Shown: positions 1-64,000 of the stretch, piece after piece
Layout of the letters: each line of letters begins with the position of its first letter
How positions within the stretch are numbered: position 1 is the first letter of the stretch
Source: Candidatus Rifleibacteriota bacterium
GTDB taxonomy: Bacteria > Muiribacteriota > Ozemobacteria > Ozemobacterales > Ozemobacteraceae
Direction of reading: 5' to 3'
Assembly: GCA_028689875.1 (NCBI GenBank)
Contig: JAQVCG010000002.1
Coordinates: forward strand, 3,086-67,085
DNA: 64,000 bases
Notes under the pieces: model-generated
Databases searched by the model: none
Told to the model about the DNA's origin: nothing
The model's input: only the letters and a program-made list of their open reading frames with translations
Position numbers and translations under genes: made by a program

Positions 1-138
1 TACAACATCAATCCTGATGAAGAATATCGTGTTGAAGACCTTATTACCGGGGAAGTTTATGTTTGGCGCGGTTCAAAAAACTATGTTGAACTAAACCCCG
101 AAAAAGAACCTGCACACTTGTTGAGAATAATTAAGTAA
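1..138 (+). CDS. C-terminal fragment of an ORF that begins upstream of the window, ending at a TAA stop at 136-138; possibly a GH13 / GlgE-like alpha-glucan transferase C-terminus
   Basis: Frame 1 reads YNINPDEEYRVEDLITGEVYVWRGSKNYVELNPEKEPAHLLRIIK*. The pattern TGE.Y.W....YV.L.P...PAH resembles, from memory, the extreme C-terminus of maltosyltransferase GlgE-type enzymes. The assignment is weak. Confidence 0.3.
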   Translation, partial: YNINPDEEYRVEDLITGEVYVWRGSKNYVELNPEKEPAHLLRIIK

Positions 139-141
139 TTT

Positions 142-816
142 TTACTTTTTGTTTGTGGCGTTGTAGCTGTCAGCTACGCGCCACAAATACCAAGTTGCAA
201 TTGATCTGTAGGGTTTCCATTTTTCTGATTGTTCCCTAAACTCGTTTATAGAGGGCAGGGTAGGGAAAGTTCCCATTAATAGCGCGAGCCCTTTTTGAAG
301 TCCGTAGTCTTTTAGCGAAGTGACGTCTGCTCGCCCTAGTCTGAATATTAAAATCATTTCTACTGTCCAACGGCCTATACCTTTAATTTGAGTAAGGGTT
401 TTAATAATTTCTTCATTGGCCATCTGTTTAATTTTATTTTCGTCGGGCAGGTTATTTGCGAGAGCAAATTCTGATAAATCTCTTATTGCGATTGCTTTGT
501 TTCTTGAAAGTCCCGCAGCGCGCAGTTCTTCTTCAGATGCTCTTATGACATCGAGCGGTAATATTTGAGATGAACTAGAGAATAAGCGTAAAACACGTTT
601 ATAAATTGTTTCGGCAGCTTTAGCGGTTAATTGTTGGTATATTATTGATTCAATGAGGGCTATAAATAAAGAGTTTGAATTGTTTGGTTTAATTTCGAAA
701 TTTGGGATTGCTTTTATAATGGGTGTAAAACGTTTGTCAGTTTTTTTAATGTAGCGTAAAGCTTTTTTTATATCAATGTCATCAAAAGTTGATAATTCGG
801 GTGACAATTCGTGCAT
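142..816 (-). CDS. HhH-GPD superfamily DNA glycosylase (AlkA / 3-methyladenine DNA glycosylase II-like)
   Basis: A 224-aa ORF containing a helix-hairpin-helix plus Gly/Pro-rich loop signature (IKGIGRWTVEMILIFRLGRADV followed by D), typical of AlkA/Ogg-type base-excision glycosylases. Confidence 0.65.
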   Translation of the reverse strand: MHELSPELSTFDDIDIKKALRYIKKTDKRFTPIIKAIPNFEIKPNNSNSLFIALIESIIYQQLTAKAAETIYKRVLRLFSSSSQILPLDVIRASEEELRAAGLSRNKAIAIRDLSEFALANNLPDENKIKQMANEEIIKTLTQIKGIGRWTVEMILIFRLGRADVTSLKDYGLQKGLALLMGTFPTLPSINEFREQSEKWKPYRSIATWYLWRVADSYNATNKK

Positions 817-911
817 TGTTTTACCTCACCCCACGAATTATATCATATTATTAACTTGAAAATCATAGAAATTACCTACAATGAGCTTAATTTATGGTAT
901 AATTTCAAATT

Positions 912-1457
912 ATGACTAAATATTGTGTCTTATTAGTATTGTTAGCGGTATTTACTCCGTTATACTCAGGTGCCGTTTCTTTGACTTCGGCCGAAGTTAA
1001 GCTTGCAAACGACATTTCACTTTATCTTGACCAAAAACCGGATGAGCATGCTCTAAAGTTTTGCGAGTATGCGATTAACAGTGAGAGCGTTGTTTTAAGA
1101 GGATTAGCTGTAACAATTTTAAATAAGCATTTTGGCGACCCTTATCGTGCAGCATTTTTGAAAAGTTATACTCTAAATCCAAAAAATGACAATTTTGTGT
1201 GCGATAAAAAGGTAACGGTCAAAATAGAGAACTTGAAAAAATTACTTGAACCATACGAAAACATGCTTAAACAAATTGAAGATGTAAGGGTCCGCAATTT
1301 GTTTTTGTTTTATCATTTCAGACATAAAAATGTGCTAGTTCTTGGTGAAGCCAGAGAAGAACTGAGTCTTGCTCTGTTTTATCGTTTGGCTTTTTTAACA
1401 GAAGTTTTTGAAGATGAAACATATGTAAAACAGCTTGTTCAAGAAGCTGACAGATAA
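912..1457 (+). CDS. hypothetical secreted protein (181 aa)
   Basis: The N-terminus has a hydrophobic signal-peptide-like segment (MTKYCVLLVLLAVFTPLYSGAVS). No recognisable catalytic motif. It lies in an intergenic-sized slot upstream of ettA. Confidence 0.4.
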   Translation: MTKYCVLLVLLAVFTPLYSGAVSLTSAEVKLANDISLYLDQKPDEHALKFCEYAINSESVVLRGLAVTILNKHFGDPYRAAFLKSYTLNPKNDNFVCDKKVTVKIENLKKLLEPYENMLKQIEDVRVRNLFLFYHFRHKNVLVLGEAREELSLALFYRLAFLTEVFEDETYVKQLVQEADR

Positions 1458-1475
1458 TATAAGAGGTGTTTTATA

Positions 1476-3149
1476 ATGGCTGAAAAATATATTTTCACAA
1501 TGCTGGGTTTAAACAAGTTCTACGGAACCCGACAAGTGCTCAAAGACATAAATCTTTGCTTTTTTCCCGGGGCAAAAATCGGCATAGTCGGGGCTAACGG
1601 TGCCGGTAAGAGTACGATTCTAAAGATTATGGCCGGTCTGGACAAAGATTACAGAGGGCAAGCCGACCTTACCAAGGGCTATAAAGTCGGTTTTGTACCG
1701 CAAGAACCGGTTTTAGAAAAAGGTAAAACTGTCAGGCAGAACATAGAGGGCGCCTTTGCAGAAATTATTGCGATGATCCATGAATACGAAGAAATATCTA
1801 CCTCAATGTGTGACTTAGATCCTTCTGAAATGGACAAAGCAATGGAAAAACTTGCAAAACTGCAAGATAAAATCGATGCTTGTTCAGGCTGGGATCTCGA
1901 TACAAAGCTTAATGTGGCTGCAAATGCTTTGGTTTTGCCGCCCGATGATATGATTGTGGATGACCTTTCCGGCGGGGAAAAGCGCAGAGTTGCATTGTGT
2001 CGTGCATTGCTTGAACAGCCAGATTTGTTGCTTTTAGACGAACCTACAAACCATCTTGATGCGCAGACGGTTGCTTGGCTTGAAAATTATCTTAAAGACT
2101 ATCCCGGAACAGTCATAATATCGACTCACGACCGTTATTTCTTGGATAATATAACAAAATGGATCCTAGAGCTTGAAGATGGTTATGGCATTCCTTTTGA
2201 AGGCAATTACAGCTCTTGGCTTGCACAAAAGCTTGAGATAATTGCTCAAAGCGAAAAGAAAGAGAGTGCCCGCAGAAAATCATTAGAGCGAGAACTTAAA
2301 TGGATACGAATGAATACGGGCGATAGAAAAGAACTGCAGCGCGAGCGAATAGCCCATTTTGAAGATTTGGTTACCAAAGAAAAAGCCGCTGATAAAGGTG
2401 ACGAAACTGTTATACAAATCGCACCTGCTGAACACTTAGGCGATTTAGTCGTTGATTTTAACTCTGTTTCAAAGGCTTATGCCGAAAATAAACTCTTAGA
2501 CAACGTAAGTTTTTCTCTGCCAAAAGGCGCAATTGTTGGAATTATCGGGCCAAATGGCGCAGGTAAGACAACAATGTTCAAAATGATTGCTAAAACTGAA
2601 ACGCCAAATAATGGCGAAATTGTCGTTGGTCCTACAGTGAAATTGGCATGGGTGGATCAACACAGAGATTGTTTAGACCCAGAAAAAACTGTTTTTGATG
2701 AAATAAGCGACGGCTTAGATGATGTACAGTTTGGTAAAATTAAGATTCCTTCAAGAGCTTATTGCGGACGTTTCGGTTTTAAAGGGCAAGACCAGCAAAA
2801 GAAAGTGGGCAATCTTTCGGGAGGAGAAAGAAACAGGGTTCATTTAGCTAAAATCGTTAAATCGGGCGGAAACCTTTTGATGCTTGACGAACCTACGAAC
2901 GACCTTGACGTCTCAACTTTACGACTCTTAGAAGACGCCATCGCCGACTTTGCAGGCTGCGCACTAGTTATAAGCCACGATCGCTTTTTCCTTAATAGAG
3001 TGTGCACTCATCTTTTAGTATTTGAAGGTGACGCAAAAGTTAAATGGTTCGAAGGAAACTTCGAAGATTATGAAAATATGTATTTGAAAAAACTTGGTTC
3101 ATCCGCTCAAGAGGGGCGAAGAGCGAAGTTTAGAAAGTTCTCTTTGTAA
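1476..3149 (+). CDS. ettA: energy-dependent translational throttle protein EttA (ABC-F family ATPase)
   Basis: The 557-aa ORF has two ABC cassettes, each with Walker A (GANGAGKST, GPNGAGKTT), the ABC signature LSGGEKRR / LSGGERNR, and Walker B (LLLLDEPTNHLD, LLMLDEPTNDLD). The N-terminus FFPGAKIGIVGANGAGKSTIL is near-identical in pattern to E. coli EttA (FFPGAKIGVLGLNGAGKSTLL, from memory). There are no transmembrane segments. RBS-like AAGAGG lies upstream. Confidence 0.9.
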   Translation: MAEKYIFTMLGLNKFYGTRQVLKDINLCFFPGAKIGIVGANGAGKSTILKIMAGLDKDYRGQADLTKGYKVGFVPQEPVLEKGKTVRQNIEGAFAEIIAMIHEYEEISTSMCDLDPSEMDKAMEKLAKLQDKIDACSGWDLDTKLNVAANALVLPPDDMIVDDLSGGEKRRVALCRALLEQPDLLLLDEPTNHLDAQTVAWLENYLKDYPGTVIISTHDRYFLDNITKWILELEDGYGIPFEGNYSSWLAQKLEIIAQSEKKESARRKSLERELKWIRMNTGDRKELQRERIAHFEDLVTKEKAADKGDETVIQIAPAEHLGDLVVDFNSVSKAYAENKLLDNVSFSLPKGAIVGIIGPNGAGKTTMFKMIAKTETPNNGEIVVGPTVKLAWVDQHRDCLDPEKTVFDEISDGLDDVQFGKIKIPSRAYCGRFGFKGQDQQKKVGNLSGGERNRVHLAKIVKSGGNLLMLDEPTNDLDVSTLRLLEDAIADFAGCALVISHDRFFLNRVCTHLLVFEGDAKVKWFEGNFEDYENMYLKKLGSSAQEGRRAKFRKFSL

Positions 3150-3185
3150 ACATATTAAAGCTGTATCGTTTTAAGGAGGAGAGTA

Positions 3186-5684
3186 ATGAGTAAAGTTTTG
3201 GTCAGGCGTTTAATTTGTTCTGTTTTGGTTTTGCTAATGGCTTTTGAGCCGGCAGTGCTACCCGTTTTAAGGGCTTCTGAGTATGATGCCGCAGTTCAAA
3301 GCATTCAAATAGATCCCGAAGAAGTCGGGTCTGTTAACCTTGAAGAGATAATGACGCCTGCCGAGCTTTTAGACGGTTTTTTCAATTTGAAAGGCAAAAC
3401 GGCTGAAGACGCAGAGGTGCGTTCTTGGGCTGAATGGGGCAATACTTTGGCCGCTTCTTACATGGCATTAGACGAAGGAGCCGGCGACGTATTCACCTTT
3501 TATGATGGCTTGGTAATATTTAAAGATGCTGTTTCAGTTCCGAAAGATATTGCCGGAACTCTTACCGACATAGTTAAAAATACGGTTTTGGCAACCGCAT
3601 TTTTGAAAACAAAATTGCTTAGCGATACGGGAACAAGAGCTGCGAATACGAGAAATGCCTTTAATGGCCTGGTAAGATTCAATAGCTTTGCTGAAAACGC
3701 CTCAAATTGGATATCTCAAAACAAAGTATTCAATTTTTTAGAGTTTTGTTCTGCTCCGTCATGCCCTGTCGACACGAAAAATGCTGCCAAAGGATTTGAC
3801 GCATACTGGCGCTGGGTTAAAAAAGCTCCTGTTGAAGGCGAAGGGGCTGTAAATCTGAACAACGCACAGGGTGTCGCAAGAACTATTGGTATCGGCCTTT
3901 CGGTGCTTGGGTTAGCTTTGAGCTTATACAGTTATTTTTCTGCCGAAGATTTTGCCGGAGGCCGTCTCGGTGCTTATAATATGGTAAAAAAATCAATCAG
4001 CGTTGCTTTAGGTGTTTGTGGTATTTTAGCCATGTTTATACCCGGACTGGGGCAGGCAATTGCTATTGCCGCCTTGGTTATAGGAATAGTAACAATGATT
4101 GGTGACGCAATAGGCAAATTAAATAAGTGTTGGAAGCAGGCTTATTTTACTTCGGCCTGGTATTTATATGAGAATGATCCTGAGTATGTAACTTTTTACG
4201 ATGAACGTGACAGTTTGCTTGATGAAGAAATGTCAGATACATTAGCTCTTATTCATAAGAATTACGCTGAATATGCCGGAGCTGATGAAAACAGCGAAGA
4301 TGAAGTAGAAGCGCGAAATGCCAGAGTATTTAAAGCCCTTGAAAAACAAGGTGTTCTGACCAGTTATTATGCTTGCAAAGATTATGAACTTGATTCTTAC
4401 GATTTAGATTATTTACAAAAACTTTGGAGTGCAAAACGCGCTTACATGGCTTATAAGCCCACTGAAGAAGAAGCAAAAAAAGCAGAGACCGCAAGCGGTT
4501 GGGACAAGTTTTGCAACTCAATTAACCCCATGACCCACATTAAATTTGTAGCTAATAAAATAGGGTCTCGCGATTATAACAAGCTGTCTAAAAACGAAAA
4601 TCTCAAACCTGTATATTTTAACCCTGATTATATTTTGATAAAACGTTTCAGAAGCTACACAACCAATCGCGATTTGACCGGGCCTTTGCATCGAACTGTT
4701 GCTCTTAGAATAGAACAATCTCCATTTAACTATATTCCTCTGGTGGGAATAGATCCCGCTGAATGGAGCGATGAACTGCTCAGTTCTGCTTATTTGGCAG
4801 ATGCCTTTATGGTTGGACAAAAAGAAATAGATGCTTTGTCTATAGTTATAAAAGAGCTTTCTTCTCAGGTTGACGATAAAATTGATACTGCTGAAGATAA
4901 AGTTGAACTCATCGAAAAAGATTTAAAATCTTCTGTAAAAGTGAAAAAAGCTCTGAGAGAATTACTTGAAAACTATAAAAATGATCCAGATAAAGTTTCT
5001 AAGAGGCTTTACTCGAAAATTACTAAAACCTTAAAAACTGATAAAGATTTTAATAATAAAAAAACACCTAAGAATATAATAAATGAATACAAAAACGAAA
5101 TTGAACAGGTGTTGTTTTATGAGCCTCTCTCATTAGGGTATAAAGCATTCGAAATGGTCGCAGCCATGGATGCCGCCAAGCAGATATTAGACTCGGGCGC
5201 AATTGTTAAAAGTTACTACGAAAACAGAAAAGCAACTTTTGATGAATTTGACGAAAAGTTTAAAGATGGCCCAATTAAAGATTATGTAAAAGACGGCAAC
5301 TTTTTAAACAATATAAAAGATAGCGCCGGAGAATACATACTAGACTGGCTGAGCGAAGATTATTCAACTTACGATAACATGAAAAAAGGTTTAAATTTGT
5401 TTAAGAATTCGGTTAAAAAATACGAAAACACAGTTGATGATCTTGATACAGATGATTTTATAGAAACTTTGAATGATTTAAATGCCCAATTAACTGATTG
5501 GCAGTCGCTCATTGAAGAATATAGCGAATACGCGGACGACTTAGAAATGAACGTTTTATTGGCCGAAGATACAGAATTTGCAAATAAAATATTCTTTGAA
5601 TATAAGCTTCCTTATGAGCTGAAAGCGCTTGATCCGTCAAAAGAAATTGCAGAATATGTGGCAGAAGCGGCATCAAATTATTGA
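3186..5684 (+). CDS. large exported protein of unknown function with central Gly-zipper membrane hairpin and long acidic coiled-coil C-terminal half
   Basis: An 832-aa ORF. A strong RBS AAGGAGGAG lies 6 nt upstream. The N-terminus is signal-peptide-like (LICSVLVLLMAFEPAVLPVLRAS). Two adjacent hydrophobic helices are rich in small-xxx-small motifs (ISVALGVCGILAMFIPGLGQAIAIAALVIGIVTMIGDAIG). The C-terminal ~450 aa are K/E/D-rich with heptad-like periodicity. No catalytic motif is recognised. Confidence 0.5.
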   Translation: MSKVLVRRLICSVLVLLMAFEPAVLPVLRASEYDAAVQSIQIDPEEVGSVNLEEIMTPAELLDGFFNLKGKTAEDAEVRSWAEWGNTLAASYMALDEGAGDVFTFYDGLVIFKDAVSVPKDIAGTLTDIVKNTVLATAFLKTKLLSDTGTRAANTRNAFNGLVRFNSFAENASNWISQNKVFNFLEFCSAPSCPVDTKNAAKGFDAYWRWVKKAPVEGEGAVNLNNAQGVARTIGIGLSVLGLALSLYSYFSAEDFAGGRLGAYNMVKKSISVALGVCGILAMFIPGLGQAIAIAALVIGIVTMIGDAIGKLNKCWKQAYFTSAWYLYENDPEYVTFYDERDSLLDEEMSDTLALIHKNYAEYAGADENSEDEVEARNARVFKALEKQGVLTSYYACKDYELDSYDLDYLQKLWSAKRAYMAYKPTEEEAKKAETASGWDKFCNSINPMTHIKFVANKIGSRDYNKLSKNENLKPVYFNPDYILIKRFRSYTTNRDLTGPLHRTVALRIEQSPFNYIPLVGIDPAEWSDELLSSAYLADAFMVGQKEIDALSIVIKELSSQVDDKIDTAEDKVELIEKDLKSSVKVKKALRELLENYKNDPDKVSKRLYSKITKTLKTDKDFNNKKTPKNIINEYKNEIEQVLFYEPLSLGYKAFEMVAAMDAAKQILDSGAIVKSYYENRKATFDEFDEKFKDGPIKDYVKDGNFLNNIKDSAGEYILDWLSEDYSTYDNMKKGLNLFKNSVKKYENTVDDLDTDDFIETLNDLNAQLTDWQSLIEEYSEYADDLEMNVLLAEDTEFANKIFFEYKLPYELKALDPSKEIAEYVAEAASNY

Positions 5685-6196
5685 GGCCAAATTTCGGGAT
5701 TAGGGCTTAAAAGCCTTAATATTACTTCTTCGAACTTAATTTGATATTCTTTATTAAAGTGCTCTTCAAGTCTGATAAAAGCCGAGCTTGAAGAGCCTTT
5801 AATTTTTATGATTAGCATAAACAGACACATCATCTCACGCTCACCCCATAGGGGACCCCGCTCTATATCAAGGGCTATGCCGTTTTCAAATATGAAGATT
5901 CCAAGTTCGTAAAGCCCAAACTTCTTAATATTTAAATCAGAAACCATAAAGTGAAAAGGGTAAACTTTTCTTTTGCACACGAGGTCTGCCGCATTGCCAA
6001 GCTCGTCAATTCCATGCAAAGATTTGGTTTCGATTGTTTGAAGCGTGGGTCGCCCTATAAGCGAAGATGCGCTTTTACGAATTAAATTATAACCGCTTAT
6101 TACCTCAGAGGTGTTTAAACCGTTAATGCATATTTCCGGAAAAGTACCGTCTTTAATGTCGAAAAAATCGTGAACGCTATTCCAAAGCCATCCCAT
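5678..6196 (-). CDS. hypothetical protein (172 aa)
   Basis: The ORF is the last gene of the minus-strand run (DUF1015, PdxK-like, HAD-NTPase, this ORF). Its start overlaps the upstream gene's end by 20 nt. No motif is recognised. Confidence 0.35.
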   Translation of the reverse strand: MGWLWNSVHDFFDIKDGTFPEICINGLNTSEVISGYNLIRKSASSLIGRPTLQTIETKSLHGIDELGNAADLVCKRKVYPFHFMVSDLNIKKFGLYELGIFIFENGIALDIERGPLWGEREMMCLFMLIIKIKGSSSSAFIRLEEHFNKEYQIKFEEVILRLLSPNPEIWPQ

Positions 6197-7529
6197 TTAA
6201 ATTAATTATCCGATATTTATCTATTTTGTATTTTTTTATTACGGTTTCTACCAAAGACTCTCTCACAACTAACGTAACTTTCATTCCGCTGTTTAAGCAG
6301 TCTTTTATCAGCTGTGAAAAACCTGTCTCTCTTGATTCGAGATGCGCAACCTCATCAATATAAAAGTGTTTAACATTATTTGTTTGAGCTTCATTGAATA
6401 TTCTCTTTGCAAAATCAAAACCTTCTTTGCAAAAACTGTAATTTTCATTAAGTCTTTCAGCCTCGTTCCAGTTTTCGGGCAAATGCTGGATTTTTCTGAT
6501 AAATTCGCATTTTTCACCATTTGTAAGACGAACAAGGTCATAACCTATATGAACATTGTCAGGTGTTCTGACTTTAACGCAAGCAAAGCCATCGGCACTT
6601 CCTACCGGCAAATTTTGTTTTTTAAAGTCTTCTGCCAAAGAACTGGTTTTGCCTGAATTTACGCGTCCGGTAATGATTCGGTGAGTGTGTTCACCTCTGT
6701 TGCCTTCACTTAGCCATTCATAGATTGCTTTGGCAAAACCGTTTTCGTTATGATGAGGGGCCGTCTTATAACGCATAAGAATATCTTTAGGAGCATTAGA
6801 AACCGCATAAGCATCATTTGTCCACTCAAGCATTTCCATGTCGTTGTAATCGTTGCCTATGCTCACTGTTTGATTGTGTTTTATTCCAAGATGATTGCAT
6901 AACCAGGCTGCGCCGTGCCCTTTTGAAACTCGTTTTGAAAAGACTTCTATCCAAGTAAATTCTGGGTTGATGGGCGAAGTTGTTCTAATTATGCTTAATT
7001 GCGGAAAAAGGTTTTTCATTTCTTCAATAATGCCTACTGCATCTTTGGAAATAGCCAAAAATTGTGTGGCGCTATTAAGTCGTTTTAGCTTTTCTTTGCT
7101 GCCTTTTTCTGCAAATTCTTTAAGATAAAAAAGTCTTGATTCAAGGTCAGAAGTTGCCACTGTTCCCGAAAACCAATAAAATTTATGATTATCGGGTATT
7201 GGAAAATGTACCGAAAAATCTATTTTTTTTTCGAAAAAATAGTCTGCCAATGGAATAATATACTTTTGTGGTATTTCGTGTCTGCAGATTATGTAGTCAT
7301 CTTTAAAAGAGCAGATTCCGGCCCCTGATGAGAAAATTAAATAATCAAAAGGCAAGTCGTAAGCTATAACTTCGCGAGCTGAGTTAAGTGTTCTTCCGGT
7401 GCAAGCGGTTCTTACTATTTTATGTTGCCCCAAAAACTCAAGTGCATCAATATTTTCTTGACTGATTTCTCCGTCAGCGTTGAGAAACGTTCCGTCTAGA
7501 TCTGTCAGCATCATTCCTTCGTATTTCAT
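6177..7529 (-). CDS. fusion protein: N-terminal HAD-IIB (Cof-type) phosphatase domain + C-terminal P-loop NTPase domain
   Basis: The track ORF runs 6177..7577. I place the start at the internal ATG at 7527-7529 (MKYEGMMLTDLDGTF). That start gives an ATGA-type 4-nt coupling to the stop of the upstream PdxK-like gene at 7531-7533. The HAD motif I, DLDGT, is right after the start, and GNDYND sits near residue 240. The C-terminal third has a Walker A (ITGRVNSGKTSS) and a Walker B-like hhhhDE (HFYIDEV). Confidence 0.55.
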   Translation of the reverse strand: MKYEGMMLTDLDGTFLNADGEISQENIDALEFLGQHKIVRTACTGRTLNSAREVIAYDLPFDYLIFSSGAGICSFKDDYIICRHEIPQKYIIPLADYFFEKKIDFSVHFPIPDNHKFYWFSGTVATSDLESRLFYLKEFAEKGSKEKLKRLNSATQFLAISKDAVGIIEEMKNLFPQLSIIRTTSPINPEFTWIEVFSKRVSKGHGAAWLCNHLGIKHNQTVSIGNDYNDMEMLEWTNDAYAVSNAPKDILMRYKTAPHHNENGFAKAIYEWLSEGNRGEHTHRIITGRVNSGKTSSLAEDFKKQNLPVGSADGFACVKVRTPDNVHIGYDLVRLTNGEKCEFIRKIQHLPENWNEAERLNENYSFCKEGFDFAKRIFNEAQTNNVKHFYIDEVAHLESRETGFSQLIKDCLNSGMKVTLVVRESLVETVIKKYKIDKYRIINLNGMALE

Positions 7530-7530
7530 T

Positions 7531-8412
7531 TTATTCCTCATCAAGCAATATAAAACTTCCCGGCTGAAACGGAGCACTTAAATTAGGCAAAACTTTTTCG
7601 AGATAAATTCCGTATTTGGGATCATGCTGGTATCCATATGATGCCCTGATTGCAGTAGTAATAAAATGAACCGCACGATCAAGGGCGATGGGCAAGCTGT
7701 CGCCCTGAAGTAAACAACCGGTAACTACGCTTGTGAAAGCGTCTCCGGTGCCCGGGTAATTTGCGGGAACATAGTCGCAGCACACTTTCCAAAAATGTTT
7801 GGTTAAACTGCTATATGCATAAACATAGGTTTGCCGTTTTTTGTCAGAGCGGTTAACGTTAGTCATAATGACCGTTTTAGGGCCTTTATCGCTCAAACTT
7901 TTTAATATTTGTTTGATTGTTCGCTCTTCTTGTTTGGCTTTATATGGCATATCAAGCAGTGCACAAGCTTCGGTAACATTTGGTGTAATAACATCGGCGC
8001 TCAATATCAGGTTCTTCATTTCTCTAATCATATCTTCGTTCATAGAGCTGTATAACCTGCCGTTGTCGCCTAATACCGGGTCTATGACAACCAGTGTGTC
8101 TTTTTTTCTGAAAAAACTAATAAAATTTTTAACGACATCTATTTGCAGCGGAGAGCCTAAAAAACCGCTGTATATAGCATTAAACTTAACGTCTAGAGTT
8201 TTCCAGTGTTCGATTACGGCTTTCATGGCATCTGTTAAATCAAATAATCTGTAGCCTTCTATTTCTGTGTTAGAAGAAAGTAACGCAGTCGGAAGAGGAC
8301 AAACTTGAAAGCCCATTGAAGAAAGAATAGGAATTACCGCTGTTAAAGAGACTTTTCCGAGTCCTGAAAGGTCATGGATAGCCGCAACCTTTTTGCATGG
8401 ATTTTGAAACAT
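7531..8412 (-). CDS. pdxK: pyridoxal/pyridoxine/pyridoxamine kinase family protein (PdxK/PdxY/ThiD ribokinase-like fold)
   Basis: A 293-aa ORF. Motifs parallel E. coli PdxY from memory: AIHDLSGLGKVSL (cf. AIQSHVVYGHAGN), SGFLGS, VIDPVLGD, and the C-terminal anion-hole GTGDAFTSVVTGCLLQG (cf. GVGDVTSGLLLVKLLQG). An HMP kinase ThiD-type specificity cannot be excluded. Confidence 0.7.
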   Translation of the reverse strand: MFQNPCKKVAAIHDLSGLGKVSLTAVIPILSSMGFQVCPLPTALLSSNTEIEGYRLFDLTDAMKAVIEHWKTLDVKFNAIYSGFLGSPLQIDVVKNFISFFRKKDTLVVIDPVLGDNGRLYSSMNEDMIREMKNLILSADVITPNVTEACALLDMPYKAKQEERTIKQILKSLSDKGPKTVIMTNVNRSDKKRQTYVYAYSSLTKHFWKVCCDYVPANYPGTGDAFTSVVTGCLLQGDSLPIALDRAVHFITTAIRASYGYQHDPKYGIYLEKVLPNLSAPFQPGSFILLDEE

Positions 8413-8475
8413 ATTTTTCTTTCGATAAAGGCCTTCGGCTATATAGCCGAAGGCCTTGTCAGATTTTACTACTAA

Positions 8476-9711
8476 TCAGTAGGTGTGAACAACCATTCCG
8501 GATCTGAGTTTTGGTTCAAACCAAGTAGATTTCGGAGGCATTACTTCACCGCTGTCTGCTATATTCATCAATTGTTCGATTGAAGTCGGGAACATGGAGA
8601 AAGCTACAACGAACTTTTTGGAATCTACGATTCTTTCAAGTTCTTTGATTCCTCTTATGCCGCCGATAAAGTCGATGCGTTTATCGGTCCTCGGGTCGCC
8701 GATTCCGAGAATCGGTGATAAAAGGTTTTCTTGCATGATAGAGACGTCAAGGCTCTTAACGGGGTCTTTTTCGTCAAATGTTCCGGGTTTTGCAGTGAGC
8801 TTATACCAGGTTCCTTTGAGATACATCCCAAAAGTGTTTGCTGTTGTGGGCTTTTTATAATCTGCTTTTTCAACGATAAATTTTTCAGAAACTTTTTTAA
8901 TAAATTCTTCGTCACTATTGCCGTTAAGATCCTTTACAGCGCGGTTGTAATCCATGATGTAAAGATGGTTATGCGGGAAAATTACAGACAAAAAGAAGTT
9001 GTATTCTTCATTTCCTGTATGGTTGGGGTTCTTTTCTGCTCTAAGTTTTGCTATTCTGGCAGCAGCTTGAGTTCTGTGATGGCCGTCTGCAACGTATAGA
9101 GCCGGAATTTTTGCAAATTCTTCGGTAATGCTTTTTATCCAAGAAGCATCTTTTACAACCCAAAGAGTGTGACCAATTCCGTCTTCAGAAACAAAATCAA
9201 CATCAGGTTTTCCATCGGTTATTTTTTTAACCAAAGCATTTATAGAATCTTTAGCGGGGTATGTTAAAAATACGGGACCCGCATTCGCGTTTGTAACATC
9301 AACGTGTTTTAAACGATCTTCTTCCTTATCTTTCCTTGTGAATTCATGGCGTTTGATTTTTCCGTCCCAGTATTCCTGGGCGCTTGTGCAGCACATCAGG
9401 CCTATTTGAGTTCTGCCTTCCATTGTTTGTTTATAAATATACAAACAATCTTCATTGTCTCTTACCAAATAGCCTTTATCTTGAAACATTTTAAAGTTTT
9501 CAACTGCTTTGTCATAAACCCTCTGGTCATAAAGATCAATTGATGGTTCTAAGTCTATTTCAGGTTTGTTAATGTGTAAAAAAGACTCTGGGCTGCCTTT
9601 TGCAAGCTCTCTTGCTTCTTCAGAGTTAATTACGTCATATGGAAACGAAGCAACCTTTGATGCGAGCTCAACCGGGGGTCTTAAGCCTTTGAAAGGACGA
9701 ACAATAGCCAT
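8476..9711 (-). CDS. DUF1015 family protein
   Basis: The track ORF runs 8476..9732. I place the start at Met8 (MAIVRPFKGLRP), because GGAGAAGG sits 5-12 nt upstream of that ATG and the DUF1015 family characteristically begins ...PF.alRP. Function is unknown. Confidence 0.6.
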   Translation of the reverse strand: MAIVRPFKGLRPPVELASKVASFPYDVINSEEARELAKGSPESFLHINKPEIDLEPSIDLYDQRVYDKAVENFKMFQDKGYLVRDNEDCLYIYKQTMEGRTQIGLMCCTSAQEYWDGKIKRHEFTRKDKEEDRLKHVDVTNANAGPVFLTYPAKDSINALVKKITDGKPDVDFVSEDGIGHTLWVVKDASWIKSITEEFAKIPALYVADGHHRTQAAARIAKLRAEKNPNHTGNEEYNFFLSVIFPHNHLYIMDYNRAVKDLNGNSDEEFIKKVSEKFIVEKADYKKPTTANTFGMYLKGTWYKLTAKPGTFDEKDPVKSLDVSIMQENLLSPILGIGDPRTDKRIDFIGGIRGIKELERIVDSKKFVVAFSMFPTSIEQLMNIADSGEVMPPKSTWFEPKLRSGMVVHTY

Positions 9712-9823
9712 TTTTCCTTCTCCTTGATGCATTGTAATAAATCAATGCTCAAATCCTATCAATTAGAACTCAAAGTGTCAACTGTTAAGATTTCTTTATT
9801 AGCATGACTTAAGAATATAACTC

Positions 9824-9853
9824 TTGACCATTGGTGGATTTGTGCAGTATATT
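9824..9853 (+). promoter_or_regulatory. putative sigma70-type promoter for the nucleoside phosphorylase gene
   Basis: TTGACC (9824-9829), an 18-nt spacer, and TATATT (9848-9853), about 38 nt upstream of the ATG at 9891. RBS AAAGGA lies upstream of the start. Confidence 0.35.
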
Positions 9854-9890
9854 TAAGAACGCTGTAAGAATTGAAAATAGAGTATAAAGG

Positions 9891-10628
9891 ATGCTTATGA
9901 CCCCTCATCTTAAATTGGAAAAAGGGCAAATTTCCCCTTACGTTCTTGTGTGTGGCGACCCGGCTCGAGCATTAGAGACCGCAAAGTTGTGTGACAGTTA
10001 CGAAGAACTGGTATACAATCGTGAATATCGCTCTTTTAACGCTCTTTTTAATGAAGAAAAGATTACGATCGTTTCTCACGGCGTGGGCTCTGCAGGTGCT
10101 TCGATTTGTTTCAACGAACTTATAACTGCCGGTGCAAAAGTTATTGTCAGGGCAGGTACATGCGGTGCGCTTCAAGATTCCCTCGGTCAAGGCGATTTGA
10201 TCGTGGCATCAGGTGCCGTCAGAGAAGATGGCGTTTCGCCGTTAATGGTCCCGTTGGCTTATCCGGCAATAGCTGATGCAGAAGTCTTGTGTGCCCTCGA
10301 AAAATCTTGCCGCAGCTTAAATGCTGTGTATAGCCGCGGTATCATTTTAACAAGCGACCTGTTTTATCCAAGTGTATTGCCTACTTCACTCGAAACATAT
10401 AAAAATGCAAAAGTTGCAGGAGTGGAAATGGAATGCGCTTCTCTCTTCGTTATCGCTACATTGGGCGGTGTTCGCGCCGGCGCTGTGGCTACCGTTGATG
10501 GAAACCCATTAAAATGGAACGAAGGCGACTATGACCCTTACGGTGAAAAAGTTGCAACCGGTAAGCAGAAAATGCTGCTTGTGGCATTAGGTGCTTTAAG
10601 CGAAATGAGTAAAACAGGTTTGATTTGA
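9891..10628 (+). CDS. deoD: purine nucleoside phosphorylase, DeoD-type (PNP/UDP phosphorylase family 1)
   Basis: A 245-aa [30 protein letters not shown] parallels E. coli Deo[39 protein letters not shown] and the [10 protein letters not shown] active-site region are present. Substrate class (purine versus uridine) is not resolvable from sequence alone. Confidence 0.7.
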
Positions 10629-13600
10629 ACTGGCTTATTAACCAAATAGACTACATTTCCCTTTGGTTTGGAATGAGTTTTTTCTTCCTTGCCGGTCTTT
10701 GTTTTTTAGCTTCAAAAGAAAGACAGCTTACTTCAAAAGCTTGGCTTTGGTTTGCTCTCTTTTCTTTTTCGTTCGGAACAAAAAAAATATTAAATTTGCT
10801 TTCTTTTGCCCTTGAACAGACGGCCTGGCTTGTTCCTGCCATTGGTTTTTTCACTGTATTCTCATACTTTGCTTTGTATTGCCTAGGCGACAATTTACCA
10901 AAAAACCGCAATTATACAATTTCTAACAAACTTTGGGGTTTAATTGGCATCTTAATTGCGGCTGCATTTTATGTGGATTCAAAGGTTATTGGCTACTTAA
11001 TATATTTAATATTGGCTTTCCCTGCTTTGTTTTTAGCCGCTACCAGACTGCATGAACAAACATTGATTCAAAAAAAGTATGCTAAATGGCTCAAGCTTAT
11101 GACGTATTCGTTGATCGCATACGTCTTTGTTGAAGCCTATATTGTCTTTATTACCAGTTATTACTCAGTATCGTTTTCAAATACAGAGGTTTTCTATAAT
11201 TACGGGTTAACAGTGTTCATAATTTTTTTATACAGTACATTGTTTTTTTTGGTAGGTAGTTTAGGTTATATTTTTAGTATCTTAAAAAAAGCTCCTGATA
11301 GTTTATATTTTAAAAAAATATTTGCATTTATTGTTTTGCCGGCACTGTTTTTTGTCGGCTGGTTTGCTTGTGAAAGCCGTGGAGAGCGGGCAGATGCTTT
11401 CTTTCGCGAAGATTTAATGAGAATAGGCGTAAGCATTGCGCAGACTCTTGATCCTGATGACATTGACAGTCTTAGTTTTAGTGGTTCGGATTATGGTGAT
11501 CCCTCGTATGAAAGAATTTGTAAACTTTTAAGAACGTATAAAAAGCTTCACCCAAAAATTGGCGCAATATACACTCTTTTGTGCCGACGTGCCCATCTCA
11601 TTTTTGGACCCGAAAGTTACTTGCCGACCAATATCATGGCTTCTTTGCCCGGTACAACTTATCTAAATCCCGACCCCGATATTTGGAAAGTTGTTGATGA
11701 TGGAAAACCCATAGTAAAGTTTATTAAAGATGAATATGGCGAGTTTTTGACAGCTTTTGTGCCTGTTTTAAATTTAAGAAATAACATTAATCTTGTTGTT
11801 GGTATAGACGTTTACAAAAAAACTTGGCAAATCATGTTAAGAGAAGCACGTTTAAAAGTCATTAACTCAATTTTTGCTATTTCGTTCTTTTTATCTGTTT
11901 GTTATTTTTTGCTTCATCTAAGAGATTTATACAGCGTTTCCAGAAAGAATTTCTTTTTAAATAATCTAGAGGCCTTTATTGTTTTGTTTTTAGGTTTTTT
12001 GTTTATATACCTAATTGGCGACTATTCAAAAGACGCTGACAACTTTAAAGCCGAAAGAAGGTTTCATGCTCTTGCCAACGCAAAGATAATGACTATCAGT
12101 GAAGCTTTTTTACGCCTTTCCAGGACGCTTCGTTGGACAGAAAAACAACGATTAACTTGGATTGATAACCCCTCATATAGTAACTTTGTAGATTTTGTTG
12201 AGCCTGTTTCAAGGTATGCCAGGGGCCGAGTTTGGCAATGGATAGTTCCTTTTGGCGGTAAAAACAGCATAGAATTCGATAAAGAAATTAAAAAAGCTAA
12301 TATCCCGGAAGGAGTAATAGTTAAAGCAGATTATGATCTTCCTTTGTTTTATCCTGTAAAATATGCGTTTCCACTTGAAGAATATCGCGCAGTCGTAGGA
12401 TACGATTATGCCACAAATTTATCGGTCGGTTCGCTTATCGAAAAGATAGTCAAAACGAACCTGCTTCGCTTAAATCATGCTGCCGTGTTTCGTAACAGGT
12501 TTTCTCAAGTTTGCCTGATGGTGATAAAGCCTGTTTTTGATCGTAAAGAAAAGTTTATGGGTTTTTACTCAGCAATATTACCGTTAGTAGATTACTTAAA
12601 TATAATTTTGAACGGAAAATATGATAATGAAGAAGTTATATTAGATATATTAGATGCAGACTCCGATAAAATGAAAAATGTGCTTTGCACTTTTCCTGAT
12701 TTAAATAGCGGCGAGACCAGGGAAAAACCGGAATTCTCGACGTTATACCCCGCATTTATAATGGGAAAAAGTTTGGCAATAAGAGCTTATCCCGGTGTAA
12801 ATTTCTCTGATTACCAAGCAGAAAAAGCAGAAGAAATATTACGAATTGTTGTGGGCGTCGGATTTACTTTCTTTTTCTTCATTTTAACTTTATTTTTGCG
12901 ACAACGCCAAAAATTGTTCGACGACGAAATTGAAAGAAGAATGCAGGATTCAAATGAAGTAATTGATGAATTGTCAAATTACAATGTAATTTTACAAGAA
13001 TTAAATCATAAATCTGAACATTTAGCAGTGTTATCTGCTTCTGCTAATGCGGCAAAAAGCCAGTTTTTGGCAAGCATGAGTCATGAGATACGAACTCCCA
13101 TGAACGGAATAACAAGCATGGGTGAGTTTTTACTTGAAACAGAACTTACTTCTGAACAAAGGCAATATGTTGAAATTATTAAGTCAAGCTCAGAGAACCT
13201 TCTGCATTTAATTAATGACATTCTTGATTTTTCAAAAATTGAAGCGGGAAAAATGTCGTTCGAAGCAATTGATTTCAATTTAGTTGATATTATTACTGCT
13301 TCAGTAGATTTAATTAGGATAAAAACTACCCAAAAGGGACTCTATCTAAACACAAAGCTTGATCCAAACTTACCAACCAGACTAAACGGTGATCCGATGC
13401 GACTTAGACAGGTGATTTTAAACCTGTTGAGCAATGCTGTTAAGTTTACCCATGAAGGTGGAATAACCTTAGAAGCGATTTGTAAAAGCATTTCTGCAGG
13501 TGATGTCGAAATCGAATTCACCGTAAAAGACACCGGGATCGGAATAGAAGAAGATCGTATTTCTATGTTGTTCGATGCTTTTACACAAGCAGACGGAGCA

Positions 13601-14656
13601 ACGACAAGAAAATATGGGGGAACAGGCCTCGGCCTCGCTATTTCCCAGAAAATTGTGAATTTGATGGGTGGAGAATTAACTGCAAAGAGCGAGTTCGGCA
13701 AGGGGTCGGTGTTTATTTTTAATATAAAAATGAAAAAGCAGAGCGATTCATACGTGCATAAAACCCTTACTGCGCTGAAAAAGTCGATCGAAATTTCTGA
13801 ACATCGCAAAATTGCTTCGTCAGACCATATCAATCCAAAAGAGTTTAATATTCTTTTGGCTGAAGATAATCTTACAAATCAAAAAGTTATTGAGGCTATA
13901 TTTAAAAAAATATCATACAATCTGGATATAGCAAATGACGGCAAAGAAGTAATTAAAATGCTTAGAGATAAAAAGTATGGGCTAATTCTAATGGATTGTC
14001 TGATGCCTGTATTAGATGGTTATCAAACAACAAGATTAATTAGAAGCGGTGAAGCAGGAGAAATAAATAAGGATATTCCTATAATTGCTATAACAGCTAA
14101 TGCCATGACGGGTGATCGCGAAAAATGTGTCGCAAGCGGAATGAACGATTATATTGCTAAACCGATTCAACCTAGGGAGCTTATTTCTATGTTGGACAAA
14201 TGGGCTAATATTGATGCTGGGGCGCATGGTAAAATCAATTTTTTAAAAAGTAAAAGTAATAGGGCCGAAAAAAAGTCTAATAAACCTGAAAAAATTAAAA
14301 TACAACCTGTTGTTGAAAATAAAAACCTCCTTGTTTTAGATAAGGTCGAACTAAGAAAACGAATGTTAGATGATGATGCTTTGGTTAAGCAGGTTCTTGA
14401 GACCTTTAAGCAGAGCTTGCCGGACTTTTTAAAGGAATTTAATATTGCGGTTTTAGAAGAAAATCTTGAAAAAATTGCGGAGACAGCCCATACCATAAAG
14501 GGCGCTTCAGCGAATGTTTCGGCTGTAGCAATTAATAAAACAGCCTTGCAAATAGAGCAGGCGGCAAAAGCGAAGAACCTTAAGCTTGCTGTTTCTCTGT
14601 TAAAGACGCTTGAAAAAGATGTATCCAATTTTATAGATATATTCTCGGGACTGTGA
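10625..14656 (+). CDS. hybrid sensor histidine kinase: N-terminal 7TM block, second TM block, coiled coil, HisKA, HATPase_c, receiver (REC) and C-terminal Hpt domain
   Basis: A 1343-aa ORF. The track start is a TTG overlapping the deoD stop, and the true start may be an internal ATG. HisKA H-box [11 protein letters not shown]. HATPase N/G boxes LLSNAVKFT and DTGIGI followed by [13 protein letters not shown]: [12 protein letters not shown]...[14 protein letters not shown]...IIAITANA...YIAKP. Hpt: [13 protein letters not shown]. Confidence 0.8.
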
Positions 14657-14662
14657 TACAAT

Positions 14663-14689
14663 CTCCGCGACCTGATTACCTTGCGGAGA
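14663..14689 (+). promoter_or_regulatory. hairpin sequestering the Shine-Dalgarno of the downstream YitT-family gene
   Basis: A perfect 7-bp inverted repeat, TCTCCGC (14663-14669) and GCGGAGA (14683-14689), with a 13-nt loop. The right arm contains GGAGA, the only SD-like element, 7 nt before the ATG at 14697. There is no U-tract, so it is not a terminator. Confidence 0.3.
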
Positions 14690-14696
14690 CACAAAA

Positions 14697-15629
14697 ATGA
14701 CAAAAAAACCCGATTCACTGAGATTTATGGATGTTTTTAACATGCTGTTTGGCTCGATTCTGCTTGCATACGGCCTTGTAGCATTTAATACTCCAAACGA
14801 TATAGTCCCTGCAGGTCTCACGGGTATCGCCACAATTCTTTATGCTTTTGCTAAAGTTCCTATCGGTATCACTCTTTTACTCGGAAACCTGTTTCTGATA
14901 TTTTTGCAGGCCAGAATTATTGGCTCAAAGTCGGCCGGAAAAACTCTTTTCATTACTATTGTTACTTCGATTGCAATTGACTTTTTAATGAAGTATTCAG
15001 AATCTCTTAAAATTGTTACAAAAGATCCTTTGTTAGCATGCTTGTTCGGCAGCTTAATTTGCGGAACCGGCATTGCAATGACTTTCAAAGCCGGGGGAAA
15101 CACCGGCGGCATGGATATTGTCAGCCAAATAATGCAGTTTAAGTTTAGAATTCCCATCGGTGACACTTTGCTTTTCGGCAATGTGCTGGTGACTGTTTTG
15201 GCCGGTTATAATTTCGGTATCGAAAAAGCTCTTTATAGTATGATCTACGCTTTTTTATCAAGCCGCGTAATAGACGCCGTACTTGACGGTGTTTCTATTT
15301 TCAGAACAGTATTTATTATAACAAAAGAACCTGACGTTATAGGCTGGGGTATCATAGAAGACCTGCGCAGAGGAGTAACTTCTCTGCAAGGAATCGGCAT
15401 CTATTCAGGAAAGCCAGTAAATATGCTAATGACCGCTATTAAACGCGGGGAACTGAATATGTTAAGGCAAATTGTTTACAGATATGACCCAAAAGCCTTT
15501 ATAATCGTAGGGGATGCAAGACAAGTTCTTGGGCATGGGTTTTCGAAGCTTGAAGATGAGGTGCGCTTTGATGCTATTGAAGTAGAACAAAAGAAAATTG
15601 AGAGCTTAGAAGGGTCGAATACTAATTGA
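14697..15629 (+). CDS. YitT-family membrane protein (DUF161 / DUF2179 architecture)
   Basis: A 310-aa ORF with about 5-6 TM helices in the first 200 aa, containing GGNTGGMD (the YitT/DUF161 hallmark Gly-rich loop), then a soluble C-terminal ~90-aa domain as in DUF2179. Confidence 0.6.
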   Translation: MTKKPDSLRFMDVFNMLFGSILLAYGLVAFNTPNDIVPAGLTGIATILYAFAKVPIGITLLLGNLFLIFLQARIIGSKSAGKTLFITIVTSIAIDFLMKYSESLKIVTKDPLLACLFGSLICGTGIAMTFKAGGNTGGMDIVSQIMQFKFRIPIGDTLLFGNVLVTVLAGYNFGIEKALYSMIYAFLSSRVIDAVLDGVSIFRTVFIITKEPDVIGWGIIEDLRRGVTSLQGIGIYSGKPVNMLMTAIKRGELNMLRQIVYRYDPKAFIIVGDARQVLGHGFSKLEDEVRFDAIEVEQKKIESLEGSNTN

Positions 15630-15630
15630 T

Positions 15631-17451
15631 ATGGCATTGATCTCATTGCACAAGGTTTCAATTACTTTTACAGGCACCTCTATCCTGGATTCTATTGATT
15701 TGCATTTGGAAAAAGGCGAAAGAGTGGCTTTACTTGGGCGCAATGGTGCAGGTAAAACGACGCTTTTAAAAACAATAGCTTCTAAAATTGCTCCTGATTC
15801 CGGAGCTGTGCAAATAGCAGTGGGCTCAAATGTATCGTATTTTTCTCAAGATATTCCGGAATTTGAAAATGAAACCGTATTCGAAATAGTCTCTAAAGAG
15901 CTTGAGCTTAAATTGGCACAGACCCGCAATAAAGCGGATGAAGGAGATTCTTGGAAGCAAATTGACGAAGTTTATAAAGTCATTTCAAATGTTTCTTTGG
16001 TTCCTGAACAGAAATATTGTGATTTGTCGGGCGGGCAAAAGAGAAGAGCCTTATTGGCGGCCGCTTTGGTTACCAAACCCGATGCAATACTTCTTGACGA
16101 GCCTACAAACCATTTGGATATAGACACCATAAACTGGCTCGAAGATTATCTGCAAAGGCTTAACATAACAATAGTTTTTGTTACACATGACAGAATGCTT
16201 CTTAGAAAGCTTGCAAAGAGAATTGTAGAGCTTGACAGAGGCAGAATATACGACTGGGAATGCGACTACGACACTTTTTTACGTAGAAAAAACGAAGTTC
16301 TTGAAGCCGAAAGTAAAGAATGGGAAAAATTTGATAAAAAGCTTGCATTAGAAGAAGTCTGGATAAGAAAAGGCATACAAGCTCGGCGAACAAGGAACGA
16401 GGGCAGGGTGCGCGCTCTCAAAAAGATGCGCGAAGAAAGAAAGCTGCGTAGAGATAGAATCGGCAAGGTCAATATGAAAATTATTGAAGCCAAAAGATCA
16501 GGGCAAGATGTAATAGAGGCTTGCGATGTAACATTTGCCTACGATAAAACACCAATAATCGAAAATCTAAACGTAAAAATAACGCGAGAAGATAAAATCG
16601 GTATTGTAGGGGCGAACGGATGCGGTAAGACGACTTTAGTGAAATTGTTGCTAGGGCATTTGAAGCCATTGAAGGGTGAAATTAAATATGGAACAAACCT
16701 TGAAATAGTATATTTCGACCAACTAAGAAATAAGTTAGACCTCGAAAAAACTGTGTGGGAAAACGTTTGCCCACATGGCGACATGCTTCAGATTAACGAT
16801 AAACAGATTCATATTATTACTTACCTAGAGAACTTTTTGTTCTCGTCAGAACGAGCAAAAACAAAGCTTTCAGTGCTTTCGGGCGGCGAAAGAAATCGAG
16901 TGCTGCTAGCTAAGGTTTTTGCGCGTCCCGCCAATATTTTGGTTCTTGACGAGCCTACAAACGATCTTGATATTGAAACCTTAGAATTACTTGAAGAACT
17001 GATTGCAGATTTTTCCGGAACAGTTTTACTGATATCTCATGACCGAACATTTTTAAATAATGTTGTTTCAAGCACTCTGGCTTTTGCAGAAAATGGTGAA
17101 ATCAAAGAAATAGTCGGTGGCTACGACGAATGGCTAAATGAAAAGAAATTAGCAGTTCAGCTTGAAACGGCAGAGAAACAAGCACGGTTTTTATCTGAAA
17201 AAGAAGCTAAAGCCAAAACAACGAAAGTAAAGCTTTCGTTTAACGAAAAGAGAGAATTGGAGTTTTTGCCTGAAAAAATTGAAAAAATAGAAAAGGAAAT
17301 TACTGATATACAGACAAAGCTTGCTGACCCGATGTTTTATAAAACTGGTGAAAACCCAAATGTTTTAAAAGAGAAAATTGAAAGCTTAGAAACAGAAATG
17401 CTCGAAGCATTTGAGCGTGAGGAAGAGCTAAAAAATAAAGCCGCGAATTAA
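15631..17451 (+). CDS. ABC-F family ATPase (Uup/YheS-like), tandem ABC cassettes with C-terminal coiled-coil domain
   Basis: A 606-aa ORF. Walker A GRNGAGKTT and GANGCGKTT. Signatures LSGGQKRR and LSGGERNR. Walker B ILLDEPTNHLD and LVLDEPTNDLD. No TM segments. The C-terminal ~90 aa are K/E-rich coiled coil, as in Uup. It is distinct from ettA at 1476. Confidence 0.8.
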   Translation: MALISLHKVSITFTGTSILDSIDLHLEKGERVALLGRNGAGKTTLLKTIASKIAPDSGAVQIAVGSNVSYFSQDIPEFENETVFEIVSKELELKLAQTRNKADEGDSWKQIDEVYKVISNVSLVPEQKYCDLSGGQKRRALLAAALVTKPDAILLDEPTNHLDIDTINWLEDYLQRLNITIVFVTHDRMLLRKLAKRIVELDRGRIYDWECDYDTFLRRKNEVLEAESKEWEKFDKKLALEEVWIRKGIQARRTRNEGRVRALKKMREERKLRRDRIGKVNMKIIEAKRSGQDVIEACDVTFAYDKTPIIENLNVKITREDKIGIVGANGCGKTTLVKLLLGHLKPLKGEIKYGTNLEIVYFDQLRNKLDLEKTVWENVCPHGDMLQINDKQIHIITYLENFLFSSERAKTKLSVLSGGERNRVLLAKVFARPANILVLDEPTNDLDIETLELLEELIADFSGTVLLISHDRTFLNNVVSSTLAFAENGEIKEIVGGYDEWLNEKKLAVQLETAEKQARFLSEKEAKAKTTKVKLSFNEKRELEFLPEKIEKIEKEITDIQTKLADPMFYKTGENPNVLKEKIESLETEMLEAFEREEELKNKAAN

Positions 17452-17515
17452 GCTTTTTAATTCTATAAATACTGCCGATAAAACGCTTATATTTTTATAT
17501 GAAAAGAGCTTTTAA

Positions 17516-18448
17516 ATGGCATTCGAAATTAAAGATAAACTGGTTATAGCGGTCGCGTCGAGCGCATTGTTTGATTTAACAGATTCAGACAGAGTTTTTA
17601 GAGAAAAAGGCTCAGAAGTATACAGAAAATATACCCGGCAAAAACAAAATATACCACTTAAGCCCGGCGTTGCTTTTCCTTTTGTCAGAAGACTGCTGGC
17701 AATAAACAAACGCTTTGACCTTGCGCAGCCCATAGAAGTTGTATTGCTCTCAAAAAATGATCCCGAAACGGGAATGAGGGTTTTTAATTCGATAAATCAT
17801 TACGGACTGAACATTATCAGAGCCGGTTTTTTGAGCGGAAAGTCGCCCATTAAATATATTCCGGCATTTAACGCAGCCTTATTTTTGTCGGGAAACAACG
17901 AAGATGTTAAAGAGGCTTTAAATGCGGGATTTCCGGCCGGAACGGTTTTGGGTGACGGTTCTGAAGATAACGACACTGATGATGAACTCAGAATCGCTTT
18001 TGACTTTGATGGCGTGATAGTAGACGATAAAGCCGAAAGAATATATCAAGAACATAATTTAGACGTATTTCACGAAAGTGAAACAAAAAATGCGTTGGAG
18101 CCAATGGAGCCGGGCCCGTTATTTAAGCTTTTTAAACAGCTTTCAAAGTTTCAGAAGTTTGACAGGATTCAAGAAATTAAAGTGCCGGGTTATAAAAGAT
18201 TTTTGAGAATTTCAATTGTAACTGCCAGAAGTGCGCCCGCACACGAGAGAGCTATCAACACTCTGAGAAAATGGAGAATACTTGTTGATGAAGCTTTTTT
18301 TTTGGGAGGCATAGAAAAGGGCAGAATTTTAGAGGTCATGAGGCCACATATTTTCTTTGATGATCAAATGACTCATTTAAAATCTTCGTTAGGGAAGCAC
18401 ATTCCTTCGGTTCATATTCCATTCGGGATTGTTAACGATAAAAAATGA
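17516..18448 (+). CDS. putative 5'-nucleotidase (PF06189-like cytosolic 5'-nucleotidase family)
   Basis: A 310-aa ORF. The N-terminal LVIAVASSALFDLTDSD and the internal FDFDGVIVDD (DxDG HAD-like nucleophile motif) fit the bacterial 5'-nucleotidase family from memory. The assignment is moderate. Confidence 0.45.
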   Translation: MAFEIKDKLVIAVASSALFDLTDSDRVFREKGSEVYRKYTRQKQNIPLKPGVAFPFVRRLLAINKRFDLAQPIEVVLLSKNDPETGMRVFNSINHYGLNIIRAGFLSGKSPIKYIPAFNAALFLSGNNEDVKEALNAGFPAGTVLGDGSEDNDTDDELRIAFDFDGVIVDDKAERIYQEHNLDVFHESETKNALEPMEPGPLFKLFKQLSKFQKFDRIQEIKVPGYKRFLRISIVTARSAPAHERAINTLRKWRILVDEAFFLGGIEKGRILEVMRPHIFFDDQMTHLKSSLGKHIPSVHIPFGIVNDKK

Positions 18449-19437
18449 AATATAATCTGGTTCTCAAATCGGTTGTGACAAGCGCAGATGCTAACTTGCC
18501 ACTGATAGATTATTTAGAGAAAAAATATACCTATAAAGACCGTGGATATTGGCAGAACAAAATTGAAACGGGTGAAATACTGGTTAACGGGTGCAAAGCT
18601 CCGGCAGAATATTTGCTGATGCCGGATGATGCAGTGATTTATACCATTTCAGACTATTACGAAGAAGATTTAGATTGCAATTATAAGATCGAATTCGAAA
18701 ATCATAATATTGTTGTGGTAAGCAAACCGGCCAATTTGCCGGTGCAGACAACAAGAAGAATATATAAGCAAACACTGACGCAGCTGCTTAAAACTAATTT
18801 AAAACTGCCAAATATTTACCCGATTCATAGAATTGATCGTGAAACAAGCGGTTTGATAGTTTATTTAAAGAATAAGTTTGTGTCGGGGCCTTATAAAAAA
18901 GAACCCATAAAGATTTTGAAAGAAAAATATTATATAGTTGTGGTAAAGGGAATATTTGAAAAAGAAGAAGAATTTGTTTCGGTGCCGCTTAGAGAGGCGG
19001 CTGATAATGTTGTTAATTATAAAATGATTTATGATGAAAAAGGTAAGAATGCTGAAACGCATTTTTATAAATTAGGGGATGATGGAGAAAACAGCTTACT
19101 TCTGGCAAGATTGCTGACGGGCAGAAAACATCAGATAAGAGCGCATGCGGCGCATTTGGGTTTTCCTGTTTTGGGTGATAAACTATATTCGTTTGAATCT
19201 AAATATTTTTTGAAACGATGTGATGATGATTTAAGTGAAAATGATTTAAAAGTATTAGGGGCCAATAATCATATGCTGCATGCTTATTGCCTGATCTTAG
19301 ACTTAGAAAAAAAGTCAGAAATAAAGGTTTTCTCAGAGCAGTTTTCTGATGAAATGAGAAAAGTTTTAAATAGGATTGATAATTGGGAAGCAAAGGCAAA
19401 AGATATTATCGAATTTAATGAAAAGTGCGAGATATGA
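18445..19437 (+). CDS. RluA-family pseudouridine synthase with N-terminal S4-like domain
   Basis: A 330-aa ORF. The catalytic-Asp motif HRIDRETSGLIVYLKN matches the RluA consensus HRLDkdTSGlll. GRKHQIRAHAAHLGFPVLGDKLY matches GRtHQIRvH...G.PilGD..YG. There is a 4-nt overlap with the upstream gene. Confidence 0.75.
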   Translation: MKYNLVLKSVVTSADANLPLIDYLEKKYTYKDRGYWQNKIETGEILVNGCKAPAEYLLMPDDAVIYTISDYYEEDLDCNYKIEFENHNIVVVSKPANLPVQTTRRIYKQTLTQLLKTNLKLPNIYPIHRIDRETSGLIVYLKNKFVSGPYKKEPIKILKEKYYIVVVKGIFEKEEEFVSVPLREAADNVVNYKMIYDEKGKNAETHFYKLGDDGENSLLLARLLTGRKHQIRAHAAHLGFPVLGDKLYSFESKYFLKRCDDDLSENDLKVLGANNHMLHAYCLILDLEKKSEIKVFSEQFSDEMRKVLNRIDNWEAKAKDIIEFNEKCEI

Positions 19438-20315
19438 AATTGAAATCTGTATATATAATAGCCGACATTGAAGGTTCGTTAGGGTGTCTTTCTAAGAACG
19501 ATTCACAGCTGTTTACGTCGAGAAGATACGAGGTGTGCAAGAATTTAACCGAAGATATAAATGCTGTGTGTGAAAAGCTGTTTGAAAATGGCGTTGAAAG
19601 AATACGCGTTAAAGATTTTCATAGAACCGGCTACAATATATTGGCAAAATATTTTAACAAACGAGCAGAATTAGACCAAGGTTTCGCGGTAGGGCCTATT
19701 CCCGGTATAGGCGAGGCGAAGGGTTTTGATGCGCTTATGATGATTGGGCTGCACGCTGCTTCGGGCACTTCGGGTTTTTTGCCACATACACTTACGTCTC
19801 AGCTTGCAGCTATAGAAGTAAACGGTAAGATTCTGACTGAAGCGGAGCTGTTTGCGAGTTCTTTGTATGAAGAAAATATTGCTCCGGTGTTTTTTAGCGG
19901 CTGTTCATCGGCTTGTGAGCAAGTTAAAAATGCCATAGCCGATATTGATACTTTTGCGATTGATAAACCACTTGTTAAAAGCGTGACAGAAATGCGCAAG
20001 GAATTGGCAAACGCGGCGGCAAAGGCTTTGCAGAATAACAAAACAAAAGCTTTTTGTATGAAAGGGCCTTTCGAAGTAAAGTTAAACATGCGAGACGGCG
20101 AAAAAGCTGCTAAAAAGATAAAAGATGCGTGGGGATTTTCCCAAAATAAAAATGAAATTGCTTTTGAAGCACAAACATTTAACGAACTATATTGGATAAT
20201 GCTTAAAATTGCGTATATGAGTCCGTTTATAGAAAAACATATTAAATTTATAATGCGGGCTTTTAACTTGCTTGGCAAGGCAGAAATTTCGGTAAGAGCT
20301 GTTTTAAAATTCTGA
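19425..20315 (+). CDS. M55-family D-aminopeptidase (DppA-like)
   Basis: A 296-aa ORF. The N-terminus MKLKSVYIIADIEGSLG parallels B. subtilis DppA MKLYMSVDMEGISG. The HAASGTSGFLPHT region parallels HARASTPGVMSHS (from memory). It overlaps the upstream gene by 13 nt. Confidence 0.55.
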   Translation: MRDMKLKSVYIIADIEGSLGCLSKNDSQLFTSRRYEVCKNLTEDINAVCEKLFENGVERIRVKDFHRTGYNILAKYFNKRAELDQGFAVGPIPGIGEAKGFDALMMIGLHAASGTSGFLPHTLTSQLAAIEVNGKILTEAELFASSLYEENIAPVFFSGCSSACEQVKNAIADIDTFAIDKPLVKSVTEMRKELANAAAKALQNNKTKAFCMKGPFEVKLNMRDGEKAAKKIKDAWGFSQNKNEIAFEAQTFNELYWIMLKIAYMSPFIEKHIKFIMRAFNLLGKAEISVRAVLKF

Positions 20316-20393
20316 GTTAATTTGCTTTATATTTGAGTGAAATTGTGATAGGTTGCTCAATGCGTTTGCACAAGATAATAGGTGAGGTAGAGC

Positions 20394-22649
20394 ATGGCAA
20401 CCGAAAAAACTCATAATTGGAAATTTTTTAAATCAGGAAATCTTGTTCAAGTTTGCTTAGAGTCGGGTAAAGATTTAATAAATCTTGAAAATTTAGACCC
20501 CAAACTTTGGTCAGCAATGATGTGTCCGCAGACTAATATGGAATTCGATGCGAAAACGCTGGAATATCTAGATACGGACGGCGATAAAAGAATTAAAATA
20601 CCTGAAATAATTGCCGCTGTAAAATGGGTTTGTTCGATATTAAAAGATGCTAATTCGCTTTTAAAACCGCAAGATAACCTTCCTTTAAGTGAAATTAACG
20701 ATTCGGTTGCTGAAGGAAAACAGTTGTTAGACTCGGCAAAACAAATTTTGAGAAATTTGGGAAAAGCTGAAGAAACATCTATTAGCTTGGCTGATTTGGC
20801 AGACACCAAAAAAATATTTGCTGCAACTGCTTTTAACGGAGATGGGGTAATTGCGTCTGAACCGGAGTTTGAAGCGGGTATCGCAAAATACATTTCTGAC
20901 GCTTTGTCATGTGTGGGCAGTGTGGAAGACAGAAGCGGCAAGCCCGGAATTAACTTTGATTTGTTAGATAAATTTTTGGCAGAATGCAAGGGTTATAGCG
21001 AATGGCATCAGGGTTCAAAGTCCGGCGAAATAATGTTTGCCGGCGATGCGTCAGCGGCTATTTATGGCTTGTATGCCGAGCTAAAAGTAAAAATTGAAGA
21101 CTATTTCACAAGATGCAAATTGGTGTCTTTTGATAAAAGATACGAGCAGGCGGGGCAGACTCTTGAGGCCGAATATGCGGTACTTTTGAAAAAGAGTTTG
21201 TCGGGCAGTGCGGCTGAGTTAAAAGATATGCCTTTGGCTTTGGCAACAGAAAAGGCTGTTTTGCCTATGTATGAGCACGCTAACCCGGCTTGGTCGGATG
21301 CTCTTGTTAAATTTGCAGAAAAGGTTTCGGCTCCGATAGTTGGAGAAGGCAAAACGTTAAGTGAAGGGCAGTGGAACACTATTAAAGCTAAGATAGCGCC
21401 TTATGAAGGTTGGATAACGGCTAAAAAAGGTGAAAGCGTAGAAAAGCTGGGGATTGCAAGGGTTGAAGAGATTTTGAATTGCGGTCTGGATAAAGAAGTG
21501 AAATCGCTGATTGACCGCGATAAAGCACTGGAACCTCAGTTTAAGGTTATTTCTACCGTAGATAAGCTTGTCAGATATTACAAATATATTTATCTGCTTT
21601 TGAATAACTTTGCCAGTTTCTCTGATTTTTATAATCCCGAAAAAAAGGCTATCTTTCAGGCCGGAACACTTTATATGGACGGCAGAAGCTGCGAATTATG
21701 CGTAAAAGTAGATGATATTGGTGCGCACAGTGGTTTGGCAGCATCTTCAAATATCTTTTTGGCATATTGCAAATGCATTAAAAAAGGCACAAATGAAAGC
21801 ATAAATATTGTAGCGGGCTTTACTGACGGCGAATCAGATGACCTTATTGTCGGGCGTAACGGCGTTTTTGTAGACCGCAACGGCACATACTGGGATGCAG
21901 TAATCAACAAGGTTGTTGATCATCCGATTAGTATAAGACAAGCATTCTGGGCCCCTTACAGACGCATGGGTAAAATGATTAACGAGCAGATCGAAAAATT
22001 TGCATCGTCTAAGGACAAAGATGTTACTGCTTCTTTTTCGGCATCTGTAGACAGCGCTTCTAAAGCTGCTCAAACACCGGCAACAGGGGCAGCGGGACAG
22101 CCGGTAAGCGCATTCGACGTTGGCAAATTTGCGGGTATTTTTGCAGCTATCGGTTTGGCTTTGGCAGCTTTGGGTTCAGCGGTGGCCTCAATTTTATCGG
22201 CGTTTTTAAGTTTGCTTTGGTGGCAAATGCCTCTGGCTATTTTAGGTGTTTTGCTAATTATTTCGGGCCCATCAATGCTTTTAACTGCTATGCGTCTCAG
22301 AAAAAGAAGTCTTGGCGGTATTTTGAATGCAAACGGTTGGGCAATTAACACTAAAGCCGGCATAAGCATTAAGATGGGTAAAGGCATGACAAGTGTTGCA
22401 ACTCTACCTGAAAACAGTATTACAACCTATACGCATCCTTATGGTGAAAGCAAAAAAATCTGGAAAACGTTTTTGGTAATTATCATTATTGCGATTGCCT
22501 GGATGTTTTTTGCATGCAAAAACAACTCTTGCCCACTCGCTTCGTGTATAAAGTCAGCTATTTGCGGTGAAACAACATGTGGTGAAACAACAAAAGCTGA
22601 AACAACAACCACGGAAACTACAGCTGGGGAAACAGCAAGTAACAAATAA
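20394..22649 (+). CDS. large hypothetical protein, cytoplasmic N-terminal ~560 aa, three C-terminal TM helices and Cys-rich tail with pentapeptide GETT-like repeats
   Basis: A 751-aa ORF with RBS GGTGAGG. No signal peptide. Hydrophobic helices lie at about residues 575-600, 605-630 and 690-712. The tail reads CKNNSCPLASCIKSAICGETTCGETTKAETTTTETTAGETASNK. No enzymatic motif is recognised. Confidence 0.5.
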   Translation: MATEKTHNWKFFKSGNLVQVCLESGKDLINLENLDPKLWSAMMCPQTNMEFDAKTLEYLDTDGDKRIKIPEIIAAVKWVCSILKDANSLLKPQDNLPLSEINDSVAEGKQLLDSAKQILRNLGKAEETSISLADLADTKKIFAATAFNGDGVIASEPEFEAGIAKYISDALSCVGSVEDRSGKPGINFDLLDKFLAECKGYSEWHQGSKSGEIMFAGDASAAIYGLYAELKVKIEDYFTRCKLVSFDKRYEQAGQTLEAEYAVLLKKSLSGSAAELKDMPLALATEKAVLPMYEHANPAWSDALVKFAEKVSAPIVGEGKTLSEGQWNTIKAKIAPYEGWITAKKGESVEKLGIARVEEILNCGLDKEVKSLIDRDKALEPQFKVISTVDKLVRYYKYIYLLLNNFASFSDFYNPEKKAIFQAGTLYMDGRSCELCVKVDDIGAHSGLAASSNIFLAYCKCIKKGTNESINIVAGFTDGESDDLIVGRNGVFVDRNGTYWDAVINKVVDHPISIRQAFWAPYRRMGKMINEQIEKFASSKDKDVTASFSASVDSASKAAQTPATGAAGQPVSAFDVGKFAGIFAAIGLALAALGSAVASILSAFLSLLWWQMPLAILGVLLIISGPSMLLTAMRLRKRSLGGILNANGWAINTKAGISIKMGKGMTSVATLPENSITTYTHPYGESKKIWKTFLVIIIIAIAWMFFACKNNSCPLASCIKSAICGETTCGETTKAETTTTETTAGETASNK
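22563..22637 (+). repeat. five imperfect 15-nt tandem repeats inside the 3' end of the 20394-22649 CDS
   Basis: TGCGGTGAAACAACA / TGTGGTGAAACAACA / AAAGCTGAAACAACA / ACCACGGAAACTACA / GCTGGGGAAACAGCA. They encode (C/K/T/A)(G/A/T)ETT pentapeptides. Confidence 0.6.
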
Positions 22650-22678
22650 AAGGATATAAAATAAACGGAAACATCAAG

Positions 22679-24925
22679 ATGAAAAACTTCGGTAAAATTA
22701 TTATTGCTGTTATATTTTTGATGTTTTCATTTTTTATTTTTAGCTCCTCAGAACTGCTTGCTGCGGAGCAGGCTTTAAAGGCAAGTGATACAATCGAATT
22801 AACATTCTGGAACTTCTGGGATCCTAAGTTTATTTTGCCTGTAATAGAGCGGTTTGAAAAAGAAAATCCCGGAATAAAAATAATTAACGAACAAGTCTCT
22901 TGGAGTAATGGCTTAGATAAAATTATTATTTCTATGGCTAATAATATGGCTCCTGATATTTGTGAGATGGGCTCCACCTGGATGGGTAAATTCATGTCAG
23001 AGGGAGCTTTATTAGATATTACTGATAAAGTTTCTGATTTAAGAGATAAATACCTGATGTGGGCACCTGCCGAAATGAATGGGCGATATTACGGAATGCC
23101 TTGGCTGGCAGGCACTCGCGTTATGTTTTATAATCGCGAACTTTTTGCTCAAGTAGGCCTAGACCCTGACAAGCCGCCTTTAACTTGGCAAGAATTTATT
23201 GATGCCGCACGTTTAATTCATAATCCCCAAAAGGGCATTTATGGCTTTGGTATGAATGCAGGCGAAGGGCACATTCTATATAAAAAGTTTATGCCTTTTG
23301 TTTGGGGCAACGGCGGAAAAATATTAGACGAAAACGATAATTTTCTTTTTGACAGTAAAGAAACCAGAGAAGCATTAGATTTTTATTTAAAGTTAAAAGA
23401 ATATAGCTATTGCGAAAAACAAGATCTGCTTGATGAAGCTTTTAAGAGAGGTAAATTGGGGCTTGCTATTTCGGGCTCATGGAACTTTGCGCGCTACCCG
23501 AAAGATGCGCCCAAACTTGATTTTGGTGTGTCTTTAATGCCAAAGCCTGCAAAAGACAAAGGTTTTTCAACGTCATTTTTGGGCGGCGAAATTTTGGTTC
23601 TCTTTAAAAGCTGTAAACATCCTGATATTGCCGCAAAATTTGTTCGCTATATTGTTGAAATGGAAAACACGATGCCCATAACCAAAGAGGCCTGGGTTAG
23701 TTTTCCGGCGCATCTTGACGCTTATAAAGACACTGTTTTTACACAAGATAAAAGATTGTCTGTGTTTACAGAGCAGATGAAAACAGCTATTCATCCTCCG
23801 GTTCACCGTTTATGGATAGAATTAGAAAAAATAATCAATACGGCTGTCGAAAAAGCAATGTACAACGAGCCTATAGAAAGCGTTTTTAAAGAGGCTAATG
23901 AAGAATTTGAGAAAGTATCAGGCAAAAAAGATGAATCTAAGCAGTCGTCTTCATTTTTGATTGTTGTTCTTTCTGCGCTTGGAGTAGGAATAATTATTAA
24001 TGCCATTTTGCTTGCGTTTATTTTATATGAGGTCAGGAAAAACAAGTCAGGTCCTGTTGGCCCCCTGGAACGGGCTCAACGTTATATTCTGTTTCTGACT
24101 CCATGGTTTATAACATTTTTTGTTTTTTGGCTTTACCCGCTTTTGTTCTCGGTTGTATTAAGCTTTTGCGAATATGATGTGTTTCATCCGGCTGTGTTTA
24201 GCTTTTCGGGCTTTGAAAATTACAGCGCCTTGCTTCAAGACGAAAGATTTATACAATCATTTTTTAATACTTTAATTTTTGTTGTCGGCACCACCCCGGT
24301 TACAACAGCTTTAGGGCTTGCACTTGCCCTGATGATCAATGCTTTAAAAAGTAAAAGTGATATTTTCAGGTCTGTATTTTTTTTGCCGTCGATCATATCA
24401 ATAGTAGTTACGGCTACCATATTTAAGTCTTTTTATTCGCCGGTTGGCTTATTGAACAGATTCTTAGCTCTTTTTGGAATACAAGGCTACGGCTGGCTTG
24501 TAGAGAAGAGTTTTGCCCTTCCTGCAATTATGACAATGGACGTTTGGGCTTATGCCGGTTATTACATGGTTTTGTATCTGGCGGCGCTTACGGCTGTGCC
24601 AAAGAGTCTTTATGAGGCGGCAGAAGTTGACGGGGCAAATGAATGGGAACAATTCAGATATATTACGCTTCCGCAAATAAAGTATATGACAGTATTTGTA
24701 ATGACCATAAATACAATCAGGAGCTGGCAGGTTTTTCCCGAAGTATTTACTCTGACTTCGGGTGGCCCGGTTGGAAGCACAAACACTCTGGTTCATTATC
24801 TTTACGAGCTGGCATTCAGATACCATAAAATGGGTTATGCCTCGGCTATTTCGTTAGTTTTGCTGGTATTAGTTTTTGTTTTTTCATTGATTCAAATGAA
24901 AATATTGTCAGGGAAAAAGCGGTAA
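22679..24925 (+). CDS. carbohydrate ABC transporter: fused extracellular solute-binding domain (family 1) + MalF/UgpA-type permease domain
   Basis: A 748-aa single ORF. It has an N-terminal signal peptide. A ~400-aa SBP-like domain (WNFWDP..., GSTWMGKF, PWLAGTRVMFYNRELF) is joined by a linker TM helix (FLIVVLSALGVGIIINAILLAFILY) to a six-TM permease carrying the EAA-like region (EAAEVDGANEWEQFRYITLPQI). Confidence 0.7.
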   Translation: MKNFGKIIIAVIFLMFSFFIFSSSELLAAEQALKASDTIELTFWNFWDPKFILPVIERFEKENPGIKIINEQVSWSNGLDKIIISMANNMAPDICEMGSTWMGKFMSEGALLDITDKVSDLRDKYLMWAPAEMNGRYYGMPWLAGTRVMFYNRELFAQVGLDPDKPPLTWQEFIDAARLIHNPQKGIYGFGMNAGEGHILYKKFMPFVWGNGGKILDENDNFLFDSKETREALDFYLKLKEYSYCEKQDLLDEAFKRGKLGLAISGSWNFARYPKDAPKLDFGVSLMPKPAKDKGFSTSFLGGEILVLFKSCKHPDIAAKFVRYIVEMENTMPITKEAWVSFPAHLDAYKDTVFTQDKRLSVFTEQMKTAIHPPVHRLWIELEKIINTAVEKAMYNEPIESVFKEANEEFEKVSGKKDESKQSSSFLIVVLSALGVGIIINAILLAFILYEVRKNKSGPVGPLERAQRYILFLTPWFITFFVFWLYPLLFSVVLSFCEYDVFHPAVFSFSGFENYSALLQDERFIQSFFNTLIFVVGTTPVTTALGLALALMINALKSKSDIFRSVFFLPSIISIVVTATIFKSFYSPVGLLNRFLALFGIQGYGWLVEKSFALPAIMTMDVWAYAGYYMVLYLAALTAVPKSLYEAAEVDGANEWEQFRYITLPQIKYMTVFVMTINTIRSWQVFPEVFTLTSGGPVGSTNTLVHYLYELAFRYHKMGYASAISLVLLVLVFVFSLIQMKILSGKKR

Positions 24926-24929
24926 TTAA

Positions 24930-25745
24930 ATGAAAAAAAATAGCATAAAACAAACCGGTTTATTATTGGCTTTAAGTGTTTTGGCCGTCGGTTATATTGT
25001 TCCTTGGCTTTACATGGTATTTAGATCGTTTTTGCGACACGAGCCTGGAATGGGCGACGGAGCAGGTTTATTTACCCTGGATTCTTATCGCGTAATTTTA
25101 GGCAGTGCCGGGTTTTTAAGTTATATTTCTAACAGCATTATAGTGCTTGTTTGCGTTGTAAGCGCCAATGTCATTTTTTCTCTTATGGTTGGCTATGCCT
25201 TTGCGCGATATAAGTTTCCTTTTAAAAAGACTTTATTTGCGCTTGTTCTATGCACTCTTATGGTTCCGAAGCAAACTCTTATGGTGCCTTTGCTGGATTT
25301 AATTGTAAAAATCGGTTTGCATGATTCTTTGTGGGCGATAATACTTCCATTTTGCGTAGACGGCTTTAATGTTTTCTTAATGAAGCAGTATATCAGCGCT
25401 TTGCCGCGCGAGCTTGAAGATGCTGCTCGTGCAGACGGTGCCAGTGAAATAAGTGTTTTGCGGCATGTCGTTGTTCCGCTTAGTAAGCCTGCTTTTGCGG
25501 TGGTGGTTATCAATACGGCAATATTGAATTGGAACTCGTTTTTGTTTCCTCTTATTTTTATCGATACTTCTGCAAAAAGAACATTGCCTGTCGCTTTGTC
25601 TATGCTCTCGCAAGGACCTTATGCAACAGACTGGGGCGTTTTGATGGCCGGTGCTTCTGTTAGTTCTTTGCCTATGATACTAATATTTTGGTTTTTCCAA
25701 AAAGAAATCATCGCGGGCATTACCGGCGGCGCCTTAAAAGAGTAA
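24930..25745 (+). CDS. carbohydrate ABC transporter permease (MalG/UgpE-type)
   Basis: A 271-aa ORF with six TM helices. The EAA motif region reads DAARADGASEISVLRHVVVPLSKPA. It lies 4 nt downstream of the fused SBP-permease gene. No ABC ATPase gene is adjacent. Confidence 0.75.
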   Translation: MKKNSIKQTGLLLALSVLAVGYIVPWLYMVFRSFLRHEPGMGDGAGLFTLDSYRVILGSAGFLSYISNSIIVLVCVVSANVIFSLMVGYAFARYKFPFKKTLFALVLCTLMVPKQTLMVPLLDLIVKIGLHDSLWAIILPFCVDGFNVFLMKQYISALPRELEDAARADGASEISVLRHVVVPLSKPAFAVVVINTAILNWNSFLFPLIFIDTSAKRTLPVALSMLSQGPYATDWGVLMAGASVSSLPMILIFWFFQKEIIAGITGGALKE

Positions 25746-25751
25746 AAACTT

Positions 25752-27428
25752 TTAATTGCTTTTGCTTAATAGGGTTTGTGCAAATGAAAGACCATCTGAA
25801 TCGGTTTGTCCGAGCATGCGGGCAATTTCTTCAACTCTTTCTTGCCCTTCGACCTGCGCGATATTTATGCGCGTTTGGTTCTCTTTTATACTTTTGCTAA
25901 CCATAAAGTGACAAGTGCCTTCTTTGGCAATTTGGTGGAGGTGTGTGACCAGTAAGACTTGCTTTTCTTTGCCCAGTTTGTTAAGACTCTCAGCTACAGC
26001 CTCAGCTGTTTTGCCGCCAATACCGGTGTCTATTTCATCAAAGATCAGTGTTGGAAGGGCGTCGCATGTAGCCAGTACTTTTTTTATGGCTAGTGCAACC
26101 CTTGATAGTTCGCCTCCCGAGGCTATTTTTCTTAACGGACCGCCTGGTGCCCCGGGGTTTAGGGAAACATAGAATTCGATGTTTTCTGCGCCGTCAGAGG
26201 TTGGTTCTGTTTTTTCTGCTTTTGCTTCGAATACCGAAGAGTTAAAGCCCAGTAAAGCCATTTCTGCCGAAACTTTTTCGTTTAAACTTTTTGCAAGCAT
26301 TTCGCGTTCGGCCGTAATTTCTGAAAGTAAAGATTTATACTGTTTATCAATTTCAGCGAGAGCTATTCTTAATTTATCTTTTGTTTGGTCGGGCTGCATC
26401 AGTTCTTCAAGCTCTGTATTAACTTTTTGTTTAAGCTCAAACAGACCTTTAAAGTCGCAGCCAAGCTTTCTGCATACTCTCGAAATATCGGTGAGCCTTG
26501 CTTGAACTTCATAAAGGCGGTCGGGGTTCAAATCTGTTTCGTCTGCTTTGTATTCTAAGTCAGTTTGCAAAGCTTTAAGCTCGTAATAAAGACTTCCTGT
26601 TCTTTCGCTCAGCTCAGTTAATGAATTGTCAAAATCAGAAATCTTTCTTAAACTTTCAAATGCTTTGTAAAGTTTGGTAACAGCTCCGCTTTCTTCTTCA
26701 TTGTCAGAAAAAATTGAGGTTGCTGCGCGCAGATTTGATAAAATTTGTTCCGAATGAGACAGTATTTTTGATTCTTCTTTTAATTCTTCTTCTTCGTTTT
26801 CGTTACTCAAATTCAGACTCATTACATCTTTAAGTATGCTTTCCAGTTCTTCTATTCTTTCAGCAGACCTTGAGGTTTTAGATTCTAATTCAGAGAGTTG
26901 TCTGATGATTTGCTGTCTCTTTTTATGTGTAGCCTTCAATTCAATCAAATTATTTTTGTGAGTCTCTGAGCCGGTTCTGTCAAGAAGATGCTTTTGCGTA
27001 TCAGGATCTAATAGGGTTTGGTGCTCGTTTTGGCCGTGTATTTCCATTAGATATGGGCCAAGTTCTTTCAAAACTGATGCAGTTGACATGATGCCGTTAA
27101 CAAAAACTCTTCCGCTACCTTCTTCTTTAAATGTTCGTGACACAGAGAGCAAGTCCGGCTCGTCTTCATTTAAAAGGCCGGTTTCTTCAAGTTTATTTTT
27201 AAGGGGTTTTAAACTCTTAATATCAAATTCGGCTTGGATTTTAGCTGTGGTTTCGCCAGGCATTACTATTCCCGTACGTGATTTTTTGCCTAAGATTAAT
27301 TTAACCGCTTCGAGCATAATACTTTTCCCGGCGCCGGTTTCACCGGTTATAACATTTAAGCCCGGTGAAAATGCCAGGCTGGCGTTTTTCATAAAAAGAA
27401 AATTTTCGAGCTGCAGCTCCTTAATCAT
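25752..27428 (-). CDS. recN: DNA repair protein RecN
   Basis: A 558-aa ORF. The N-terminus MIKELQLENFLFMKNASLAFSPGLNVITGETGAGKSIMLEAV matches the RecN pattern (..L.I.nfa....l.f..gl.viTGETGAGKSI). It has a long central coiled coil, a C-terminal signature SGGELSR, and a D-loop LIFDEIDTGIGG. Confidence 0.85.
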   Translation of the reverse strand: MIKELQLENFLFMKNASLAFSPGLNVITGETGAGKSIMLEAVKLILGKKSRTGIVMPGETTAKIQAEFDIKSLKPLKNKLEETGLLNEDEPDLLSVSRTFKEEGSGRVFVNGIMSTASVLKELGPYLMEIHGQNEHQTLLDPDTQKHLLDRTGSETHKNNLIELKATHKKRQQIIRQLSELESKTSRSAERIEELESILKDVMSLNLSNENEEEELKEESKILSHSEQILSNLRAATSIFSDNEEESGAVTKLYKAFESLRKISDFDNSLTELSERTGSLYYELKALQTDLEYKADETDLNPDRLYEVQARLTDISRVCRKLGCDFKGLFELKQKVNTELEELMQPDQTKDKLRIALAEIDKQYKSLLSEITAEREMLAKSLNEKVSAEMALLGFNSSVFEAKAEKTEPTSDGAENIEFYVSLNPGAPGGPLRKIASGGELSRVALAIKKVLATCDALPTLIFDEIDTGIGGKTAEAVAESLNKLGKEKQVLLVTHLHQIAKEGTCHFMVSKSIKENQTRINIAQVEGQERVEEIARMLGQTDSDGLSFAQTLLSKSN

Positions 27429-27527
27429 TTGTGTTTTCCCTTATTGTTGTGCATATGTCGTTTCTTGATAATGAGCGAATTTTATCCTAATTAAAAAAAC
27501 TGGTCAAGCGCAAAGATATAAAAAAGT

Positions 27528-27555
27528 ATTGTATGTTGCCTGTTTTATTGTATAA
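27528..27555 (+). promoter_or_regulatory. putative sigma70-type promoter for the TPR gene
   Basis: TTGTAT (27528-27533), a 16-nt spacer, and TATAAT (27550-27555), 9 nt before the ATG at 27565. This implies a very short leader. Confidence 0.3.
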
Positions 27556-27564
27556 TTAGCAATT

Positions 27565-28398
27565 ATGGCTTTTTCAAACGACGACATAATTAAGAGAGCG
27601 AATTATTGCCTCAAAAAAGGTATAAACCCCGCTAGTGCAGAGGTTGCGCTTGGTATTGCGTATTTTGAAAAGAGCGATATAGAAAAAGCGCTAGAGCACT
27701 ATTTAAAGGCGCTTGAAATTAATGAGAGCTGTGCAGAGGCTCATGCGGGGCTTGGCATGAGTTATGCTCGATTAGGCAAAACCGATAAGGTAATAATCCA
27801 TCTTGAAACTGCTCTTAAGCTAAGTCCTGATTGCGGTTTGATAGCTAATTGGATAGCTGACGCTTATTATGATATAGGCGATTTAGATAAAGCGATATCA
27901 TATTATTCAGAAGCTTTAAAGCTGGATTCTGCTGATAATAACGCTCAAAATGATATGGCCGATGCATATCGTCTGAAAGGCGACCATAAAACGGCTCTTG
28001 AAATGTATGAGCGGGCCTTAGCAATTGATTCAGGTGATACAAACGCTTTATTAGAAAAAGCCCAGTGTCTGGTTCAGTTAAAAGAGCCTGAGAAAGCTTT
28101 AAAAACCCTTCACGAGCTTATTACAAATTTTCCTGAAAGTCGTGACAGTGCCGCGGCTATGGTTGTTTGCGCTGCGATTTTAGGGAAACTTGGCAGGCAG
28201 AACGATGCCTACGAATGGTTTACAAAATCATTAGAGTTTTTTCCCTATAACAGAATGGTTCTTTTTCAGGCCGCTATATGCGCATATAGGCTTAATAAGT
28301 TTAAAGATGGCAAAGAGTTTGTTGCGCGTATACTTCAGATGAATCCTTCTGACGAAAGAGCTAAGTCGCTTTTAAAAAAACTTAATTCAAAAAAATAG
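27565..28398 (+). CDS. TPR-repeat protein
   Basis: A 277-aa ORF. At least six 34-residue repeats fit the TPR consensus (for example ALEHYLKALEINESCAEAHAGLGMSYARLGKTDK and AISYYSEALKLDSADNNAQNDMADAYRLKGDHKT). Confidence 0.7.
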   Translation: MAFSNDDIIKRANYCLKKGINPASAEVALGIAYFEKSDIEKALEHYLKALEINESCAEAHAGLGMSYARLGKTDKVIIHLETALKLSPDCGLIANWIADAYYDIGDLDKAISYYSEALKLDSADNNAQNDMADAYRLKGDHKTALEMYERALAIDSGDTNALLEKAQCLVQLKEPEKALKTLHELITNFPESRDSAAAMVVCAAILGKLGRQNDAYEWFTKSLEFFPYNRMVLFQAAICAYRLNKFKDGKEFVARILQMNPSDERAKSLLKKLNSKK

Positions 28399-28423
28399 GT
28401 ATGTGTAAAAAAAGAAAGAGATT

Positions 28424-30736
28424 TTGCAGATGAGTTTAAATTTACAACGAAAAAATAGCGGGATGCTGTTACTTGTTGTTATTGGCGTGATAGGCGTCGT
28501 ATTCATTATCTTTATTTCGATGGTTGACAGAGTCCGGCAAGAAAGTGCCGTAACAAACCGAGTTGCCATAAACGAGCGCTTGTACCAGGTGTCTTCAGCT
28601 ATCGGGCGCTTGGCAATCAAGAAAATACAGAAAAAGTTTGAATTACGCGATTCGGGGTTCGGAAAAGAAATATTTGAATCTGCAGGCAAGACGGGCGAAA
28701 TTATGAAAGGCTCATTAACCTCAGAGTTAAAGGGCACTGTCGCGGGAATTGATATAATAGACGATCTTATAAAATCTTTTAAAGATGAGTGGGGCGATAA
28801 CGGAAAACTCGACTTTGATGTAGATTACAGTGTTGCTCTTATTAAAGACGGCTTTAACCCGCCATACACCGGGTTTACGGGCGATAAAAATAATCTTGAA
28901 ACTAAAGGGCACATAGATGTCACGGTTACTGCCAAGCATCAAAAAATTACGAAAAAATTCACAATCAGAAAAGAATTCTTTCTGGTTCGGCTGCTGCCGG
29001 GGCCATTTTATAGATTTACTCTCTTTGCCAAAGAGGGTTCAAATCTGGATGATAAATATGCAAATAACACTGAAGTTGACGGAACAGGCAAGGTGGTGTC
29101 GGGCAAAAATCCTCTTGTTTGTATAAACCGTATGTATACCACTTCTAAGGCGAAAACTGTCGATTATAGCGAGACTGCTTTTTCTGCAATCGGTGAGAAC
29201 AATTTTGTAAACAATGGCTGGATATATATGGGGCTGGGTGATAAGAAAGGGCAAGTAAACTCTGAAGGAGACAGAGGACTAATACTAAATATCCCCACAG
29301 GGCTTGGTGACGACGGGCTAAATACCAAATTCGGCGAATATTTTCACTTTTATTTTCATCCCAAATCAGAGGGTTGGGTGCTTTATGAACCTTTTACTAA
29401 TGTACTGCACTCTTTAGGATATGATTCAAAAAATGATATTTCATTTGTTTATGTAGATTATGGGGTCTTTAAGGGTATAGATAAAATCGAATTCCCCCCT
29501 GATGGCGGCACGCCGTATAACCTCTTTAAGAACTCATTCGAAGATTACGATAAAACTTTTAAGACTGCGAATTACGGCAGATCATGTTTTAAATCTTCTT
29601 CTGTCTGGTATGGCAGCTCTATGCGACTATTCGGGACAATCAAACACTGTACGCCGACTATCATTTTTGGACCTGTAAGAAGGCGTTATGTTAGAACTTT
29701 CGGGTTTATTTTTACATGGAAAGGCGTTAGCCGAGTTTATGCAATCGCTTTAAAGAGCACCGAAGCTTTTAAAAAAGACCTGTATGATAATAGTAGCGGC
29801 TCAATAGCGAGTGAAATAAAGAACTGGCTCTCGAATAAGTATGATTATGATTATGATGTCGGGGCATACGATGATTTTGGGCAAAAATTTAAGGCGCATA
29901 TTGAGAGTGACAGCTTTCCGAGATACCGTGATATAGTGCCGCAAGTATTAGATTACGAGCCGTATAACCAGGCTTTGCATAATTTGTGCGACCCGACCAG
30001 CACTGATAAACCTTGGCAAGATGTAGTGGGAAAAGTAGATGGGACCTATATGCCGACACCGGCTAAGCGCGATGAATTGATGCAGTCTGATTATAAATTT
30101 AACAACGACGTAAATTTGCATTATAATGGCGATATTCAGGGTATTGCTTTGACAGACAGTTACATGAAAGATCGCGTTACATATTTAATTCCTAAGGATG
30201 GGAAAGAGACTTCACTTAAAAACTGTAAGTTTTTCCAAGATACTTTTGTTGAGCAAGAGGGTGGAGAAAATCACCTCTTTTTAAATCAAATTGTAGAATT
30301 TGAAGGAAATCTTCTGATCGATCAAGACTTGGTTGTTCAAAAGGGCGGAATGATAATATGCGATGGCGATATTACTGTTAAAGGCAAAATAACAAATCCT
30401 TTCCTTGAAGGCGCAGGTGCAGGAAGTCCCGACAACTTTGGGTGGCTGAGTTTAATTTCGAGAAAGGGCAACATTAACTTTGTAGTTAAAAAGGAATCTG
30501 TTGTTCCGCAGGCTCATGGTTTTTTTGTGGCGAAAAAAGATGTGCTTGTTAATAATAGATTGCATATTATAGGCGGTGTTGTAACCGAGAAAATGGAAAG
30601 TTTGGTAGATAATAGCTGTGTGATACAATGGGGTTTTCATCCTGAAGAGATCGCCGGCGGCAAAGATTTGACGTGTCGTGACTTTTATGGTCTTGCAATT
30701 GGGCCGCGCGATATAGAAATAATTACAGAGGAATAG
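28424..30736 (+). CDS. large hypothetical protein with single N-terminal TM anchor and ~730-aa extracytoplasmic region
   Basis: A 770-aa ORF. Its N-terminus MQMSLNLQRKNSGMLLLVVIGVIGVVFIIFISM looks like a signal anchor, not a canonical G-FTLIE prepilin leader. It has no recognisable enzymatic motif and is Gly/Asp/Tyr-rich. It is followed 40 nt downstream by an ECF sigma/anti-sigma pair and two pseudopilin genes. Confidence 0.5.
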   Translation: MQMSLNLQRKNSGMLLLVVIGVIGVVFIIFISMVDRVRQESAVTNRVAINERLYQVSSAIGRLAIKKIQKKFELRDSGFGKEIFESAGKTGEIMKGSLTSELKGTVAGIDIIDDLIKSFKDEWGDNGKLDFDVDYSVALIKDGFNPPYTGFTGDKNNLETKGHIDVTVTAKHQKITKKFTIRKEFFLVRLLPGPFYRFTLFAKEGSNLDDKYANNTEVDGTGKVVSGKNPLVCINRMYTTSKAKTVDYSETAFSAIGENNFVNNGWIYMGLGDKKGQVNSEGDRGLILNIPTGLGDDGLNTKFGEYFHFYFHPKSEGWVLYEPFTNVLHSLGYDSKNDISFVYVDYGVFKGIDKIEFPPDGGTPYNLFKNSFEDYDKTFKTANYGRSCFKSSSVWYGSSMRLFGTIKHCTPTIIFGPVRRRYVRTFGFIFTWKGVSRVYAIALKSTEAFKKDLYDNSSGSIASEIKNWLSNKYDYDYDVGAYDDFGQKFKAHIESDSFPRYRDIVPQVLDYEPYNQALHNLCDPTSTDKPWQDVVGKVDGTYMPTPAKRDELMQSDYKFNNDVNLHYNGDIQGIALTDSYMKDRVTYLIPKDGKETSLKNCKFFQDTFVEQEGGENHLFLNQIVEFEGNLLIDQDLVVQKGGMIICDGDITVKGKITNPFLEGAGAGSPDNFGWLSLISRKGNINFVVKKESVVPQAHGFFVAKKDVLVNNRLHIIGGVVTEKMESLVDNSCVIQWGFHPEEIAGGKDLTCRDFYGLAIGPRDIEIITEE

Positions 30737-30776
30737 AATATTTTTAAACTTTTTTAAAACTATTCGGTAATATATA

Positions 30777-31355
30777 ATGAGCAGGCAGGAAAAAAGTGAT
30801 GTTGAGCTAGTAAAACTTGTGCTTAGCGGAGAATGCGAAGCATACTCTGCTTTGGTACAAAGATATGAAAAGCTAGTCTTCAGTTTTTTGTTGTCTCGTA
30901 TGAATTCTATTCATGATATCGAAGATATTGTCCAAGATTCTTTTGTTAAGGCTTACAAGCATTTGGCAAGCTTTGATTGTGAACGTAAGTTTTCGGCTTG
31001 GCTGTTGACTATTGCACGAAACATAATGATCGACAGTCGTCGTAAGTCGAGCAGGGATTTACCTTCAACCGATTTGGTTAATGACGTGCTTTTAACTGAT
31101 TCAGCAAAGGAAGAAAGTGAACAACCGGCCGATATTTTGATTAGACGTGAGCGATTTCGTAAAATTCTGATGTTGATTCGAGAATTGCCCGAAGAATTTA
31201 AGACGCCTTTCCTTTTGCGAATTGTTAACGAGATGAGCTATCAAGACATTGCCGATTCAATTGGAATTCCGCTTCAGACGGTAAAAAACAGAATCTTTAA
31301 AGCTAGAACTTTACTCAGAGAAAAAAGGGAAAAAAAAGATGAAATGCCTAACTAA
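30777..31355 (+). CDS. ECF (group IV) RNA polymerase sigma factor
   Basis: A 192-aa ORF. The region 2 pattern reads DIEDIVQDSFVKAYKHLASFDCERKFSAWLLTIARNIMIDSRRK. The region 4 HTH reads MSYQDIADSIGIPLQTVKNRIFKAR. Confidence 0.8.
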   Translation: MSRQEKSDVELVKLVLSGECEAYSALVQRYEKLVFSFLLSRMNSIHDIEDIVQDSFVKAYKHLASFDCERKFSAWLLTIARNIMIDSRRKSSRDLPSTDLVNDVLLTDSAKEESEQPADILIRRERFRKILMLIRELPEEFKTPFLLRIVNEMSYQDIADSIGIPLQTVKNRIFKARTLLREKREKKDEMPN

Positions 31356-32397
31356 AGAAAAATTGATTCTTTACGTGGAAGCCCTGATATCAGACGACGG
31401 AGCTTTAGGCAATACCCATTCTGTGAAAGAATTAAAAAAACATCTTGAAACCTGCAAGAGTTGCTCTGATTCTGTAAATTCTATGATTGAAGAAGACAAA
31501 GTCTTAAAAGAAGAGATCGGCAAGTTGTTTGAACGGCATTCGCAGGCCGGCGCAATCATGGAAAAAGTTCGCAAAATGCCGTTGCCTCAAAAAACGTCTT
31601 CATCTTGGTCGCCCGAATTGGTTAAGCTGTTTTTTAAATGGTTTTTCCCAGCTTTGGCGCTGTTTTTGATTGCAATAATATCTTTTATGAGATTGCCTTC
31701 AAAAGAAGATAAAATTCGTAAAAATGTTACTCTGGTTTCATTACGGGCACTTGATTCGAGCTCGTATTATAACAATGCATCTGTTCTTGGGCCTGTGTTT
31801 GATAAGGTCGAAATAGACGAATTGTCTGGATTTGGATTAAACGGCAAATTCAAAATGACTCTAGAGAACGATTCATTATCAGAACTTAACATAGTCGGTA
31901 GTATGAGCGTAAAAATTGATGACAGATCTTTTTTGAGTTTTGAGGGTCAGGATATAAATATTGAACTAATTAATGGGCGTGATTTACCTTTGTCAGTAAA
32001 CGGGGCATTGAAAATTGTAAGCAAAGACCATAAAATTAGTATTGAGCGCAAACTAGAAAAACCTGAAGAATCACTTGAAACCGGTAAAATCGACGAGGCT
32101 TCAGTAGACGCCGTCGTTAAGGCAGGCACAAAGGCATTAGCACCGAGCAACGATAACATACTTCCCGAAGACTTGCCTTCTTATAAGAAAAACACAGAAC
32201 AAGAAAAAGAAAATTTTGGGGCAAAATTGAAATTCAGATTGCGAAGTTTGCCTGAGGCTATTTACATCAAGCCTGAAGAAATTAGCTCGGAGGGCGTTGA
32301 CGTTTCGGATGATTCATCATACCATGATGATAAGACTGCTTTAACAGAAGAAAGTTATAAACCTTTCGACGGTAAAGCGTTTAAATATAAGGACTGA
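31339..32397 (+). CDS. membrane-spanning anti-sigma factor with N-terminal zinc-finger (ZAS-like HxxxCxxC)
   Basis: A 352-aa ORF overlapping the sigma gene by 17 nt. It contains HLETCKSCSD (H-x3-C-x2-C) within the first 45 aa, a single TM helix (FFPALALFLIAIISFMRL at ~95-115), and a ~235-aa extracytoplasmic domain. Confidence 0.6.
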   Translation: MKCLTKEKLILYVEALISDDGALGNTHSVKELKKHLETCKSCSDSVNSMIEEDKVLKEEIGKLFERHSQAGAIMEKVRKMPLPQKTSSSWSPELVKLFFKWFFPALALFLIAIISFMRLPSKEDKIRKNVTLVSLRALDSSSYYNNASVLGPVFDKVEIDELSGFGLNGKFKMTLENDSLSELNIVGSMSVKIDDRSFLSFEGQDINIELINGRDLPLSVNGALKIVSKDHKISIERKLEKPEESLETGKIDEASVDAVVKAGTKALAPSNDNILPEDLPSYKKNTEQEKENFGAKLKFRLRSLPEAIYIKPEEISSEGVDVSDDSSYHDDKTALTEESYKPFDGKAFKYKD

Positions 32398-32399
32398 AA

Positions 32400-32897
32400 A
32401 TGAGTGAAACTGCGTTTAATCGGCGCGCCTTTACAATGATCGAGGTCGTTGTTGCCGTAATGCTTATTGCAATGGCGTTTGTGCCGATGCTGAATTTGTT
32501 TAAATTTGGTAGTCAGGGAACGGTTAACAATGTTAACGAAGTTACTGCCACGAATTACGCCTCTGACTTAGTTAATTTTGTAAGAGAGATTCAGCATTAT
32601 AAGCTTGAAGAAGTTATTAAAGATAAAATTGAGCTGAGTGGCGACACAAAAATTAAAGACTTTTTCACTCAACAGTTAAAGTTGAACCCGCCGCCGCTCG
32701 TTGAAGAGCCTTTTGAAAGAAGTATTGAAATTAAACGCTATGATGGTGCGCCTAAGAATTGGCTGGGAGCTATAATAGCAGTAATTAAGAAACGACAGGT
32801 TGTGAATAGTTTTCTTTTTTCTGTGACCGTTACTTTCCCTCGACCATCTAAGTCAGGTAAAGATAAAGTGAAGCTGTTTTCGATGGTGGTTGAGTAA
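32400..32897 (+). CDS. pseudopilin / type IV pilin-like protein (prepilin-type N-terminal domain)
   Basis: A 165-aa ORF. The N-terminus MSETAFNRRAFTMIEVVVAVMLIAMAFVP has a basic leader, an F-T-M-I-E core with Glu at +5, and a hydrophobic helix. Position -1 is Ala rather than Gly. Confidence 0.6.
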   Translation: MSETAFNRRAFTMIEVVVAVMLIAMAFVPMLNLFKFGSQGTVNNVNEVTATNYASDLVNFVREIQHYKLEEVIKDKIELSGDTKIKDFFTQQLKLNPPPLVEEPFERSIEIKRYDGAPKNWLGAIIAVIKKRQVVNSFLFSVTVTFPRPSKSGKDKVKLFSMVVE

Positions 32898-33502
32898 TGA
32901 AAAACGCAAAAAATAAACTTGGTTTTTCGATGACAGAAATAATGGTTATAGTTGTGGTGGCAAGTATGATGGCCACCGTGGGTTATAAAATAATGTCGAC
33001 GGTTTTTTCGCACTTTTCAAAGAGCCAAAGCAAGCTGACTAACCTAAGAATGGCTAACGTCGCAGTTGAAAGGATAAAGTCAGATATAAGGTCTGCTGTT
33101 ATTCCGGCAAGTGAAAGTGAGAAACCTAAAATTGAAGATAAAAAATGTAGCTTTTGTATAACTGACAATAAGGGCAAAAACACCAGGTCTATGGTCGAGT
33201 ATGAGTTTAAAAACAACGCTCTGACGCGAACATACAACGGAGAAAGCAGAAATCTTACGGGTAAAGTGCAAATTACAGATATGAAATTTAGCGAAGTAGT
33301 TGAGGAAGAAAGTAAAAACAGGGCTTTATCAATAAAAATTACTGTAGACAGAGACAAAGACCTAGAGGGACGTACAAAATCGAATAAAATGAATGTGGTA
33401 GAATTAGAAACTATTTTTTACCCGAAGTTTTATGAAGAGTGTTTATCTGTCGAGGAAAAATACTGGAACAATGCAAGGCGAAATGCCACAGGAGGAGTAT
33501 AA
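32897..33502 (+). CDS. pseudopilin / type IV pilin-like protein (prepilin-type N-terminal cleavage/methylation domain)
   Basis: A 201-aa ORF. The N-terminus MKNAKNKLGFSMTEIMVIVVVASMMATVGY is a canonical G|FSMTE prepilin peptidase site. It overlaps the upstream pilin stop by 1 nt. Confidence 0.65.
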   Translation: MKNAKNKLGFSMTEIMVIVVVASMMATVGYKIMSTVFSHFSKSQSKLTNLRMANVAVERIKSDIRSAVIPASESEKPKIEDKKCSFCITDNKGKNTRSMVEYEFKNNALTRTYNGESRNLTGKVQITDMKFSEVVEEESKNRALSIKITVDRDKDLEGRTKSNKMNVVELETIFYPKFYEECLSVEEKYWNNARRNATGGV

Positions 33503-33966
33503 TGAAAAAGTCTGTCTTTCTTTTAGTTGCAGTGATCGTTCTTTTTGCAGCATCGCTTGATGCAAAAACTCATACAATAAAAACCGGAGACACCCTCTGG
33601 GATTTAGCAGCCACTAATTATGGCGACCCGACTCTTTACACTGTTTTATTAGAGGTAAACGGCATCACAAATCCGAGAACAATATTAAATGGAACCGTTA
33701 TTGTTATACCAGATAAAAGCACAATGAAAGAAATTGCCAACGAAACAGACAAGACTAAACGCAAAAATTTGATAAAAAATGCAAGCGGTAATAAAGGAAA
33801 TTCAGATGTTTCTGAAGATACTAACCCGAATACAAGTAATCAGCCAAAAGATCAGGTTTCTCGCAAGAGAGTTAAGCTCAACGAACGAGATCTATCTTTT
33901 GAAGGTGTTCTCGGTGGCCCTAAGACTACAGCCGACACTTTGATTAAGGTAAACGAAACAAAATAA
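33502..33966 (+). CDS. secreted LysM-domain protein
   Basis: The track ORF begins at 33439. I place the start at the ATG at 33502-33504. That ATG overlaps the upstream stop as TAATG and is preceded by GGAGGAG 5 nt upstream. A signal peptide MKKSVFLLVAVIVLFAASLDA is followed by a LysM motif HTIKTGDTLWDLAATNYGDPTLYTVLLEVNGITNPRTILNGTVIVIP. The C-terminus is low-complexity and N/K/S-rich. Confidence 0.65.
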   Translation: MKKSVFLLVAVIVLFAASLDAKTHTIKTGDTLWDLAATNYGDPTLYTVLLEVNGITNPRTILNGTVIVIPDKSTMKEIANETDKTKRKNLIKNASGNKGNSDVSEDTNPNTSNQPKDQVSRKRVKLNERDLSFEGVLGGPKTTADTLIKVNETK

Positions 33967-33987
33967 GAGTTTAATCAATTAAAAAAA

Positions 33988-34019
33988 GGTAATATGAATA
34001 TATTCATGTTACCTTTTTT
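33988..34019 (+). terminator. rho-independent terminator after the LysM gene
   Basis: A 12-bp stem, GGTAATATGAAT (33988-33999) pairing with ATTCATGTTACC (34002-34013), has one G-U pair and a tight loop. It is followed by TTTTTT (34014-34019) and preceded by an A-run, so it could act bidirectionally. Confidence 0.6.
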
Positions 34020-34028
34020 CTATTAATG

Positions 34029-34057
34029 TTGACTTTTATTTTTATGAAATGTATTCT
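34029..34057 (+). promoter_or_regulatory. putative sigma70-type promoter of the glutamate mutase operon
   Basis: TTGACT (34029-34034), a 17-nt spacer, and TATTCT (34052-34057). This implies a ~115-nt 5' leader before glmS at 34174. The leader contains a 6-bp hairpin, CTGTAA-TGTT-TTACAG, at 34130-34145. Confidence 0.35.
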
Positions 34058-34173
34058 AAATACTGTTTGAGACTATATAATTAAAAACTCGATAGGCTTT
34101 TACGGTTTTATAATGTGTGAGTGTTTAAGACTGTAATGTTTTACAGGTTTATCGATAATCAAGGAAAGAAATT

Positions 34174-34596
34174 ATGTCGACACCGTACAACATTGTTCTC
34201 GGAGTAATCGGTTCAGATTGTCATTCGGTAGGAAACAAAATTCTAGAAGCGTATTTTACCGAAAATGGTTTCAATGTAACTAATTTAGGTGTTATGGTGA
34301 GCCAGGAAGAATTTATTGCAGCCGCCATTGAGACCGGCGCAAAAGCCATTTTGGTTTCGAGTTTATACGGGCACGGCGAAATTGACTGTGCCGGTTTGCG
34401 CGAAAAGTGCATCGAAAAAGGCTTAGAAGACATAATACTATATGTTGGTGGCAACTTGGTTGTTGGTAAAGTTCCATTTGAACAAGTTGTAGAAAAATTT
34501 CAAAAAATGGGTTTTGATCGCGTTTTCAGCAATGAAGGTTCTCTTGATGAAGAAGCTGAATTGTTGCGAAAGGATATTCAAGAAAGACTAAAATGA
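34174..34596 (+). CDS. glmS: glutamate mutase sigma (S) subunit, B12-binding (methylaspartate mutase small subunit)
   Basis: A 140-aa ORF. Its [99 protein letters not shown] aligns almost residue-for-residue in pattern with Clostridium GlmS ([23 protein letters not shown]...VSSLYGQGEIDCKGLREKC, from memory). This includes the DxHxxG cobalamin-binding motif (SDCHSVG). RBS AAGGAAAG. Confidence 0.9.
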
Positions 34597-36002
34597 TTCC
34601 TCAAAAGATTATCTGTGTTGATATCGGCTCGACATACACAAAAGGCGCTGTTTTCAACCCGACAGAGGATCGTTTTAATGTGAGCGCCCGCGCGGTTGTG
34701 CCTACCACGGTAAATTACCTTCCGGATGGTTTTTATAAGGTTCTTGAGGCGCTGATCCCCGGCTCTGGCTCAAAGCAGGCTTATGATAAAGCGGAATTTC
34801 CCGTTTTCTTTTCTTCGTCCGCTAAGGGCGGCCTTAAAATTGCCGTAATCGGGCTGGTGCCTGAGATGTCTCTAAATATCGCTCGTTTGGCAGCATTCTC
34901 GGCCGGTGCAAGGGTTTGTGCCGCTTTCCCATACCGCTTGGGCAAGGCTAATATTGCGCAAATCGAAAGTTTGGCGCCAGATATTCTGCTTTTCTGTGGC
35001 GGCACTGACGGCGGCAATGAACGCTACGCACTCGAAAATTCGAAAATGATTGCTGCCTCAAAATTTGCAGGCACCATAATTTATGCCGGGAATAATTTTG
35101 TGGCCGATGAAGTGGCTGAAACACTCTCTAACAAAGATATTGTGGTTACCGAAAACGTTATGCCCGATTTTGGCAAACTAAATATAGAGCCGGTCAGAGA
35201 CGCCATTAGAAAAGTTTTCTTAGAAAAAATTATTTCAGGGAAAGGCCTAGATGAGCTTGTCAAAAAGTTCGAAACCTTGCCTGTTCCAACGCCGCTCGCA
35301 GTTTTTAATCTTGCAAAGGCAATCGGCGAAAATGTTAAAGACTGGGATAACTTCGCCATTATCGATATGGGTGGCGCTACAACCGATTTTTATTCTTATA
35401 CCAATGCTTTTCATTATGACGGCGAAACAGTAATGAAGGGTATCTTAGAACCTATTTTGAAAAGAACCGTCGAAGGTGACCTCGGTATGAGGGTTAGCGC
35501 AGAATCAACTTACGAGACGGGAACAGATTATTTTGGCTCTATAGGCTTTGACGAAAGCAAATTAAACGAACTTAAAAATTATACTTTAAAAGTCTCTGAA
35601 TCACCCGAGTATTTGCCCGAAAATGAAAAAGAAAAAATGTTCGACCGTAGCTTGGCAGGAGCTTGTATTTATCATTCTTTGCTAAGACACGCCGGCACAA
35701 TTGAAGAAGTTTTCACAATTAAAGGCCGTATTTGGGCGCAAATAGGTAAAGATCTAAGAAAAATAAATAAAATAATTGGTACCGGTGGTTATTTGGCAGC
35801 CATGGGGCGAAACAATGAAAAGATTATTATTCCCTCTGAGCCAAGCACTCCCTGCGAAAAAATTCCCCTCTTACCACAAAAATTCACATATCACGCCGAT
35901 AACACATATATTTTGCCGCTTCTTGCCAACTTAGCGGAAAAATATCCAAAACAATGTGCTGTTACCGCAATAGAATCGTTGATCAATGAGCAGCAAAATT
36001 GA
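34593..36002 (+). CDS. glmL: glutamate mutase-associated protein GlmL/MutL (putative reactivating chaperone, ASKHA-like fold)
   Basis: A 469-aa ORF. It overlaps glmS by 4 nt and glmE by 4 nt, matching the conserved glmS-glmL-glmE order. Its size matches Clostridium GlmL (~460 aa). The N-terminal [16 protein letters not shown] resembles the ASKHA phosphate-1 motif. Confidence 0.75.
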
Positions 36003-37465
36003 ACGAAGGAGCCCCAACTGTGAGCGTTTACAAAATTAGTGACGAAAAATTTAACGAAATCCGCAATGAAATACTTGCAACCTGGCCGACCGGTAAAGAT
36101 ATTGACTTCGAGGAAGCAATCAAATATCAGCAGGTTATTCCCGAATCAAAAAACTTTGCTGTTGCAATGAAAAAGGCCGCTGAAGAAAAAAGAACTTTGC
36201 TGCAGCCCAGAGCCGGAGTTGCATTGGTGCCCGAACACATCACTTTGCTTAAATACCTCGAAACAGAGGGTGAAGCTGATTTGTTGCCAACAACAATCGA
36301 CGCATATACAAGATTAAATCGATACGAAAACGCCGCAGAAGGCGTTGAAAAATCGTTGAATGCCAGAACCTCACTGTTAAACGGGTTCCCGGCAGTAAAT
36401 CACGGCTTAGCCGGCTGCCGAATGGTCACTGAAGCTGTAAAATCACCGATTCAGGTGCGCCACGGCACTCCCGATGCCCGACTGCTTGCTGAAATAACAT
36501 TGGCAGGCGGCTTTACAAGCTTCGAGGGCGGCGGCATATCTTATAATATTCCATACGCTAAAAAAGTTCCGCTTCAAAAATCAATCGACGATTGGAAATA
36601 TGTTGACAGACTCGTCGGTAAATACGAAGAACGCGGCATTCATATAAATCGTGAACCGTTCGGCCCTCTTACCGGCACTCTGGTTCCACCCTGTGTAAGC
36701 CACGTTGTAGCTATCGTTGAAGGAATTTTGGCTTTGAGACAGGGCGTCAAATCAATTACACTCGGCTATGGTCAAGGCGGAAATTTAGTGCAGGACGTTT
36801 CGGCAATATTGTCACTTAAAGCACTTGCACACGAATATTTTGAACGCGAAGGTTTTAACGAATACGACCTTACAACTGTTTTCCATCAATGGATGGGCGG
36901 TTTCCCTCCTGATGAAGCAAAAGCTTTTGCTGTAATCAGTTTAGGCGCAACTGTTGCAGTATTATCAGGAGCCGATAAAGTTATCGTTAAAACACCTCAC
37001 GAAGCAAAAGGAATTCCGACAAAAGAAGCTAATGCACAGGGTATAAAAGCAACAAGACAAGCTGTTAATATGTTGCGTGACCAAAGATTCCCGGTGAGCG
37101 AAGAGCAAAACATCGAAACCGAACAGATTAAAAAGGAAGTTCGCAGTTTGATGGATGCAATTTATAGATTAGGTGAAGGCGATATAGAAAAAGGCGTGGT
37201 AGCAGCAGTAGAAGCTGGTGCGCTTGATGTTCCGTTTGCGCCTGCAGTATGCAATCACGGCAAAATTTTGCCAATGCGCGACAATAACGGTTACATCAGA
37301 ATATTTAACAAAGGCAATATGGCATTAAGCGATGAAATCATGGCATATCACCGCGAAAAACTTGAGGAACGCGCAAAAGTCGAAGGGCGAAATGTGTGCT
37401 TCCAAATGGTTACAGACGATATTTACGCAATAAGCAAAGGTGCTTTGGTAGGGAGACCAAGATGA
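35999..37465 (+). CDS. glmE: glutamate mutase epsilon (E) catalytic subunit (methylaspartate mutase large subunit)
   Basis: A 488-aa ORF in the conserved position between glmL and mal. Its size matches GlmE (~483 aa). It has a TIM-barrel-like composition. It is coupled to mal by an ATGA overlap. Confidence 0.85.
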   Translation: MNEGAPTVSVYKISDEKFNEIRNEILATWPTGKDIDFEEAIKYQQVIPESKNFAVAMKKAAEEKRTLLQPRAGVALVPEHITLLKYLETEGEADLLPTTIDAYTRLNRYENAAEGVEKSLNARTSLLNGFPAVNHGLAGCRMVTEAVKSPIQVRHGTPDARLLAEITLAGGFTSFEGGGISYNIPYAKKVPLQKSIDDWKYVDRLVGKYEERGIHINREPFGPLTGTLVPPCVSHVVAIVEGILALRQGVKSITLGYGQGGNLVQDVSAILSLKALAHEYFEREGFNEYDLTTVFHQWMGGFPPDEAKAFAVISLGATVAVLSGADKVIVKTPHEAKGIPTKEANAQGIKATRQAVNMLRDQRFPVSEEQNIETEQIKKEVRSLMDAIYRLGEGDIEKGVVAAVEAGALDVPFAPAVCNHGKILPMRDNNGYIRIFNKGNMALSDEIMAYHREKLEERAKVEGRNVCFQMVTDDIYAISKGALVGRPR

Positions 37466-38712
37466 GAATTTCAAAAGTAACGTTTTCTAGAGGTATTTCA
37501 GCATTTTATTTTGATGACCAGCGCGCAATTAAAAAGGGCGCAAAACACGACGGCTTTACTTATGTAGGTCAGCCCCTAACACAGGGTTTTACAAATATAA
37601 GACAGGCCGGACAGAGCATATCTATTATTATGCTACTCGAAGACGGGCAAATAGCGACTGGCGATTGCGCTGCAGTTCAGTATTCCGGCGCAGGCGGACG
37701 CGATCCCCTTTTCCTTGCTAACGAATTTATTCCTTTCTTGGAAAAACATATTAAACCGCACCTTGAAGGCATGGAAATCGGCACTTTCAGAGATATGAGC
37801 AAAAGGTTTTGCGAAATGAAAATTGAAGGAAAACCTTTGCATTCCGCAATTAAATACGGCTTGACCCAAGCATTGCTTGATGCGGTTGCAAAATCGCTCA
37901 GAATTATGCCTTGTGAAGTTGTGTGCAATGAATATAGCTTACCAATTATTGCAAAACGCGTGCCCATATTTGGACAGAGCGGCGATGACAGATATAACAA
38001 TGTTGACAAGATGCTTATAAAGGGCGTTGAAGCTTTGCCGCACGGCTTGATTAATAATGTCGAGGAAAAACTTGGCTTGCAGGGGGAAAAACTCAGAGAA
38101 TACGTCAGATGGCTTGTAAAACGTGTTAAAACCCTCAGAGCTTGCGACAGTTACAAACCTGATTTGCACATAGACGTGTACGGAACTATCGGACAACTTT
38201 TTGAAAATGATATGATAAAAGTTGCTGACTATGTGGCATCGCTTGAAAAAGACGCCGAAGACCTGCAACTATACATCGAAGGACCCGTTGATGTTGAAGC
38301 AAAATTGCCGCAAATCGAAGCGCTCAAAACAATCACTGATCGCTTAAGAGCTATGGGCTCAAATGTTAAAATTGTTGCTGACGAATGGTGCAACACGTAT
38401 GAAGATATTAAAGATTTTACCGATGCAAAATCTTGCCATATGGTACAAATCAAAACGCCCGATTTGGGCGGAATACAGAATATTGTAGAAAGCGTTATTT
38501 ATTGTAAGCAGAATGGCATGGAAGCTTATCAGGGCGGAACATGCAATGAAACTGACAATACAGCGCGTATTTGTGTGCATTTGGCGATGGCTGCACAAGC
38601 CGAAAGAATGCTAGCAAAACCGGGTATGGGCTTTGACGAAGGCTATACAATTGTAAATAACGAAATGGAACGAATTATTTCCGTTCTCAAAATGAAATAC
38701 GGAGAAAAATGA
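37462..38712 (+). CDS. mal: 3-methylaspartate ammonia-lyase (methylaspartase)
   Basis: The track ORF starts at 37396. I place the start at the ATG at 37462, which overlaps the glmE TGA, giving 416 aa (Clostridium MAL is ~413 aa). The N-terminus MRISKVTFSRGISAFYFDDQRAIKKGA parallels MKIVDVLCTPGLTGFYFDDQ.AIKKGA from memory. The fold is enolase-superfamily. Confidence 0.85.
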   Translation: MRISKVTFSRGISAFYFDDQRAIKKGAKHDGFTYVGQPLTQGFTNIRQAGQSISIIMLLEDGQIATGDCAAVQYSGAGGRDPLFLANEFIPFLEKHIKPHLEGMEIGTFRDMSKRFCEMKIEGKPLHSAIKYGLTQALLDAVAKSLRIMPCEVVCNEYSLPIIAKRVPIFGQSGDDRYNNVDKMLIKGVEALPHGLINNVEEKLGLQGEKLREYVRWLVKRVKTLRACDSYKPDLHIDVYGTIGQLFENDMIKVADYVASLEKDAEDLQLYIEGPVDVEAKLPQIEALKTITDRLRAMGSNVKIVADEWCNTYEDIKDFTDAKSCHMVQIKTPDLGGIQNIVESVIYCKQNGMEAYQGGTCNETDNTARICVHLAMAAQAERMLAKPGMGFDEGYTIVNNEMERIISVLKMKYGEK

Positions 38713-38713
38713 A

Positions 38714-40090
38714 ATGACTAAGAAAGAATTTAAGGTTCTGTCGCCAACCGCCATACTTGGTTATGGTTTTCCTGAATCATCTTTTAAGCGCGGAATCGAG
38801 AAAAAACCCGATTTGATTGCTGTTGACGCCGGTTCAACTGATCCGGGTCCTTTCTATTTGGGTGCTGGAAAAGCTTTTACAGACAGAGAATTCGTTAAAC
38901 GCGATTTGAAATACATGATTTGTGCCGGCGTTGAACATAAAATACCTGTAGTGGTTGGAACTGCAGGCGGTTCGGGGGCTGATGTGCACCTTGAATGGTG
39001 CAGACAAATCGTTGAAGAAATAGCCAAAGAAAATAAACTAAGCTTTTCTATGGCCGTTATACCATGCGATGTTTCGAAAGAAAACGTTAAAATGGCAATT
39101 GACGAAGGCAGAATAGTGCCTTTGGCATATGTTCCGGAACTAACCAAAAAAGATGTTGATGACACAACTTACGTTGTGGCACAAATTGGCACGGACCCCA
39201 TTATAGAAGCCCTTAAAGATGGTTGCGACGTTGTTCTGGCAGGACGATGCTATGATCCGGCTTGCTTCGCAGCACTTCCTATTATGAAAGGCTATGACCC
39301 AGGATTAGCACTGCATATGGGCAAAATTTTGGAATGTGCAGCGATTGCGGCAACACCGGGTTCCGGTTCTGACTGCGCAATGGGCACTTTAACCGAAGAT
39401 TCATTTATTCTCGAAGCTCTTTCTCCGGACAGAAACTTTACTTGCGAATCTGCTGCGGCACATACTTTGTATGAAAAAACCGACCCATACCACTTGCCGG
39501 GGCCGGGTGGAGAAATTAACCTTGAAAATTGCTCCTTTAAAGATGTGGGCAACGGAAGGGTTGAAGTCAAGGGCAGCAAATTTGTGCCAACAGAAAAGTT
39601 TTATCTGAAACTTGAGGGTGCAAAATGCATCGGCTATCGCACCATAAGCATTGCCGGAACGCACGACCCGATAATGATTGCAAATATCGATAAGGTTTTG
39701 CAGGAAGTTAAAGACAGAATTAACGTTATTTCGGGTGACAGCAAAAGAAGCGATAACTTGTTTTTCCATGTATATGGTAAAAATGGTGTTATGGGCAGTC
39801 TTGAACCGAATCCGAATGTTAAATCGCATGAGCTTTGCATAGTAATTGAAGCTCTGTGTCCAACTCAAGATCAGGCAAATACCCTTTGCAGCGTGGCTCG
39901 CTCGACAATGTTGCATTATGGTTACGAAGGGCGCGTTTCAACTGCCGGTAATCTGGCGTTCCCGTTCTCTCCATCTGACATAACAGTCGGAAAAGTATTC
40001 GAGTTTTCAATCTATCACCTTATGGATACAAAAAATCAAGTGCTTTTCAAACATCGTATCGAAAAATACGAAAATGGAACGAGGAAATAA
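38714..40090 (+). CDS. DUF1446 (AtuA-like) family protein
   Basis: A 458-aa ORF starting 2 nt after the mal stop. The N-terminal ILGYGFPESSFKRGIEKKPDLIAVDAGSTDPGPFYLGAGK fits the AtuA/DUF1446 N-terminal pattern from memory. It is followed immediately by a DUF4387 gene, the usual partner of DUF1446. Confidence 0.6.
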   Translation: MTKKEFKVLSPTAILGYGFPESSFKRGIEKKPDLIAVDAGSTDPGPFYLGAGKAFTDREFVKRDLKYMICAGVEHKIPVVVGTAGGSGADVHLEWCRQIVEEIAKENKLSFSMAVIPCDVSKENVKMAIDEGRIVPLAYVPELTKKDVDDTTYVVAQIGTDPIIEALKDGCDVVLAGRCYDPACFAALPIMKGYDPGLALHMGKILECAAIAATPGSGSDCAMGTLTEDSFILEALSPDRNFTCESAAAHTLYEKTDPYHLPGPGGEINLENCSFKDVGNGRVEVKGSKFVPTEKFYLKLEGAKCIGYRTISIAGTHDPIMIANIDKVLQEVKDRINVISGDSKRSDNLFFHVYGKNGVMGSLEPNPNVKSHELCIVIEALCPTQDQANTLCSVARSTMLHYGYEGRVSTAGNLAFPFSPSDITVGKVFEFSIYHLMDTKNQVLFKHRIEKYENGTRK

Positions 40091-40093
40091 AAG

Positions 40094-40405
40094 ATGAAAA
40101 GAAATATTATTGAAGCCGCAAAGGTTATTAGATCCAAAAACTCCGGTCCTTACGAGCTTACTTTCGATATAATGTTCAAAAGCAAAGAATATTTTGAACA
40201 TTTTAAAGAAAATAAAATAATAAACAAAAAAATGTTTGCCGAACTGTATAAAATTCCTGAAGAAGACATTATGGTTATTGTTTGGTTTGCTCCGGCAAAT
40301 GCTGTTAAAGTAACCATTAAAAGACCTATTTCTTCCGGTGCACCGGGCGAAACAGATATATACGGGGCTCAACAACATGCTCCATTGTTTAATATCGAGT
40401 TTTAA
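40094..40405 (+). CDS. DUF4387 family small protein (AtuA-associated)
   Basis: A 103-aa ORF starting 4 nt after the DUF1446 stop. RSKNSGPYELTFDIMF...ELYKIPEEDIMVIVWFAPANAVKVTIKRPISSGAPGETDIYGAQQHAPL matches the DUF4387 consensus (SKNaGPfelTfDi ... KiT.PRp..sG..gerDvhGaQQh.PL) from memory. Confidence 0.6.
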   Translation: MKRNIIEAAKVIRSKNSGPYELTFDIMFKSKEYFEHFKENKIINKKMFAELYKIPEEDIMVIVWFAPANAVKVTIKRPISSGAPGETDIYGAQQHAPLFNIEF

Positions 40406-40408
40406 GTT

Positions 40409-41380
40409 ATGAGGCAAACTTTTCTGAACTCTAACTCGGCTAATTTCGAGACCTTGATGTATGCCACATACTACGCGCCGCGAGGGCGTCCGCGAATGTA
40501 TAACCTTGGCAGTTTGCTCTCTAACAGATATTTGAGGCCAACTGACTTGGTTATCGGCATTATTGGGGCAGAAGGATCAGGAAAGTCTACGCTCATAAAG
40601 GGCTTGTTTCCTGGACTAGAGCTCACTAACGACGATGACGGGGTCAACATGAAATCGGCGCCGATTTATGATTTTCATCCCGATAATTATTTCGCGCCCC
40701 ATACTTTTCATCTCGATATTCGCTATGAACTGGCCTTTCATCAGCCGTTTGAAATTATAGAAGCTGTGAATAATGCAATCGAGAACGGCAGACGTGTGAT
40801 AATGGAACACTTCGATTTGATATTTGATCAGTTAGGGTATAACGCTCAGCTGATTTTTGCGATCGGAGAAGAACTTATCGTAGCACGCCCGACAGTCTTT
40901 GGTCCTTTCCCTGCAGAAATTAAAAAACACGCCGACAAATCAGCTGTGTTCAGAAGAATGGCTCACAGCGCCGAAGATATTACAAGCTACGTGCTTATGG
41001 TAGACTATAAATATACCCGAAAAGTATTACACTCAGACGTAAGGCACGGTTTTGTAATAAAGTTTCCTGAAAAGCCCGACATTCCGATTTCGGAGCTAGA
41101 AACAAAGGTAAATGCTATAATCGAAGAAAATAAAGCAATTAACTGTGCAGGAAAAGACAAAATCAATATTGGTGATTGGCAAATGTTTTGCACAGGCTCT
41201 AGAACGCATATGAAAAGCAGCGGCGAAATTAAAAATTTCAGACTGTGGCAAGATTATGTGTATGACCCAATTGCTAAAGAATATATGCTGGTTGGAATGG
41301 TCGGACCTAAACAGGGCGCCAGCATAACGGCTATTCATTATTTCGATGAAGATTATTTAAGCGGAAACACGCAGGAATGA
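40409..41380 (+). CDS. P-loop NTPase, AAA_28/NadR-kinase-like putative small-molecule kinase
   Basis: A 323-aa track ORF starting 4 nt after the DUF4387 stop. In-frame ATGs at 40457 and 40496 are alternative starts. The Walker A VIGIIGAEGSGKSTLIKG resembles the ribosylnicotinamide-kinase / AAA_28 P-loop (IGIIGGESSGKST). No other motif is recognised. Confidence 0.45.
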   Translation: MRQTFLNSNSANFETLMYATYYAPRGRPRMYNLGSLLSNRYLRPTDLVIGIIGAEGSGKSTLIKGLFPGLELTNDDDGVNMKSAPIYDFHPDNYFAPHTFHLDIRYELAFHQPFEIIEAVNNAIENGRRVIMEHFDLIFDQLGYNAQLIFAIGEELIVARPTVFGPFPAEIKKHADKSAVFRRMAHSAEDITSYVLMVDYKYTRKVLHSDVRHGFVIKFPEKPDIPISELETKVNAIIEENKAINCAGKDKINIGDWQMFCTGSRTHMKSSGEIKNFRLWQDYVYDPIAKEYMLVGMVGPKQGASITAIHYFDEDYLSGNTQE

Positions 41381-41400
41381 TCGCTTAATACACAAAAAAA

Positions 41401-41432
41401 GACCCCGATAATTTATCGGGGTCTTTGCTTTT
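41401..41432. terminator. bidirectional rho-independent terminator between convergent genes
   Basis: A perfect 9-bp stem, GACCCCGAT (41401-41409) pairing with ATCGGGGTC (41415-41423), has a 5-nt loop AATTT. An AAAAAAA run lies upstream and TTTGCTTTT downstream. It would end the glm-operon transcript on the plus strand and the lipoprotein transcript on the minus strand. Confidence 0.7.
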
Positions 41433-41447
41433 ACGAAAAGACGATAA

Positions 41448-42482
41448 TCAGGGTATGATTATGTCATGAGTTAGACCTTCATCTGCGTTCTGAGGAACGG
41501 TTAAAGTAGTGCTTTCGTAGCGAAGTTCATTTCCGGGATCAGTGAATACTTTAATTTTATAAGATCCTGCCGGCAGTGTAAGTAGGTAGTTAATGCTACT
41601 TCCTGTTAACACTGCATAGGAAAGATCGCCTTGAACTATCTCGCCTGTTGAAGCGTCTTCGACGCGAAGATCGTAAATAATAGTAGTGCCGGTGCCTACC
41701 AGACCTGTGCCGCTGACTGTGCCCGCTATTGAATATAGCTGACCGCGTTGCTGAAAAGCGTGTACAGCTTGAGTAAGATATTGGTTAATCGAATTTGCAA
41801 ATTCAGCGCCGTTATAAATATTTATCCCAGATGAGAGCAATGTTTCAATTTGTAATGTCAAAGAAGCTATCTGACTTTCATTAAAATTACTTAAGAAGTT
41901 TGAGAAAGTAACTGTCGCATCGTCTGCTTTCATTTTTTCAAAAAGCATCGCTTTTGCTGTTGAGTCAGGGTTTACATTGCAGGCTATTTCGTCGCCGCTG
42001 ATTGCGTTAATTTTTTGTTGTGTTGTTATAGTGAATAAAGATTTTAGTATCGGATTATCGGCAATAGTTACAACGATTTCATAATTCTCGGCCAGCAAAA
42101 GTGCTTTTAACATTTCTTTATCAGCATTTAAAGAAAGTGTTGCCCTTATTGCTGAGTCGTTTGGCGTTATATCAGATGCTTGAAAAGAATAATATACAGT
42201 TGAAACCCTTGCACCGTTTTCAAATTTGTAAACTGTTACAGTAGCAGATGCTAAATTAAATGGTGTCGTGTCGCCTCTTAACCCTGCTGCTCTTATAGAT
42301 GCGGCGAAGCTGTTAGAAAGGCTGATATCAAAGTCTAAGTCAACTGTTTTGTCTTTGACAGCAGAAAGTAGCGTATCTTCAAGGGTAGCTGTTGAGCTTG
42401 AACCCGAACTTCCGCAGCCTACGAAAGAAAGAGAAACAAAAGTCACCAAAATAAGCAAAACTAGTTTTTTCAAAGTACACAC
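41448..42482 (-). CDS. lipoprotein of unknown function
   Basis: A 344-aa ORF. The N-terminus MCTLKKLVLLILVTFVSLSFVGCGSSGSSS has a lipobox (FVGC) and a Ser/Gly linker. The C-terminal ~70 aa (SYKIKVFTDPGNELRYESTTLTV) look like a beta-sandwich domain. Confidence 0.5.
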   Translation of the reverse strand: MCTLKKLVLLILVTFVSLSFVGCGSSGSSSTATLEDTLLSAVKDKTVDLDFDISLSNSFAASIRAAGLRGDTTPFNLASATVTVYKFENGARVSTVYYSFQASDITPNDSAIRATLSLNADKEMLKALLLAENYEIVVTIADNPILKSLFTITTQQKINAISGDEIACNVNPDSTAKAMLFEKMKADDATVTFSNFLSNFNESQIASLTLQIETLLSSGINIYNGAEFANSINQYLTQAVHAFQQRGQLYSIAGTVSGTGLVGTGTTIIYDLRVEDASTGEIVQGDLSYAVLTGSSINYLLTLPAGSYKIKVFTDPGNELRYESTTLTVPQNADEGLTHDIIIP

Positions 42483-42555
42483 CTCTATAAGTAGAATAAA
42501 ACAAACACAAGTATATTTTACATGTTTTTGTGTGTCGTTGCAACCCCTAATTGCC

Positions 42556-43272
42556 TTAAATAACCGTTTTAAACCCCAACTTTAATAATAAATTAGTGAA
42601 ATCATCGTGCAAATTTGCTTTTAAATTCATTTCTTGCCCCGTTGTGGGGTGCACAAAGCTTAGCTCTTTTGCGTGTAGCATCAGCCTGTTTAAACCAAAT
42701 TTTTCGGCTAATATTCTATTATGAAACCCGTCACCATGTTGATGGTCACCTATCATATGATGAAAAATATGCTTCATGTGCCTTCTTATTTGTCTGCTTC
42801 TACCCGTAAGAGGTGTAATTTCAAGCAACGAATATCTCGAAGTAGGGTGGGGCCTTACCGGAACATCAATCTCTACTTTTTCAAGCAGTTTATATTCTGT
42901 AATGGCTTCTTTCGCCTCTTGCTGCTTGCTCTTCTTTTTGTCGGTCATTTTATCCCACAAATCTTTAAGCGGATAATTAATTACCTCATGTTCTTCTGTA
43001 AACCCTCTCACCAACCCCCAATATTTTTTCTCAACCTCGCGGCTCATAAAGGCTTCGCCCAATTTCTTAGCAACATCTGCCGACAAACCAAATAGCAATA
43101 TTCCCGAAGTAGGCTTATCTAACCTGTGAACCGGGTAAACTAACTGTCCGAGCATATCACGCACAATATGCATTGCGCTTTCAGTCTCATATTTATCGAT
43201 TAAACTCGGGTGCACGAGCAGTCCCGCAGGCTTGTTTATTGCTACAATGTCTTCATCACGATATATAATCAT
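42556..43272 (-). CDS. truC: tRNA pseudouridine synthase C-like (RluA family, no S4 domain)
   Basis: A 238-aa ORF. MIIYRDEDIVAINKPAGLLVH, HRLDKPTSGILLFGLSADVAKKL and TGRSRQIRRHMKHIFHHMIGDHQHGD parallel E. coli TruC (MLEILYQDEWLVAVNKPSGWLVH; HRLDRPTSGVLLMGLSSEAGRLL; TGRKHQLRRHLAHLRHPIIGDSKHGD, from memory). Confidence 0.7.
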   Translation of the reverse strand: MIIYRDEDIVAINKPAGLLVHPSLIDKYETESAMHIVRDMLGQLVYPVHRLDKPTSGILLFGLSADVAKKLGEAFMSREVEKKYWGLVRGFTEEHEVINYPLKDLWDKMTDKKKSKQQEAKEAITEYKLLEKVEIDVPVRPHPTSRYSLLEITPLTGRSRQIRRHMKHIFHHMIGDHQHGDGFHNRILAEKFGLNRLMLHAKELSFVHPTTGQEMNLKANLHDDFTNLLLKLGFKTVI

Positions 43273-44294
43273 TAGTTGAAAACACGCTTCAAAGTTTCTT
43301 TTGTATCCTTTTTGAACTCTGCCTGTAACTTTTCCGGCCTAACCTGCTTAACAGAAGTAATCTCGCCGTTCTCATCGAATGAAACTAGAGTCGAAAAAAG
43401 TCCGTCTGTTTCTGACAGCATTGCGCCGTATCTCATATCAAAAAATCTCACCTGAGGCAAACCCGATTCATTTATTGAGCTGCTTGCTCTAACCATATCC
43501 ATCGCAAAAAGCTTGAACAACTTGCTGTGCTCGTGTGCTGAAGCCTTTTGAACATATTCGCCTTTGTCAGATTTCGCCAATCGCATCGGAGCAATAGGCA
43601 CATCTGAACCTTTTTTTAAGTAAGTAACCATAAAATCACCGTTAGCATCGCGCCCCACAACCCTAAAAATACTTATGTTCATAATTGTTGGCATTGCACG
43701 CACTTCAACAGCTTCAAATCCCTGCTGTTGAAACATATTTTTGCCTACTTCCGCCAAATGCTGCGAATTATGATAGCCCCACGCTGAGTAGCCAAGGCTT
43801 AATCCTAACGCCGCAATAGAAAGCAGCTTAACTTTTTTCGGTTGAGCTAAACCAAATATCCCCAAAATAGTCACAATCAACAATGGCATCGAAACAACTA
43901 AATCCAGTATGGAAACACAATCAATGGCAAATCGCTTATCGGTTATGGGCCAAAGCATCGCCGTGCCATAGCTGGTAAACCAATCTATAATAGGGTGGGT
44001 GACCAACGCAAGCATCGTTATAACTATCCATTCCCGCTTTTTTAAACCATTTTTCGCCATATTACCAACAAAAATTCCAAGCGGAATCGCAAAGATAAAG
44101 GTCAGAATTATCGAGTGAGTCGGCCCCCTATGATACTTTAAAGAAGCCCAAGGCCCCCACAAACGTGCAATTACATCAAAATCCGGCAAAAGGCCCAAAA
44201 TAAAGCCGTAAATACTGACCTTTTTGCCGCCTTTATGTCCGTAAGCAGCCTGAGAAACCGCCGCACCCAATAATCCTTGTGTCACTAAATCCAT
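43272..44294 (-). CDS. DUF457-family membrane-bound metal-dependent hydrolase with extra C-terminal soluble domain
   Basis: A 340-aa ORF. The N-terminal ~180 aa have 4-5 TM helices with LLPDFD, HRGPTHS and H..ID..T....LWP motifs typical of YdjM/YbcI-like DUF457. The C-terminal ~160 aa are soluble and of unknown fold. The start lies 2 nt downstream of the oligopeptidase A stop. Confidence 0.55.
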   Translation of the reverse strand: MDLVTQGLLGAAVSQAAYGHKGGKKVSIYGFILGLLPDFDVIARLWGPWASLKYHRGPTHSIILTFIFAIPLGIFVGNMAKNGLKKREWIVITMLALVTHPIIDWFTSYGTAMLWPITDKRFAIDCVSILDLVVSMPLLIVTILGIFGLAQPKKVKLLSIAALGLSLGYSAWGYHNSQHLAEVGKNMFQQQGFEAVEVRAMPTIMNISIFRVVGRDANGDFMVTYLKKGSDVPIAPMRLAKSDKGEYVQKASAHEHSKLFKLFAMDMVRASSSINESGLPQVRFFDMRYGAMLSETDGLFSTLVSFDENGEITSVKQVRPEKLQAEFKKDTKETLKRVFN

Positions 44295-44295
44295 T

Positions 44296-46374
44296 TTATA
44301 ATCCTAACGTTTGTCGTAATAATGGCTTCACAGAAGCATCCCGACCCCTAAACATGCGAAAAACTTCCGCAGGGTGTTTGCTGCCGCCAAGCGCTAAAAC
44401 AGTGTCTCTGAAACGCTTGCCGGTTCGCGCAACAGCTTCTTTGTTATCGGTGCCCTCCTCAATAAAGGCCTCGTAAGCATCGGCACTAAGCACCTCTGCC
44501 CACTTGTAGCTATAATAACCTGCCGCATAGCCGCCCGCAAAAATATGCGTAAACGCACAAAGAAACATATCGTTTTCGTATGGTTGCAACACGCAAGTCT
44601 CGGTTGCAATTCTTCTAAAAGCATCAAATGGTGTTTCTGTGCCATTTATGTCGTAGTCACCGTGTAAATATAGATCTGCTTTCGCAAAAGTGAGCTGTCT
44701 CTGCATCTGATATGCCGCTCGGTAGTTTTGCGATTCTTTTAATTTTTCATAAAGTTCTTTGGAAAGGGGCAAACCGGTTTTGTAGTGCCGTGCCATCTCT
44801 TCTACTGTAGCCTGCTCGGTGCACCAATTTTCCATAAACTGGCTTGCAAGCTCAACCGCATCCCATTCTATGCCTGAAACGCCCGCAGCGTCGGCCTCAT
44901 CAACCGTGGTGAGCATTCCTTGCAATGCATGCCCAAACTCATGAAACAGCGTATTTACTTCGTAAAAACTCATAAGCGACGGTTCAGAACCAATCGGAGG
45001 AGTTCCGTTGCATATTACATATACCACAGGCCGTACCAGCTTGCCGTTAGTAATACGGCGATTGCGGCAAGTGTTCATCCATGCGCCGCCGCGCTTTTCA
45101 GAAGGACGCGAATATGGGTCTAAGAAGAAATGCGCAATCATTTCGTTCTTTTCGTCAAATACATTGTAAAATCTGACATCTTCGTGCCAAGTCGGAATCT
45201 TAGGGTATTCAGAGGTTTTTATAGTTATGCCGAACAGTCTTGTGCATAAGTTAAACATAGCATCTAAAACTTGCGGCATCGGAAAATAAGGCTTGAGCTG
45301 CTCTTCTGTGAATGAAAAAAGCTTTTCGCGCATGCGTTCTGACCAATACATCATGTCCCAGGGCATTAGTTTTTCTTTAAAACCGCTTTTAGTCGCAAAC
45401 TTTTGTAGTTCTTCATGCTCCTTTTGGGCAGAAGCCGCCGCAGCTTCTTCTAGTTTAGCAAACATTTCAAAAACGTTTTCAGCCTTTTGAGCCATTTTAC
45501 TGCTTAAACTTAGTTCTGCATGGTTTTTGTAGCCAAGCATTTGTGCTTTTTCATTTCTAAGACTTAGAATTTCTCGAATTAGCCCGGAATTGTCAAACTC
45601 CCCTTCAGAGGCTCTTGTTGTGTATGCGTGATATAGCTCAAAACGTCGATTGCGATTTTTAGAATGCTGCATAAAAGGTATATAACAAGATTGATCAAGG
45701 GTTATAAGCCACGGACCTTCATTGTAATCAAGGTTTGCCGAAGTTTTATTTGCTTTCTTTTGCCAAGCCGAATGCGTAAGCTTTTTTAATGATTCAGGCC
45801 AACCGTCAGTTTCATCTTTCTCTGTTATCGTTAATGAATAAGCTTTAGTCGCATCTAAGACATTGTTTGTAAACTTGTTTGAGGCTTCGTTTAAACGTTT
45901 TATTATGTTATTAAATTTTTCTCTGTCACTATCGTTTAAACCTATACCGCATTTTTCAGCTGATAAAATCTGCTTATCGATTATGCGCTGCTTTGAGCTA
46001 GATAGTTTTTCATATTCAGGGCTTGATTGAAGCTTTTTTAGTGCCTTGTAAATAGGAACACTTTGAGATAATTGTAACGAGATTTTTGTGCACTCAGGCA
46101 TTAGCAAATCGTAAACTTTGCGAAGTTCATTTGAATTTTTTACGCTCTTAAGGTGACCTAAGATTTGCCAAGTATATTCAAAATCAAGATCTATTTCTTC
46201 AAAAGGCTTGAAAAGTGCATCCCAGGTTGGCTGTGCATTGTCTTCAACTTGTTTTAATACTTTTTTTGTTTTTTCAAATACTTCAAGAACTGCCGGTTCA
46301 AAATGCTCGGCAGTGATTTCATCAAATAAAGGCAGTCCTATGCGCCTAGAGAGTGGGTTATTATTTGTGCTCAT
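44296..46374 (-). CDS. prlC: M3-family oligopeptidase A (PrlC/OpdA-like zinc metallopeptidase), paralog 1
   Basis: A 692-aa ORF. It has the HEXXH zinc site in FHEFGHALQGMLT and the downstream Glu in GIEWDAVELASQFMENW. The C-terminus GGYAAGYYSYKWAEVLSADA is typical of oligopeptidase A / thimet oligopeptidase family. Confidence 0.85.
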   Translation of the reverse strand: MSTNNNPLSRRIGLPLFDEITAEHFEPAVLEVFEKTKKVLKQVEDNAQPTWDALFKPFEEIDLDFEYTWQILGHLKSVKNSNELRKVYDLLMPECTKISLQLSQSVPIYKALKKLQSSPEYEKLSSSKQRIIDKQILSAEKCGIGLNDSDREKFNNIIKRLNEASNKFTNNVLDATKAYSLTITEKDETDGWPESLKKLTHSAWQKKANKTSANLDYNEGPWLITLDQSCYIPFMQHSKNRNRRFELYHAYTTRASEGEFDNSGLIREILSLRNEKAQMLGYKNHAELSLSSKMAQKAENVFEMFAKLEEAAAASAQKEHEELQKFATKSGFKEKLMPWDMMYWSERMREKLFSFTEEQLKPYFPMPQVLDAMFNLCTRLFGITIKTSEYPKIPTWHEDVRFYNVFDEKNEMIAHFFLDPYSRPSEKRGGAWMNTCRNRRITNGKLVRPVVYVICNGTPPIGSEPSLMSFYEVNTLFHEFGHALQGMLTTVDEADAAGVSGIEWDAVELASQFMENWCTEQATVEEMARHYKTGLPLSKELYEKLKESQNYRAAYQMQRQLTFAKADLYLHGDYDINGTETPFDAFRRIATETCVLQPYENDMFLCAFTHIFAGGYAAGYYSYKWAEVLSADAYEAFIEEGTDNKEAVARTGKRFRDTVLALGGSKHPAEVFRMFRGRDASVKPLLRQTLGL

Positions 46375-46531
46375 TTTATACCTTTCGGTTGTTTTACTGT
46401 GACTAAAATATTTTGAAAACCATAACTTACAACCCGTTTCACGCTATTTTACATTTATTTAACAAGAATTTCAATTATTTCTAATATACGCAATCATATT
46501 TATATGAACTTAACTTTCAAGCTTCTGTTTT

Positions 46532-46560
46532 TTGACTTTGAAGATTTAAAGTGTTAAATT
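46532..46560 (+). promoter_or_regulatory. putative promoter of the pilus/T2SS-like operon, possibly producing a leaderless transcript
   Basis: TTGACT (46532-46537), a 17-nt spacer, and TAAATT (46555-46560). The annotated ATG at 46567 lies only 6 nt downstream of the -10 element, with no SD. The ~190-bp region is a divergent promoter region shared with prlC. Confidence 0.25.
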
Positions 46561-46566
46561 CAATAT

Positions 46567-47829
46567 ATGGTGAATATCGCTTATGCAAATAATTTGGGTG
46601 TGCTAAACTTGCCCCTCGAGTATAACCCGGGAAAACTAAAAAAAATCTTGGGTGCTTTGCCATTCGTCATTGAAGCAAACGGTATCAGAATTCTTGACCA
46701 CGAACCAATTGATTATAACGATATTATATCTGTCTCAGCTAACTCGGTTTATCTTGAAATCTTAAACCGAAATAACTCAGTTTTTAGGTTGAACTGCGGT
46801 TTTAAAGCGAAAAAATTCGCTGAACTTATTGAAATTGTAAAAAACGAAAATTCTGAGTATGCAAAATATTCCGATGAGCTTGAAACAGTTGATTTAAATG
46901 ATTCATTTGTTTTCGTAAAAAATATCCTGGAATTTAGAACGTTACCTTACGTGCGTGCTGTTAACTTCATTTTAAAAATTGCAATCGTAAAAAATTTGTC
47001 CGACATTCACTTTGAACCGACAGAATCAAACGAGATAAACCTCACCGTAAGGCAATCAGGACAAATAATCAAAGTTGTCTCATTAGAAAAGCATAAATAC
47101 GAAAGACTCGTAGCCAGGTTGAAATATTTGTCTAAATGTCTTTCTCACGTTGATGATATTGCTCAAGAAGGCTCTTTTAAGCATTCTAATATAGATGTGA
47201 GGCTGTCGACCTTTCCAACAGATAATGGTGAAAGAATCTCCTTAAGAATTATTAACACAATCAAATTTTTATCCCTAAATTCTCTGGGCTGGTCTGACAA
47301 ACAAGCTAGTATTTGGCTTGATTCAATTAAATGCAACAGAGGTCTATACATAATCTCAGGAAGAGTAGGAAGCGGCAAAACCACCGCCATGTATTCTTCG
47401 CTATATGAGCTTTCTATTTTAGGCGACCATTTAAGAGCAGTAACAATAGAAGACCCTGTTGAGTCATTTATCCCAGGAATATGCCAAGCATCTTTGTCTT
47501 CTATGAAAGAAAAATCATTGGCAAATGCTTTTAAACATATTTTGCGGCAAGATCCCAATATTATCGCCCTCGGAGAAATAAGAGACAGTAATTGTGTTAA
47601 AGAAGTCTTACAGGCTTCTTTGTCGGGGCATTTAATTTTTGCGACTTTTCATGCCGGTTCTATAGATGAAACTGTGGCAAGACTTAAACAAATGTCCTCA
47701 GACGAAAATATAGTATTAGCTGGCCTGAAAGGTATATTACACCTGGAATTAAAAAGAGAAGGGCAGGTATTGTGCCCCGAAGTTCATTTTGCGAAAATTT
47801 GTGAAAGCAAGCTGGAGCAAGTATTCTGA
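46567..47829 (+). CDS. GspE/PilB/PilT-superfamily secretion ATPase (type II secretion / type IV pilus assembly ATPase-like), short form without zinc-finger
   Basis: A 420-aa ORF. Walker A GRVGSGKTT, Asp box VTIEDPVE, Walker B/Arg finger ILRQDPNIIALGEIRD, His box SGHLIFATFHAG. The N-terminal ~220 aa are a divergent N2-like domain. There is no CxxC tetracysteine motif. Confidence 0.75.
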   Translation: MVNIAYANNLGVLNLPLEYNPGKLKKILGALPFVIEANGIRILDHEPIDYNDIISVSANSVYLEILNRNNSVFRLNCGFKAKKFAELIEIVKNENSEYAKYSDELETVDLNDSFVFVKNILEFRTLPYVRAVNFILKIAIVKNLSDIHFEPTESNEINLTVRQSGQIIKVVSLEKHKYERLVARLKYLSKCLSHVDDIAQEGSFKHSNIDVRLSTFPTDNGERISLRIINTIKFLSLNSLGWSDKQASIWLDSIKCNRGLYIISGRVGSGKTTAMYSSLYELSILGDHLRAVTIEDPVESFIPGICQASLSSMKEKSLANAFKHILRQDPNIIALGEIRDSNCVKEVLQASLSGHLIFATFHAGSIDETVARLKQMSSDENIVLAGLKGILHLELKREGQVLCPEVHFAKICESKLEQVF

Positions 47830-48827
47830 TGAAAAACTTAGGAATGGGTCTTTCCGGTTCTAAGAGCATCGATATGTTTGTTTTACATTTCGGTTCTCTT
47901 TTGTTAAACAAAAAGTCTATAAATTCCGCTCTGAGAGCTCTTGACGATGATAAAACTCCCAGATATATTTCATCGAGAGCCGTAAAAATGGTTGAATATC
48001 TGGAATCAGGCAATGTGGCTGATTATAACGTTTTTAAAAAAGCTTTTCCTTTTTTGCCTGATCGCGTCATACACATAATTTCTTTGCCGATTTCTGACCG
48101 CACAAAGGGAATATTGCTAGTTAATTGGAAATATATAAAATTTAGTGTAAAGACTTTATTCAGCTATATTTATGCCCCGATTCTATCAGTGTCTTTTGGT
48201 TGCTTTATTTTCAGATCTTGCGCGCTTTTTGCTTTTCCTCAATTAAAGGAAATTATGTATGGATTAAATGTTGAGCAGTCTCATTACGCAGAATTTCTAT
48301 TAGGCTCTGTTCTTGCTGAAGGATCTGCAGGAATTGTAATTATGATTCCTGTAGTTTTATTCTGTTTATTAATGCTGTTTGCAATAATTATTTTATTTGT
48401 CAAAGGTGCAAACAAGCTTCAAGACAGAGCAAACTTATTGCGAATGCTTGCTGTTTTGCCTTTTAACGAACGATTGTCGGTTCTGGCAATGATGTCAGAA
48501 AAGCAGGTTTATAGGTCAGAATATTCAATTTATAAAGACTTTACTAATCTCTTGAACGAAGGTGTTGACATAAATTCAGCTGCTGCCAGAGCAGGCTTAA
48601 ATTCTCAACTGGTTTGGCTCATGCACCCTGCTTTAAGAAACGAGACTTCTTCAGATGTGATATTCGATGTTGCGGTAATATTTGAAAAAAGATTGGAATA
48701 TCTGATTGCGAAAACCGGGCACACCTTGAGGTTTTTGGCAATATTATTTGAAGCAGTTTTATTCACATCTTGCGTTTGGATAATGTGTTCTTCATTATCA
48801 GCTATATTAGCGGGTGCAGTATTATGA
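47829..48827 (+). CDS. GspF/PilC-like inner-membrane platform protein (divergent), copy 1
   Basis: A 332-aa ORF starting 1 nt after the ATPase stop. It has two T2SSF-like cytoplasmic segments (LHFGSLLLNKKSINSALRAL and FTNLLNEGVDINSAAARAGL, cf. the GspF repeats L..lL.aG.pl..al) separated and followed by TM helices. Divergence is high, so the call is tentative. Confidence 0.45.
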   Translation: MKNLGMGLSGSKSIDMFVLHFGSLLLNKKSINSALRALDDDKTPRYISSRAVKMVEYLESGNVADYNVFKKAFPFLPDRVIHIISLPISDRTKGILLVNWKYIKFSVKTLFSYIYAPILSVSFGCFIFRSCALFAFPQLKEIMYGLNVEQSHYAEFLLGSVLAEGSAGIVIMIPVVLFCLLMLFAIIILFVKGANKLQDRANLLRMLAVLPFNERLSVLAMMSEKQVYRSEYSIYKDFTNLLNEGVDINSAAARAGLNSQLVWLMHPALRNETSSDVIFDVAVIFEKRLEYLIAKTGHTLRFLAILFEAVLFTSCVWIMCSSLSAILAGAVL

Positions 48828-49834
48828 AAAATAAAGCAGATTATGCTCAAATAATTGAATTTTGTCAGATTATGCTGATTATATCAAAAAGCGAAGGTCG
48901 CACAAGCGGTTCTTTATCTGCATTACTTACAAAAGATAATGAAAATAAAGCCTCTCAGTGGGCAGTAACAATTTCACGAAATCTTGAACAAGGCAATTCT
49001 ATTGAAGAATCATGTCAAATTCTTGAGAATGTAGACCCCGTATTGAATAGATTGTTGCCTTTGATATTAAAAAAACAACTTTATTATTTATTAGAATCAT
49101 ATATTCGTTTTCTTACTTTTCTTGAATTATTGAAAGAAGATACGAAAAATGCATTGTTTTATCCTTTTATTTTGGCGTGTTTGCTATTTTTGAGCCTTTT
49201 GCAGCTTAATTATGTTTTATTTCCCGAAATGGCAAAAATAGTACAAGATTTTGGTGCGAATTCGCCTTTTCTGATGAACATTCTATTTTTTGCAGACAAA
49301 GCATATTGGCCACTATCTTTGCTAATTCCATTAGTCATTTTATTATTTTTATTCTTAACAACCATGTCAGTCATTAACGGCGGAATTTATGCTAATTCAT
49401 TCATAGCTAAAATTACCGGGATACAAAAAGCTCTGAGATTGCAGGAAATATCAAGAATTCAAAATTTGATAGGATTATATCTTTCATCAGGCGAAACACT
49501 TGAAAATACCATACAAACTGTGGCTGAGCTATGTACGCAACAAAATAAATCTTACCTCTTATTTGTTGCAAAAAAACTTGCTGAAGGAATTTCCCACGAG
49601 ATACTTTTTGAAGATTCTGAAATTTTTGACATTATGTTGGGTAATGAAGGTGATAATGATTTATCATCCAGATTTAAAATAGCCTCAGAGAATAATTACA
49701 AATCATCTAAATTCCTTATAAAAGCATATTCCGGTGTTATGACTATGTTCTCTTTGCTCGCAGCTTCTCTTCTTGTTGCATTGATTGTGTGCGCTACTTT
49801 TGATTCATATTATTGGTTGATGTGGAGTATTTAA
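48824..49834 (+). CDS. GspF/PilC-like inner-membrane platform protein (divergent), copy 2
   Basis: The track ORF starts at 48770. I place the start at ATG 48824, which overlaps the copy-1 stop as ATGA, giving 336 aa. The N-terminal soluble segment (DYAQIIEFCQIMLIISKSEGRTSGSLSALL), TM helices, and a second soluble segment (IGLYLSSGETLENTIQTVAEL) mirror the two-repeat GspF architecture. Confidence 0.45.
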   Translation: MKNKADYAQIIEFCQIMLIISKSEGRTSGSLSALLTKDNENKASQWAVTISRNLEQGNSIEESCQILENVDPVLNRLLPLILKKQLYYLLESYIRFLTFLELLKEDTKNALFYPFILACLLFLSLLQLNYVLFPEMAKIVQDFGANSPFLMNILFFADKAYWPLSLLIPLVILLFLFLTTMSVINGGIYANSFIAKITGIQKALRLQEISRIQNLIGLYLSSGETLENTIQTVAELCTQQNKSYLLFVAKKLAEGISHEILFEDSEIFDIMLGNEGDNDLSSRFKIASENNYKSSKFLIKAYSGVMTMFSLLAASLLVALIVCATFDSYYWLMWSI

Positions 49835-50193
49835 TGATTTATCGTAAAGGTATAACTCTTGTTGAAATTTTAATTGCCGCTAGTTTGTGCGCTTTTATGC
49901 TTGTTTCAATAAATAAGCTAGCCGGAAATCTGAATAATACATTGAAAAAAACTGATAAAAACTCAGTTGCGATATTTATGATAGAAAGTATAAAAAACAA
50001 GGTAAAAGCTGACCTATCGAGTGGAATGGTTACATATGATGCTATAAATCCTGATATTACACAATTTACAAATTCAAAAGATTGGCACATCAAAGTAATA
50101 AAAAGAGAACAAAATGGAGTTAAATTAGTATTATTCAATAAAGATCTGTATTCCGGTTTAGTATATGAATTTGGAGTTTTTGAAAATGAATAG
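49834..50193 (+). CDS. pilin/pseudopilin with prepilin-type leader
   Basis: The track ORF starts at 49813. The ATG at 49834 overlaps the upstream stop (TAATG) and gives a 119-aa protein. Its MIYRKG|ITLVEILIAASLCAFMLV leader has Gly at -1, Glu at +5 and a hydrophobic helix. Confidence 0.6.
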   Translation: MIYRKGITLVEILIAASLCAFMLVSINKLAGNLNNTLKKTDKNSVAIFMIESIKNKVKADLSSGMVTYDAINPDITQFTNSKDWHIKVIKREQNGVKLVLFNKDLYSGLVYEFGVFENE

Positions 50194-50599
50194 AAGAGCT
50201 TTTACTCTTATAGAAATGATGATTGTGATTGCATTGATGGCGATAATAATCACTTTTGTGCATATCGGCAACACCGGATTTATGACAAATATTTCACAGA
50301 AAAATGAAATAATTAAGAATAACGATAATTTAGCCTCCTTTTATTTATACATGAAAACTCAATTAAAAAATTGTGATTCAGTTATCTTTGCTGATGAATA
50401 TATTGTAAAGTTTAAGCCGGATATAGTATTAAGAAGTCTTAATAATGGGCATTCTGTAGAATTTAATGACAAATTGTTCGTTTTTGGCAATAACTACAAA
50501 ATTTGGGGATATGAGAAAGTTGATGAAAACACCTTCTCAATGCAGTTTAGCAATGTTAATGAAAATATCAGAGTGTTTTGGAGAGTAGGAAATGAATAA
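50186..50599 (+). CDS. pilin/pseudopilin with prepilin-type leader
   Basis: The track ORF starts at 50165. The ATG at 50186 gives a 137-aa protein with an MNRRA|FTLIEMMIVIALMAIIITFV leader (Ala at -1, Glu at +5), the same RRAFT(L/M)IE leader as the pilin at 32400. Confidence 0.6.
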   Translation: MNRRAFTLIEMMIVIALMAIIITFVHIGNTGFMTNISQKNEIIKNNDNLASFYLYMKTQLKNCDSVIFADEYIVKFKPDIVLRSLNNGHSVEFNDKLFVFGNNYKIWGYEKVDENTFSMQFSNVNENIRVFWRVGNE

Positions 50600-50828
50600 C
50601 ATAAATAAACGTAAAGGATTCGTTCTCTTCTTAACCTTTTCTTTTGGTATATTTCTATTGTATTCTGCTTTTTCAGTAAGTTTTAATGACGTAGTGGCTT
50701 TGTGTAGAAAACAAAACCACTGCCTCGACTTGGCAGGAAGAATTAAAAATAGTGAAGCTAAAACTACTTTTATAGATCTTTCAGACTCCGAGTGTGAAAT
50801 TCAAAACAAATATGACAGCAACAGATAA
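50592..50828 (+). CDS. small pilin-like protein lacking Glu+5 (minor pseudopilin-like)
   Basis: A 78-aa ORF. MNNINKRKG|FVLFLTFSFGIFLLYSAF has a basic leader, Gly at -1, a Phe at +1 and a hydrophobic helix but no Glu5, as in GspK-type minor pseudopilins. It overlaps the upstream gene by 8 nt. Confidence 0.4.
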   Translation: MNNINKRKGFVLFLTFSFGIFLLYSAFSVSFNDVVALCRKQNHCLDLAGRIKNSEAKTTFIDLSDSECEIQNKYDSNR

Positions 50829-52716
50829 TTTGGACAACCTGCTTTACAAAGGAAAAACATTGGTCGCACTGACTCAAATGCTTGAGGAAGGGGCAGTGTG
50901 CGATGAAGATGTTTTGTTGTCGCTTTTTCAAGCTATAGATGATGATTTTTTATTGTGCAAATTTTTTGAACTGATTTCATCGCAAAATATTCAAAAAGGT
51001 ACTCAGTTGGCTGCAAAGTATCTGAACCACCCAAATCCAAGAGTTAGGGCTAACGCAATAGAAGTTGTCGCATTAGATATAAAGCCCCATTTAAGTAGGC
51101 TCCTAGATTTGGCAAACGATAAAAACAACCGTGTTGCAATAAATGCAATTATTGCACTTCAAAAGCATCCGGTTAAAAAAATGGATGAACTGATTAGTAA
51201 TCTGATTTATAAAACGCGTTCTGATTATAGTTTTAGTCTTTTGTACTTAATTGATAAATTGCCAAATTTCAACAAAATAGGGCTGCTTAATAAGCTGTTG
51301 TATGTACATAATCCGCATGTGAGAGACTTAGTATATGCTAAACTAAAAAAGCTCGAGAATAACGGTAATCAAAACGCTGCCAGGATAAGAAAAAATGTTG
51401 ATTCCCAAATTTTGATGCACCAAAATAGAAAGGATTTTTTTAGAAATACCTTAGATGATTTAATGGCATCATTTATTGATAGGTTTCAAGAAACTGATTT
51501 TTGCCAAGAAGAAATAAAAAGGTCAAAAGACCCTTTTGTTGAAAGAGAGGCAATCAAGAAGATACTAGATAAAGTTTCAATCGCTGATGTTGCTGATACC
51601 GGAACTCTTGAGAATATTAAATATATAGACTCTGATATAGAATTCTTAAACAATTTTTTGATTGCTTCTAAAAATAATTTTTCAAATTCAGAAGCTTTTA
51701 ATAAGGTCTTAATACGAATTGCTGAACAAGAGCTCGCAATATTAGAACAAAGGAAAAATTTCGCATTAACTTGTGCTATTTACGATTTATTTAAACCTGA
51801 TTATTCTGAAAAAAAAGAGGTTATATCAATTAAACCTGATTTAGCTTATTTAAAAGCTATAGTGTGGTCATATGTACCTGAAGAAGAATTCTCTGTTTTG
51901 CCGGGAAGAGAATTGTCGGTAATAGATATATTTACTCTTACAATGAATCTTTATCAAAAACATATTTGGGATTTTAGTGTTATAACATTTGAATATTTTT
52001 TAAAAGCAGCCATCTGGATTGGTTCAATTTTTGCTGCTTTTTATCTTATTCATCAATATATATTTCTTATATTTATTCCCGTTATATTGTTTTTTGTTGT
52101 TGTTTTTAAATGTTTAAAGCTTTTTATTGCATGGCAAATTTCTATCGTTCTGATGTTGCAAGATTTTGTACACGGTAGACCATACAATAAATCAGAAGTT
52201 TCTAATTCTGTATCAGAAATATTTACAACTGTTTATTATGTTGCTCAAGAAAAATATAAGCGCTTATTTTTATATGGTATCTTATTCACCGTTTTGGCCA
52301 AAGTCCTCTCTTTTGCTACACCGGCTTTTAGCATTGAAACAACAATGTATTCATTTATGAATTGGTTGGTTAATATTTCTTTCATCGTATTAACCAGTTG
52401 GCAAACCTTTAAGCTGCTTTTGGTTGAACCAATCGCTGTTATTGCTCCAAAATTCGATGCTTTTAAGACATCATTTGAGTTTTTTAACGAAAATAAACCA
52501 AAACTTATATTATTGTTTCTGATAGGTACTTTTTTGAGCAGCGCTGTTACGAACACTTCAGGACAGATTATGGATTTCTTGCCTTTCGGTTCATATCAAC
52601 TCTTTCTTAAATTGGTTCTTGTAATAGTTTCTAATCTGTTTTTGTCTCCGATTATTTTAAGTAATATGACAATATATTGTCTAATCAAATTTAAGAATTA
52701 TGAAGAAAAAATTTGA
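50794..52716 (+). CDS. polytopic membrane protein with N-terminal HEAT/PBS-like repeat domain, encoded within the pilus/T2SS-like operon
   Basis: A 640-aa ORF that overlaps the upstream gene. An alternative ATG lies at 50812. The N-terminal ~300 aa contain HEAT-like repeats (NPRVRANAIEVVALD, NNRVAINAIIALQKHP, NPHVRDLVYAKLKKL). The C-terminal ~250 aa contain 6-8 hydrophobic helices. Confidence 0.5.
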   Translation: MKFKTNMTATDNLDNLLYKGKTLVALTQMLEEGAVCDEDVLLSLFQAIDDDFLLCKFFELISSQNIQKGTQLAAKYLNHPNPRVRANAIEVVALDIKPHLSRLLDLANDKNNRVAINAIIALQKHPVKKMDELISNLIYKTRSDYSFSLLYLIDKLPNFNKIGLLNKLLYVHNPHVRDLVYAKLKKLENNGNQNAARIRKNVDSQILMHQNRKDFFRNTLDDLMASFIDRFQETDFCQEEIKRSKDPFVEREAIKKILDKVSIADVADTGTLENIKYIDSDIEFLNNFLIASKNNFSNSEAFNKVLIRIAEQELAILEQRKNFALTCAIYDLFKPDYSEKKEVISIKPDLAYLKAIVWSYVPEEEFSVLPGRELSVIDIFTLTMNLYQKHIWDFSVITFEYFLKAAIWIGSIFAAFYLIHQYIFLIFIPVILFFVVVFKCLKLFIAWQISIVLMLQDFVHGRPYNKSEVSNSVSEIFTTVYYVAQEKYKRLFLYGILFTVLAKVLSFATPAFSIETTMYSFMNWLVNISFIVLTSWQTFKLLLVEPIAVIAPKFDAFKTSFEFFNENKPKLILLFLIGTFLSSAVTNTSGQIMDFLPFGSYQLFLKLVLVIVSNLFLSPIILSNMTIYCLIKFKNYEEKI

Positions 52717-52728
52717 GCTGTAAATTGA

Positions 52729-53535
52729 TTATTTAGCTCTTTCGGGGATCAAAAACTTTAATATTAAAGCTAAAGTCAGACCGGTTAAAAAACCAATAAT
52801 ATGGCAATCAAATGCTACTCCACCAAGTAAAGGGTTGGTATTGTTTGCTTGCAACGCATTTATAAGTAAGTAAAAACCTAATACAACAAATGCCGGTACA
52901 TCAATTCGCCTAATAAAAAACCAAATTGGACAGAAAAAACTGGTAATAAGGTTTTTGGGGAAAAAAGCCATGTAAGCACCCATAATGCCACTTATTGCGC
53001 CACTCGCTCCCACCAGTGGAACTGTGGATTCAGGATTCAAATAAGCATGACCAATTCCTGAAATAGCACCCACAACTAAATAGAAAATAAGATAGCCTAT
53101 TTTACCCAGCCTCTCTTCAACGTTATCTGAGAAAATCCAAAAAAACCACATGTTAGATAATAAATGATCTAAACTTCCGTGTAAAAAACAAAATAATAAA
53201 GGCATTAACCAAATGATTATAGAATTAGTTTTAACTTTCAAAAATCCCAACAATTTTGCATCGTTTTCATTTTTAATACTTTCATTATATTCTTTCTCGT
53301 CAATTGAACGATTGATAAAATACTCTGTTTTGCCGTTAATATAAACTTCAGGCACTAACCCGTATTTATTGTTAAAGTTTGCTAATTTATAAATGCCAAT
53401 TGGAGATTTTTCCGGAGCTGAACCGATAATAGCCTGATAAGTGAATATTAGAAAACAAAATCCAATAATCCAATATGTTATTATCGGTTTACAGCTGATC
53501 TTTGAGTTCTTGTTGTCATGTACCGGAACGAACAT
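52729..53535 (-). CDS. rhomboid-family intramembrane serine protease
   Basis: A 268-aa ORF. The catalytic Ser motif GASGAISGIMGAYMAF and the His-containing helix (AFDCHIIGFLTGLTLA) sit within a 6-TM core, with an N-terminal extra TM. It lies 2 nt downstream of the oligopeptidase A paralog 2 stop. Confidence 0.75.
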   Translation of the reverse strand: MFVPVHDNKNSKISCKPIITYWIIGFCFLIFTYQAIIGSAPEKSPIGIYKLANFNNKYGLVPEVYINGKTEYFINRSIDEKEYNESIKNENDAKLLGFLKVKTNSIIIWLMPLLFCFLHGSLDHLLSNMWFFWIFSDNVEERLGKIGYLIFYLVVGAISGIGHAYLNPESTVPLVGASGAISGIMGAYMAFFPKNLITSFFCPIWFFIRRIDVPAFVVLGFYLLINALQANNTNPLLGGVAFDCHIIGFLTGLTLALILKFLIPERAK

Positions 53536-53536
53536 A

Positions 53537-55615
53537 TTATGTCCCAGAATTTAGTGAATGTCGCAAAAGAGCTTTTGTGTTTGATTCTCTACCGCGGAAC
53601 AATTTGAAAACTTCTGCAGGATGTAAGCTTCCACCCAAAGCCAGAACAGTGTTTCTGTATTTTCGACCTGTTGCTTTAATTGCTTCTTCATTGTCTATTC
53701 CGGCTTCTTCAAATGCAGCAAAAGCATCGGCACTTAATACTTCCGCCCATTTATAAGAGTAATAGCCTGCTGCATAGCCGCCTGCAAAAATATGGTTGAA
53801 GGATGCTAAAAACTTATCGTCTGCATAAGGCTTTACTATGCATGATTTATTGGCGATTTTCATATAAGCATCAAAAACACTTTCTGGGCCTGAAGGATCA
53901 TAATCGCTATGAAGATAAAGATCTGTCTTAGCAAATGAAATTTGCCTTTGCATTTGAAATGCAGCCCTGAATTTTTTCGCAGCTTTTAATTTTTCAAAAA
54001 GTTCATTCGGAATAGGCTCTTTGGTTTTGTAGTGTTCCGACATTTTTATCATTGTTGGCTTATTAACACACCAATTTTCCATAAACTGACTTGCTAATTC
54101 AACGGCATCCCATTCAATGCCATTTACACCGGCTGCCTCTGATTCATTAATAGTCGTTAACATGCCCTGCAATCCATGTCCAAATTCGTGAAACAAGGTA
54201 TTTACTTCAAAGAAACTCATAAGAGATGGGCGATGTTCAAGTGGTGGAGTCCCGTTGCATTCAATATATATAATCGGATTTCTAAGCTTGCCTTTGTAAA
54301 TTCTTCTGCTCGCACAAATGTTCATCCAAGCACCGCCACGTTTTTCAGATGGTCTTGAAAATGGATCTAAATAAAAGTGAGCGATCGTTTTTCCGCTTTC
54401 GTCAAAGATATCAAAAAAATCTACATTGTGGTGCCACTTAGGAATATCTGTTCGTGTAGATTTTTTGATTGAAATCCCAAAAAGTCTTTCACACAAACTA
54501 AATAAGCCTTCAATTACTTTTGGAAACGGAAAATAAGGTCTGACGTCATCTTCGGTGAAATTAAATTTTTTCTCCCGAAGTCTTTCTGCCCAGAAGGGGA
54601 TATCCCATTGCTTTAATTCTTCAGAAAAACCCGAATCAGCTGCAATTTTTTGTAATTCTAAATGTTCTTTTTCAGCGAATAGTTTTGTTTCTTTTTCCAG
54701 CTCATCAAACATCTGATAAACTTTTTGAGGCGTTTTTGCCATCTTAGTGTCTAAGCTGAATTCAGCGTAGTTTTTGTAACCCAAAAGTCTTGCTAATTCA
54801 CTTCTGAGGGTTAATATTTCTGTTATAAGTTTTATGTTGTCAGTTTCATCGGAAGTTGCACGGTTTACAAAAGCATTATAAACTTTAAACCTTAGATCTC
54901 TGTTTTTGCAGTTTTGCATAAATGGCTGGAAGCTTGGGTGATCTAAAGTGACGCTCCAAGGGCCAGAATCGGGCGTGGATTCTTTTGAATTATGCTTTTC
55001 GTTATAAGTTTGAGACGCCAGCATTTTAAGTGCTTTCGGCCAGCCGTCCGCATCTGCCGGGCTACTAACTATTAATTCAAATTTTTTTGTGGAATCTAGT
55101 ACATTATTGGAAAAATCACTGCCTAGTCTTTCAAGTCGATTAAATATTTCGTTAAAGCGCTTTTTTTCTTTTCCCTCAAGTGCAATGCCGGCTTGTTCAG
55201 CAAGTTTTATCTTTGTGTCAATAACTCTCTTCTTTGCATTATTGTAGGAGCTATACTCTTTGGTTTGTTTTATTTGCTTTAAACCTTCATATATTGGTTT
55301 ACTTTGAGACATTTGGAGAGTTAATTCAACAAACTCAGGCATACATTCCTGCAAAGCTTTTCTTAATTCACTTGAGTTTTTAACACTGATAAGGTGTTCT
55401 AATACCCCCCAAGTATATTCTAAAGGAACTTCTAAGTCTTCCAATGGCTTACATAAGCCTTCCCAGGTTAGAATTATATTCTTTTCTATTTTTGCCAATT
55501 CTTCTTTTATTTCGCTAAAGGTTTTCTTTAGGGCCGGAACAAAGTGCTCTGGTTTGATAAGGTCGAAGCGCGGAAGGTCTTCTCTGAGCATGAGAGGATT
55601 ATTTTGAAGTGACAT
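53537..55615 (-). CDS. M3-family oligopeptidase A (PrlC/OpdA-like), paralog 2
   Basis: A 692-aa ORF, the same length as paralog 1. FHEFGHGLQGMLT, GIEWDAVELASQFMENW and GGYAAGYYSYKWAEVLSADA are present. It is roughly 45% identical to paralog 1 by eye over the first 200 aa. Confidence 0.85.
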   Translation of the reverse strand: MSLQNNPLMLREDLPRFDLIKPEHFVPALKKTFSEIKEELAKIEKNIILTWEGLCKPLEDLEVPLEYTWGVLEHLISVKNSSELRKALQECMPEFVELTLQMSQSKPIYEGLKQIKQTKEYSSYNNAKKRVIDTKIKLAEQAGIALEGKEKKRFNEIFNRLERLGSDFSNNVLDSTKKFELIVSSPADADGWPKALKMLASQTYNEKHNSKESTPDSGPWSVTLDHPSFQPFMQNCKNRDLRFKVYNAFVNRATSDETDNIKLITEILTLRSELARLLGYKNYAEFSLDTKMAKTPQKVYQMFDELEKETKLFAEKEHLELQKIAADSGFSEELKQWDIPFWAERLREKKFNFTEDDVRPYFPFPKVIEGLFSLCERLFGISIKKSTRTDIPKWHHNVDFFDIFDESGKTIAHFYLDPFSRPSEKRGGAWMNICASRRIYKGKLRNPIIYIECNGTPPLEHRPSLMSFFEVNTLFHEFGHGLQGMLTTINESEAAGVNGIEWDAVELASQFMENWCVNKPTMIKMSEHYKTKEPIPNELFEKLKAAKKFRAAFQMQRQISFAKTDLYLHSDYDPSGPESVFDAYMKIANKSCIVKPYADDKFLASFNHIFAGGYAAGYYSYKWAEVLSADAFAAFEEAGIDNEEAIKATGRKYRNTVLALGGSLHPAEVFKLFRGRESNTKALLRHSLNSGT

Positions 55616-55714
55616 ACAAATTCCTTTCCTTAATCCATTTTATATTTGAAGATTAGTATATCACAAAATATATTTTAGTGTTATTCTAAAAGAAGCAAAC
55701 TAAAGGAGTAGAAA

Positions 55715-55951
55715 ATGGGCTCAATTTTTGTTCTGACTGGAACATTAATGCTAATGTACAGCTTGATAATAATAGTTGGGGAAAGCTTAAAAGATGATTT
55801 GTTTAATGGTATCGCAGCATTATTGCTATACCCGATTTTTGTCTTCTACTATCCCTTATCTATAAACTATAAAAAAGGCCACAGAGCAATGTTTATTGGT
55901 ATCTGTGGCTTTTTAGTTCTTATTATTGGTCGAATAATCGGCCTAGAATAA
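55715..55951 (+). CDS. small hydrophobic protein (78 aa, 3 predicted TM helices)
   Basis: An ORF with RBS AAAGGAG 6 nt upstream of the ATG. It is entirely hydrophobic apart from short loops. It is convergent with ptrB. Confidence 0.3.
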   Translation: MGSIFVLTGTLMLMYSLIIIVGESLKDDLFNGIAALLLYPIFVFYYPLSINYKKGHRAMFIGICGFLVLIIGRIIGLE

Positions 55952-55954
55952 CAT

Positions 55955-58075
55955 TTAAAATTTTATCCCTAAGATTTTAAATATGAATGAATATTCGAAA
56001 GCTATTTCTTTAAGGTAATCATATCTGCCGGAGGCACCGGAATGACCGGCCTTCATATTTGTTTTAAGTATAAGTGCGTTGCTGTCGGTTTTTAATTCTC
56101 GCAATTTTGCCGTAAACTTTGCCGGTTCCCAATACGAAACCCTTGGATCATTAAGTCCTGCTGTTATTAACATGTTAGGGTAGTTTTGCTTGACAATATT
56201 GTTATAGGGCGAGTAAGAAAGAATATAATCAAAGTAGTCTTTATCATTTGGGTTTCCCCATTCTTCATATTCTTCTTTTACTAGCGGTAAAGACGGATCA
56301 AGCATTGTATTTATAACGTCAACAAAAGGAACGTCTGCAACTACGATTTTAAATAGATCAGGACGGGCATTAACAACAGCACCCATTAAAAGACCGCCTG
56401 CGCTGCCTCCGTTTATGACTAATTTATCCTTTGATGTATAACCGTTTTCGATAAGAAGTTTTGCACAAGTTATAAAATCATTGAATGTGTTCTTTTTCTT
56501 TAATAGTTTTCCATCGTTGTACCAAGGCCTTCCAAGTTCTTGTCCTCCTCTTATATGTGCGATAGCATAAATAAACCCACGATTCAGAAGTGATAATCTT
56601 ATAGAAGAAAAATAAGGGTCAGATGATACGCCATATGCTCCATATGAGGTGAGATACAAAGGGAAAGTTTCTAGTTTATATTTTTTTGCTAATTCTTTGT
56701 GGTATACCAAAGATATCGGAATAGCCATGCCGTCATCTGCACGAGCATAAATTCTTTCTGCTCTATAGTTCGATGGGGAGAAGTTTTTGTCTAACACTTC
56801 ATTTTGTTTTAACAAAATTGACTTCTTATTATTAAAATCATATTCAAACACTGAGTCCGGAGTTGTGAGAGATTGGTAGTGATATCTTAATACATTTGTT
56901 TTAAATTCAGGGTTTGCGCTTAAGTAGAAACTGTATACGGCTTCATCAAATGTAATTTCTTGAAATGATTGATTTGCTATTTCGTAGTATTTAAGTCTTT
57001 TTAAACCATTTTCAACTTCAGTAATAATTAAATGATCTTCAAATTCTTCAAAATCTTCTATCATTACGCCACTTCGAGCCGGTATAAATTCTTGCCATTT
57101 ATTATGAGCGGGCTCTTCAACTTTTGTTTTCATTACTTTAAAGTTGATTGCGTTTTCGTTAGTGATAATATAAAAATAGCCCTTATGATGAATCAGACCA
57201 TATTCAATGTCTTTGCGCCTTGGAGAAAAAATTAAAAATTCTCCGGTCGGGGTTAAAGCGTCTAAATATCTTGATTCTGATGTTCCTGAACTTGAAGATG
57301 ATATTATTAGATATTTTCTGTCTCTGCTTTTTTCTATTCCAACCCAGAATTGTCCATCATTTTCTTCATAAACGGTAACATCTTCTGAAATATCAGACCC
57401 AATTATATGCCTGACTATTTTATATGCGCGCCCGGTTTTATCCGGAAGTGTGTAAAAAACTGTCTTATTGTCTTCTGCCCATTGTATTCCGTATGTGGTT
57501 GAAGATATTGTTTCGGGATATAACTCGCCGGTTATTACATTCTTGAATGCTAACTCAAACTTTTCTGAACCGCTAAGATCAATTGAATAAGCTAAAATAT
57601 CATGCTTTGGGCTAATACTTAAGCCGCCCAAAGCAAAATAAGGTTTGTCCTGTGCATATTCATTTTCATCAAATAAAACTTCTTCAAGAGAATCATTGCC
57701 TATTTTTTTTCTGCAATGGATTTCATACTGTTTTCCGGCTTCTGTTTTGGTGTAATACAAGTATTCATCGACTTTTTGAGGAACAGATAAATCAGATTCT
57801 TTTATTCTGCTTTTCATTTCTTCAAATAGTAATTCTTGAATGTTTTCAGTATCTTTCATGAAATCTTGTGCATAGTTATTTTCATCAATCAAATACTGCA
57901 TAACATCTTTGTCACTTCTATCTCTGAGCCAAAAATAATCGTCTGATAACTCAATACCATGCACTAACTTTTTGTTTGGTATTTTTTTCGCCCTCGGAGG
58001 CTGAAATGCATTAATAACGGAATTGCTCACAAGAATAATGCTTAATACTAAAAGTAAAATTGCCTGTATTTTCAT
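55955..58075 (-). CDS. ptrB: S9A-family serine peptidase, oligopeptidase B / prolyl oligopeptidase-like, secreted
   Basis: A 706-aa ORF. It has a signal peptide MKIQAILLLVLSIILVSNSVINA, an N-terminal beta-propeller region, and a C-terminal alpha/beta hydrolase with the nucleophile motif GGSAGGLLMGAV. His (HSGASGRYD region) and Asp (GLNDPRV) are in the expected order. Confidence 0.8.
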   Translation of the reverse strand: MKIQAILLLVLSIILVSNSVINAFQPPRAKKIPNKKLVHGIELSDDYFWLRDRSDKDVMQYLIDENNYAQDFMKDTENIQELLFEEMKSRIKESDLSVPQKVDEYLYYTKTEAGKQYEIHCRKKIGNDSLEEVLFDENEYAQDKPYFALGGLSISPKHDILAYSIDLSGSEKFELAFKNVITGELYPETISSTTYGIQWAEDNKTVFYTLPDKTGRAYKIVRHIIGSDISEDVTVYEENDGQFWVGIEKSRDRKYLIISSSSSGTSESRYLDALTPTGEFLIFSPRRKDIEYGLIHHKGYFYIITNENAINFKVMKTKVEEPAHNKWQEFIPARSGVMIEDFEEFEDHLIITEVENGLKRLKYYEIANQSFQEITFDEAVYSFYLSANPEFKTNVLRYHYQSLTTPDSVFEYDFNNKKSILLKQNEVLDKNFSPSNYRAERIYARADDGMAIPISLVYHKELAKKYKLETFPLYLTSYGAYGVSSDPYFSSIRLSLLNRGFIYAIAHIRGGQELGRPWYNDGKLLKKKNTFNDFITCAKLLIENGYTSKDKLVINGGSAGGLLMGAVVNARPDLFKIVVADVPFVDVINTMLDPSLPLVKEEYEEWGNPNDKDYFDYILSYSPYNNIVKQNYPNMLITAGLNDPRVSYWEPAKFTAKLRELKTDSNALILKTNMKAGHSGASGRYDYLKEIAFEYSFIFKILGIKF

Positions 58076-58083
58076 TTGTCTTA

Positions 58084-59982
58084 TTACTCCAAGTAGGTAT
58101 AGCCATACAGACCGGAACGATAAATTGCCAAAAACTCTTTTCCTTCGTTAACAGTAATTTTCCCTTCTTTTACTGATGCAGAAACCCAAGTTTCCATCGT
58201 TCTTACTAGTTTTTTTGCACTGAACTGAACATAGTCTAAAACGTCAGAGACAGTTTCTCCCTCAATGATTTTATCAATATTAAATGAGCCATCATTGTTT
58301 TGGGTAATGTGTACGGCATTTGTGTCACCAAAAAGATTATGCATGTCTCCTAAAATTTCTTGATAAGCTCCAACGAGAAAAACGCCAAGGTAATAAGATT
58401 CGTAAATTTTAAGTGAGTGAAGAGGAAGACATGGATTAAAAGTTCTGTTTCCGATAAATCGATCTATTTTACCGTCAGAATCACAGGTAATGTCTTGTAA
58501 AGTTGCATTCTGGGTTGGTTTTTCATCCAAGCGGTGAAGCGGTATAATTGGGAAAAGCTGATCAATTGCCCATGCATCCGGCAAGGATTGGAACAAAGAA
58601 AAATTACAGAAATATTTTTCTGCCAGAATTTTTTCTAATTGAGTTAAATCGTCAACAGCATGCTTTGAAAGTTTTGCCATATCCTTTATTTCATGGGCAA
58701 TGCTCCAAAATAGTTTTTCGACTTTTGATCTAACTATAAGGTCAAGCATTCCTAAGCTAAAAAGGTCTAACGCTTCTTCTCTTAGTTGTACGGCATCGTG
58801 CCATGCTTCAATCATTGTTAAATCTGTTAAAGAGTCTAATATGGTGTGCATGTCTCTGACGATTTCATGATCATCTTTTGTAATCTCAAACTCTTCATAA
58901 GGAGTTCTTGGAGGACAGGTTGTTTCAAGAACATTAAAAACTAATACAGAGTGATGAGCTGTTAATGCTCTGCCTGATTCAGTAATTAAATGAGGATGCG
59001 GAAAGCCATTTTTATCTGAAGCATCTTGTAGTGCTGATACCGCATCATTAGCATATTCTTGAATGCTGTAGTTTATACTGCTTGAGATTGTGGTTCGAGT
59101 GCCATCATAATCAACTCCCAAGCCGCCGCCAATATCGACATACTCAAGGTTACAGCCTAACTTTCTGAGCTGAATATAGAATTGAGCAGCTTCTTTAAGG
59201 CCTCGCTTAATTTTTCTAATATTTGTAATTTGACTTCCCAAATGGCAATGAATTAGTTTAATGCAATCAAGCATATTTTCAGACTTCATGTAGTCAACAG
59301 CCTCAATAAGCTCATTCGGGGTAAGGCCAAATTTGCTTTTATCTCCTCCCGAATCTTCCCACTTTCCACTTCCAAATGCTGCTAATTTAATTCTCATGCC
59401 CACATTGGGTTGGACTTTATGTATTTTTGAAAGCTTTACTATTAATTTTAATTCATTGAATTTTTCGGCAACAATAAATATGCGCTTTCCCATCTTAGTT
59501 GCTAGCAGTGCCAGTTCAATAAATTCTTCATCTTTGTATCCATTGCATATTAGAAGAGCATCAGGATTCTCCATTATGGCTAAAACGGCATGCAATTCAG
59601 GTTTTGAACCTGCTTCAAGACCTATATTGAATTTTTGGCCATATCTGACTATCTCTTCTACAACAGGGCGTTGTTGATTTACTTTTATCGGGTAAACAGT
59701 ATAATAGTTCCCGGAAAAATTATATTCGTTTGAGGCATTCTTAAAGCATTTTGATATTGTTTCAATTCTTTCATCAAGAATTTCAGGGAATCTAAGTAAA
59801 ACCGGGCAAGAAACATCTTTTAAGCTTAATTCATCTAAAATATCTTTGATTGCAATTGCTTTTTCGGGGTCGCGATGAGGCATTACAGTAACATTTCCGT
59901 CTTTATTTACTCCAAAATAACCAATTCCCCAACCTTCAATATTGTAAAGTTCTGAAGAATCTTCAATCCGCCATTTTCTCAT
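58084..59982 (-). CDS. speA: biosynthetic arginine decarboxylase (PLP-dependent, fold III)
   Basis: A 632-aa ORF. [21 protein letters not shown] parallels E. coli SpeA [36 protein letters not shown] (the PLP-Lys region YPIKVN) is present. [34 protein letters not shown] and [12 protein letters not shown] all match the SpeA pattern from memory. Confidence 0.9.
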   Translation of the reverse strand: [632 protein letters not shown]

Positions 59983-60051
59983 CGCAAACCTCCATAAAAT
60001 TATTCACAAACTGAGGCTAACATACTAGATAGTATTTAATGAAATTTCAAC

Positions 60052-60090
60052 AAAAAAAAGCAGCTTTATCAAGTTAAAGATAAAGCTGCT
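60052..60090 (-). terminator. rho-independent terminator of the minus-strand ECF sigma / anti-sigma / TPR operon
   Basis: A perfect 12-bp stem, AGCAGCTTTATC (60059-60070) pairing with GATAAAGCTGCT (60079-60090), has an 8-nt loop. An A-run at 60052-60058 becomes the 3' U-tract on the minus strand. Confidence 0.65.
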
Positions 60091-60105
60091 TTAGAAATCA
60101 AGTAA

Positions 60106-60711
60106 TTATTTGTTAAGTGAAATTATTTTTTTATACAATTCTTCTGCTTTTTCGAGGCGATTGTTCTTTTTGTAAATTTCTGTGAGTTTCAGCATTAGTC
60201 TTACGGTTTCGCTTGGGAAATCTTTTTGATATTCAGAAATTCCTTTTTCGAGAAGAGCTTCAGCATCTTTGTCTTTATTGTTTTTCAAGTAAAGCATTGT
60301 TATGTGTTCATAAACGGGTATTATATTTCTTATTACCCTTGCGCGTTTCTGAGTGTTTTCATTAGCAAAGTCTTTTGATTTAGAATTAAATAGTTCGATT
60401 ATTTTATATAATTCTGCTGCTGCTTCATCAATTTTACCTTGACCTTCATAAATCTCTGCAAGTCCGCGATGAGCTTCAGCAGTTGCAAGAGTTTGGTTCA
60501 TTTTGTGTTTCATTTCCATCATTTCAGGGTTTCCTGGTTTGATGTGTTTGTTCGGTGGATAATCATTATGCATCTGACCGTTTTTAAAAAATGGGGGTTC
60601 AGGTTCTTGGTTTTGATGCATCGGAATTTGACCAAAGGCCAATGAAGAAGTTAATAAAAGAACCGCCAGAATTAGAATTTTAGAATTAGCCGTCATAGTT
60701 TTCCTCCTCAA
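60106..60711 (-). CDS. secreted TPR-like protein
   Basis: A 201-aa ORF. It has a signal peptide (ILILAVLLLTSSLAFGQ), a Met/His/Pro-rich segment (MHQNQEPEPPFFKNGQMHNDYPPNKHIKPGNPEMMEMKHKMNQ), then 3-4 TPR-like helical repeats. Its start overlaps the anti-sigma gene end. Confidence 0.5.
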   Translation of the reverse strand: MRRKTMTANSKILILAVLLLTSSLAFGQIPMHQNQEPEPPFFKNGQMHNDYPPNKHIKPGNPEMMEMKHKMNQTLATAEAHRGLAEIYEGQGKIDEAAAELYKIIELFNSKSKDFANENTQKRARVIRNIIPVYEHITMLYLKNNKDKDAEALLEKGISEYQKDFPSETVRLMLKLTEIYKKNNRLEKAEELYKKIISLNK

Positions 60712-61243
60712 GATTAATTTGGTAAAAATTTAGGTCTTCACTAGAATCTAACGAATAAAAATCAGATATTTCTGATTTTTGATTCTCGAAAAAATTAAGG
60801 TTTGCATAGCTGCTTTCGTTTATAAAGCTTGGAATGTCTTTAATACTACTTTCAAAGACTATAAACGGCGGTATTTGGGGAGAATTATTAAACGCGTTTT
60901 GTTTAGATTCATTTCTCATTTCAACTATGGCAAGACCGCAAATAATAGATAAGCCAAACACTAACCCGTATTTTAGGCCTGAAAGATAAGTGCTTAAGAG
61001 GCTTTTATTTTCGTTAATAACAACATTTTCCTTTTTAATAATTGATTCAGGAAAACACTTTTGAGGGGCGTTTAACAAGGAAAGCTCCTTAATGCCATCA
61101 GGAGAAGTAAGAAGGAGGTTGTCAAGCCAAGTATTGCAGGTTTTGCACTCATTTAAATGACTTTCTAGGGCTTTTTCATCTTGCTCTGAAAACGTTGATT
61201 GATGTGCGCTATTTAATCGTTTACGGAATTCTTCACACTTCAT
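60686..61243 (-). CDS. anti-sigma factor with N-terminal zinc-finger motif (ZAS-like) and one TM helix
   Basis: A 185-aa ORF overlapping the ECF sigma gene by 11 nt. HLNECKTCNTWLD (H-x3-C-x2-C) lies within the first 45 aa. A TM helix (GLVFGLSIICGLAIV) is followed by a short extracytoplasmic tail. Confidence 0.55.
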   Translation of the reverse strand: MKCEEFRKRLNSAHQSTFSEQDEKALESHLNECKTCNTWLDNLLLTSPDGIKELSLLNAPQKCFPESIIKKENVVINENKSLLSTYLSGLKYGLVFGLSIICGLAIVEMRNESKQNAFNNSPQIPPFIVFESSIKDIPSFINESSYANLNFFENQKSEISDFYSLDSSEDLNFYQINLEEENYDG

Positions 61244-61769
61244 TGGTTCCTACCTCCTTTTCATTAAATCTTGTCCAAATTTCTGAAAAATGCTTCCTAG
61301 CTCTGTATAATACTATTTTAGCGTTGTTTTCATTTATCTCTAGAACCTCTGCAACATCTTTTAAAGGCAAATCATCATGGTACACTAAGAGCAATATTGT
61401 CCGCTCTCTTTCATTTAAAAGATTTAGAACTTTTTCAACGTCTAATTTAGTATTTATAATATTAGTTTCGGCTTCATTGTTTTTTATTAATTCATTTGGA
61501 CTAATTTCTTTGTTCTGTTTAATTATTCTCAGTGAATTTCTATACATTATCTTGTATAACCAAGTTCGGAACTTTGAGTTTCCTTTAAAACTTGCAATTG
61601 CTTTGAATGCGGCAGAAAAGGTGTCTTGAATAGTGTCTTCTGCCATAGTTCTGTTACCTAATATACGAAATGCATTAGAGAATAAGAAATCGGCATGATT
61701 CGTAAAAAGGTTTTTAAACCCTTCTTGTCTTCCTTGTTTCGCTAGTTTTATCGCTTCTTCATCGTTCAT
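61233..61769 (-). CDS. ECF (group IV) RNA polymerase sigma factor
   Basis: A 178-aa ORF. Region 2 reads EDTIQDTFSAAFKAIASFKGNSKFRTWLYKIMYRNSLRI. Region 4 HTH reads LPLKDVAEVLEINENNAKIVLYRARK. Confidence 0.75.
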   Translation of the reverse strand: MNDEEAIKLAKQGRQEGFKNLFTNHADFLFSNAFRILGNRTMAEDTIQDTFSAAFKAIASFKGNSKFRTWLYKIMYRNSLRIIKQNKEISPNELIKNNEAETNIINTKLDVEKVLNLLNERERTILLLVYHDDLPLKDVAEVLEINENNAKIVLYRARKHFSEIWTRFNEKEVGTNEV

Positions 61770-61849
61770 GTAATATTAGAGGTGGCAAGTTCACAATTGG
61801 TTACAAAAAATACTTGCTCGGCTAAAAGATTTACTGTATAAATACGCAC

Positions 61850-63589
61850 ATGTCAAATAAACTTATTAAAAAGCGTTTTAAACAGTTCTCTAAATGGTCT
61901 GCCTTAGCTATTTTCTTGTTCATAATTGTGTTTTTGCACATGAAGTTTGGTAAGCAAGCGAGGGATAGTTTCTTTTTGTTTTCCGGTGGACTTGGCATGT
62001 TTGTCTATGGCATGAGCATGATGAGTATCAGTTTACAAGTTATTGCAGGTAATAGCTTAAAAACCATTATTTCTACGCTAACAAAAAATAACTTTTTTGC
62101 TATGTTAACCGGGATTGTAATTACTGCAATTATTCAAAGTAGTTCTGCTACAACTGTTATGGTTGTGGGTTTTGTTAATGCAGGATTGATGTCTCTTAAA
62201 CAAGCCATCGGCATAATACTTGGTGCTAATGTCGGTACAACGGTTACTGCGCAACTTATTGCTTTTAAACTGACTGATATTGCGTGGCCAATATTGGCTA
62301 TCGGAAGCGCATTAGTCTTTATGGCTAAACGCAAAAACAATAAAGCCATAGGAGAAACCTTGGTAGGTTTTGCCTTATTGTTTTTAGGAATGAAATTTAT
62401 GGGCGAACCTCTGCTTGAATATAAAGAGCACGAAGTGTTTAAGCAAATATTTATTTCATTCTCAGAGAATAGATTCCTGGGGGTTCTTGCCGGACTCTTA
62501 GTGACGCTGTTTGTGCAAAGTAGCTCAGCAACAGTTGGCTTAACTATGAGTTTAATAGGGAGCGGAGCTTTTGGATCTGACCCGTTTGTGGCTCTGATGT
62601 CTGCGATTCCGATAATTATGGGCGACAATATTGGAACCTGTATTACAGCAATTCTTGCTTCTATAGGTACAAATACAAATGCAAGAAGAGCAGCACTTGC
62701 TCACTTATCATTAAATATGTGCGGAACTATTTTGGTGCTACCTTTCCTTGACCGTTACTGTAAACTTATTGCATTAACTTCAAATGATTTAATGCGGCAG
62801 GTGGCTAATGCTCACACTGTCTTTAATGTCGTTATTGTTTGTATTTTTTTACCTTTAATTGAACAATTAAAAAAACTGATTTTGTTTATAATCCCAATTT
62901 CAGAAAATGAAGAAATTCACTTATCAAACCTTGATAAACGTTTCCTTCAAGCGCCTCCAATAGCTCTTGATCAAGCGGAATCTCATTTGAAAATTGTAGC
63001 TGATGTTGTTAAGAATAAAATAAATATTATTCTTGCTGTCCTTAGACAAAAACCAACTAATAATGATGAAATTATTGAAGAATATGCAAGATTTGAGGAA
63101 TACTCTAAACAGCGAAAACAGATCGGAAAAGACTTAAATCAGTTCCTAATTTATTTAGCTCAAAAAGAACTTTCTGATGAGATGAGCCGCGAGGTTACCA
63201 GATTGATATACATAAACAAAGATCTTGAAATATTAGCCGCACAACTCAGCAAGTTTATGGGAGTATTATTTGAACAAGCAGAAAAAAATATTATGATTTC
63301 AGAATCCGGAAAAGAAGAGTTAAACATATGTTTAACAAGACTGAGCGAAATATTTACTGCCTTAATAAGCTTTAAAAATCTGACAGATAATCAATCAGCA
63401 GATATTTCTTTGATGATAAACACACAAAACCTGCTTATTTCTGAGGCAAGAAATTCATTGGTTTCACGAATCAGATCTTCTGAGCACAGTCCCTATGAAA
63501 GCATTATCTTGCTCGATTCTTTACGAAGCATGGATAGCTTGTTAAGTTCAATGCGCTATACTTTCGATCATTTATTCTATAAATTCTAA
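61850..63589 (+). CDS. Na+/phosphate cotransporter family protein (NptA-like) with C-terminal PhoU-like regulatory domain
   Basis: A 579-aa ORF. Duplicated Na/Pi-cotransporter signatures read IQSSSATTVMVVGFVNAGL...ILGANVGTTVTAQLIAF and VQSSSATVGLTMSLIGSGAF...IMGDNIGTCITAILASIG. The C-terminal ~200 aa are helical and soluble. Confidence 0.75.
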   Translation: MSNKLIKKRFKQFSKWSALAIFLFIIVFLHMKFGKQARDSFFLFSGGLGMFVYGMSMMSISLQVIAGNSLKTIISTLTKNNFFAMLTGIVITAIIQSSSATTVMVVGFVNAGLMSLKQAIGIILGANVGTTVTAQLIAFKLTDIAWPILAIGSALVFMAKRKNNKAIGETLVGFALLFLGMKFMGEPLLEYKEHEVFKQIFISFSENRFLGVLAGLLVTLFVQSSSATVGLTMSLIGSGAFGSDPFVALMSAIPIIMGDNIGTCITAILASIGTNTNARRAALAHLSLNMCGTILVLPFLDRYCKLIALTSNDLMRQVANAHTVFNVVIVCIFLPLIEQLKKLILFIIPISENEEIHLSNLDKRFLQAPPIALDQAESHLKIVADVVKNKINIILAVLRQKPTNNDEIIEEYARFEEYSKQRKQIGKDLNQFLIYLAQKELSDEMSREVTRLIYINKDLEILAAQLSKFMGVLFEQAEKNIMISESGKEELNICLTRLSEIFTALISFKNLTDNQSADISLMINTQNLLISEARNSLVSRIRSSEHSPYESIILLDSLRSMDSLLSSMRYTFDHLFYKF

Positions 63590-63663
63590 TCTGTAAAAAT
63601 ACTGCTTGATACTACTTTGCGCAAATGTTATTGTTGATTTAATCTAATAATAGGGTGAAACAA

Positions 63664-64000
63664 ATGAATGATGCTCAAAATCTATTGAATTTGAAAGAGG
63701 TATCACAACTTCTAAAAATTAATCCTGAGGTTTTGAGAAGATGGTTGCGAAACGGGAAACTCAAGGGTATTAAAGTGGGAAGTGATTGGCGTGTATACTA
63801 TTCTGATTTACGTGTCTTTCTTAATCAGCCCTTAACAGTTTCTTCTGAATCTCGCAATGCTCAAACTGCTGATAATACGCCTAAAATGTGTATTAGATTT
63901 CCAAAATGGCTGGAGTTTTCCGGGTTGCCTTTATATTTCAATGAAACCTATGGTCCTGAGACTTGGCCAATTTTTAAAAAACTTATCGAGCTTGATTTTG
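63664..64000 (+). CDS. N-terminal fragment of an ORF that continues past the window end, with excisionase/MerR-type helix-turn-helix at its N-terminus
   Basis: MNDAQNLLNLKEVSQLLKINPEVLRRWLRNGKLKGIKVGSDWRVYYSDLRVFL matches the excisionase-family DNA-binding domain pattern (L.v.EvA.~L.vs..tl~rw~~~G~lp~~kvG~~wr~~~~dl~~~l). The ORF continues past the window end. Confidence 0.45.
   Translation, partial: MNDAQNLLNLKEVSQLLKINPEVLRRWLRNGKLKGIKVGSDWRVYYSDLRVFLNQPLTVSSESRNAQTADNTPKMCIRFPKWLEFSGLPLYFNETYGPETWPIFKKLIELDF

Follow-up and report, generated by a model that had tools for sequence, protein, structure and literature searches.

The clostridial citramalate lyase of the Clostridium tetanomorphum pathway is a CitD/E/F complex that resembles citrate lyase and bears an acyl-carrier prosthetic group. 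CmlAB occupies the same position in the pathway, from (S)-citramalate to pyruvate and acetate, but is unrelated to CitD/E/F in sequence and fold and binds ATP/ADP instead. Two structures of this enzyme, both released in October 2025, show it in complex with AMPPNP and citramalate (9ERQ) and with ADP and pyruvate (9EVF). In a preprint, Raoultella planticola cmlAB was used in vivo to split citramalate into pyruvate and acetate, growth of E. coli on mesaconate being Cml-dependent and label reaching acetyl-CoA (bioRxiv 10.64898/2026.01.16.699985). The function of CmlAB is taken here from the names and titles of the PDB entries and from this one preprint employing the enzyme. Genes of this type had already drawn attention in E. 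coli O157:H7, where a DUF1446 gene follows glmS-glmL-glmE-mal and the cluster includes FumD, a characterised mesaconase; Kronen & Berg (2015; PMC4682846) pointed out the DUF1446 gene downstream of mal, in Dictyoglomus too, and explicitly named the fate of citramalate as the missing step. In Prevotella intermedia, mal and AtuA genes are induced together (PMC10434189).

We analyzed a window of 64,000 nucleotides from a Riflebacteria genome, a phylum other than that of the enterobacterial clusters. Seven densely packed genes on the + strand, all present where the sequence-only reading had placed them, begin with the same glmS-glmL-glmE-mal-DUF1446 arrangement as in E. coli O157:H7 and continue with a DUF4387 gene and a P-loop gene, the intergenic distances being -4 to +17 nt once the starts of glmE and mal are corrected. 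The first gene, glmS (mutS, 34174-34596), encodes the B12-binding small subunit of glutamate (methylaspartate) mutase (PF02310, 57.1 bits; NF002612, 213.8, cut-off 110; TIGR01501, 199.5, cut-off 135.8). It overlaps by 4 nt with glmL (mutL, 34593-36002), the product of which, the mutase accessory protein, matched PF13941 with 420 bits and TIGR01319 with 441.7 (cut-off 204), and scored 458.1 bits against the equivalog NF040745, slightly below its cut-off of 475. The catalytic large subunit is encoded by glmE (mutE, 36020-37465; PF06368, 709 bits; TIGR01503, 745.4, cut-off 390, residues 11-487 aligning with model positions 4-480). Its mechanical open reading frame opens at TTG 35999, and a ribosome-binding site, aaggag (36006-36011), precedes GTG 36020, which is most likely the start. 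Similarly, the mechanical reading frame of mal (37462-38712, 3-methylaspartate ammonia-lyase, MAL; PF05034, 231.8 bits; PF07476, 379.1; TIGR01502, 573.2, cut-off 286) opens at GTG 37396, TIGR01502 begins at residue 24 of this long frame, and ATG 37462, overlapping the stop codon of glmE as ATGA, is most likely the true start. The DUF1446/AtuA-family gene (38714-40090, 1 nt past the mal stop) and the DUF4387 gene (40094-40405, 3 nt further on) are, by homology, cmlA and cmlB, for the large and small subunits of citramalate lyase. The seventh gene (40409-41380) follows after another 3-nt gap.

An intrinsic-terminator-like hairpin at 41398-41426 (bidirectional; 13-bp stem, 6 G-C pairs) closes both the operon and a convergent gene (41448-42482), and is the sole convincing terminator of the region, where terminator-like matches otherwise did not exceed their frequency in shuffled sequence. 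A weak candidate sigma-70-like promoter at 34029-34057 (+ strand; TTGACT-17-TATTCT, 9/12 matches) lies in the 207-nt gap 5' of glmS. It carries no evidential weight, because such matches are as common in shuffled sequence (37 sites in the region vs 35.7 expected). A search of the leader 5' of glmS for Rfam elements such as riboswitches found none. The operon is probably transcribed as a single unit, and the proposal that mal and the downstream genes form one module is borne out by their packing, the terminal hairpin and a gene order conserved across genomes.

Both family assignments of the DUF pair held up in Pfam searches: the cmlA product matched AtuA (PF07287) with 79.7 bits (threshold 22.8) and the cmlB product DUF4387 (PF14330) with 140.9 (threshold 27). 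Since the PF07287 match was best only over aa 64-212, the cmlA product represents a divergent AtuA subfamily. Far stronger was its match to the chain named "Citramalate lyase, subunit A (cmlA)" in 9ERQ/9EVF (E 2.4e-187, 626 bits, aa 4-451 vs 3-448), and a profile built from 15 CmlA orthologues retrieved CmlA with E 5.8e-227. The cmlB product aligned over its aa 1-103 with residues 1-103 of 9erq_B, "Citramalate lyase, subunit B (cmlB)" (E 8.5e-30), and a predicted model shared the CmlAB fold (TM 0.92 against 9ERQ/9EVF). The window CmlA shares 61% identity with the crystallised enzyme, which in turn shares ~97% with the DUF1446 protein encoded in the Klebsiella glmSLE-mal cluster, and at least 150 positions are invariant among the 15 orthologues, which span several phyla. 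These matches make it very probable that 38714-40405 encodes a two-subunit citramalate lyase, CmlAB, within a methylaspartate glutamate-fermentation operon, and we infer from them that the Riflebacteria orthologue would cleave citramalate. The AtuA protein of acyclic terpene utilisation in Pseudomonas/Thauera belongs to PF07287 as well, and the AtuA-pathway reaction likewise frees acetate from a tertiary 3-hydroxy acid, analogous to citramalate cleavage; however, the AtuA substrate is a CoA ester and that of CmlA, by homology, a free dicarboxylate, and the window protein, with its modest match to the AtuA model, falls in a separate, highly conserved, mal-linked subfamily. AtuA proteins had been described in the sequence-only reading as lacking any assigned function and known from the atu context alone, a view overtaken by the CmlA structures and by the mal-DUF1446 linkage noted in 2015 (PMC4682846).

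The operon would serve glutamate fermentation via the methylaspartate pathway, a reading in which we have high confidence: the S and E subunits of glutamate mutase and MAL are present, their scores against NF002612, TIGR01503 and TIGR01502 lying far over the cut-offs, and the citramalate cleavage step is covered, by homology, by CmlAB orthologues. GlmS/GlmE with the accessory GlmL would convert L-glutamate to (2S,3S)-3-methylaspartate, which MAL would deaminate to mesaconate. Hydration to (S)-citramalate would fall to a mesaconase of the class I fumarase type, encoded outside the window and presumably elsewhere in the genome, and CmlAB, dispensing with a CoA/ACP prosthetic group such as the clostridial CitDEF-type enzyme carries, would finally split citramalate into pyruvate and acetate. 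The ATP bound by CmlAB would activate a carboxylate, possibly via an acyl phosphate, enabling C-C cleavage; the earlier suggestion to include ATP in assays of the pair was sound, given the nucleotides in both solved complexes. As encoded in the window, the pathway lacks the mesaconase step. No class I fumarase was found within the 64 kb, either as Fumerase/Fumerase_C domains or by tblastn with FumD or split fumarase, and none was found in two near-identical metagenome contigs. Nor were clostridial or haloarchaeal follow-on enzymes found beside mal, as had been noted from the start: among the window ORFs scanned (at least 120 aa), there was no Pfam match to citrate-lyase alpha, beta or ACP subunits, and CoA-transferase and MaoC/enoyl-CoA-hydratase domains, expected for the succinyl-CoA:mesaconate CoA-transferase and mesaconyl-CoA hydratase of the haloarchaeal methylaspartate cycle, were not found. 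Unlike the clostridial system, the window also has no CitC/CitG/CitX-type activation genes.

It had been proposed that DUF1446/DUF4387, together with the P-loop protein, stand in for mesaconase and citramalate lyase in a new branch, turning mesaconate into a product other than pyruvate and acetate. In favour of this, the window contains neither a fumarase nor a citrate-lyase-type gene, and the pair is tightly coupled to mal. The gene neighbourhoods of related loci argue otherwise. Across 160 such loci the usual order was (GntR)-glmS-glmL-glmE-mal-cmlA-cmlB-Ploop-class I fumarase. Among 80 genome loci, mal lay 5' of cmlA in 66/72 and the full glmS-L-E-mal set was present in 55/63; in all 75 loci whose flank was long enough, a DUF4387 gene stood 3' of the DUF1446 gene, and class I fumarase genes were nearby in 43/64. 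In sister Riflebacteria, as in most other phyla, the fumarase gene lies directly 3' of the P-loop gene, and E. coli has the order glmS-glmL-glmE-mal-AtuA-DUF4387-DAACS-class I fumarase-cobO (1,123 of 5,426 complete genomes). Given this usual order, in E. coli and sister Riflebacteria CmlAB stands alongside a mesaconase rather than instead of one, and it is the window's own lineage that departs from its sisters in lacking the adjacent gene. Moreover, a citramalate lyase with solved structures is an orthologue of the pair, and the products formed in vivo are pyruvate and acetate (bioRxiv 10.64898/2026.01.16.699985). The new branch is largely refuted by these co-occurrence data, and we consider it highly improbable. 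What survives of the proposal is that the pair acts on an intermediate of the pathway, citramalate being among the candidates named; the new branch from mesaconate is unsupported. The pair corresponds to the classical fourth step, catalyzed by an enzyme that is not a relative of the clostridial lyase, already in the PDB and already used in vivo, and the operon is a further member of a known system.

Both DUF genes match CmlAB and therefore the seventh gene alone is left without an assigned function. It also distinguishes the window from the enterobacterial CmlAB cluster, in which cmlAB is followed by a DAACS transporter, glutaminase, FumD and CobO, with no P-loop gene. Its product had no Pfam or NCBIfam family match and no PDB sequence match. 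The AAA_28/NadR-kinase label first attached to it was rejected, as AAA_28 scored 13 bits (E 0.12, cut-off 27) and the Walker A motif alone was matched. The protein appears to combine an N-terminal TsaE/YjeE-like P-loop ATPase domain (Walker A at aa 53-60) with a C-terminal AlaX/ThrRS-editing-like (tRNA_SAD-like) domain at about aa 165-300, in which H186/D190 and C261/H267 are putative metal ligands. Its scores against TsaE (YjeE) and AlaX/tRNA_SAD all lie under the family thresholds, and it differs from AlaX/ThrRS-N2 editing domains in that HxxxH is replaced by H186-x3-D190 (HxxxD) and CxxxH carries a two-residue insertion. No entry for a fusion of TsaE-like and AlaX-like domains in a metabolic-operon context was found in Pfam, NCBIfam or the PDB. 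The family comprises >2,500 proteins from at least eight phyla (41-77% identity), ~95% of the sampled members being located in a methylaspartate/cmlAB operon, and no mention of it was found in the literature searched, in searches not aimed at the family specifically. We see evenly balanced chances that the seventh gene encodes an accessory factor dedicated to the methylaspartate pathway, with a role not yet in print; the product would then be a pathway-specific ATPase with a metal-binding AlaX-like domain, which might maintain the activity of the Fe-S mesaconase or shield translation from 3-methylaspartate. Any single mechanism is less probable than this general claim.

The position of the gene immediately 5' of a class I fumarase gene, in 40/54 P-loop-centred loci, suggests that the protein may maintain or mature the oxygen-labile [4Fe-4S] mesaconase, for example by Fe delivery or ATP-driven cluster repair via the His/Asp/Cys/His site. 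Outside the Enterobacteria, 26/27 cmlAB loci with an adjacent fumarase had the P-loop gene vs 9/18 without one (p = 4e-4, phylogeny ignored), three rearranged clusters (L063, L081 and L065) keep it beside the fumarase genes and not beside cmlB, and L116 is a bare pair of P-loop and fumarase genes. The conservation of H186, E189, D190, C261 and H267 in at least 97% of 124 members also fits such a site. We nevertheless regard this role as conceivable rather than likely: the gene occurs without an adjacent fumarase in the window and in ~14 other loci, it is lacking from Enterobacteria and from cmlAB-fumarase clusters without glm/mal (L064, L078 and pM7a), and the fold relatives of the protein are tRNA-related, none of them a known chaperone for Fe-S clusters or metals.

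Its place next to the lyase genes, with cmlA and cmlB upstream in 47/50 P-loop-centred loci and 3 nt separating it from cmlB in the window, would also suit an accessory subunit or activator of CmlAB or glutamate mutase, acting for instance in nucleotide exchange or reactivation and not on fumarase, and CmlAB is itself a user of adenine nucleotides. However, enterobacterial CmlAB functions in E. coli without the P-loop protein, the presumed accessory role for the mutase is already filled by GlmL, and the gene parts from cmlB in the rearranged clusters, all of which makes this role unlikely.

The tRNA-related fold raises another alternative, that the protein is a trans-editing or quality-control factor clearing tRNA mischarged with a pathway intermediate such as 3-methylaspartate. 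The motif C261-x5-H267, with SSGEIKNF after it, is similar to the CxxxH region of tRNA_SAD, sub-threshold matches to which were seen in 18/23 family members, and outside the Enterobacteria the P-loop gene was present in 35/40 mal-linked cmlAB loci vs 0/5 without mal (p = 2e-4), an association in which phylogeny and the co-occurring fumarase are confounding factors. We judge it quite improbable, as both editing motifs are altered, Enterobacteria bear the pathway without the gene, and tRNA binding by the protein is purely hypothetical. H267, missing in Prevotella members and in L071, is not universal, which counts against both the editing role and the mesaconase-directed one.

DUF1446/DUF4387 pairs of the same subfamily also occur without glm/mal (L056, L064, L066, L074, L080 and the Klebsiella plasmid pM7a), so that the CmlAB subfamily is not restricted to glutamate fermentation.

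ORF calling and family models bore out the seven co-directional genes recognized in the sequence-only reading (window 34174-41380). The first four are assigned unambiguously by curated family models: glmS scored 213.8 bits with NF002612 (cut-off 110), glmL 441.7 with TIGR01319 (cut-off 204; the GlmL equivalog model gave 458.1, slightly below its cut-off of 475), glmE 745.4 with TIGR01503 (cut-off 390) and mal 573.2 with TIGR01502 (cut-off 286). The Pfam assignments proposed for the next two genes were also confirmed, the fifth (38714-40090) matching AtuA/DUF1446 with 79.7 bits against 22.8, with a best stretch spanning aa 64-212 only, and the sixth (40094-40405) matching DUF4387 with 140.9 bits against 27. 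The seventh (40409-41380) gave no match to the family models apart from its Walker A motif. The most likely start of glmE is GTG 36020, preceded by an aaggag ribosome-binding site and 17 nt away from glmL; a start at TTG 35999 would instead overlap glmL by 4 nt. For mal the most likely start is ATG 37462, which shares the sequence ATGA with the stop codon of glmE; after these corrections the spacing between the operon genes is -4 to +17 nt. A hairpin at 41398-41426, with a 13-bp stem, is the sole convincing terminator of the operon region and, this hairpin aside, promoter and terminator scans yielded no more matches than shuffled sequence. The promoter proposed earlier at the head of the operon, a 9/12 match of a kind as common in shuffled sequence, was therefore not retained. 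An Rfam scan of the window gave no match, with no riboswitch or RNA element in the 207-nt leader. The top protein match, 95% identical, carries a name that assigns it to a Candidatus Riflebacteria MAG. A GntR-family regulator gene, which in at least 25 related loci precedes glmS, is absent from the entire window, where the upstream neighbour of glmS (33439-34173 region) encodes a LysM-domain protein closing an ECF-sigma/pilin-like gene set (30777-33966).

Searches of PDB sequences placed the DUF1446/DUF4387 pair among enzymes of known structure. The 458-aa product of the fifth gene (CmlA) matched chain A of 9ERQ/9EVF over its full length (E 2.4e-187, 626 bits) and the 103-aa product of the sixth (CmlB) matched chain B (E 8.5e-30). 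Entry 9ERQ, titled 'Citramalate lyase - AMPPNP - citramalate complex', was released on 2025-10-22, and 9EVF, titled 'Citramalate lyase - ADP - pyruvate complex', on 2025-10-08. The DUF1446 protein encoded in a Klebsiella glmSLE-mal cluster shares ~97% identity with the crystallised CmlA. In the literature searched we found no primary paper on CmlAB, only a preprint using the enzyme, made from two genes, cmlAB, that were a gift of the Berg laboratory; in it, growth of E. coli on mesaconate was Cml-dependent and acetyl-CoA was labelled. Judged by these matches, the pair is most likely a CoA-independent, nucleotide-binding citramalate lyase, so that the question of its function had already been answered by others. 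The earlier proposal that it acts on mesaconate, citramalate or a derivative was thus in the right neighbourhood, but the idea of a previously undescribed branch is not borne out, as the mal-DUF1446 linkage has been in print since 2015 and CmlAB function is known from structures and in vivo use. The CmlA subfamily (>7,000 proteins at E<=1e-5) is unusually conserved, with 56-67% identity between phyla and ~150 positions that do not vary in a set of 15 diverse members. A tblastn search of plasmids with CmlB, made to see if canonical AtuA represents CmlA fused to CmlB, retrieved DUF4387 as separate genes only. An analogous acetate-releasing lyase reaction has been tentatively assigned to the wider AtuA family in terpene catabolism (PMC4847356), which fits the type of chemistry given to CmlAB.

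A scan of GTDB species genomes with a CmlA alignment gave 528 confirmed loci, of which we took the best 80 forward; the remaining operon proteins were located in these by tblastn and by clustering of ORFs annotated with Pfam. Among these best 80, mal lay upstream of cmlA in 66 of the 72 loci with enough flank; the complete glmS-glmL-glmE-mal set was present in 55/63 and a DUF4387 gene followed cmlA in all 75 of 75. Where at least 3.5 kb of downstream sequence was available, the P-loop (seventh) gene was found in 37/64 loci and a class I fumarase in 43/64. The consensus order, GntR-glmS-glmL-glmE-mal-cmlA-cmlB-Ploop-fumarase, in which the fumarase is one fused gene or comes as separate N and C parts, recurs in Riflebacteria, Aminicenantes/Acidobacteriota, Spirochaetes, Planctomycetes, Bacteroidetes and Firmicutes, and the cultured Prevotella nigrescens carries a complete nine-gene version. 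In this species and in P. intermedia the operon reads glmS-glmL-glmE-mal-cmlA-cmlB-X-fumAB, X being the seventh gene. The E. coli cluster, present in 1,123 of 5,426 complete genomes, reads glmS-glmL-glmE-mal-AtuA-DUF4387-DAACS transporter-class I fumarase-cobO; a LysR gene is oriented divergently.

The sequence-only reading had the pair standing in for a mesaconase. This does not hold, since class I fumarase genes accompany the pair in the same clusters, including those of E. coli and of sister Riflebacteria, and the class I fumarase of the E. coli cluster has been characterised as the mesaconase FumD (Kronen and Berg 2015, PMC4682846); the pair works alongside a mesaconase, not instead of one. 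By homology, GlmSE with GlmL would convert glutamate to 3-methylaspartate, MAL would release mesaconate from it, and CmlAB would cleave (S)-citramalate to pyruvate and acetate; the intermediate hydration would require a class I fumarase. Neither a fumarase nor a citrate-lyase-type, CoA-transferase or hydratase gene was found across the 64-kb window. In five sister Riflebacteria loci (L004, L005, L006, L008 and L013) a fumarase lies directly 3' of the P-loop gene. Two near-identical metagenome relatives of the window (L082 and L083), syntenic downstream, have none there, as in the window itself, which points to loss or relocation of the fumarase in the lineage of the window.

The operon is thus a Riflebacteria member of the methylaspartate pathway with a CmlAB-type lyase, a system first seen, without being understood, in the E. 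coli O157:H7 cluster. A DUF1446 gene downstream of mal was already noted for the E. coli cluster and Dictyoglomus, and the fate of citramalate was left unclear because Enterobacteria have no citramalyl-CoA lyase (PMC4682846), a gap that CmlAB, as identified by sequence, would fill. Compared with the enterobacterial cluster, the window has the TsaE/AlaX-like seventh gene but no transporter, glutaminase, CobO or adjacent mesaconase. Its lyase is unrelated to the clostridial citramalate lyase CitDEF, and only the first two enzymes are shared with the haloarchaeal methylaspartate cycle. The CmlAB version, rather than the CitDEF version, is the widespread one, being found in Riflebacteria, Aminicenantes/Acidobacteriota, Spirochaetes, Planctomycetes, Bacteroidetes (including cultured Prevotella), Firmicutes and Enterobacteria. 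As Pfam and NCBIfam still label cmlA and cmlB as AtuA-family/DUF, automated metabolic reconstructions can be expected to score the pathway as incomplete.

In Prevotella intermedia, mal and AtuA genes are induced together: a methylaspartate ammonia-lyase gene and two 'AtuA family' genes (PIOMA14_II_0010-0012) rose 2.2-2.5-fold upon iron depletion (PMC10434189), which may bear on the idea that the operon relies on an Fe-S mesaconase. A same-subfamily DUF1446/DUF4387 pair (CmlB 58.6% identical) occurs without glm/mal on the Klebsiella quasipneumoniae conjugative plasmid pM7a (NZ_CP124867.1 33167-41226, locus L162), in the order LysR / atuA-DUF4387-aldehyde dehydrogenase-glucose 1-dehydrogenase-alcohol dehydrogenase-aldehyde dehydrogenase-fumarate hydratase; 12 Klebsiella plasmids match. 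The arrangement suggests a mobile route channelling another substrate into mesaconate or citramalate.

Moderate interest remains in the AtuA/DUF4387 labels of public family databases and in the uncharacterised seventh gene. Outside the Enterobacteria, the operon nearly always carries this one further conserved gene, an unusual domain fusion and a target for study in a cultured organism. Its family has at least 2,534 members, the best matches being 55-77% identical and spread over many phyla, with 41-50% identity in Firmicutes and Bacteroidetes. The family search ruled out the NadR/AAA_28 kinase label given to it earlier. Sub-threshold Pfam matches were to TsaE in 20/23 members and to tRNA_SAD in 18/23, and fold comparison gave a TsaE-like fold. 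A role as B12 adenosyltransferase (CobO analogue) was rejected on this fold and on the co-occurrence of CobO-like genes (L058, L061 and L070). A profile search of PDB sequences gave no link between the C-terminal domain and AlaX, the link being at the level of fold and sub-threshold Pfam matches only. Across 124 family members, positions conserved at >=97% comprise the Walker A motif, N74, D76, H101, D103, E107, Q112, R129 and E133-H134-F135 and, in the AlaX-like domain, H186/E189/D190 and C261/R265/H267, which we read as altered versions of the zinc motifs HxxxH and CxxxH; Prevotella and one Firmicute have lost H267. For a protein with such a domain, tRNA-directed quality control against 3-methylaspartate can be envisaged, but we regard it as unlikely.

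A second, independent scan of metagenome contigs, starting from the seventh protein, found cmlA and cmlB upstream in 47/50 loci, mal upstream in 40/42 and a class I fumarase downstream in 40/54. Among CmlA-centred loci outside the Enterobacteria, phylogeny being ignored, the P-loop gene was present in 35/40 with linked mal versus 0/5 without, and in 26/27 with an adjacent fumarase versus 9/18 without. That the protein serves CmlAB or the mutase as an accessory is a rather doubtful reading, although we rate it above tRNA quality control. Placed first among these hypotheses, and still tentatively, is a support factor for the Fe-S mesaconase: in rearranged clusters the P-loop gene moves along with the fumarase genes, and in one locus (L116, metagenome contig Ga0101944_10004967, 7893-10658) it is followed directly by a fused class I fumarase. 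Against such a role, the clusters of Enterobacteria, and those with cmlAB and a fumarase but no glm/mal, lack the P-loop gene. L116 is the only clear stand-alone pair found; the 8 kb upstream holds no cmlAB, mal or glm, and a divergent sigma-54 two-component system lies there. P-loop homologues 70-72% identical also stand alone, with no cmlAB nearby, in L085-L088 (for example, L088 2834-3811), among unrelated neighbours such as a pilin-like gene and a MatE transporter.

Elsewhere in the window, two M3 oligopeptidases that are paralogues of 692 aa (44296-46374 and 53537-55615), an S9 prolyl oligopeptidase (55955-58075) and an M55 D-aminopeptidase (19425-20315) make up a peptidase load that fits peptide/amino-acid fermentation. 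Large ORFs at 3186-5684, 20394-22649 and 28424-30736 (832, 751 and 770 aa) matched nothing in Pfam at E<=1e-3 to 1e-5. In a single 748-aa ORF (22679-24925), an extracellular solute-binding domain (SBP_bac_1) is joined to an ABC permease domain (BPD_transp_1); a second permease gene comes after it. On the minus strand, 6177-7577 encodes a HAD-type phosphatase (Hydrolase_3/S6PP) fused to NTPase_1 and adjoins a phosphomethylpyrimidine-kinase-like gene and a DUF1015 gene. G+C content is 0.40-0.44 over the operon and its downstream neighbours (34001-46000) versus 0.31-0.36 at 46001-64000.

Follow-up and report, generated by a model that had tools for sequence, protein, structure and literature searches.

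A probable type IV filament assembly core with a duplicated platform, conserved in the phylum Riflebacteria

The genes at positions 46567-52716 of the analysed stretch of DNA, a 64,000-nt section of a Candidatus Riflebacteria MAG referred to here as the window, probably encode a complete and functional type IV filament (T4F) assembly core, which represents a lineage-specific type conserved throughout Riflebacteria. This supports the core of the original prediction of an uncharacterised minimal filament system. Its first six genes are conserved across Riflebacteria. The system departs from those described in its PH-like ATPase N-domain, its duplicated platform, its set of three pilins and its lack of a linked prepilin peptidase, secretin, PilT, PilMNOP or GspCLM.

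All seven open reading frames predicted in this interval were confirmed, co-directional on the plus strand and overlapping, and they comprise a GspE/PilB-type ATPase, two platform paralogues, three proteins with prepilin leaders and a HEAT-repeat membrane protein (HEAT-TM) (Table 1). With gene starts set from orthologue support, the overlaps between successive genes amount to 1, 4, 1, 8, 8 and 17 nt, the last lying between pilin 3 and HEAT-TM. Overlaps of 1-58 nt had been predicted; the overlapping arrangement holds, but the range is 1-17 nt, and the value of 58 nt arose because the longest TTG-started reading frame had been taken. Platform 2 starts with the ATG at 48824 in an ATGA overlap, as in its orthologues. 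A candidate promoter with weak, pattern-level support ends 6 nt 5' of the ATPase start codon, within a 192-nt intergenic region; in locus L005 the element and much of the rest of this region are kept at 86% identity, at a gene dS of ~0.8. A Shine-Dalgarno sequence is absent at the ATPase start, and the transcript may therefore be leaderless. Riflebacteria is an uncultured phylum. It has been published as a lineage of diderm Terrabacteria with OmpM (bioRxiv 10.1101/2021.05.31.446380), in line with the diderm context that had been read from the window.

Table 1. Features of the filament locus and associated elements in the window; a slash separates positions -1 and +1 of prepilin leaders.
Feature	Position	Strand	Length	Characteristics
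Two further prepilin-type genes	32400..33502	+	165 aa; 201 aa	NRRA/FTMIE (165 aa); NKLG/FSMTE (201 aa); leaders read from translations
Candidate promoter	46532..46560	+		TTGACT, 17 nt spacer, TG-extended TAAATT; consensus scan
Assembly ATPase	46567..47829	+	420 aa	Pfam T2SSE 1e-54
Platform paralogue 1	47829..48827	+	332 aa	Highly divergent GspF/PilC/ComGB-like; three TM, two helical cytoplasmic domains
Platform paralogue 2	48824..49834	+	336 aa	Full-length two-domain GspF/PilC/ComGB-like protein
Pilin 1	49834..50193	+	119 aa	Leader MIYRKG/ITLVE; minor-pilin type, aliphatic +1
Pilin 2	50186..50599	+	137 aa	Leader MNRRA/FTLIEMMIVIAL; most canonical and most conserved pilin
Pilin-like protein 3	50592..50828	+	78 aa	Leader MNNINKRKG/FVLFL; Leu replaces Glu at +5
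HEAT-repeat protein (HEAT-TM)	50812..52716	+	634 aa	C-terminal polytopic membrane domain; HEAT_2 4.6e-6
Rhomboid-family intramembrane protease	52729..53535	-		Pfam Rhomboid 7.2e-26

Residues ~127-400 of the ATPase constitute GspE/PilB-type N2 and catalytic domains, in which Walker A (GRVGSGKTTAMY), the Asp box (TIEDPVE), Walker B/Glu (IALGEIRD) and the His box (TFHAGS) are intact, and the catalytic motifs are invariant in 19/19 aligned family members. In profile comparisons with the PDB, GspE, PilB and PilF structures matched residues 130-401 with E-values of 2e-63 to 4e-59 (EpsE, 2e-63), as opposed to 1e-28 for PilT. The equivalog models for GspE, PilB and ComGA gave 188.9, 182 and 178 bits, respectively, all far under their cut-offs, and the family is set apart by a drop from >240 bits for its full-length members to ~170 bits for generic GspE/PilB proteins. 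The predicted lack of the zinc-finger and of N1, the domain with which GspE-type ATPases bind GspL, was borne out, the tetracysteine zinc subdomain being absent; the protein is not merely shortened, however, as residues 1-126 form a PH-like domain in the place of N1/MshEN. The AF2 model of this domain has a pLDDT of 88.7, and its best 50 Foldseek PDB matches are all PH, PTB or FERM-F3 domains. It was found in just 15 cluster representatives among 1.84 billion, essentially all of the same ATPase family, and is thus almost confined to it.

The two adjacent membrane proteins had been taken for GspF/PilC-like platforms, and profile searches remove the objection that they might not be T2SSF-like. 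The profile built from platform 2 orthologues covers residues 78-395 of the 417 in Myxococcus PilC (E 1.6e-9), nine of 12 platform 1 orthologues match PF00482 (best 3.1e-10), and hhalign aligns the profiles of both paralogues collinearly over 248 columns (95.5% probability, E 1.4e-8). The window proteins themselves are divergent, platform 1 having no Pfam match and platform 2 reaching T2SSF only at 0.012, under the cut-off. Among the NCBIfam models, platform 2 of the window matches ComGB (1.2e-11), HofC (6e-9) and GspF (1.3e-8), and ComGB is the commonest named match of the platform 1 orthologues (10/12). The transmembrane (TM) segments of platform 1 (110-128, 173-191 and 302-320) correspond in position to those of platform 2 (115-133, 166-184 and 305-323). 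The AF2 model of platform 1 (pLDDT 77) has the layout Cyt1-TM1-TM2-Cyt2-TM3, and its top Foldseek PDB match is PilC (3jc8_Ca; probability 0.99, although with a TM-score of only 0.29). Each of the paralogues has its full length, with both cytoplasmic domains and all three TM segments, which indicates a true duplication and not a fission of the TadB/TadC kind. The Tyr-Pro pair of TMS1 is retained in both paralogues, whereas the Glu of TMS3 is retained only in platform 1 (22/29 species) and never in platform 2; platform 1 of the window itself carries Arg where this Glu stands in most orthologues. These positions line the PulF channel (PMC10790770), and judging from the residues retained, the asymmetry would fit subfunctionalised partners.

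Of the three predicted prepilin-leader proteins, pilins 1 and 2 stand as such, while the third is a pilin-like protein without Glu5 (E5) rather than a standard prepilin. Pilin 1 matches N_methyl at 0.0055, under the Pfam cut-off, and its leader is kept across 22 species, with Gly (19) or Ala (3) at -1, L/V/I/M (21) or F (1) at +1, and Glu (17), Asp (4) or Phe (1) at +5. Pilin 2 exceeds the N_methyl cut-off (5.7e-8), matches TIGR02532 (1e-6) and has Glu at +5 in 18/18 species, with Phe (15), Val (2) or Ile (1) at +1; it is likely the major subunit. Its Ala at -1, to which attention had been drawn, is simply one of two accepted residues at this position (Gly 11, Ala 7). The C-terminal half of pilin 2 appears beta-rich when its sequence is judged by eye. 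Pilin 3 has no N_methyl or other profile match in Pfam and NCBIfam, but its motif R-[RK]-G/F-[TV]-[LI]-[YF]-[LF] is conserved, with Gly at -1 in 17/17 and Phe at +1 in 16/17 species; position +5 is occupied by Leu (13) or Phe (4) and is acidic in none of the 17. An E5-less subunit caps tip complexes (PMC10191384), and as pilin 3 never carries Glu5, it would be of the tip-cap type, a candidate for capping or initiating the fibre. In L005 and L008, its reading frame is cut to ~52 aa from the conserved start (63 aa from an upstream ATG).

To our knowledge, each T4F characterised so far contains a major pilin and some four minor ones. Only three pilins are encoded at the ATPase locus, and genes elsewhere may supply the major pilin or additional minor ones, the two prepilin-type genes 13 kb upstream of the ATPase-platform cluster being one possibility. 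The 165-aa protein of this pair matches N_methyl (Pfam, 2e-4) and has, as had been pointed out, the RRA/FT(L/M)IE leader in common with pilin 2. A Pfam scan of the window ORFs found no second ATPase or platform gene, and both proteins are possible extra substrates of the ATPase-platform machine.

The HEAT-repeat polytopic protein is present as predicted, but it does not belong to the conserved core: it is a subclade-specific seventh gene, found in 8/36 loci and every time beside the convergent rhomboid gene, from which it is separated in the window by 12 nt. Its HEAT repeats fall just short of the cut-off in the window protein (27.3 vs 27.7 bits) and are clear in 942-aa orthologues (4.6e-43), about 5-6 TM segments lie within residues 395-617, and a large protein database yielded only four full-length homologues, the window protein included. 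The rhomboid gene is a conserved neighbour in this subclade and may or may not be tied to the filament system.

The Pfam scan covered window ORFs of ≥110 aa, among them every long non-nested ORF, and gave no match to a secretin, a prepilin peptidase, GspC/L/M or PilM/N/O/P/T, in agreement with the absences first listed. A search of the window with a PilD profile from 25 Clostridia sequences was also negative, and no prepilin peptidase was detected within ±10 kb in any of 36 Riflebacteria loci, so that leader processing is assumed. Secretin, PilT, PilMNOP and GspCLM are likewise missing from the annotated Riflebacteria loci. This bears on a T2SS-like inner-membrane core, an unlikely reading in our estimation, in which a periplasmic endopilus made of the three pilins would drive folded proteins through an outer-membrane secretin encoded elsewhere. 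It would suit a phylum reported as diderm and the lack of PilT, which is also absent in T2SS; GspE is nominally the top NCBIfam model for the ATPase, GspI and GspH are the best named matches of pilins 1 and 2, and GspF comes first for some of the platform 2 orthologues (9.3e-17). However, every Gsp model scores 3- to 10-fold under its equivalog cut-off, the pilin matches are restricted to the shared N-terminal helix, the ATPase lacks the GspL-binding N1 domain, and neither the window nor the neighbour tables of six loci contain GspD, GspC, GspL or GspM. The only nearby secretin-related gene encodes 238-252 aa with a Secretin_N domain alone and lies on the opposite strand in a few species.

A surface type IV pilus (T4P) for adhesion, aggregation or motility, like that of Clostridia, also appears improbable. 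In a species-level genome scan, the nearest relatives of the ATPase outside Riflebacteria belong to Clostridia PilB-PilT-PilC-PilA loci (27-35% identity), a ranking that is partly due to the two peptide patterns of the scan. The N-terminus of pilin 2 is that of a canonical major pilin, and some pili retract motor-independently (PMC6668835). Against this, PilT/PilU occurs in 0/36 Riflebacteria loci compared with about 40/46 Clostridia loci in the same scan, PilMNOP and secretin are absent although an outer membrane is reported, and the pilins are few and very small. A Tad/Flp-like (type IVc) pilus, suggested by the adjacent platform genes, otherwise a Tad/Epd hallmark (PMC6668835), and by the label 'TadA' of the ATPase in several database entries, is effectively refuted by the ATPase profile scores (CpaF 1e-9 vs GspE 2e-63; TadA-family model 7.7e-10), by platforms that each span both PilC halves with the full three-TM topology, by pilins of the N_methyl and not the Flp type, and by the absence of TadZ, RcpA and TadV.

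About 25-30 Riflebacteria species carry the first six genes in an identical arrangement, and the order ATPase, platform 1, platform 2, pilin 1, pilin 2 and, where present, pilin 3 is found in all sufficiently long Riflebacteria loci except one, in which the ATPase gene is detached. Among 36 non-redundant loci, platform 1 was found in 32, platform 2 in 27, pilin 1 in 25 and pilin 2 in 24, and pilin 3 was found in about 19 species; the six-gene core is conserved phylum-wide. In comparison with an 85%-identical relative, all seven genes show dN/dS values of 0.07-0.23 (pilin 1, 0.17), with the lowest value of the operon in pilin 2 (0.073). A decaying, non-functional pil/gsp remnant, as might be read from the very low profile scores of platform 1, pilin 1 and pilin 3, the absent accessory genes and the shortened pilin 3 frames, is therefore refuted by this purifying selection on all seven genes and by the phylum-wide gene order, together with invariant catalytic motifs, preserved translational-coupling overlaps and window genes free of frameshifts and internal stops.

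As a T4F assembly core, the locus would work as follows. By homology, a hexameric ATPase of the GspE/PilB class would dock on a cytoplasmic-membrane platform, which is probably a hetero-oligomer of the two full-length PilC/ComGB-like paralogues. Because no PilM/GspL-type partner is encoded, the PH-like domain that replaces N1/MshEN is proposed to tether the motor to the membrane or platform or to regulate it there. An unlinked prepilin peptidase would cleave the three class-III leaders, the E5-less 78-aa protein would start and cap the fibre, pilin 1 would join as a minor pilin, and pilin 2 would polymerise as the main subunit. Since no retraction ATPase, alignment complex or secretin lies nearby, a short envelope pseudopilus like that of ComG or T2SS is expected rather than a long twitching pilus. 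DNA uptake is the most likely of the roles, which we put forward tentatively and with rather less confidence than the assembly core itself, because of the ComG-like composition and because six other species have comEC (four loci) or comEA (two loci) 5-6 kb downstream. This linkage is loose, with unrelated genes in between; it was seen in those six species only and is absent from the window. A Com pilus requires no components beyond pilins, peptidase, ATPase and platform (PMC10191384). In a host reported as diderm, a surface function or DNA uptake would depend on a conduit across the outer membrane, and no such conduit was seen.

By gene content, the ComG competence pilus of the ComM type of monoderm Firmicutes (comGA-GB-GC-GD-GE-GF-GG and an unlinked comC) appears to be the closest analogue; the predicted resemblance holds for composition and size only and reaches no ComG equivalog threshold. 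Both are compact operons of core T4F components in which the ATPase is followed by platform and pilins, without PilMNOP, PilT or secretin and with the prepilin peptidase outside the operon. The platforms of ~335 aa compare with 332 positions of the ComGB model, the ATPase homology stops where the ComGA model stops, and the last pilin gene lacks Glu5. Where ComG has one platform protein and five pilins, this locus has two platform paralogues and three pilins, and its ATPase carries a PH-like N-domain; the equivalog cut-offs are all missed widely (ComGA 178 vs 300 bits, ComGB 44 vs 240), the host is reported as diderm, and a role in transformation is a prediction. The ComGC fold is not known to contain a beta-sheet, unlike the Riflebacteria pilins, which appear beta-rich by eye. 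It has been presented as a novel pilin fold (PMC7212644).

With the T2SS core (GspE, GspF, GspG-K), the locus shares a GspE-class ATPase, a GspF-like platform, short pseudopilin-like subunits, an E5-less subunit analogous to GspK and the absence of a retraction ATPase; it differs in lacking GspC, D, L and M, in an ATPase without N1 and the zinc-binding subdomain, and in its duplicated platform. GspK is a protein of about 300 aa, far larger than the E5-less subunit of 78 aa. As in the TadB/TadC pair of Tad/Flp, two homologous platform genes are adjacent and their products presumably cooperate. However, TadB and TadC are gene-fission halves with one T2SSF domain each (PMC6668835), whereas both Riflebacteria platforms are full-length, two-domain proteins, and the ATPase and pilins fall in the bacterial PilB/GspE branch of the superfamily. 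The Clostridia T4P (PilB-PilT-PilC-PilA-PilD) differs in a PilB of 560-570 aa with an N-terminal domain and zinc motif, a single 400-aa PilC instead of two platforms, and a PilD-like gene in about 29/46 loci in addition to its PilT. Nevertheless, sequence variants of Walker A and Walker B are common to both ATPases, and both lineages belong to the Terrabacteria.

The seven co-directional genes of the original prediction were recovered on the forward strand between 46567 and 52716, and the features discussed here are listed in the table with the orthologue-supported starts of the operon genes. With these starts, successive operon genes overlap by 1, 4, 1, 8, 8 and 17 nt, a pattern that goes with translational coupling. 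The 58-nt overlap claimed earlier arose from the longest, TTG-started ORF and was corrected accordingly, leaving a range of 1–17 nt. Two oligopeptidase A paralogues bracket the operon together with a rhomboid gene, an arrangement also present in the close relatives L005, which is 85% identical, and L008.

Coordinates of the operon, its flanking genes and the second pilin-related module in the window
Feature	Position	Strand	Product	Remark
ATPase	46567-47829	+	420 aa	orthologue-supported start
Platform 1	47829-48827	+	332 aa	orthologue-supported start
Platform 2	48824-49834	+	336 aa	orthologue-supported start
Pilin 1	49834-50193	+	119 aa	orthologue-supported start
Pilin 2	50186-50599	+	137 aa	orthologue-supported start
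Pilin 3	50592-50828	+	78 aa	orthologue-supported start
HEAT-TM protein	50812-52716	+	634 aa	orthologue-supported start
Rhomboid-family protease	52729-53535	-		convergent with HEAT-TM, 12-nt gap
Two oligopeptidase A (M3, PrlC-like) paralogues	44296-46374 and 53537-55615	-	692 aa each	55% identical
Second pilin-related module	28424-33966	+		770-aa protein (KNSG|MLLLVV), ECF sigma factor, 352-aa putative anti-sigma factor, two prepilins, LysM protein
Prepilin gene	32400-32897	+		leader NRRA|FTMIE
Prepilin gene	32897-33502	+		leader NKLG|FSMTE

The 192-nt region 5' of the ATPase gene (46375-46566) is 86% identical to that of L005, though the dS of the genes is about 0.8. Both share an extended -10 promoter-like element, TTGACT-17-TG-TAAATT, which ends 6 nt before the ATPase ATG. 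Since no Shine-Dalgarno sequence precedes this start, the operon transcript may be leaderless. In a consensus scan, promoter-like sites were no commoner than in shuffled sequence, and nine terminator-like sites were found as opposed to a shuffle mean of 3.8 (sd 2.2), none of them at the end of the operon. No riboswitch or other Rfam RNA was matched upstream of the ATPase, whether the gathering score or an E-value was used as threshold. A horizontal-transfer island with low GC content was considered and rejected, since the drop to a GC content of 0.31–0.35 spans the whole right third of the window and not just the operon.

A protein from a Candidatus Riflebacteria MAG has exactly the sequence of the ATPase, which belongs to a tight family of about 65 database proteins; the full-length members of this family score 240–920 bits with the N-terminus covered as well. 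All named members come from Riflebacteria, and beyond the family the scores drop to about 170 bits for generic GspE/PilB. The neighbourhoods of five relatives and a scan of one genome per species, carried out with the ATPase alignment, gave 36 non-redundant Riflebacteria loci, in which genes were called using HMMs constructed from the window genes and their orthologues. The order ATPase, platform 1, platform 2, pilin 1, pilin 2 (and pilin 3), referred to here as the module, is found in all sufficiently long loci except one; in L034 the ATPase is detached from the rest. Platform 1 was detected in 32/36 loci, platform 2 in 27/36, pilin 1 in 25/36 and pilin 2 in 24/36, and pilin 3 in about 19 species, the incomplete counts being due to short contigs and the very small size of pilin 3. 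Between the window and L005, dN/dS is 0.07–0.23 for all seven genes at a dS of about 0.8. The phylum-wide synteny and these ratios together indicate an ancient, selected module throughout the phylum and effectively exclude a pseudogene or degenerate remnant, the alternative that had accompanied the original prediction.

The next-best genomes in the scan are Clostridia with 27–35% identity, a rank that in part reflects the two peptide patterns behind the scan. They have ordinary PilB-PilT-PilC-PilA loci, many of them followed by PilD, with PilB of 560–570 aa and PilC of about 405 aa. The Riflebacteria-type module or its HEAT-TM protein also occurs, with 44–77% identity, in three loci (L017, L022, L025) and one database protein (P0137) from MAGs labelled Erysipelotrichia, Candidatus Avigastranaerophilus and Gastranaerophilales; these are likely mislabelled or mis-binned assemblies rather than evidence of true presence in those phyla.

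The ATPase matches T2SSE (PF00437) as expected, scoring 186.1 bits (cut-off 24.9) with E 1e-54 over residues 127-400. Its catalytic motifs are invariant in 19 family members: Walker A (G268, G270, K271, T272, T273), the Asp box (E295, D296, P297, V298, E299), Walker B with the catalytic Glu (G336, E337, I338, R339, D340) and the His box (T360, F361, H362, A363). A C-terminal tetracysteine zinc-binding subdomain is typical of GspE/PilB. It is absent from the 19-member alignment, as the chain stops about 45 residues past the His box and there are no conserved Cys columns, the window protein containing two Cys; the alignment with EpsE reaches chain residue 304, after which only about 20 residues of the query are left. 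The predicted absence of both the zinc finger and the long N1 domain was thus confirmed, the latter by the lack of a Pfam match to N1E/MshEN (PF05157).

Residues 1-126 are conserved in the family, with no Pfam match. Their AlphaFold2 model, computed with 19 sequences, has a pLDDT of 88.7 and shows a beta-sandwich capped by a long helix. In a Foldseek search against the PDB, all 50 of the 50 best matches belong to the PH superfold (GRK2 PH, FERM F3, PTB), with a probability of about 1.0 and an E-value of about 5e-3. A profile of this domain matched only 15 of 1.84 billion representative proteins, essentially all of them this ATPase. The sole exception is P0145, a 1599-aa repeat protein from Myroides odoratus, which matches in 18 separate stretches and is apparently an unrelated protein in which a similar module is repeated in tandem. 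The model therefore points to a lineage-specific PH-like domain in place of the usual N1E/MshEN, the GspL- or c-di-GMP-binding domain of other systems. The PH-like domain might serve as a tether or regulator of the motor, and it would represent another way to couple or regulate it without a GspL or PilM partner. The top literature matches, with most subscription journals outside coverage, contain no mention of a PH-like domain in a T4F (type IV filament) extension ATPase.

A profile of the 19 ATPase sequences matched solved GspE/PilB/PilF structures with E-values of 2e-63 to 4e-59 over residues 130-401, followed by PilT (1e-28), BfpD (3e-24) and CpaF (1e-9). A subtype could not be assigned from NCBIfam, where GspE (TIGR02533, 188.9 bits, cut-off 630), PilB (TIGR02538, 181.9, cut-off 676) and ComGA (NF041000, 177.9, cut-off 300) score about equally and all far below their cut-offs.

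For the two platform proteins, the direct search with T2SSF (PF00482) missed the cut-off, with no match for platform 1 and 16.0 bits against 25.2 for platform 2, and their homology emerged from orthologues and profiles. The orthologue profile of platform 2 aligns with residues 78-395 of the 417 of Myxococcus PilC (E 1.6e-9), which covers both T2SSF halves, whereas that of platform 1 reaches only E 0.022; however, 9/12 platform 1 orthologues match PF00482 themselves (best 3.1e-10). In hhalign, the two platform profiles are collinear over 248 columns with 95.5% probability and E 1.4e-8, and three hydrophobic segments lie at equivalent positions. The AlphaFold2 model of platform 1 (pLDDT 77) has the helix layout Cyt1-TM1-TM2-Cyt2-TM3, and its best PDB match is PilC with a probability of 0.99 and a low TM-score, the latter because the PDB entry is an architectural model. 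As judged from these profiles, platform 1 is far more divergent than platform 2, and each is a full-length, two-domain platform. Since platform 2 spans both PilC halves, platform 1 is collinear with it, and the three-TM layouts match, the twin platforms are best explained by a genuine tandem duplication at the phylum's base. The two tandem, mutually divergent GspF/PilC-like proteins of the original prediction are thereby upheld. An NCBIfam subtype was again not assignable, as the scores for GspF, HofC and ComGB are similar and all fall far short of the cut-offs. A survey of the superfamily notes no paired platforms other than TadB/TadC, single-domain products of gene fission (PMC6668835).

In trimeric PulF, a Tyr-Pro pair in TMS1 and a Glu/Gln-Pro pair in TMS3 are conserved residues lining the proposed ion channel (PMC10790770). 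In an alignment of 29 platform 1, 24 platform 2 and 39 Clostridia PilC sequences, which has to align divergent TM helices, the TMS1 Tyr and Pro are retained in 22/29 and 20/29 platform 1 and in 23/24 and 24/24 platform 2 sequences. The TMS3 Glu is present in 22/29 platform 1 sequences, with Arg in its place in those of the window and L005, as opposed to 0/24 of platform 2; neither platform retains the TMS3 Pro. This asymmetric retention suggests, within the limits of aligning such divergent helices, that the two platforms could be subfunctionalised partners in one hetero-oligomer.

The leaders of the three small proteins were compared in about 20 species (22 for pilin 1 and 17 for pilin 3), with positions counted from the cleavage point. 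Pilin 1 has Gly (19) or Ala (3) at -1, L/V/I/M (21) or F (1) at +1, and Glu (17), Asp (4) or Phe (1) at +5; its leader motif is conserved in 22 species despite an N_methyl (PF07963) score of 16.7 bits, below the cut-off of 21.2. Pilin 2 scores 32.4 bits and has Phe (15), Val (2) or Ile (1) at +1, Glu at +5 in 18/18, a near-invariant FTLIELMIVIAI and the lowest dN/dS of the operon, 0.073. The Ala at -1 that had been singled out in this leader is present but not unusual, since Gly (11) and Ala (7) both occur there and Ala is merely an alternative accepted residue. Pilin 3 has Gly at -1 in 17/17, Phe at +1 in 16/17, and Leu (13) or Phe (4) at +5, never an acidic residue in 17 species. All three proteins therefore bear the predicted prepilin leaders, but pilin 3, which shares the other class III features including the hydrophobic alpha1-N helix, lacks Glu5 and has no N_methyl match. 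In L005 (7660-7851) and L008 (13999-14190), the pilin 3 ORF has about 52 residues from the conserved start, whereas that of the window has 78, and it is separated from the HEAT-TM gene by a short gap, so that the C-terminal tail of pilin 3 is dispensable or variable.

T4F tip complexes are capped by a subunit without Glu5 (PMC10191384). By analogy, pilin 3, which likewise has no Glu5, may be the initiating cap, while pilin 1 would be a minor pilin and pilin 2 the main subunit. The fibre would then assemble in the order pilin 3, pilin 1, pilin 2. A short pseudopilus is the predicted product. The accepted minimum is the Com pilus with five pilins (PMC10191384), and the three pilins of the module are fewer than in any characterised T4F. 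Another two prepilin genes are located 13 kb upstream of the operon, where they are preceded by an ECF sigma/anti-sigma pair and by the gene for a 770-aa protein whose N-terminus is pilin-like. The leader resemblance noted earlier between an operon pilin and the pilin at 32400 was borne out. The second module lacks its own ATPase and platform genes, and its prepilins may be further substrates of the operon machine.

A prepilin peptidase of the A24 family was found neither in the window nor in the 36 Riflebacteria loci, either by motif or by HMM. As a positive control, the motif GxGD[IV]KL recovered PilD in about 29 Clostridia T4P loci, 25 of which provided the HMM. The peptidase is therefore either unlinked, as comC is in ComG systems (PMC6668835), or absent. 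The rhomboid was not adopted as a stand-in leader peptidase, as it is confined to the HEAT-TM subclade.

The seventh gene was correctly described as encoding a HEAT-repeat polytopic membrane protein, with HEAT_2 matched at 4.6e-43 in the 942-aa orthologues and a polytopic C-terminus. Just 8 loci carry this gene, each of them together with the convergent rhomboid gene, and in 6/8 a PrlC-like oligopeptidase gene follows. In a large protein database only four full-length homologues were found, including the window protein, the rest being HEAT-only matches. In 18 loci, i.e. most Riflebacteria outside the subclade of the window, pilin 3 is instead followed, about 125 nt downstream, by a gene for a 387-aa ATP-grasp_4 protein conserved down to 51% identity (L002 14440-15603, L004 14456-15622 and 16 other loci), which could be functionally linked, for example by pilin modification, or merely syntenic.

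At a distance of 5–6 kb downstream of the module, with unrelated genes between, the competence DNA-channel gene comEC is found in L002 (19700-21290), L007 (19696-21275), L030 and L040, and comEA, for a competence DNA-binding protein, in L004 (20815-21263) and L020. A conserved 260-aa protein is encoded just upstream of ComEC/ComEA in 6/6 species, and a 55-aa membrane protein just upstream in all four ComEC loci. In the Rifleibacterium clade, a Secretin_N-only protein of 238–252 aa, too short for a secretin, is encoded about 6 kb upstream of the module (L002 3311-4027 (-), L007 3157-3915 (-), L019, L030). Elsewhere in the window, a cluster at 34174-40090 (+) encodes methylaspartate ammonia-lyase together with a glutamate mutase comprising the B12-binding S subunit, a MutL-like reactivase and the E subunit, which points to the methylaspartate pathway of glutamate fermentation. 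At 22679-24925 (+), a 748-aa protein fuses an extracellular solute-binding domain (SBP_bac_1) to an ABC permease domain (BPD_transp_1), and a second permease gene follows.

Taken at the sequence level, the module represents the conserved, intact core of a T4F assembly machine that belongs to the GspE/PilB/ComGA branch of bacteria. Its ATPase has an architecture specific to the lineage, its full-length platform is duplicated, and three of its small proteins bear leaders. Riflebacteria are classed as a diderm phylum of the Terrabacteria (bioRxiv 10.1101/2021.05.31.446380). The ComG-like composition, this host phylum and the loose linkage to comEC/comEA make DNA uptake our preferred function, which we propose only tentatively. 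A further reading, to which we give somewhat less credence, is that the module forms a separate, unclassified family of the T4F superfamily, with a PH-domain ATPase, a heteromeric platform that divides the channel residues, and a three-pilin fibre. If so, it would be a ComG-like minimal machine working under the outer membrane of diderm Terrabacteria, it would bear on Com pili and the diderm-to-monoderm transition, and it would provide a natural experiment on platform stoichiometry (trimer vs dimer).

T4F machines are among the most widespread prokaryotic nanomachines, and the role and stoichiometry of the platform are their least understood part. Obligatory twin full-length platforms with seemingly complementary channel residues could discriminate between trimer and dimer models, and also between channel and 'drill-chuck' models. 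With three pilins, provided that no others take part, the known filament minimum would be lowered, and a competence pseudopilus would extend ComG-like DNA-uptake machinery beyond monoderms. No description of the module was found in the Riflebacteria and Ozemobacter literature retrieved, and it would be the first described filament system of Riflebacteria. The superfamily itself is very well known. For T4F specialists, the interest lies in the duplicated platform, the motor with its PH-like domain, the set of three pilins and the host, a diderm phylum of the Terrabacteria; if these points fail, the module is simply a divergent representative, from an uncultured phylum, of a familiar superfamily.

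Other known systems agree less well with the module. When window ORFs of 110 aa or more, among them every long non-nested one, were scanned with Pfam, no secretin, A24 peptidase, PilMNOP or GspCLM was matched, in agreement with the original prediction, and no PilT either. A T2SS-like endopilus is improbable, as neither the window nor six loci with neighbour tables yielded GspD or GspC/L/M. A surface adhesive pilus is just as doubtful a candidate: nearly all the Clostridia loci have PilT, whereas the Riflebacteria module has no PilT beside it and no Pfam match to PilMNOPQ in the window or neighbour tables. No second ATPase adjoins the module in any Riflebacteria locus apart from L028, where a 932-aa ORF about 2 kb upstream gives a weak match of 78 bits. 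A Tad-like origin of the twin platforms is effectively excluded, since the ATPase is far from CpaF/TadA (1e-9 for CpaF vs 2e-63 for GspE) and the platforms have two domains, unlike the single-domain TadB/TadC; the pilins are also of the N_methyl and not the Flp type. The mandatory genes of ComM, the Com pilus of monoderms, are comC along with comGA, comGB, comGC and comGD (Denise et al. 2019). The NCBIfam scores are far below the cut-off for ComGA (178 vs 300 bits), ComGB (44 vs 240), ComGC (17.6 vs 75) and ComGD (16.8 vs 70). As no equivalog threshold of a named subtype is reached, the module should not be assigned to ComG, T2SS, T4aP or Tad. The proposed resemblance to ComG consequently does not extend to these equivalog cut-offs, but it does hold for composition, in which the ComG pilus is the closest system to the module.
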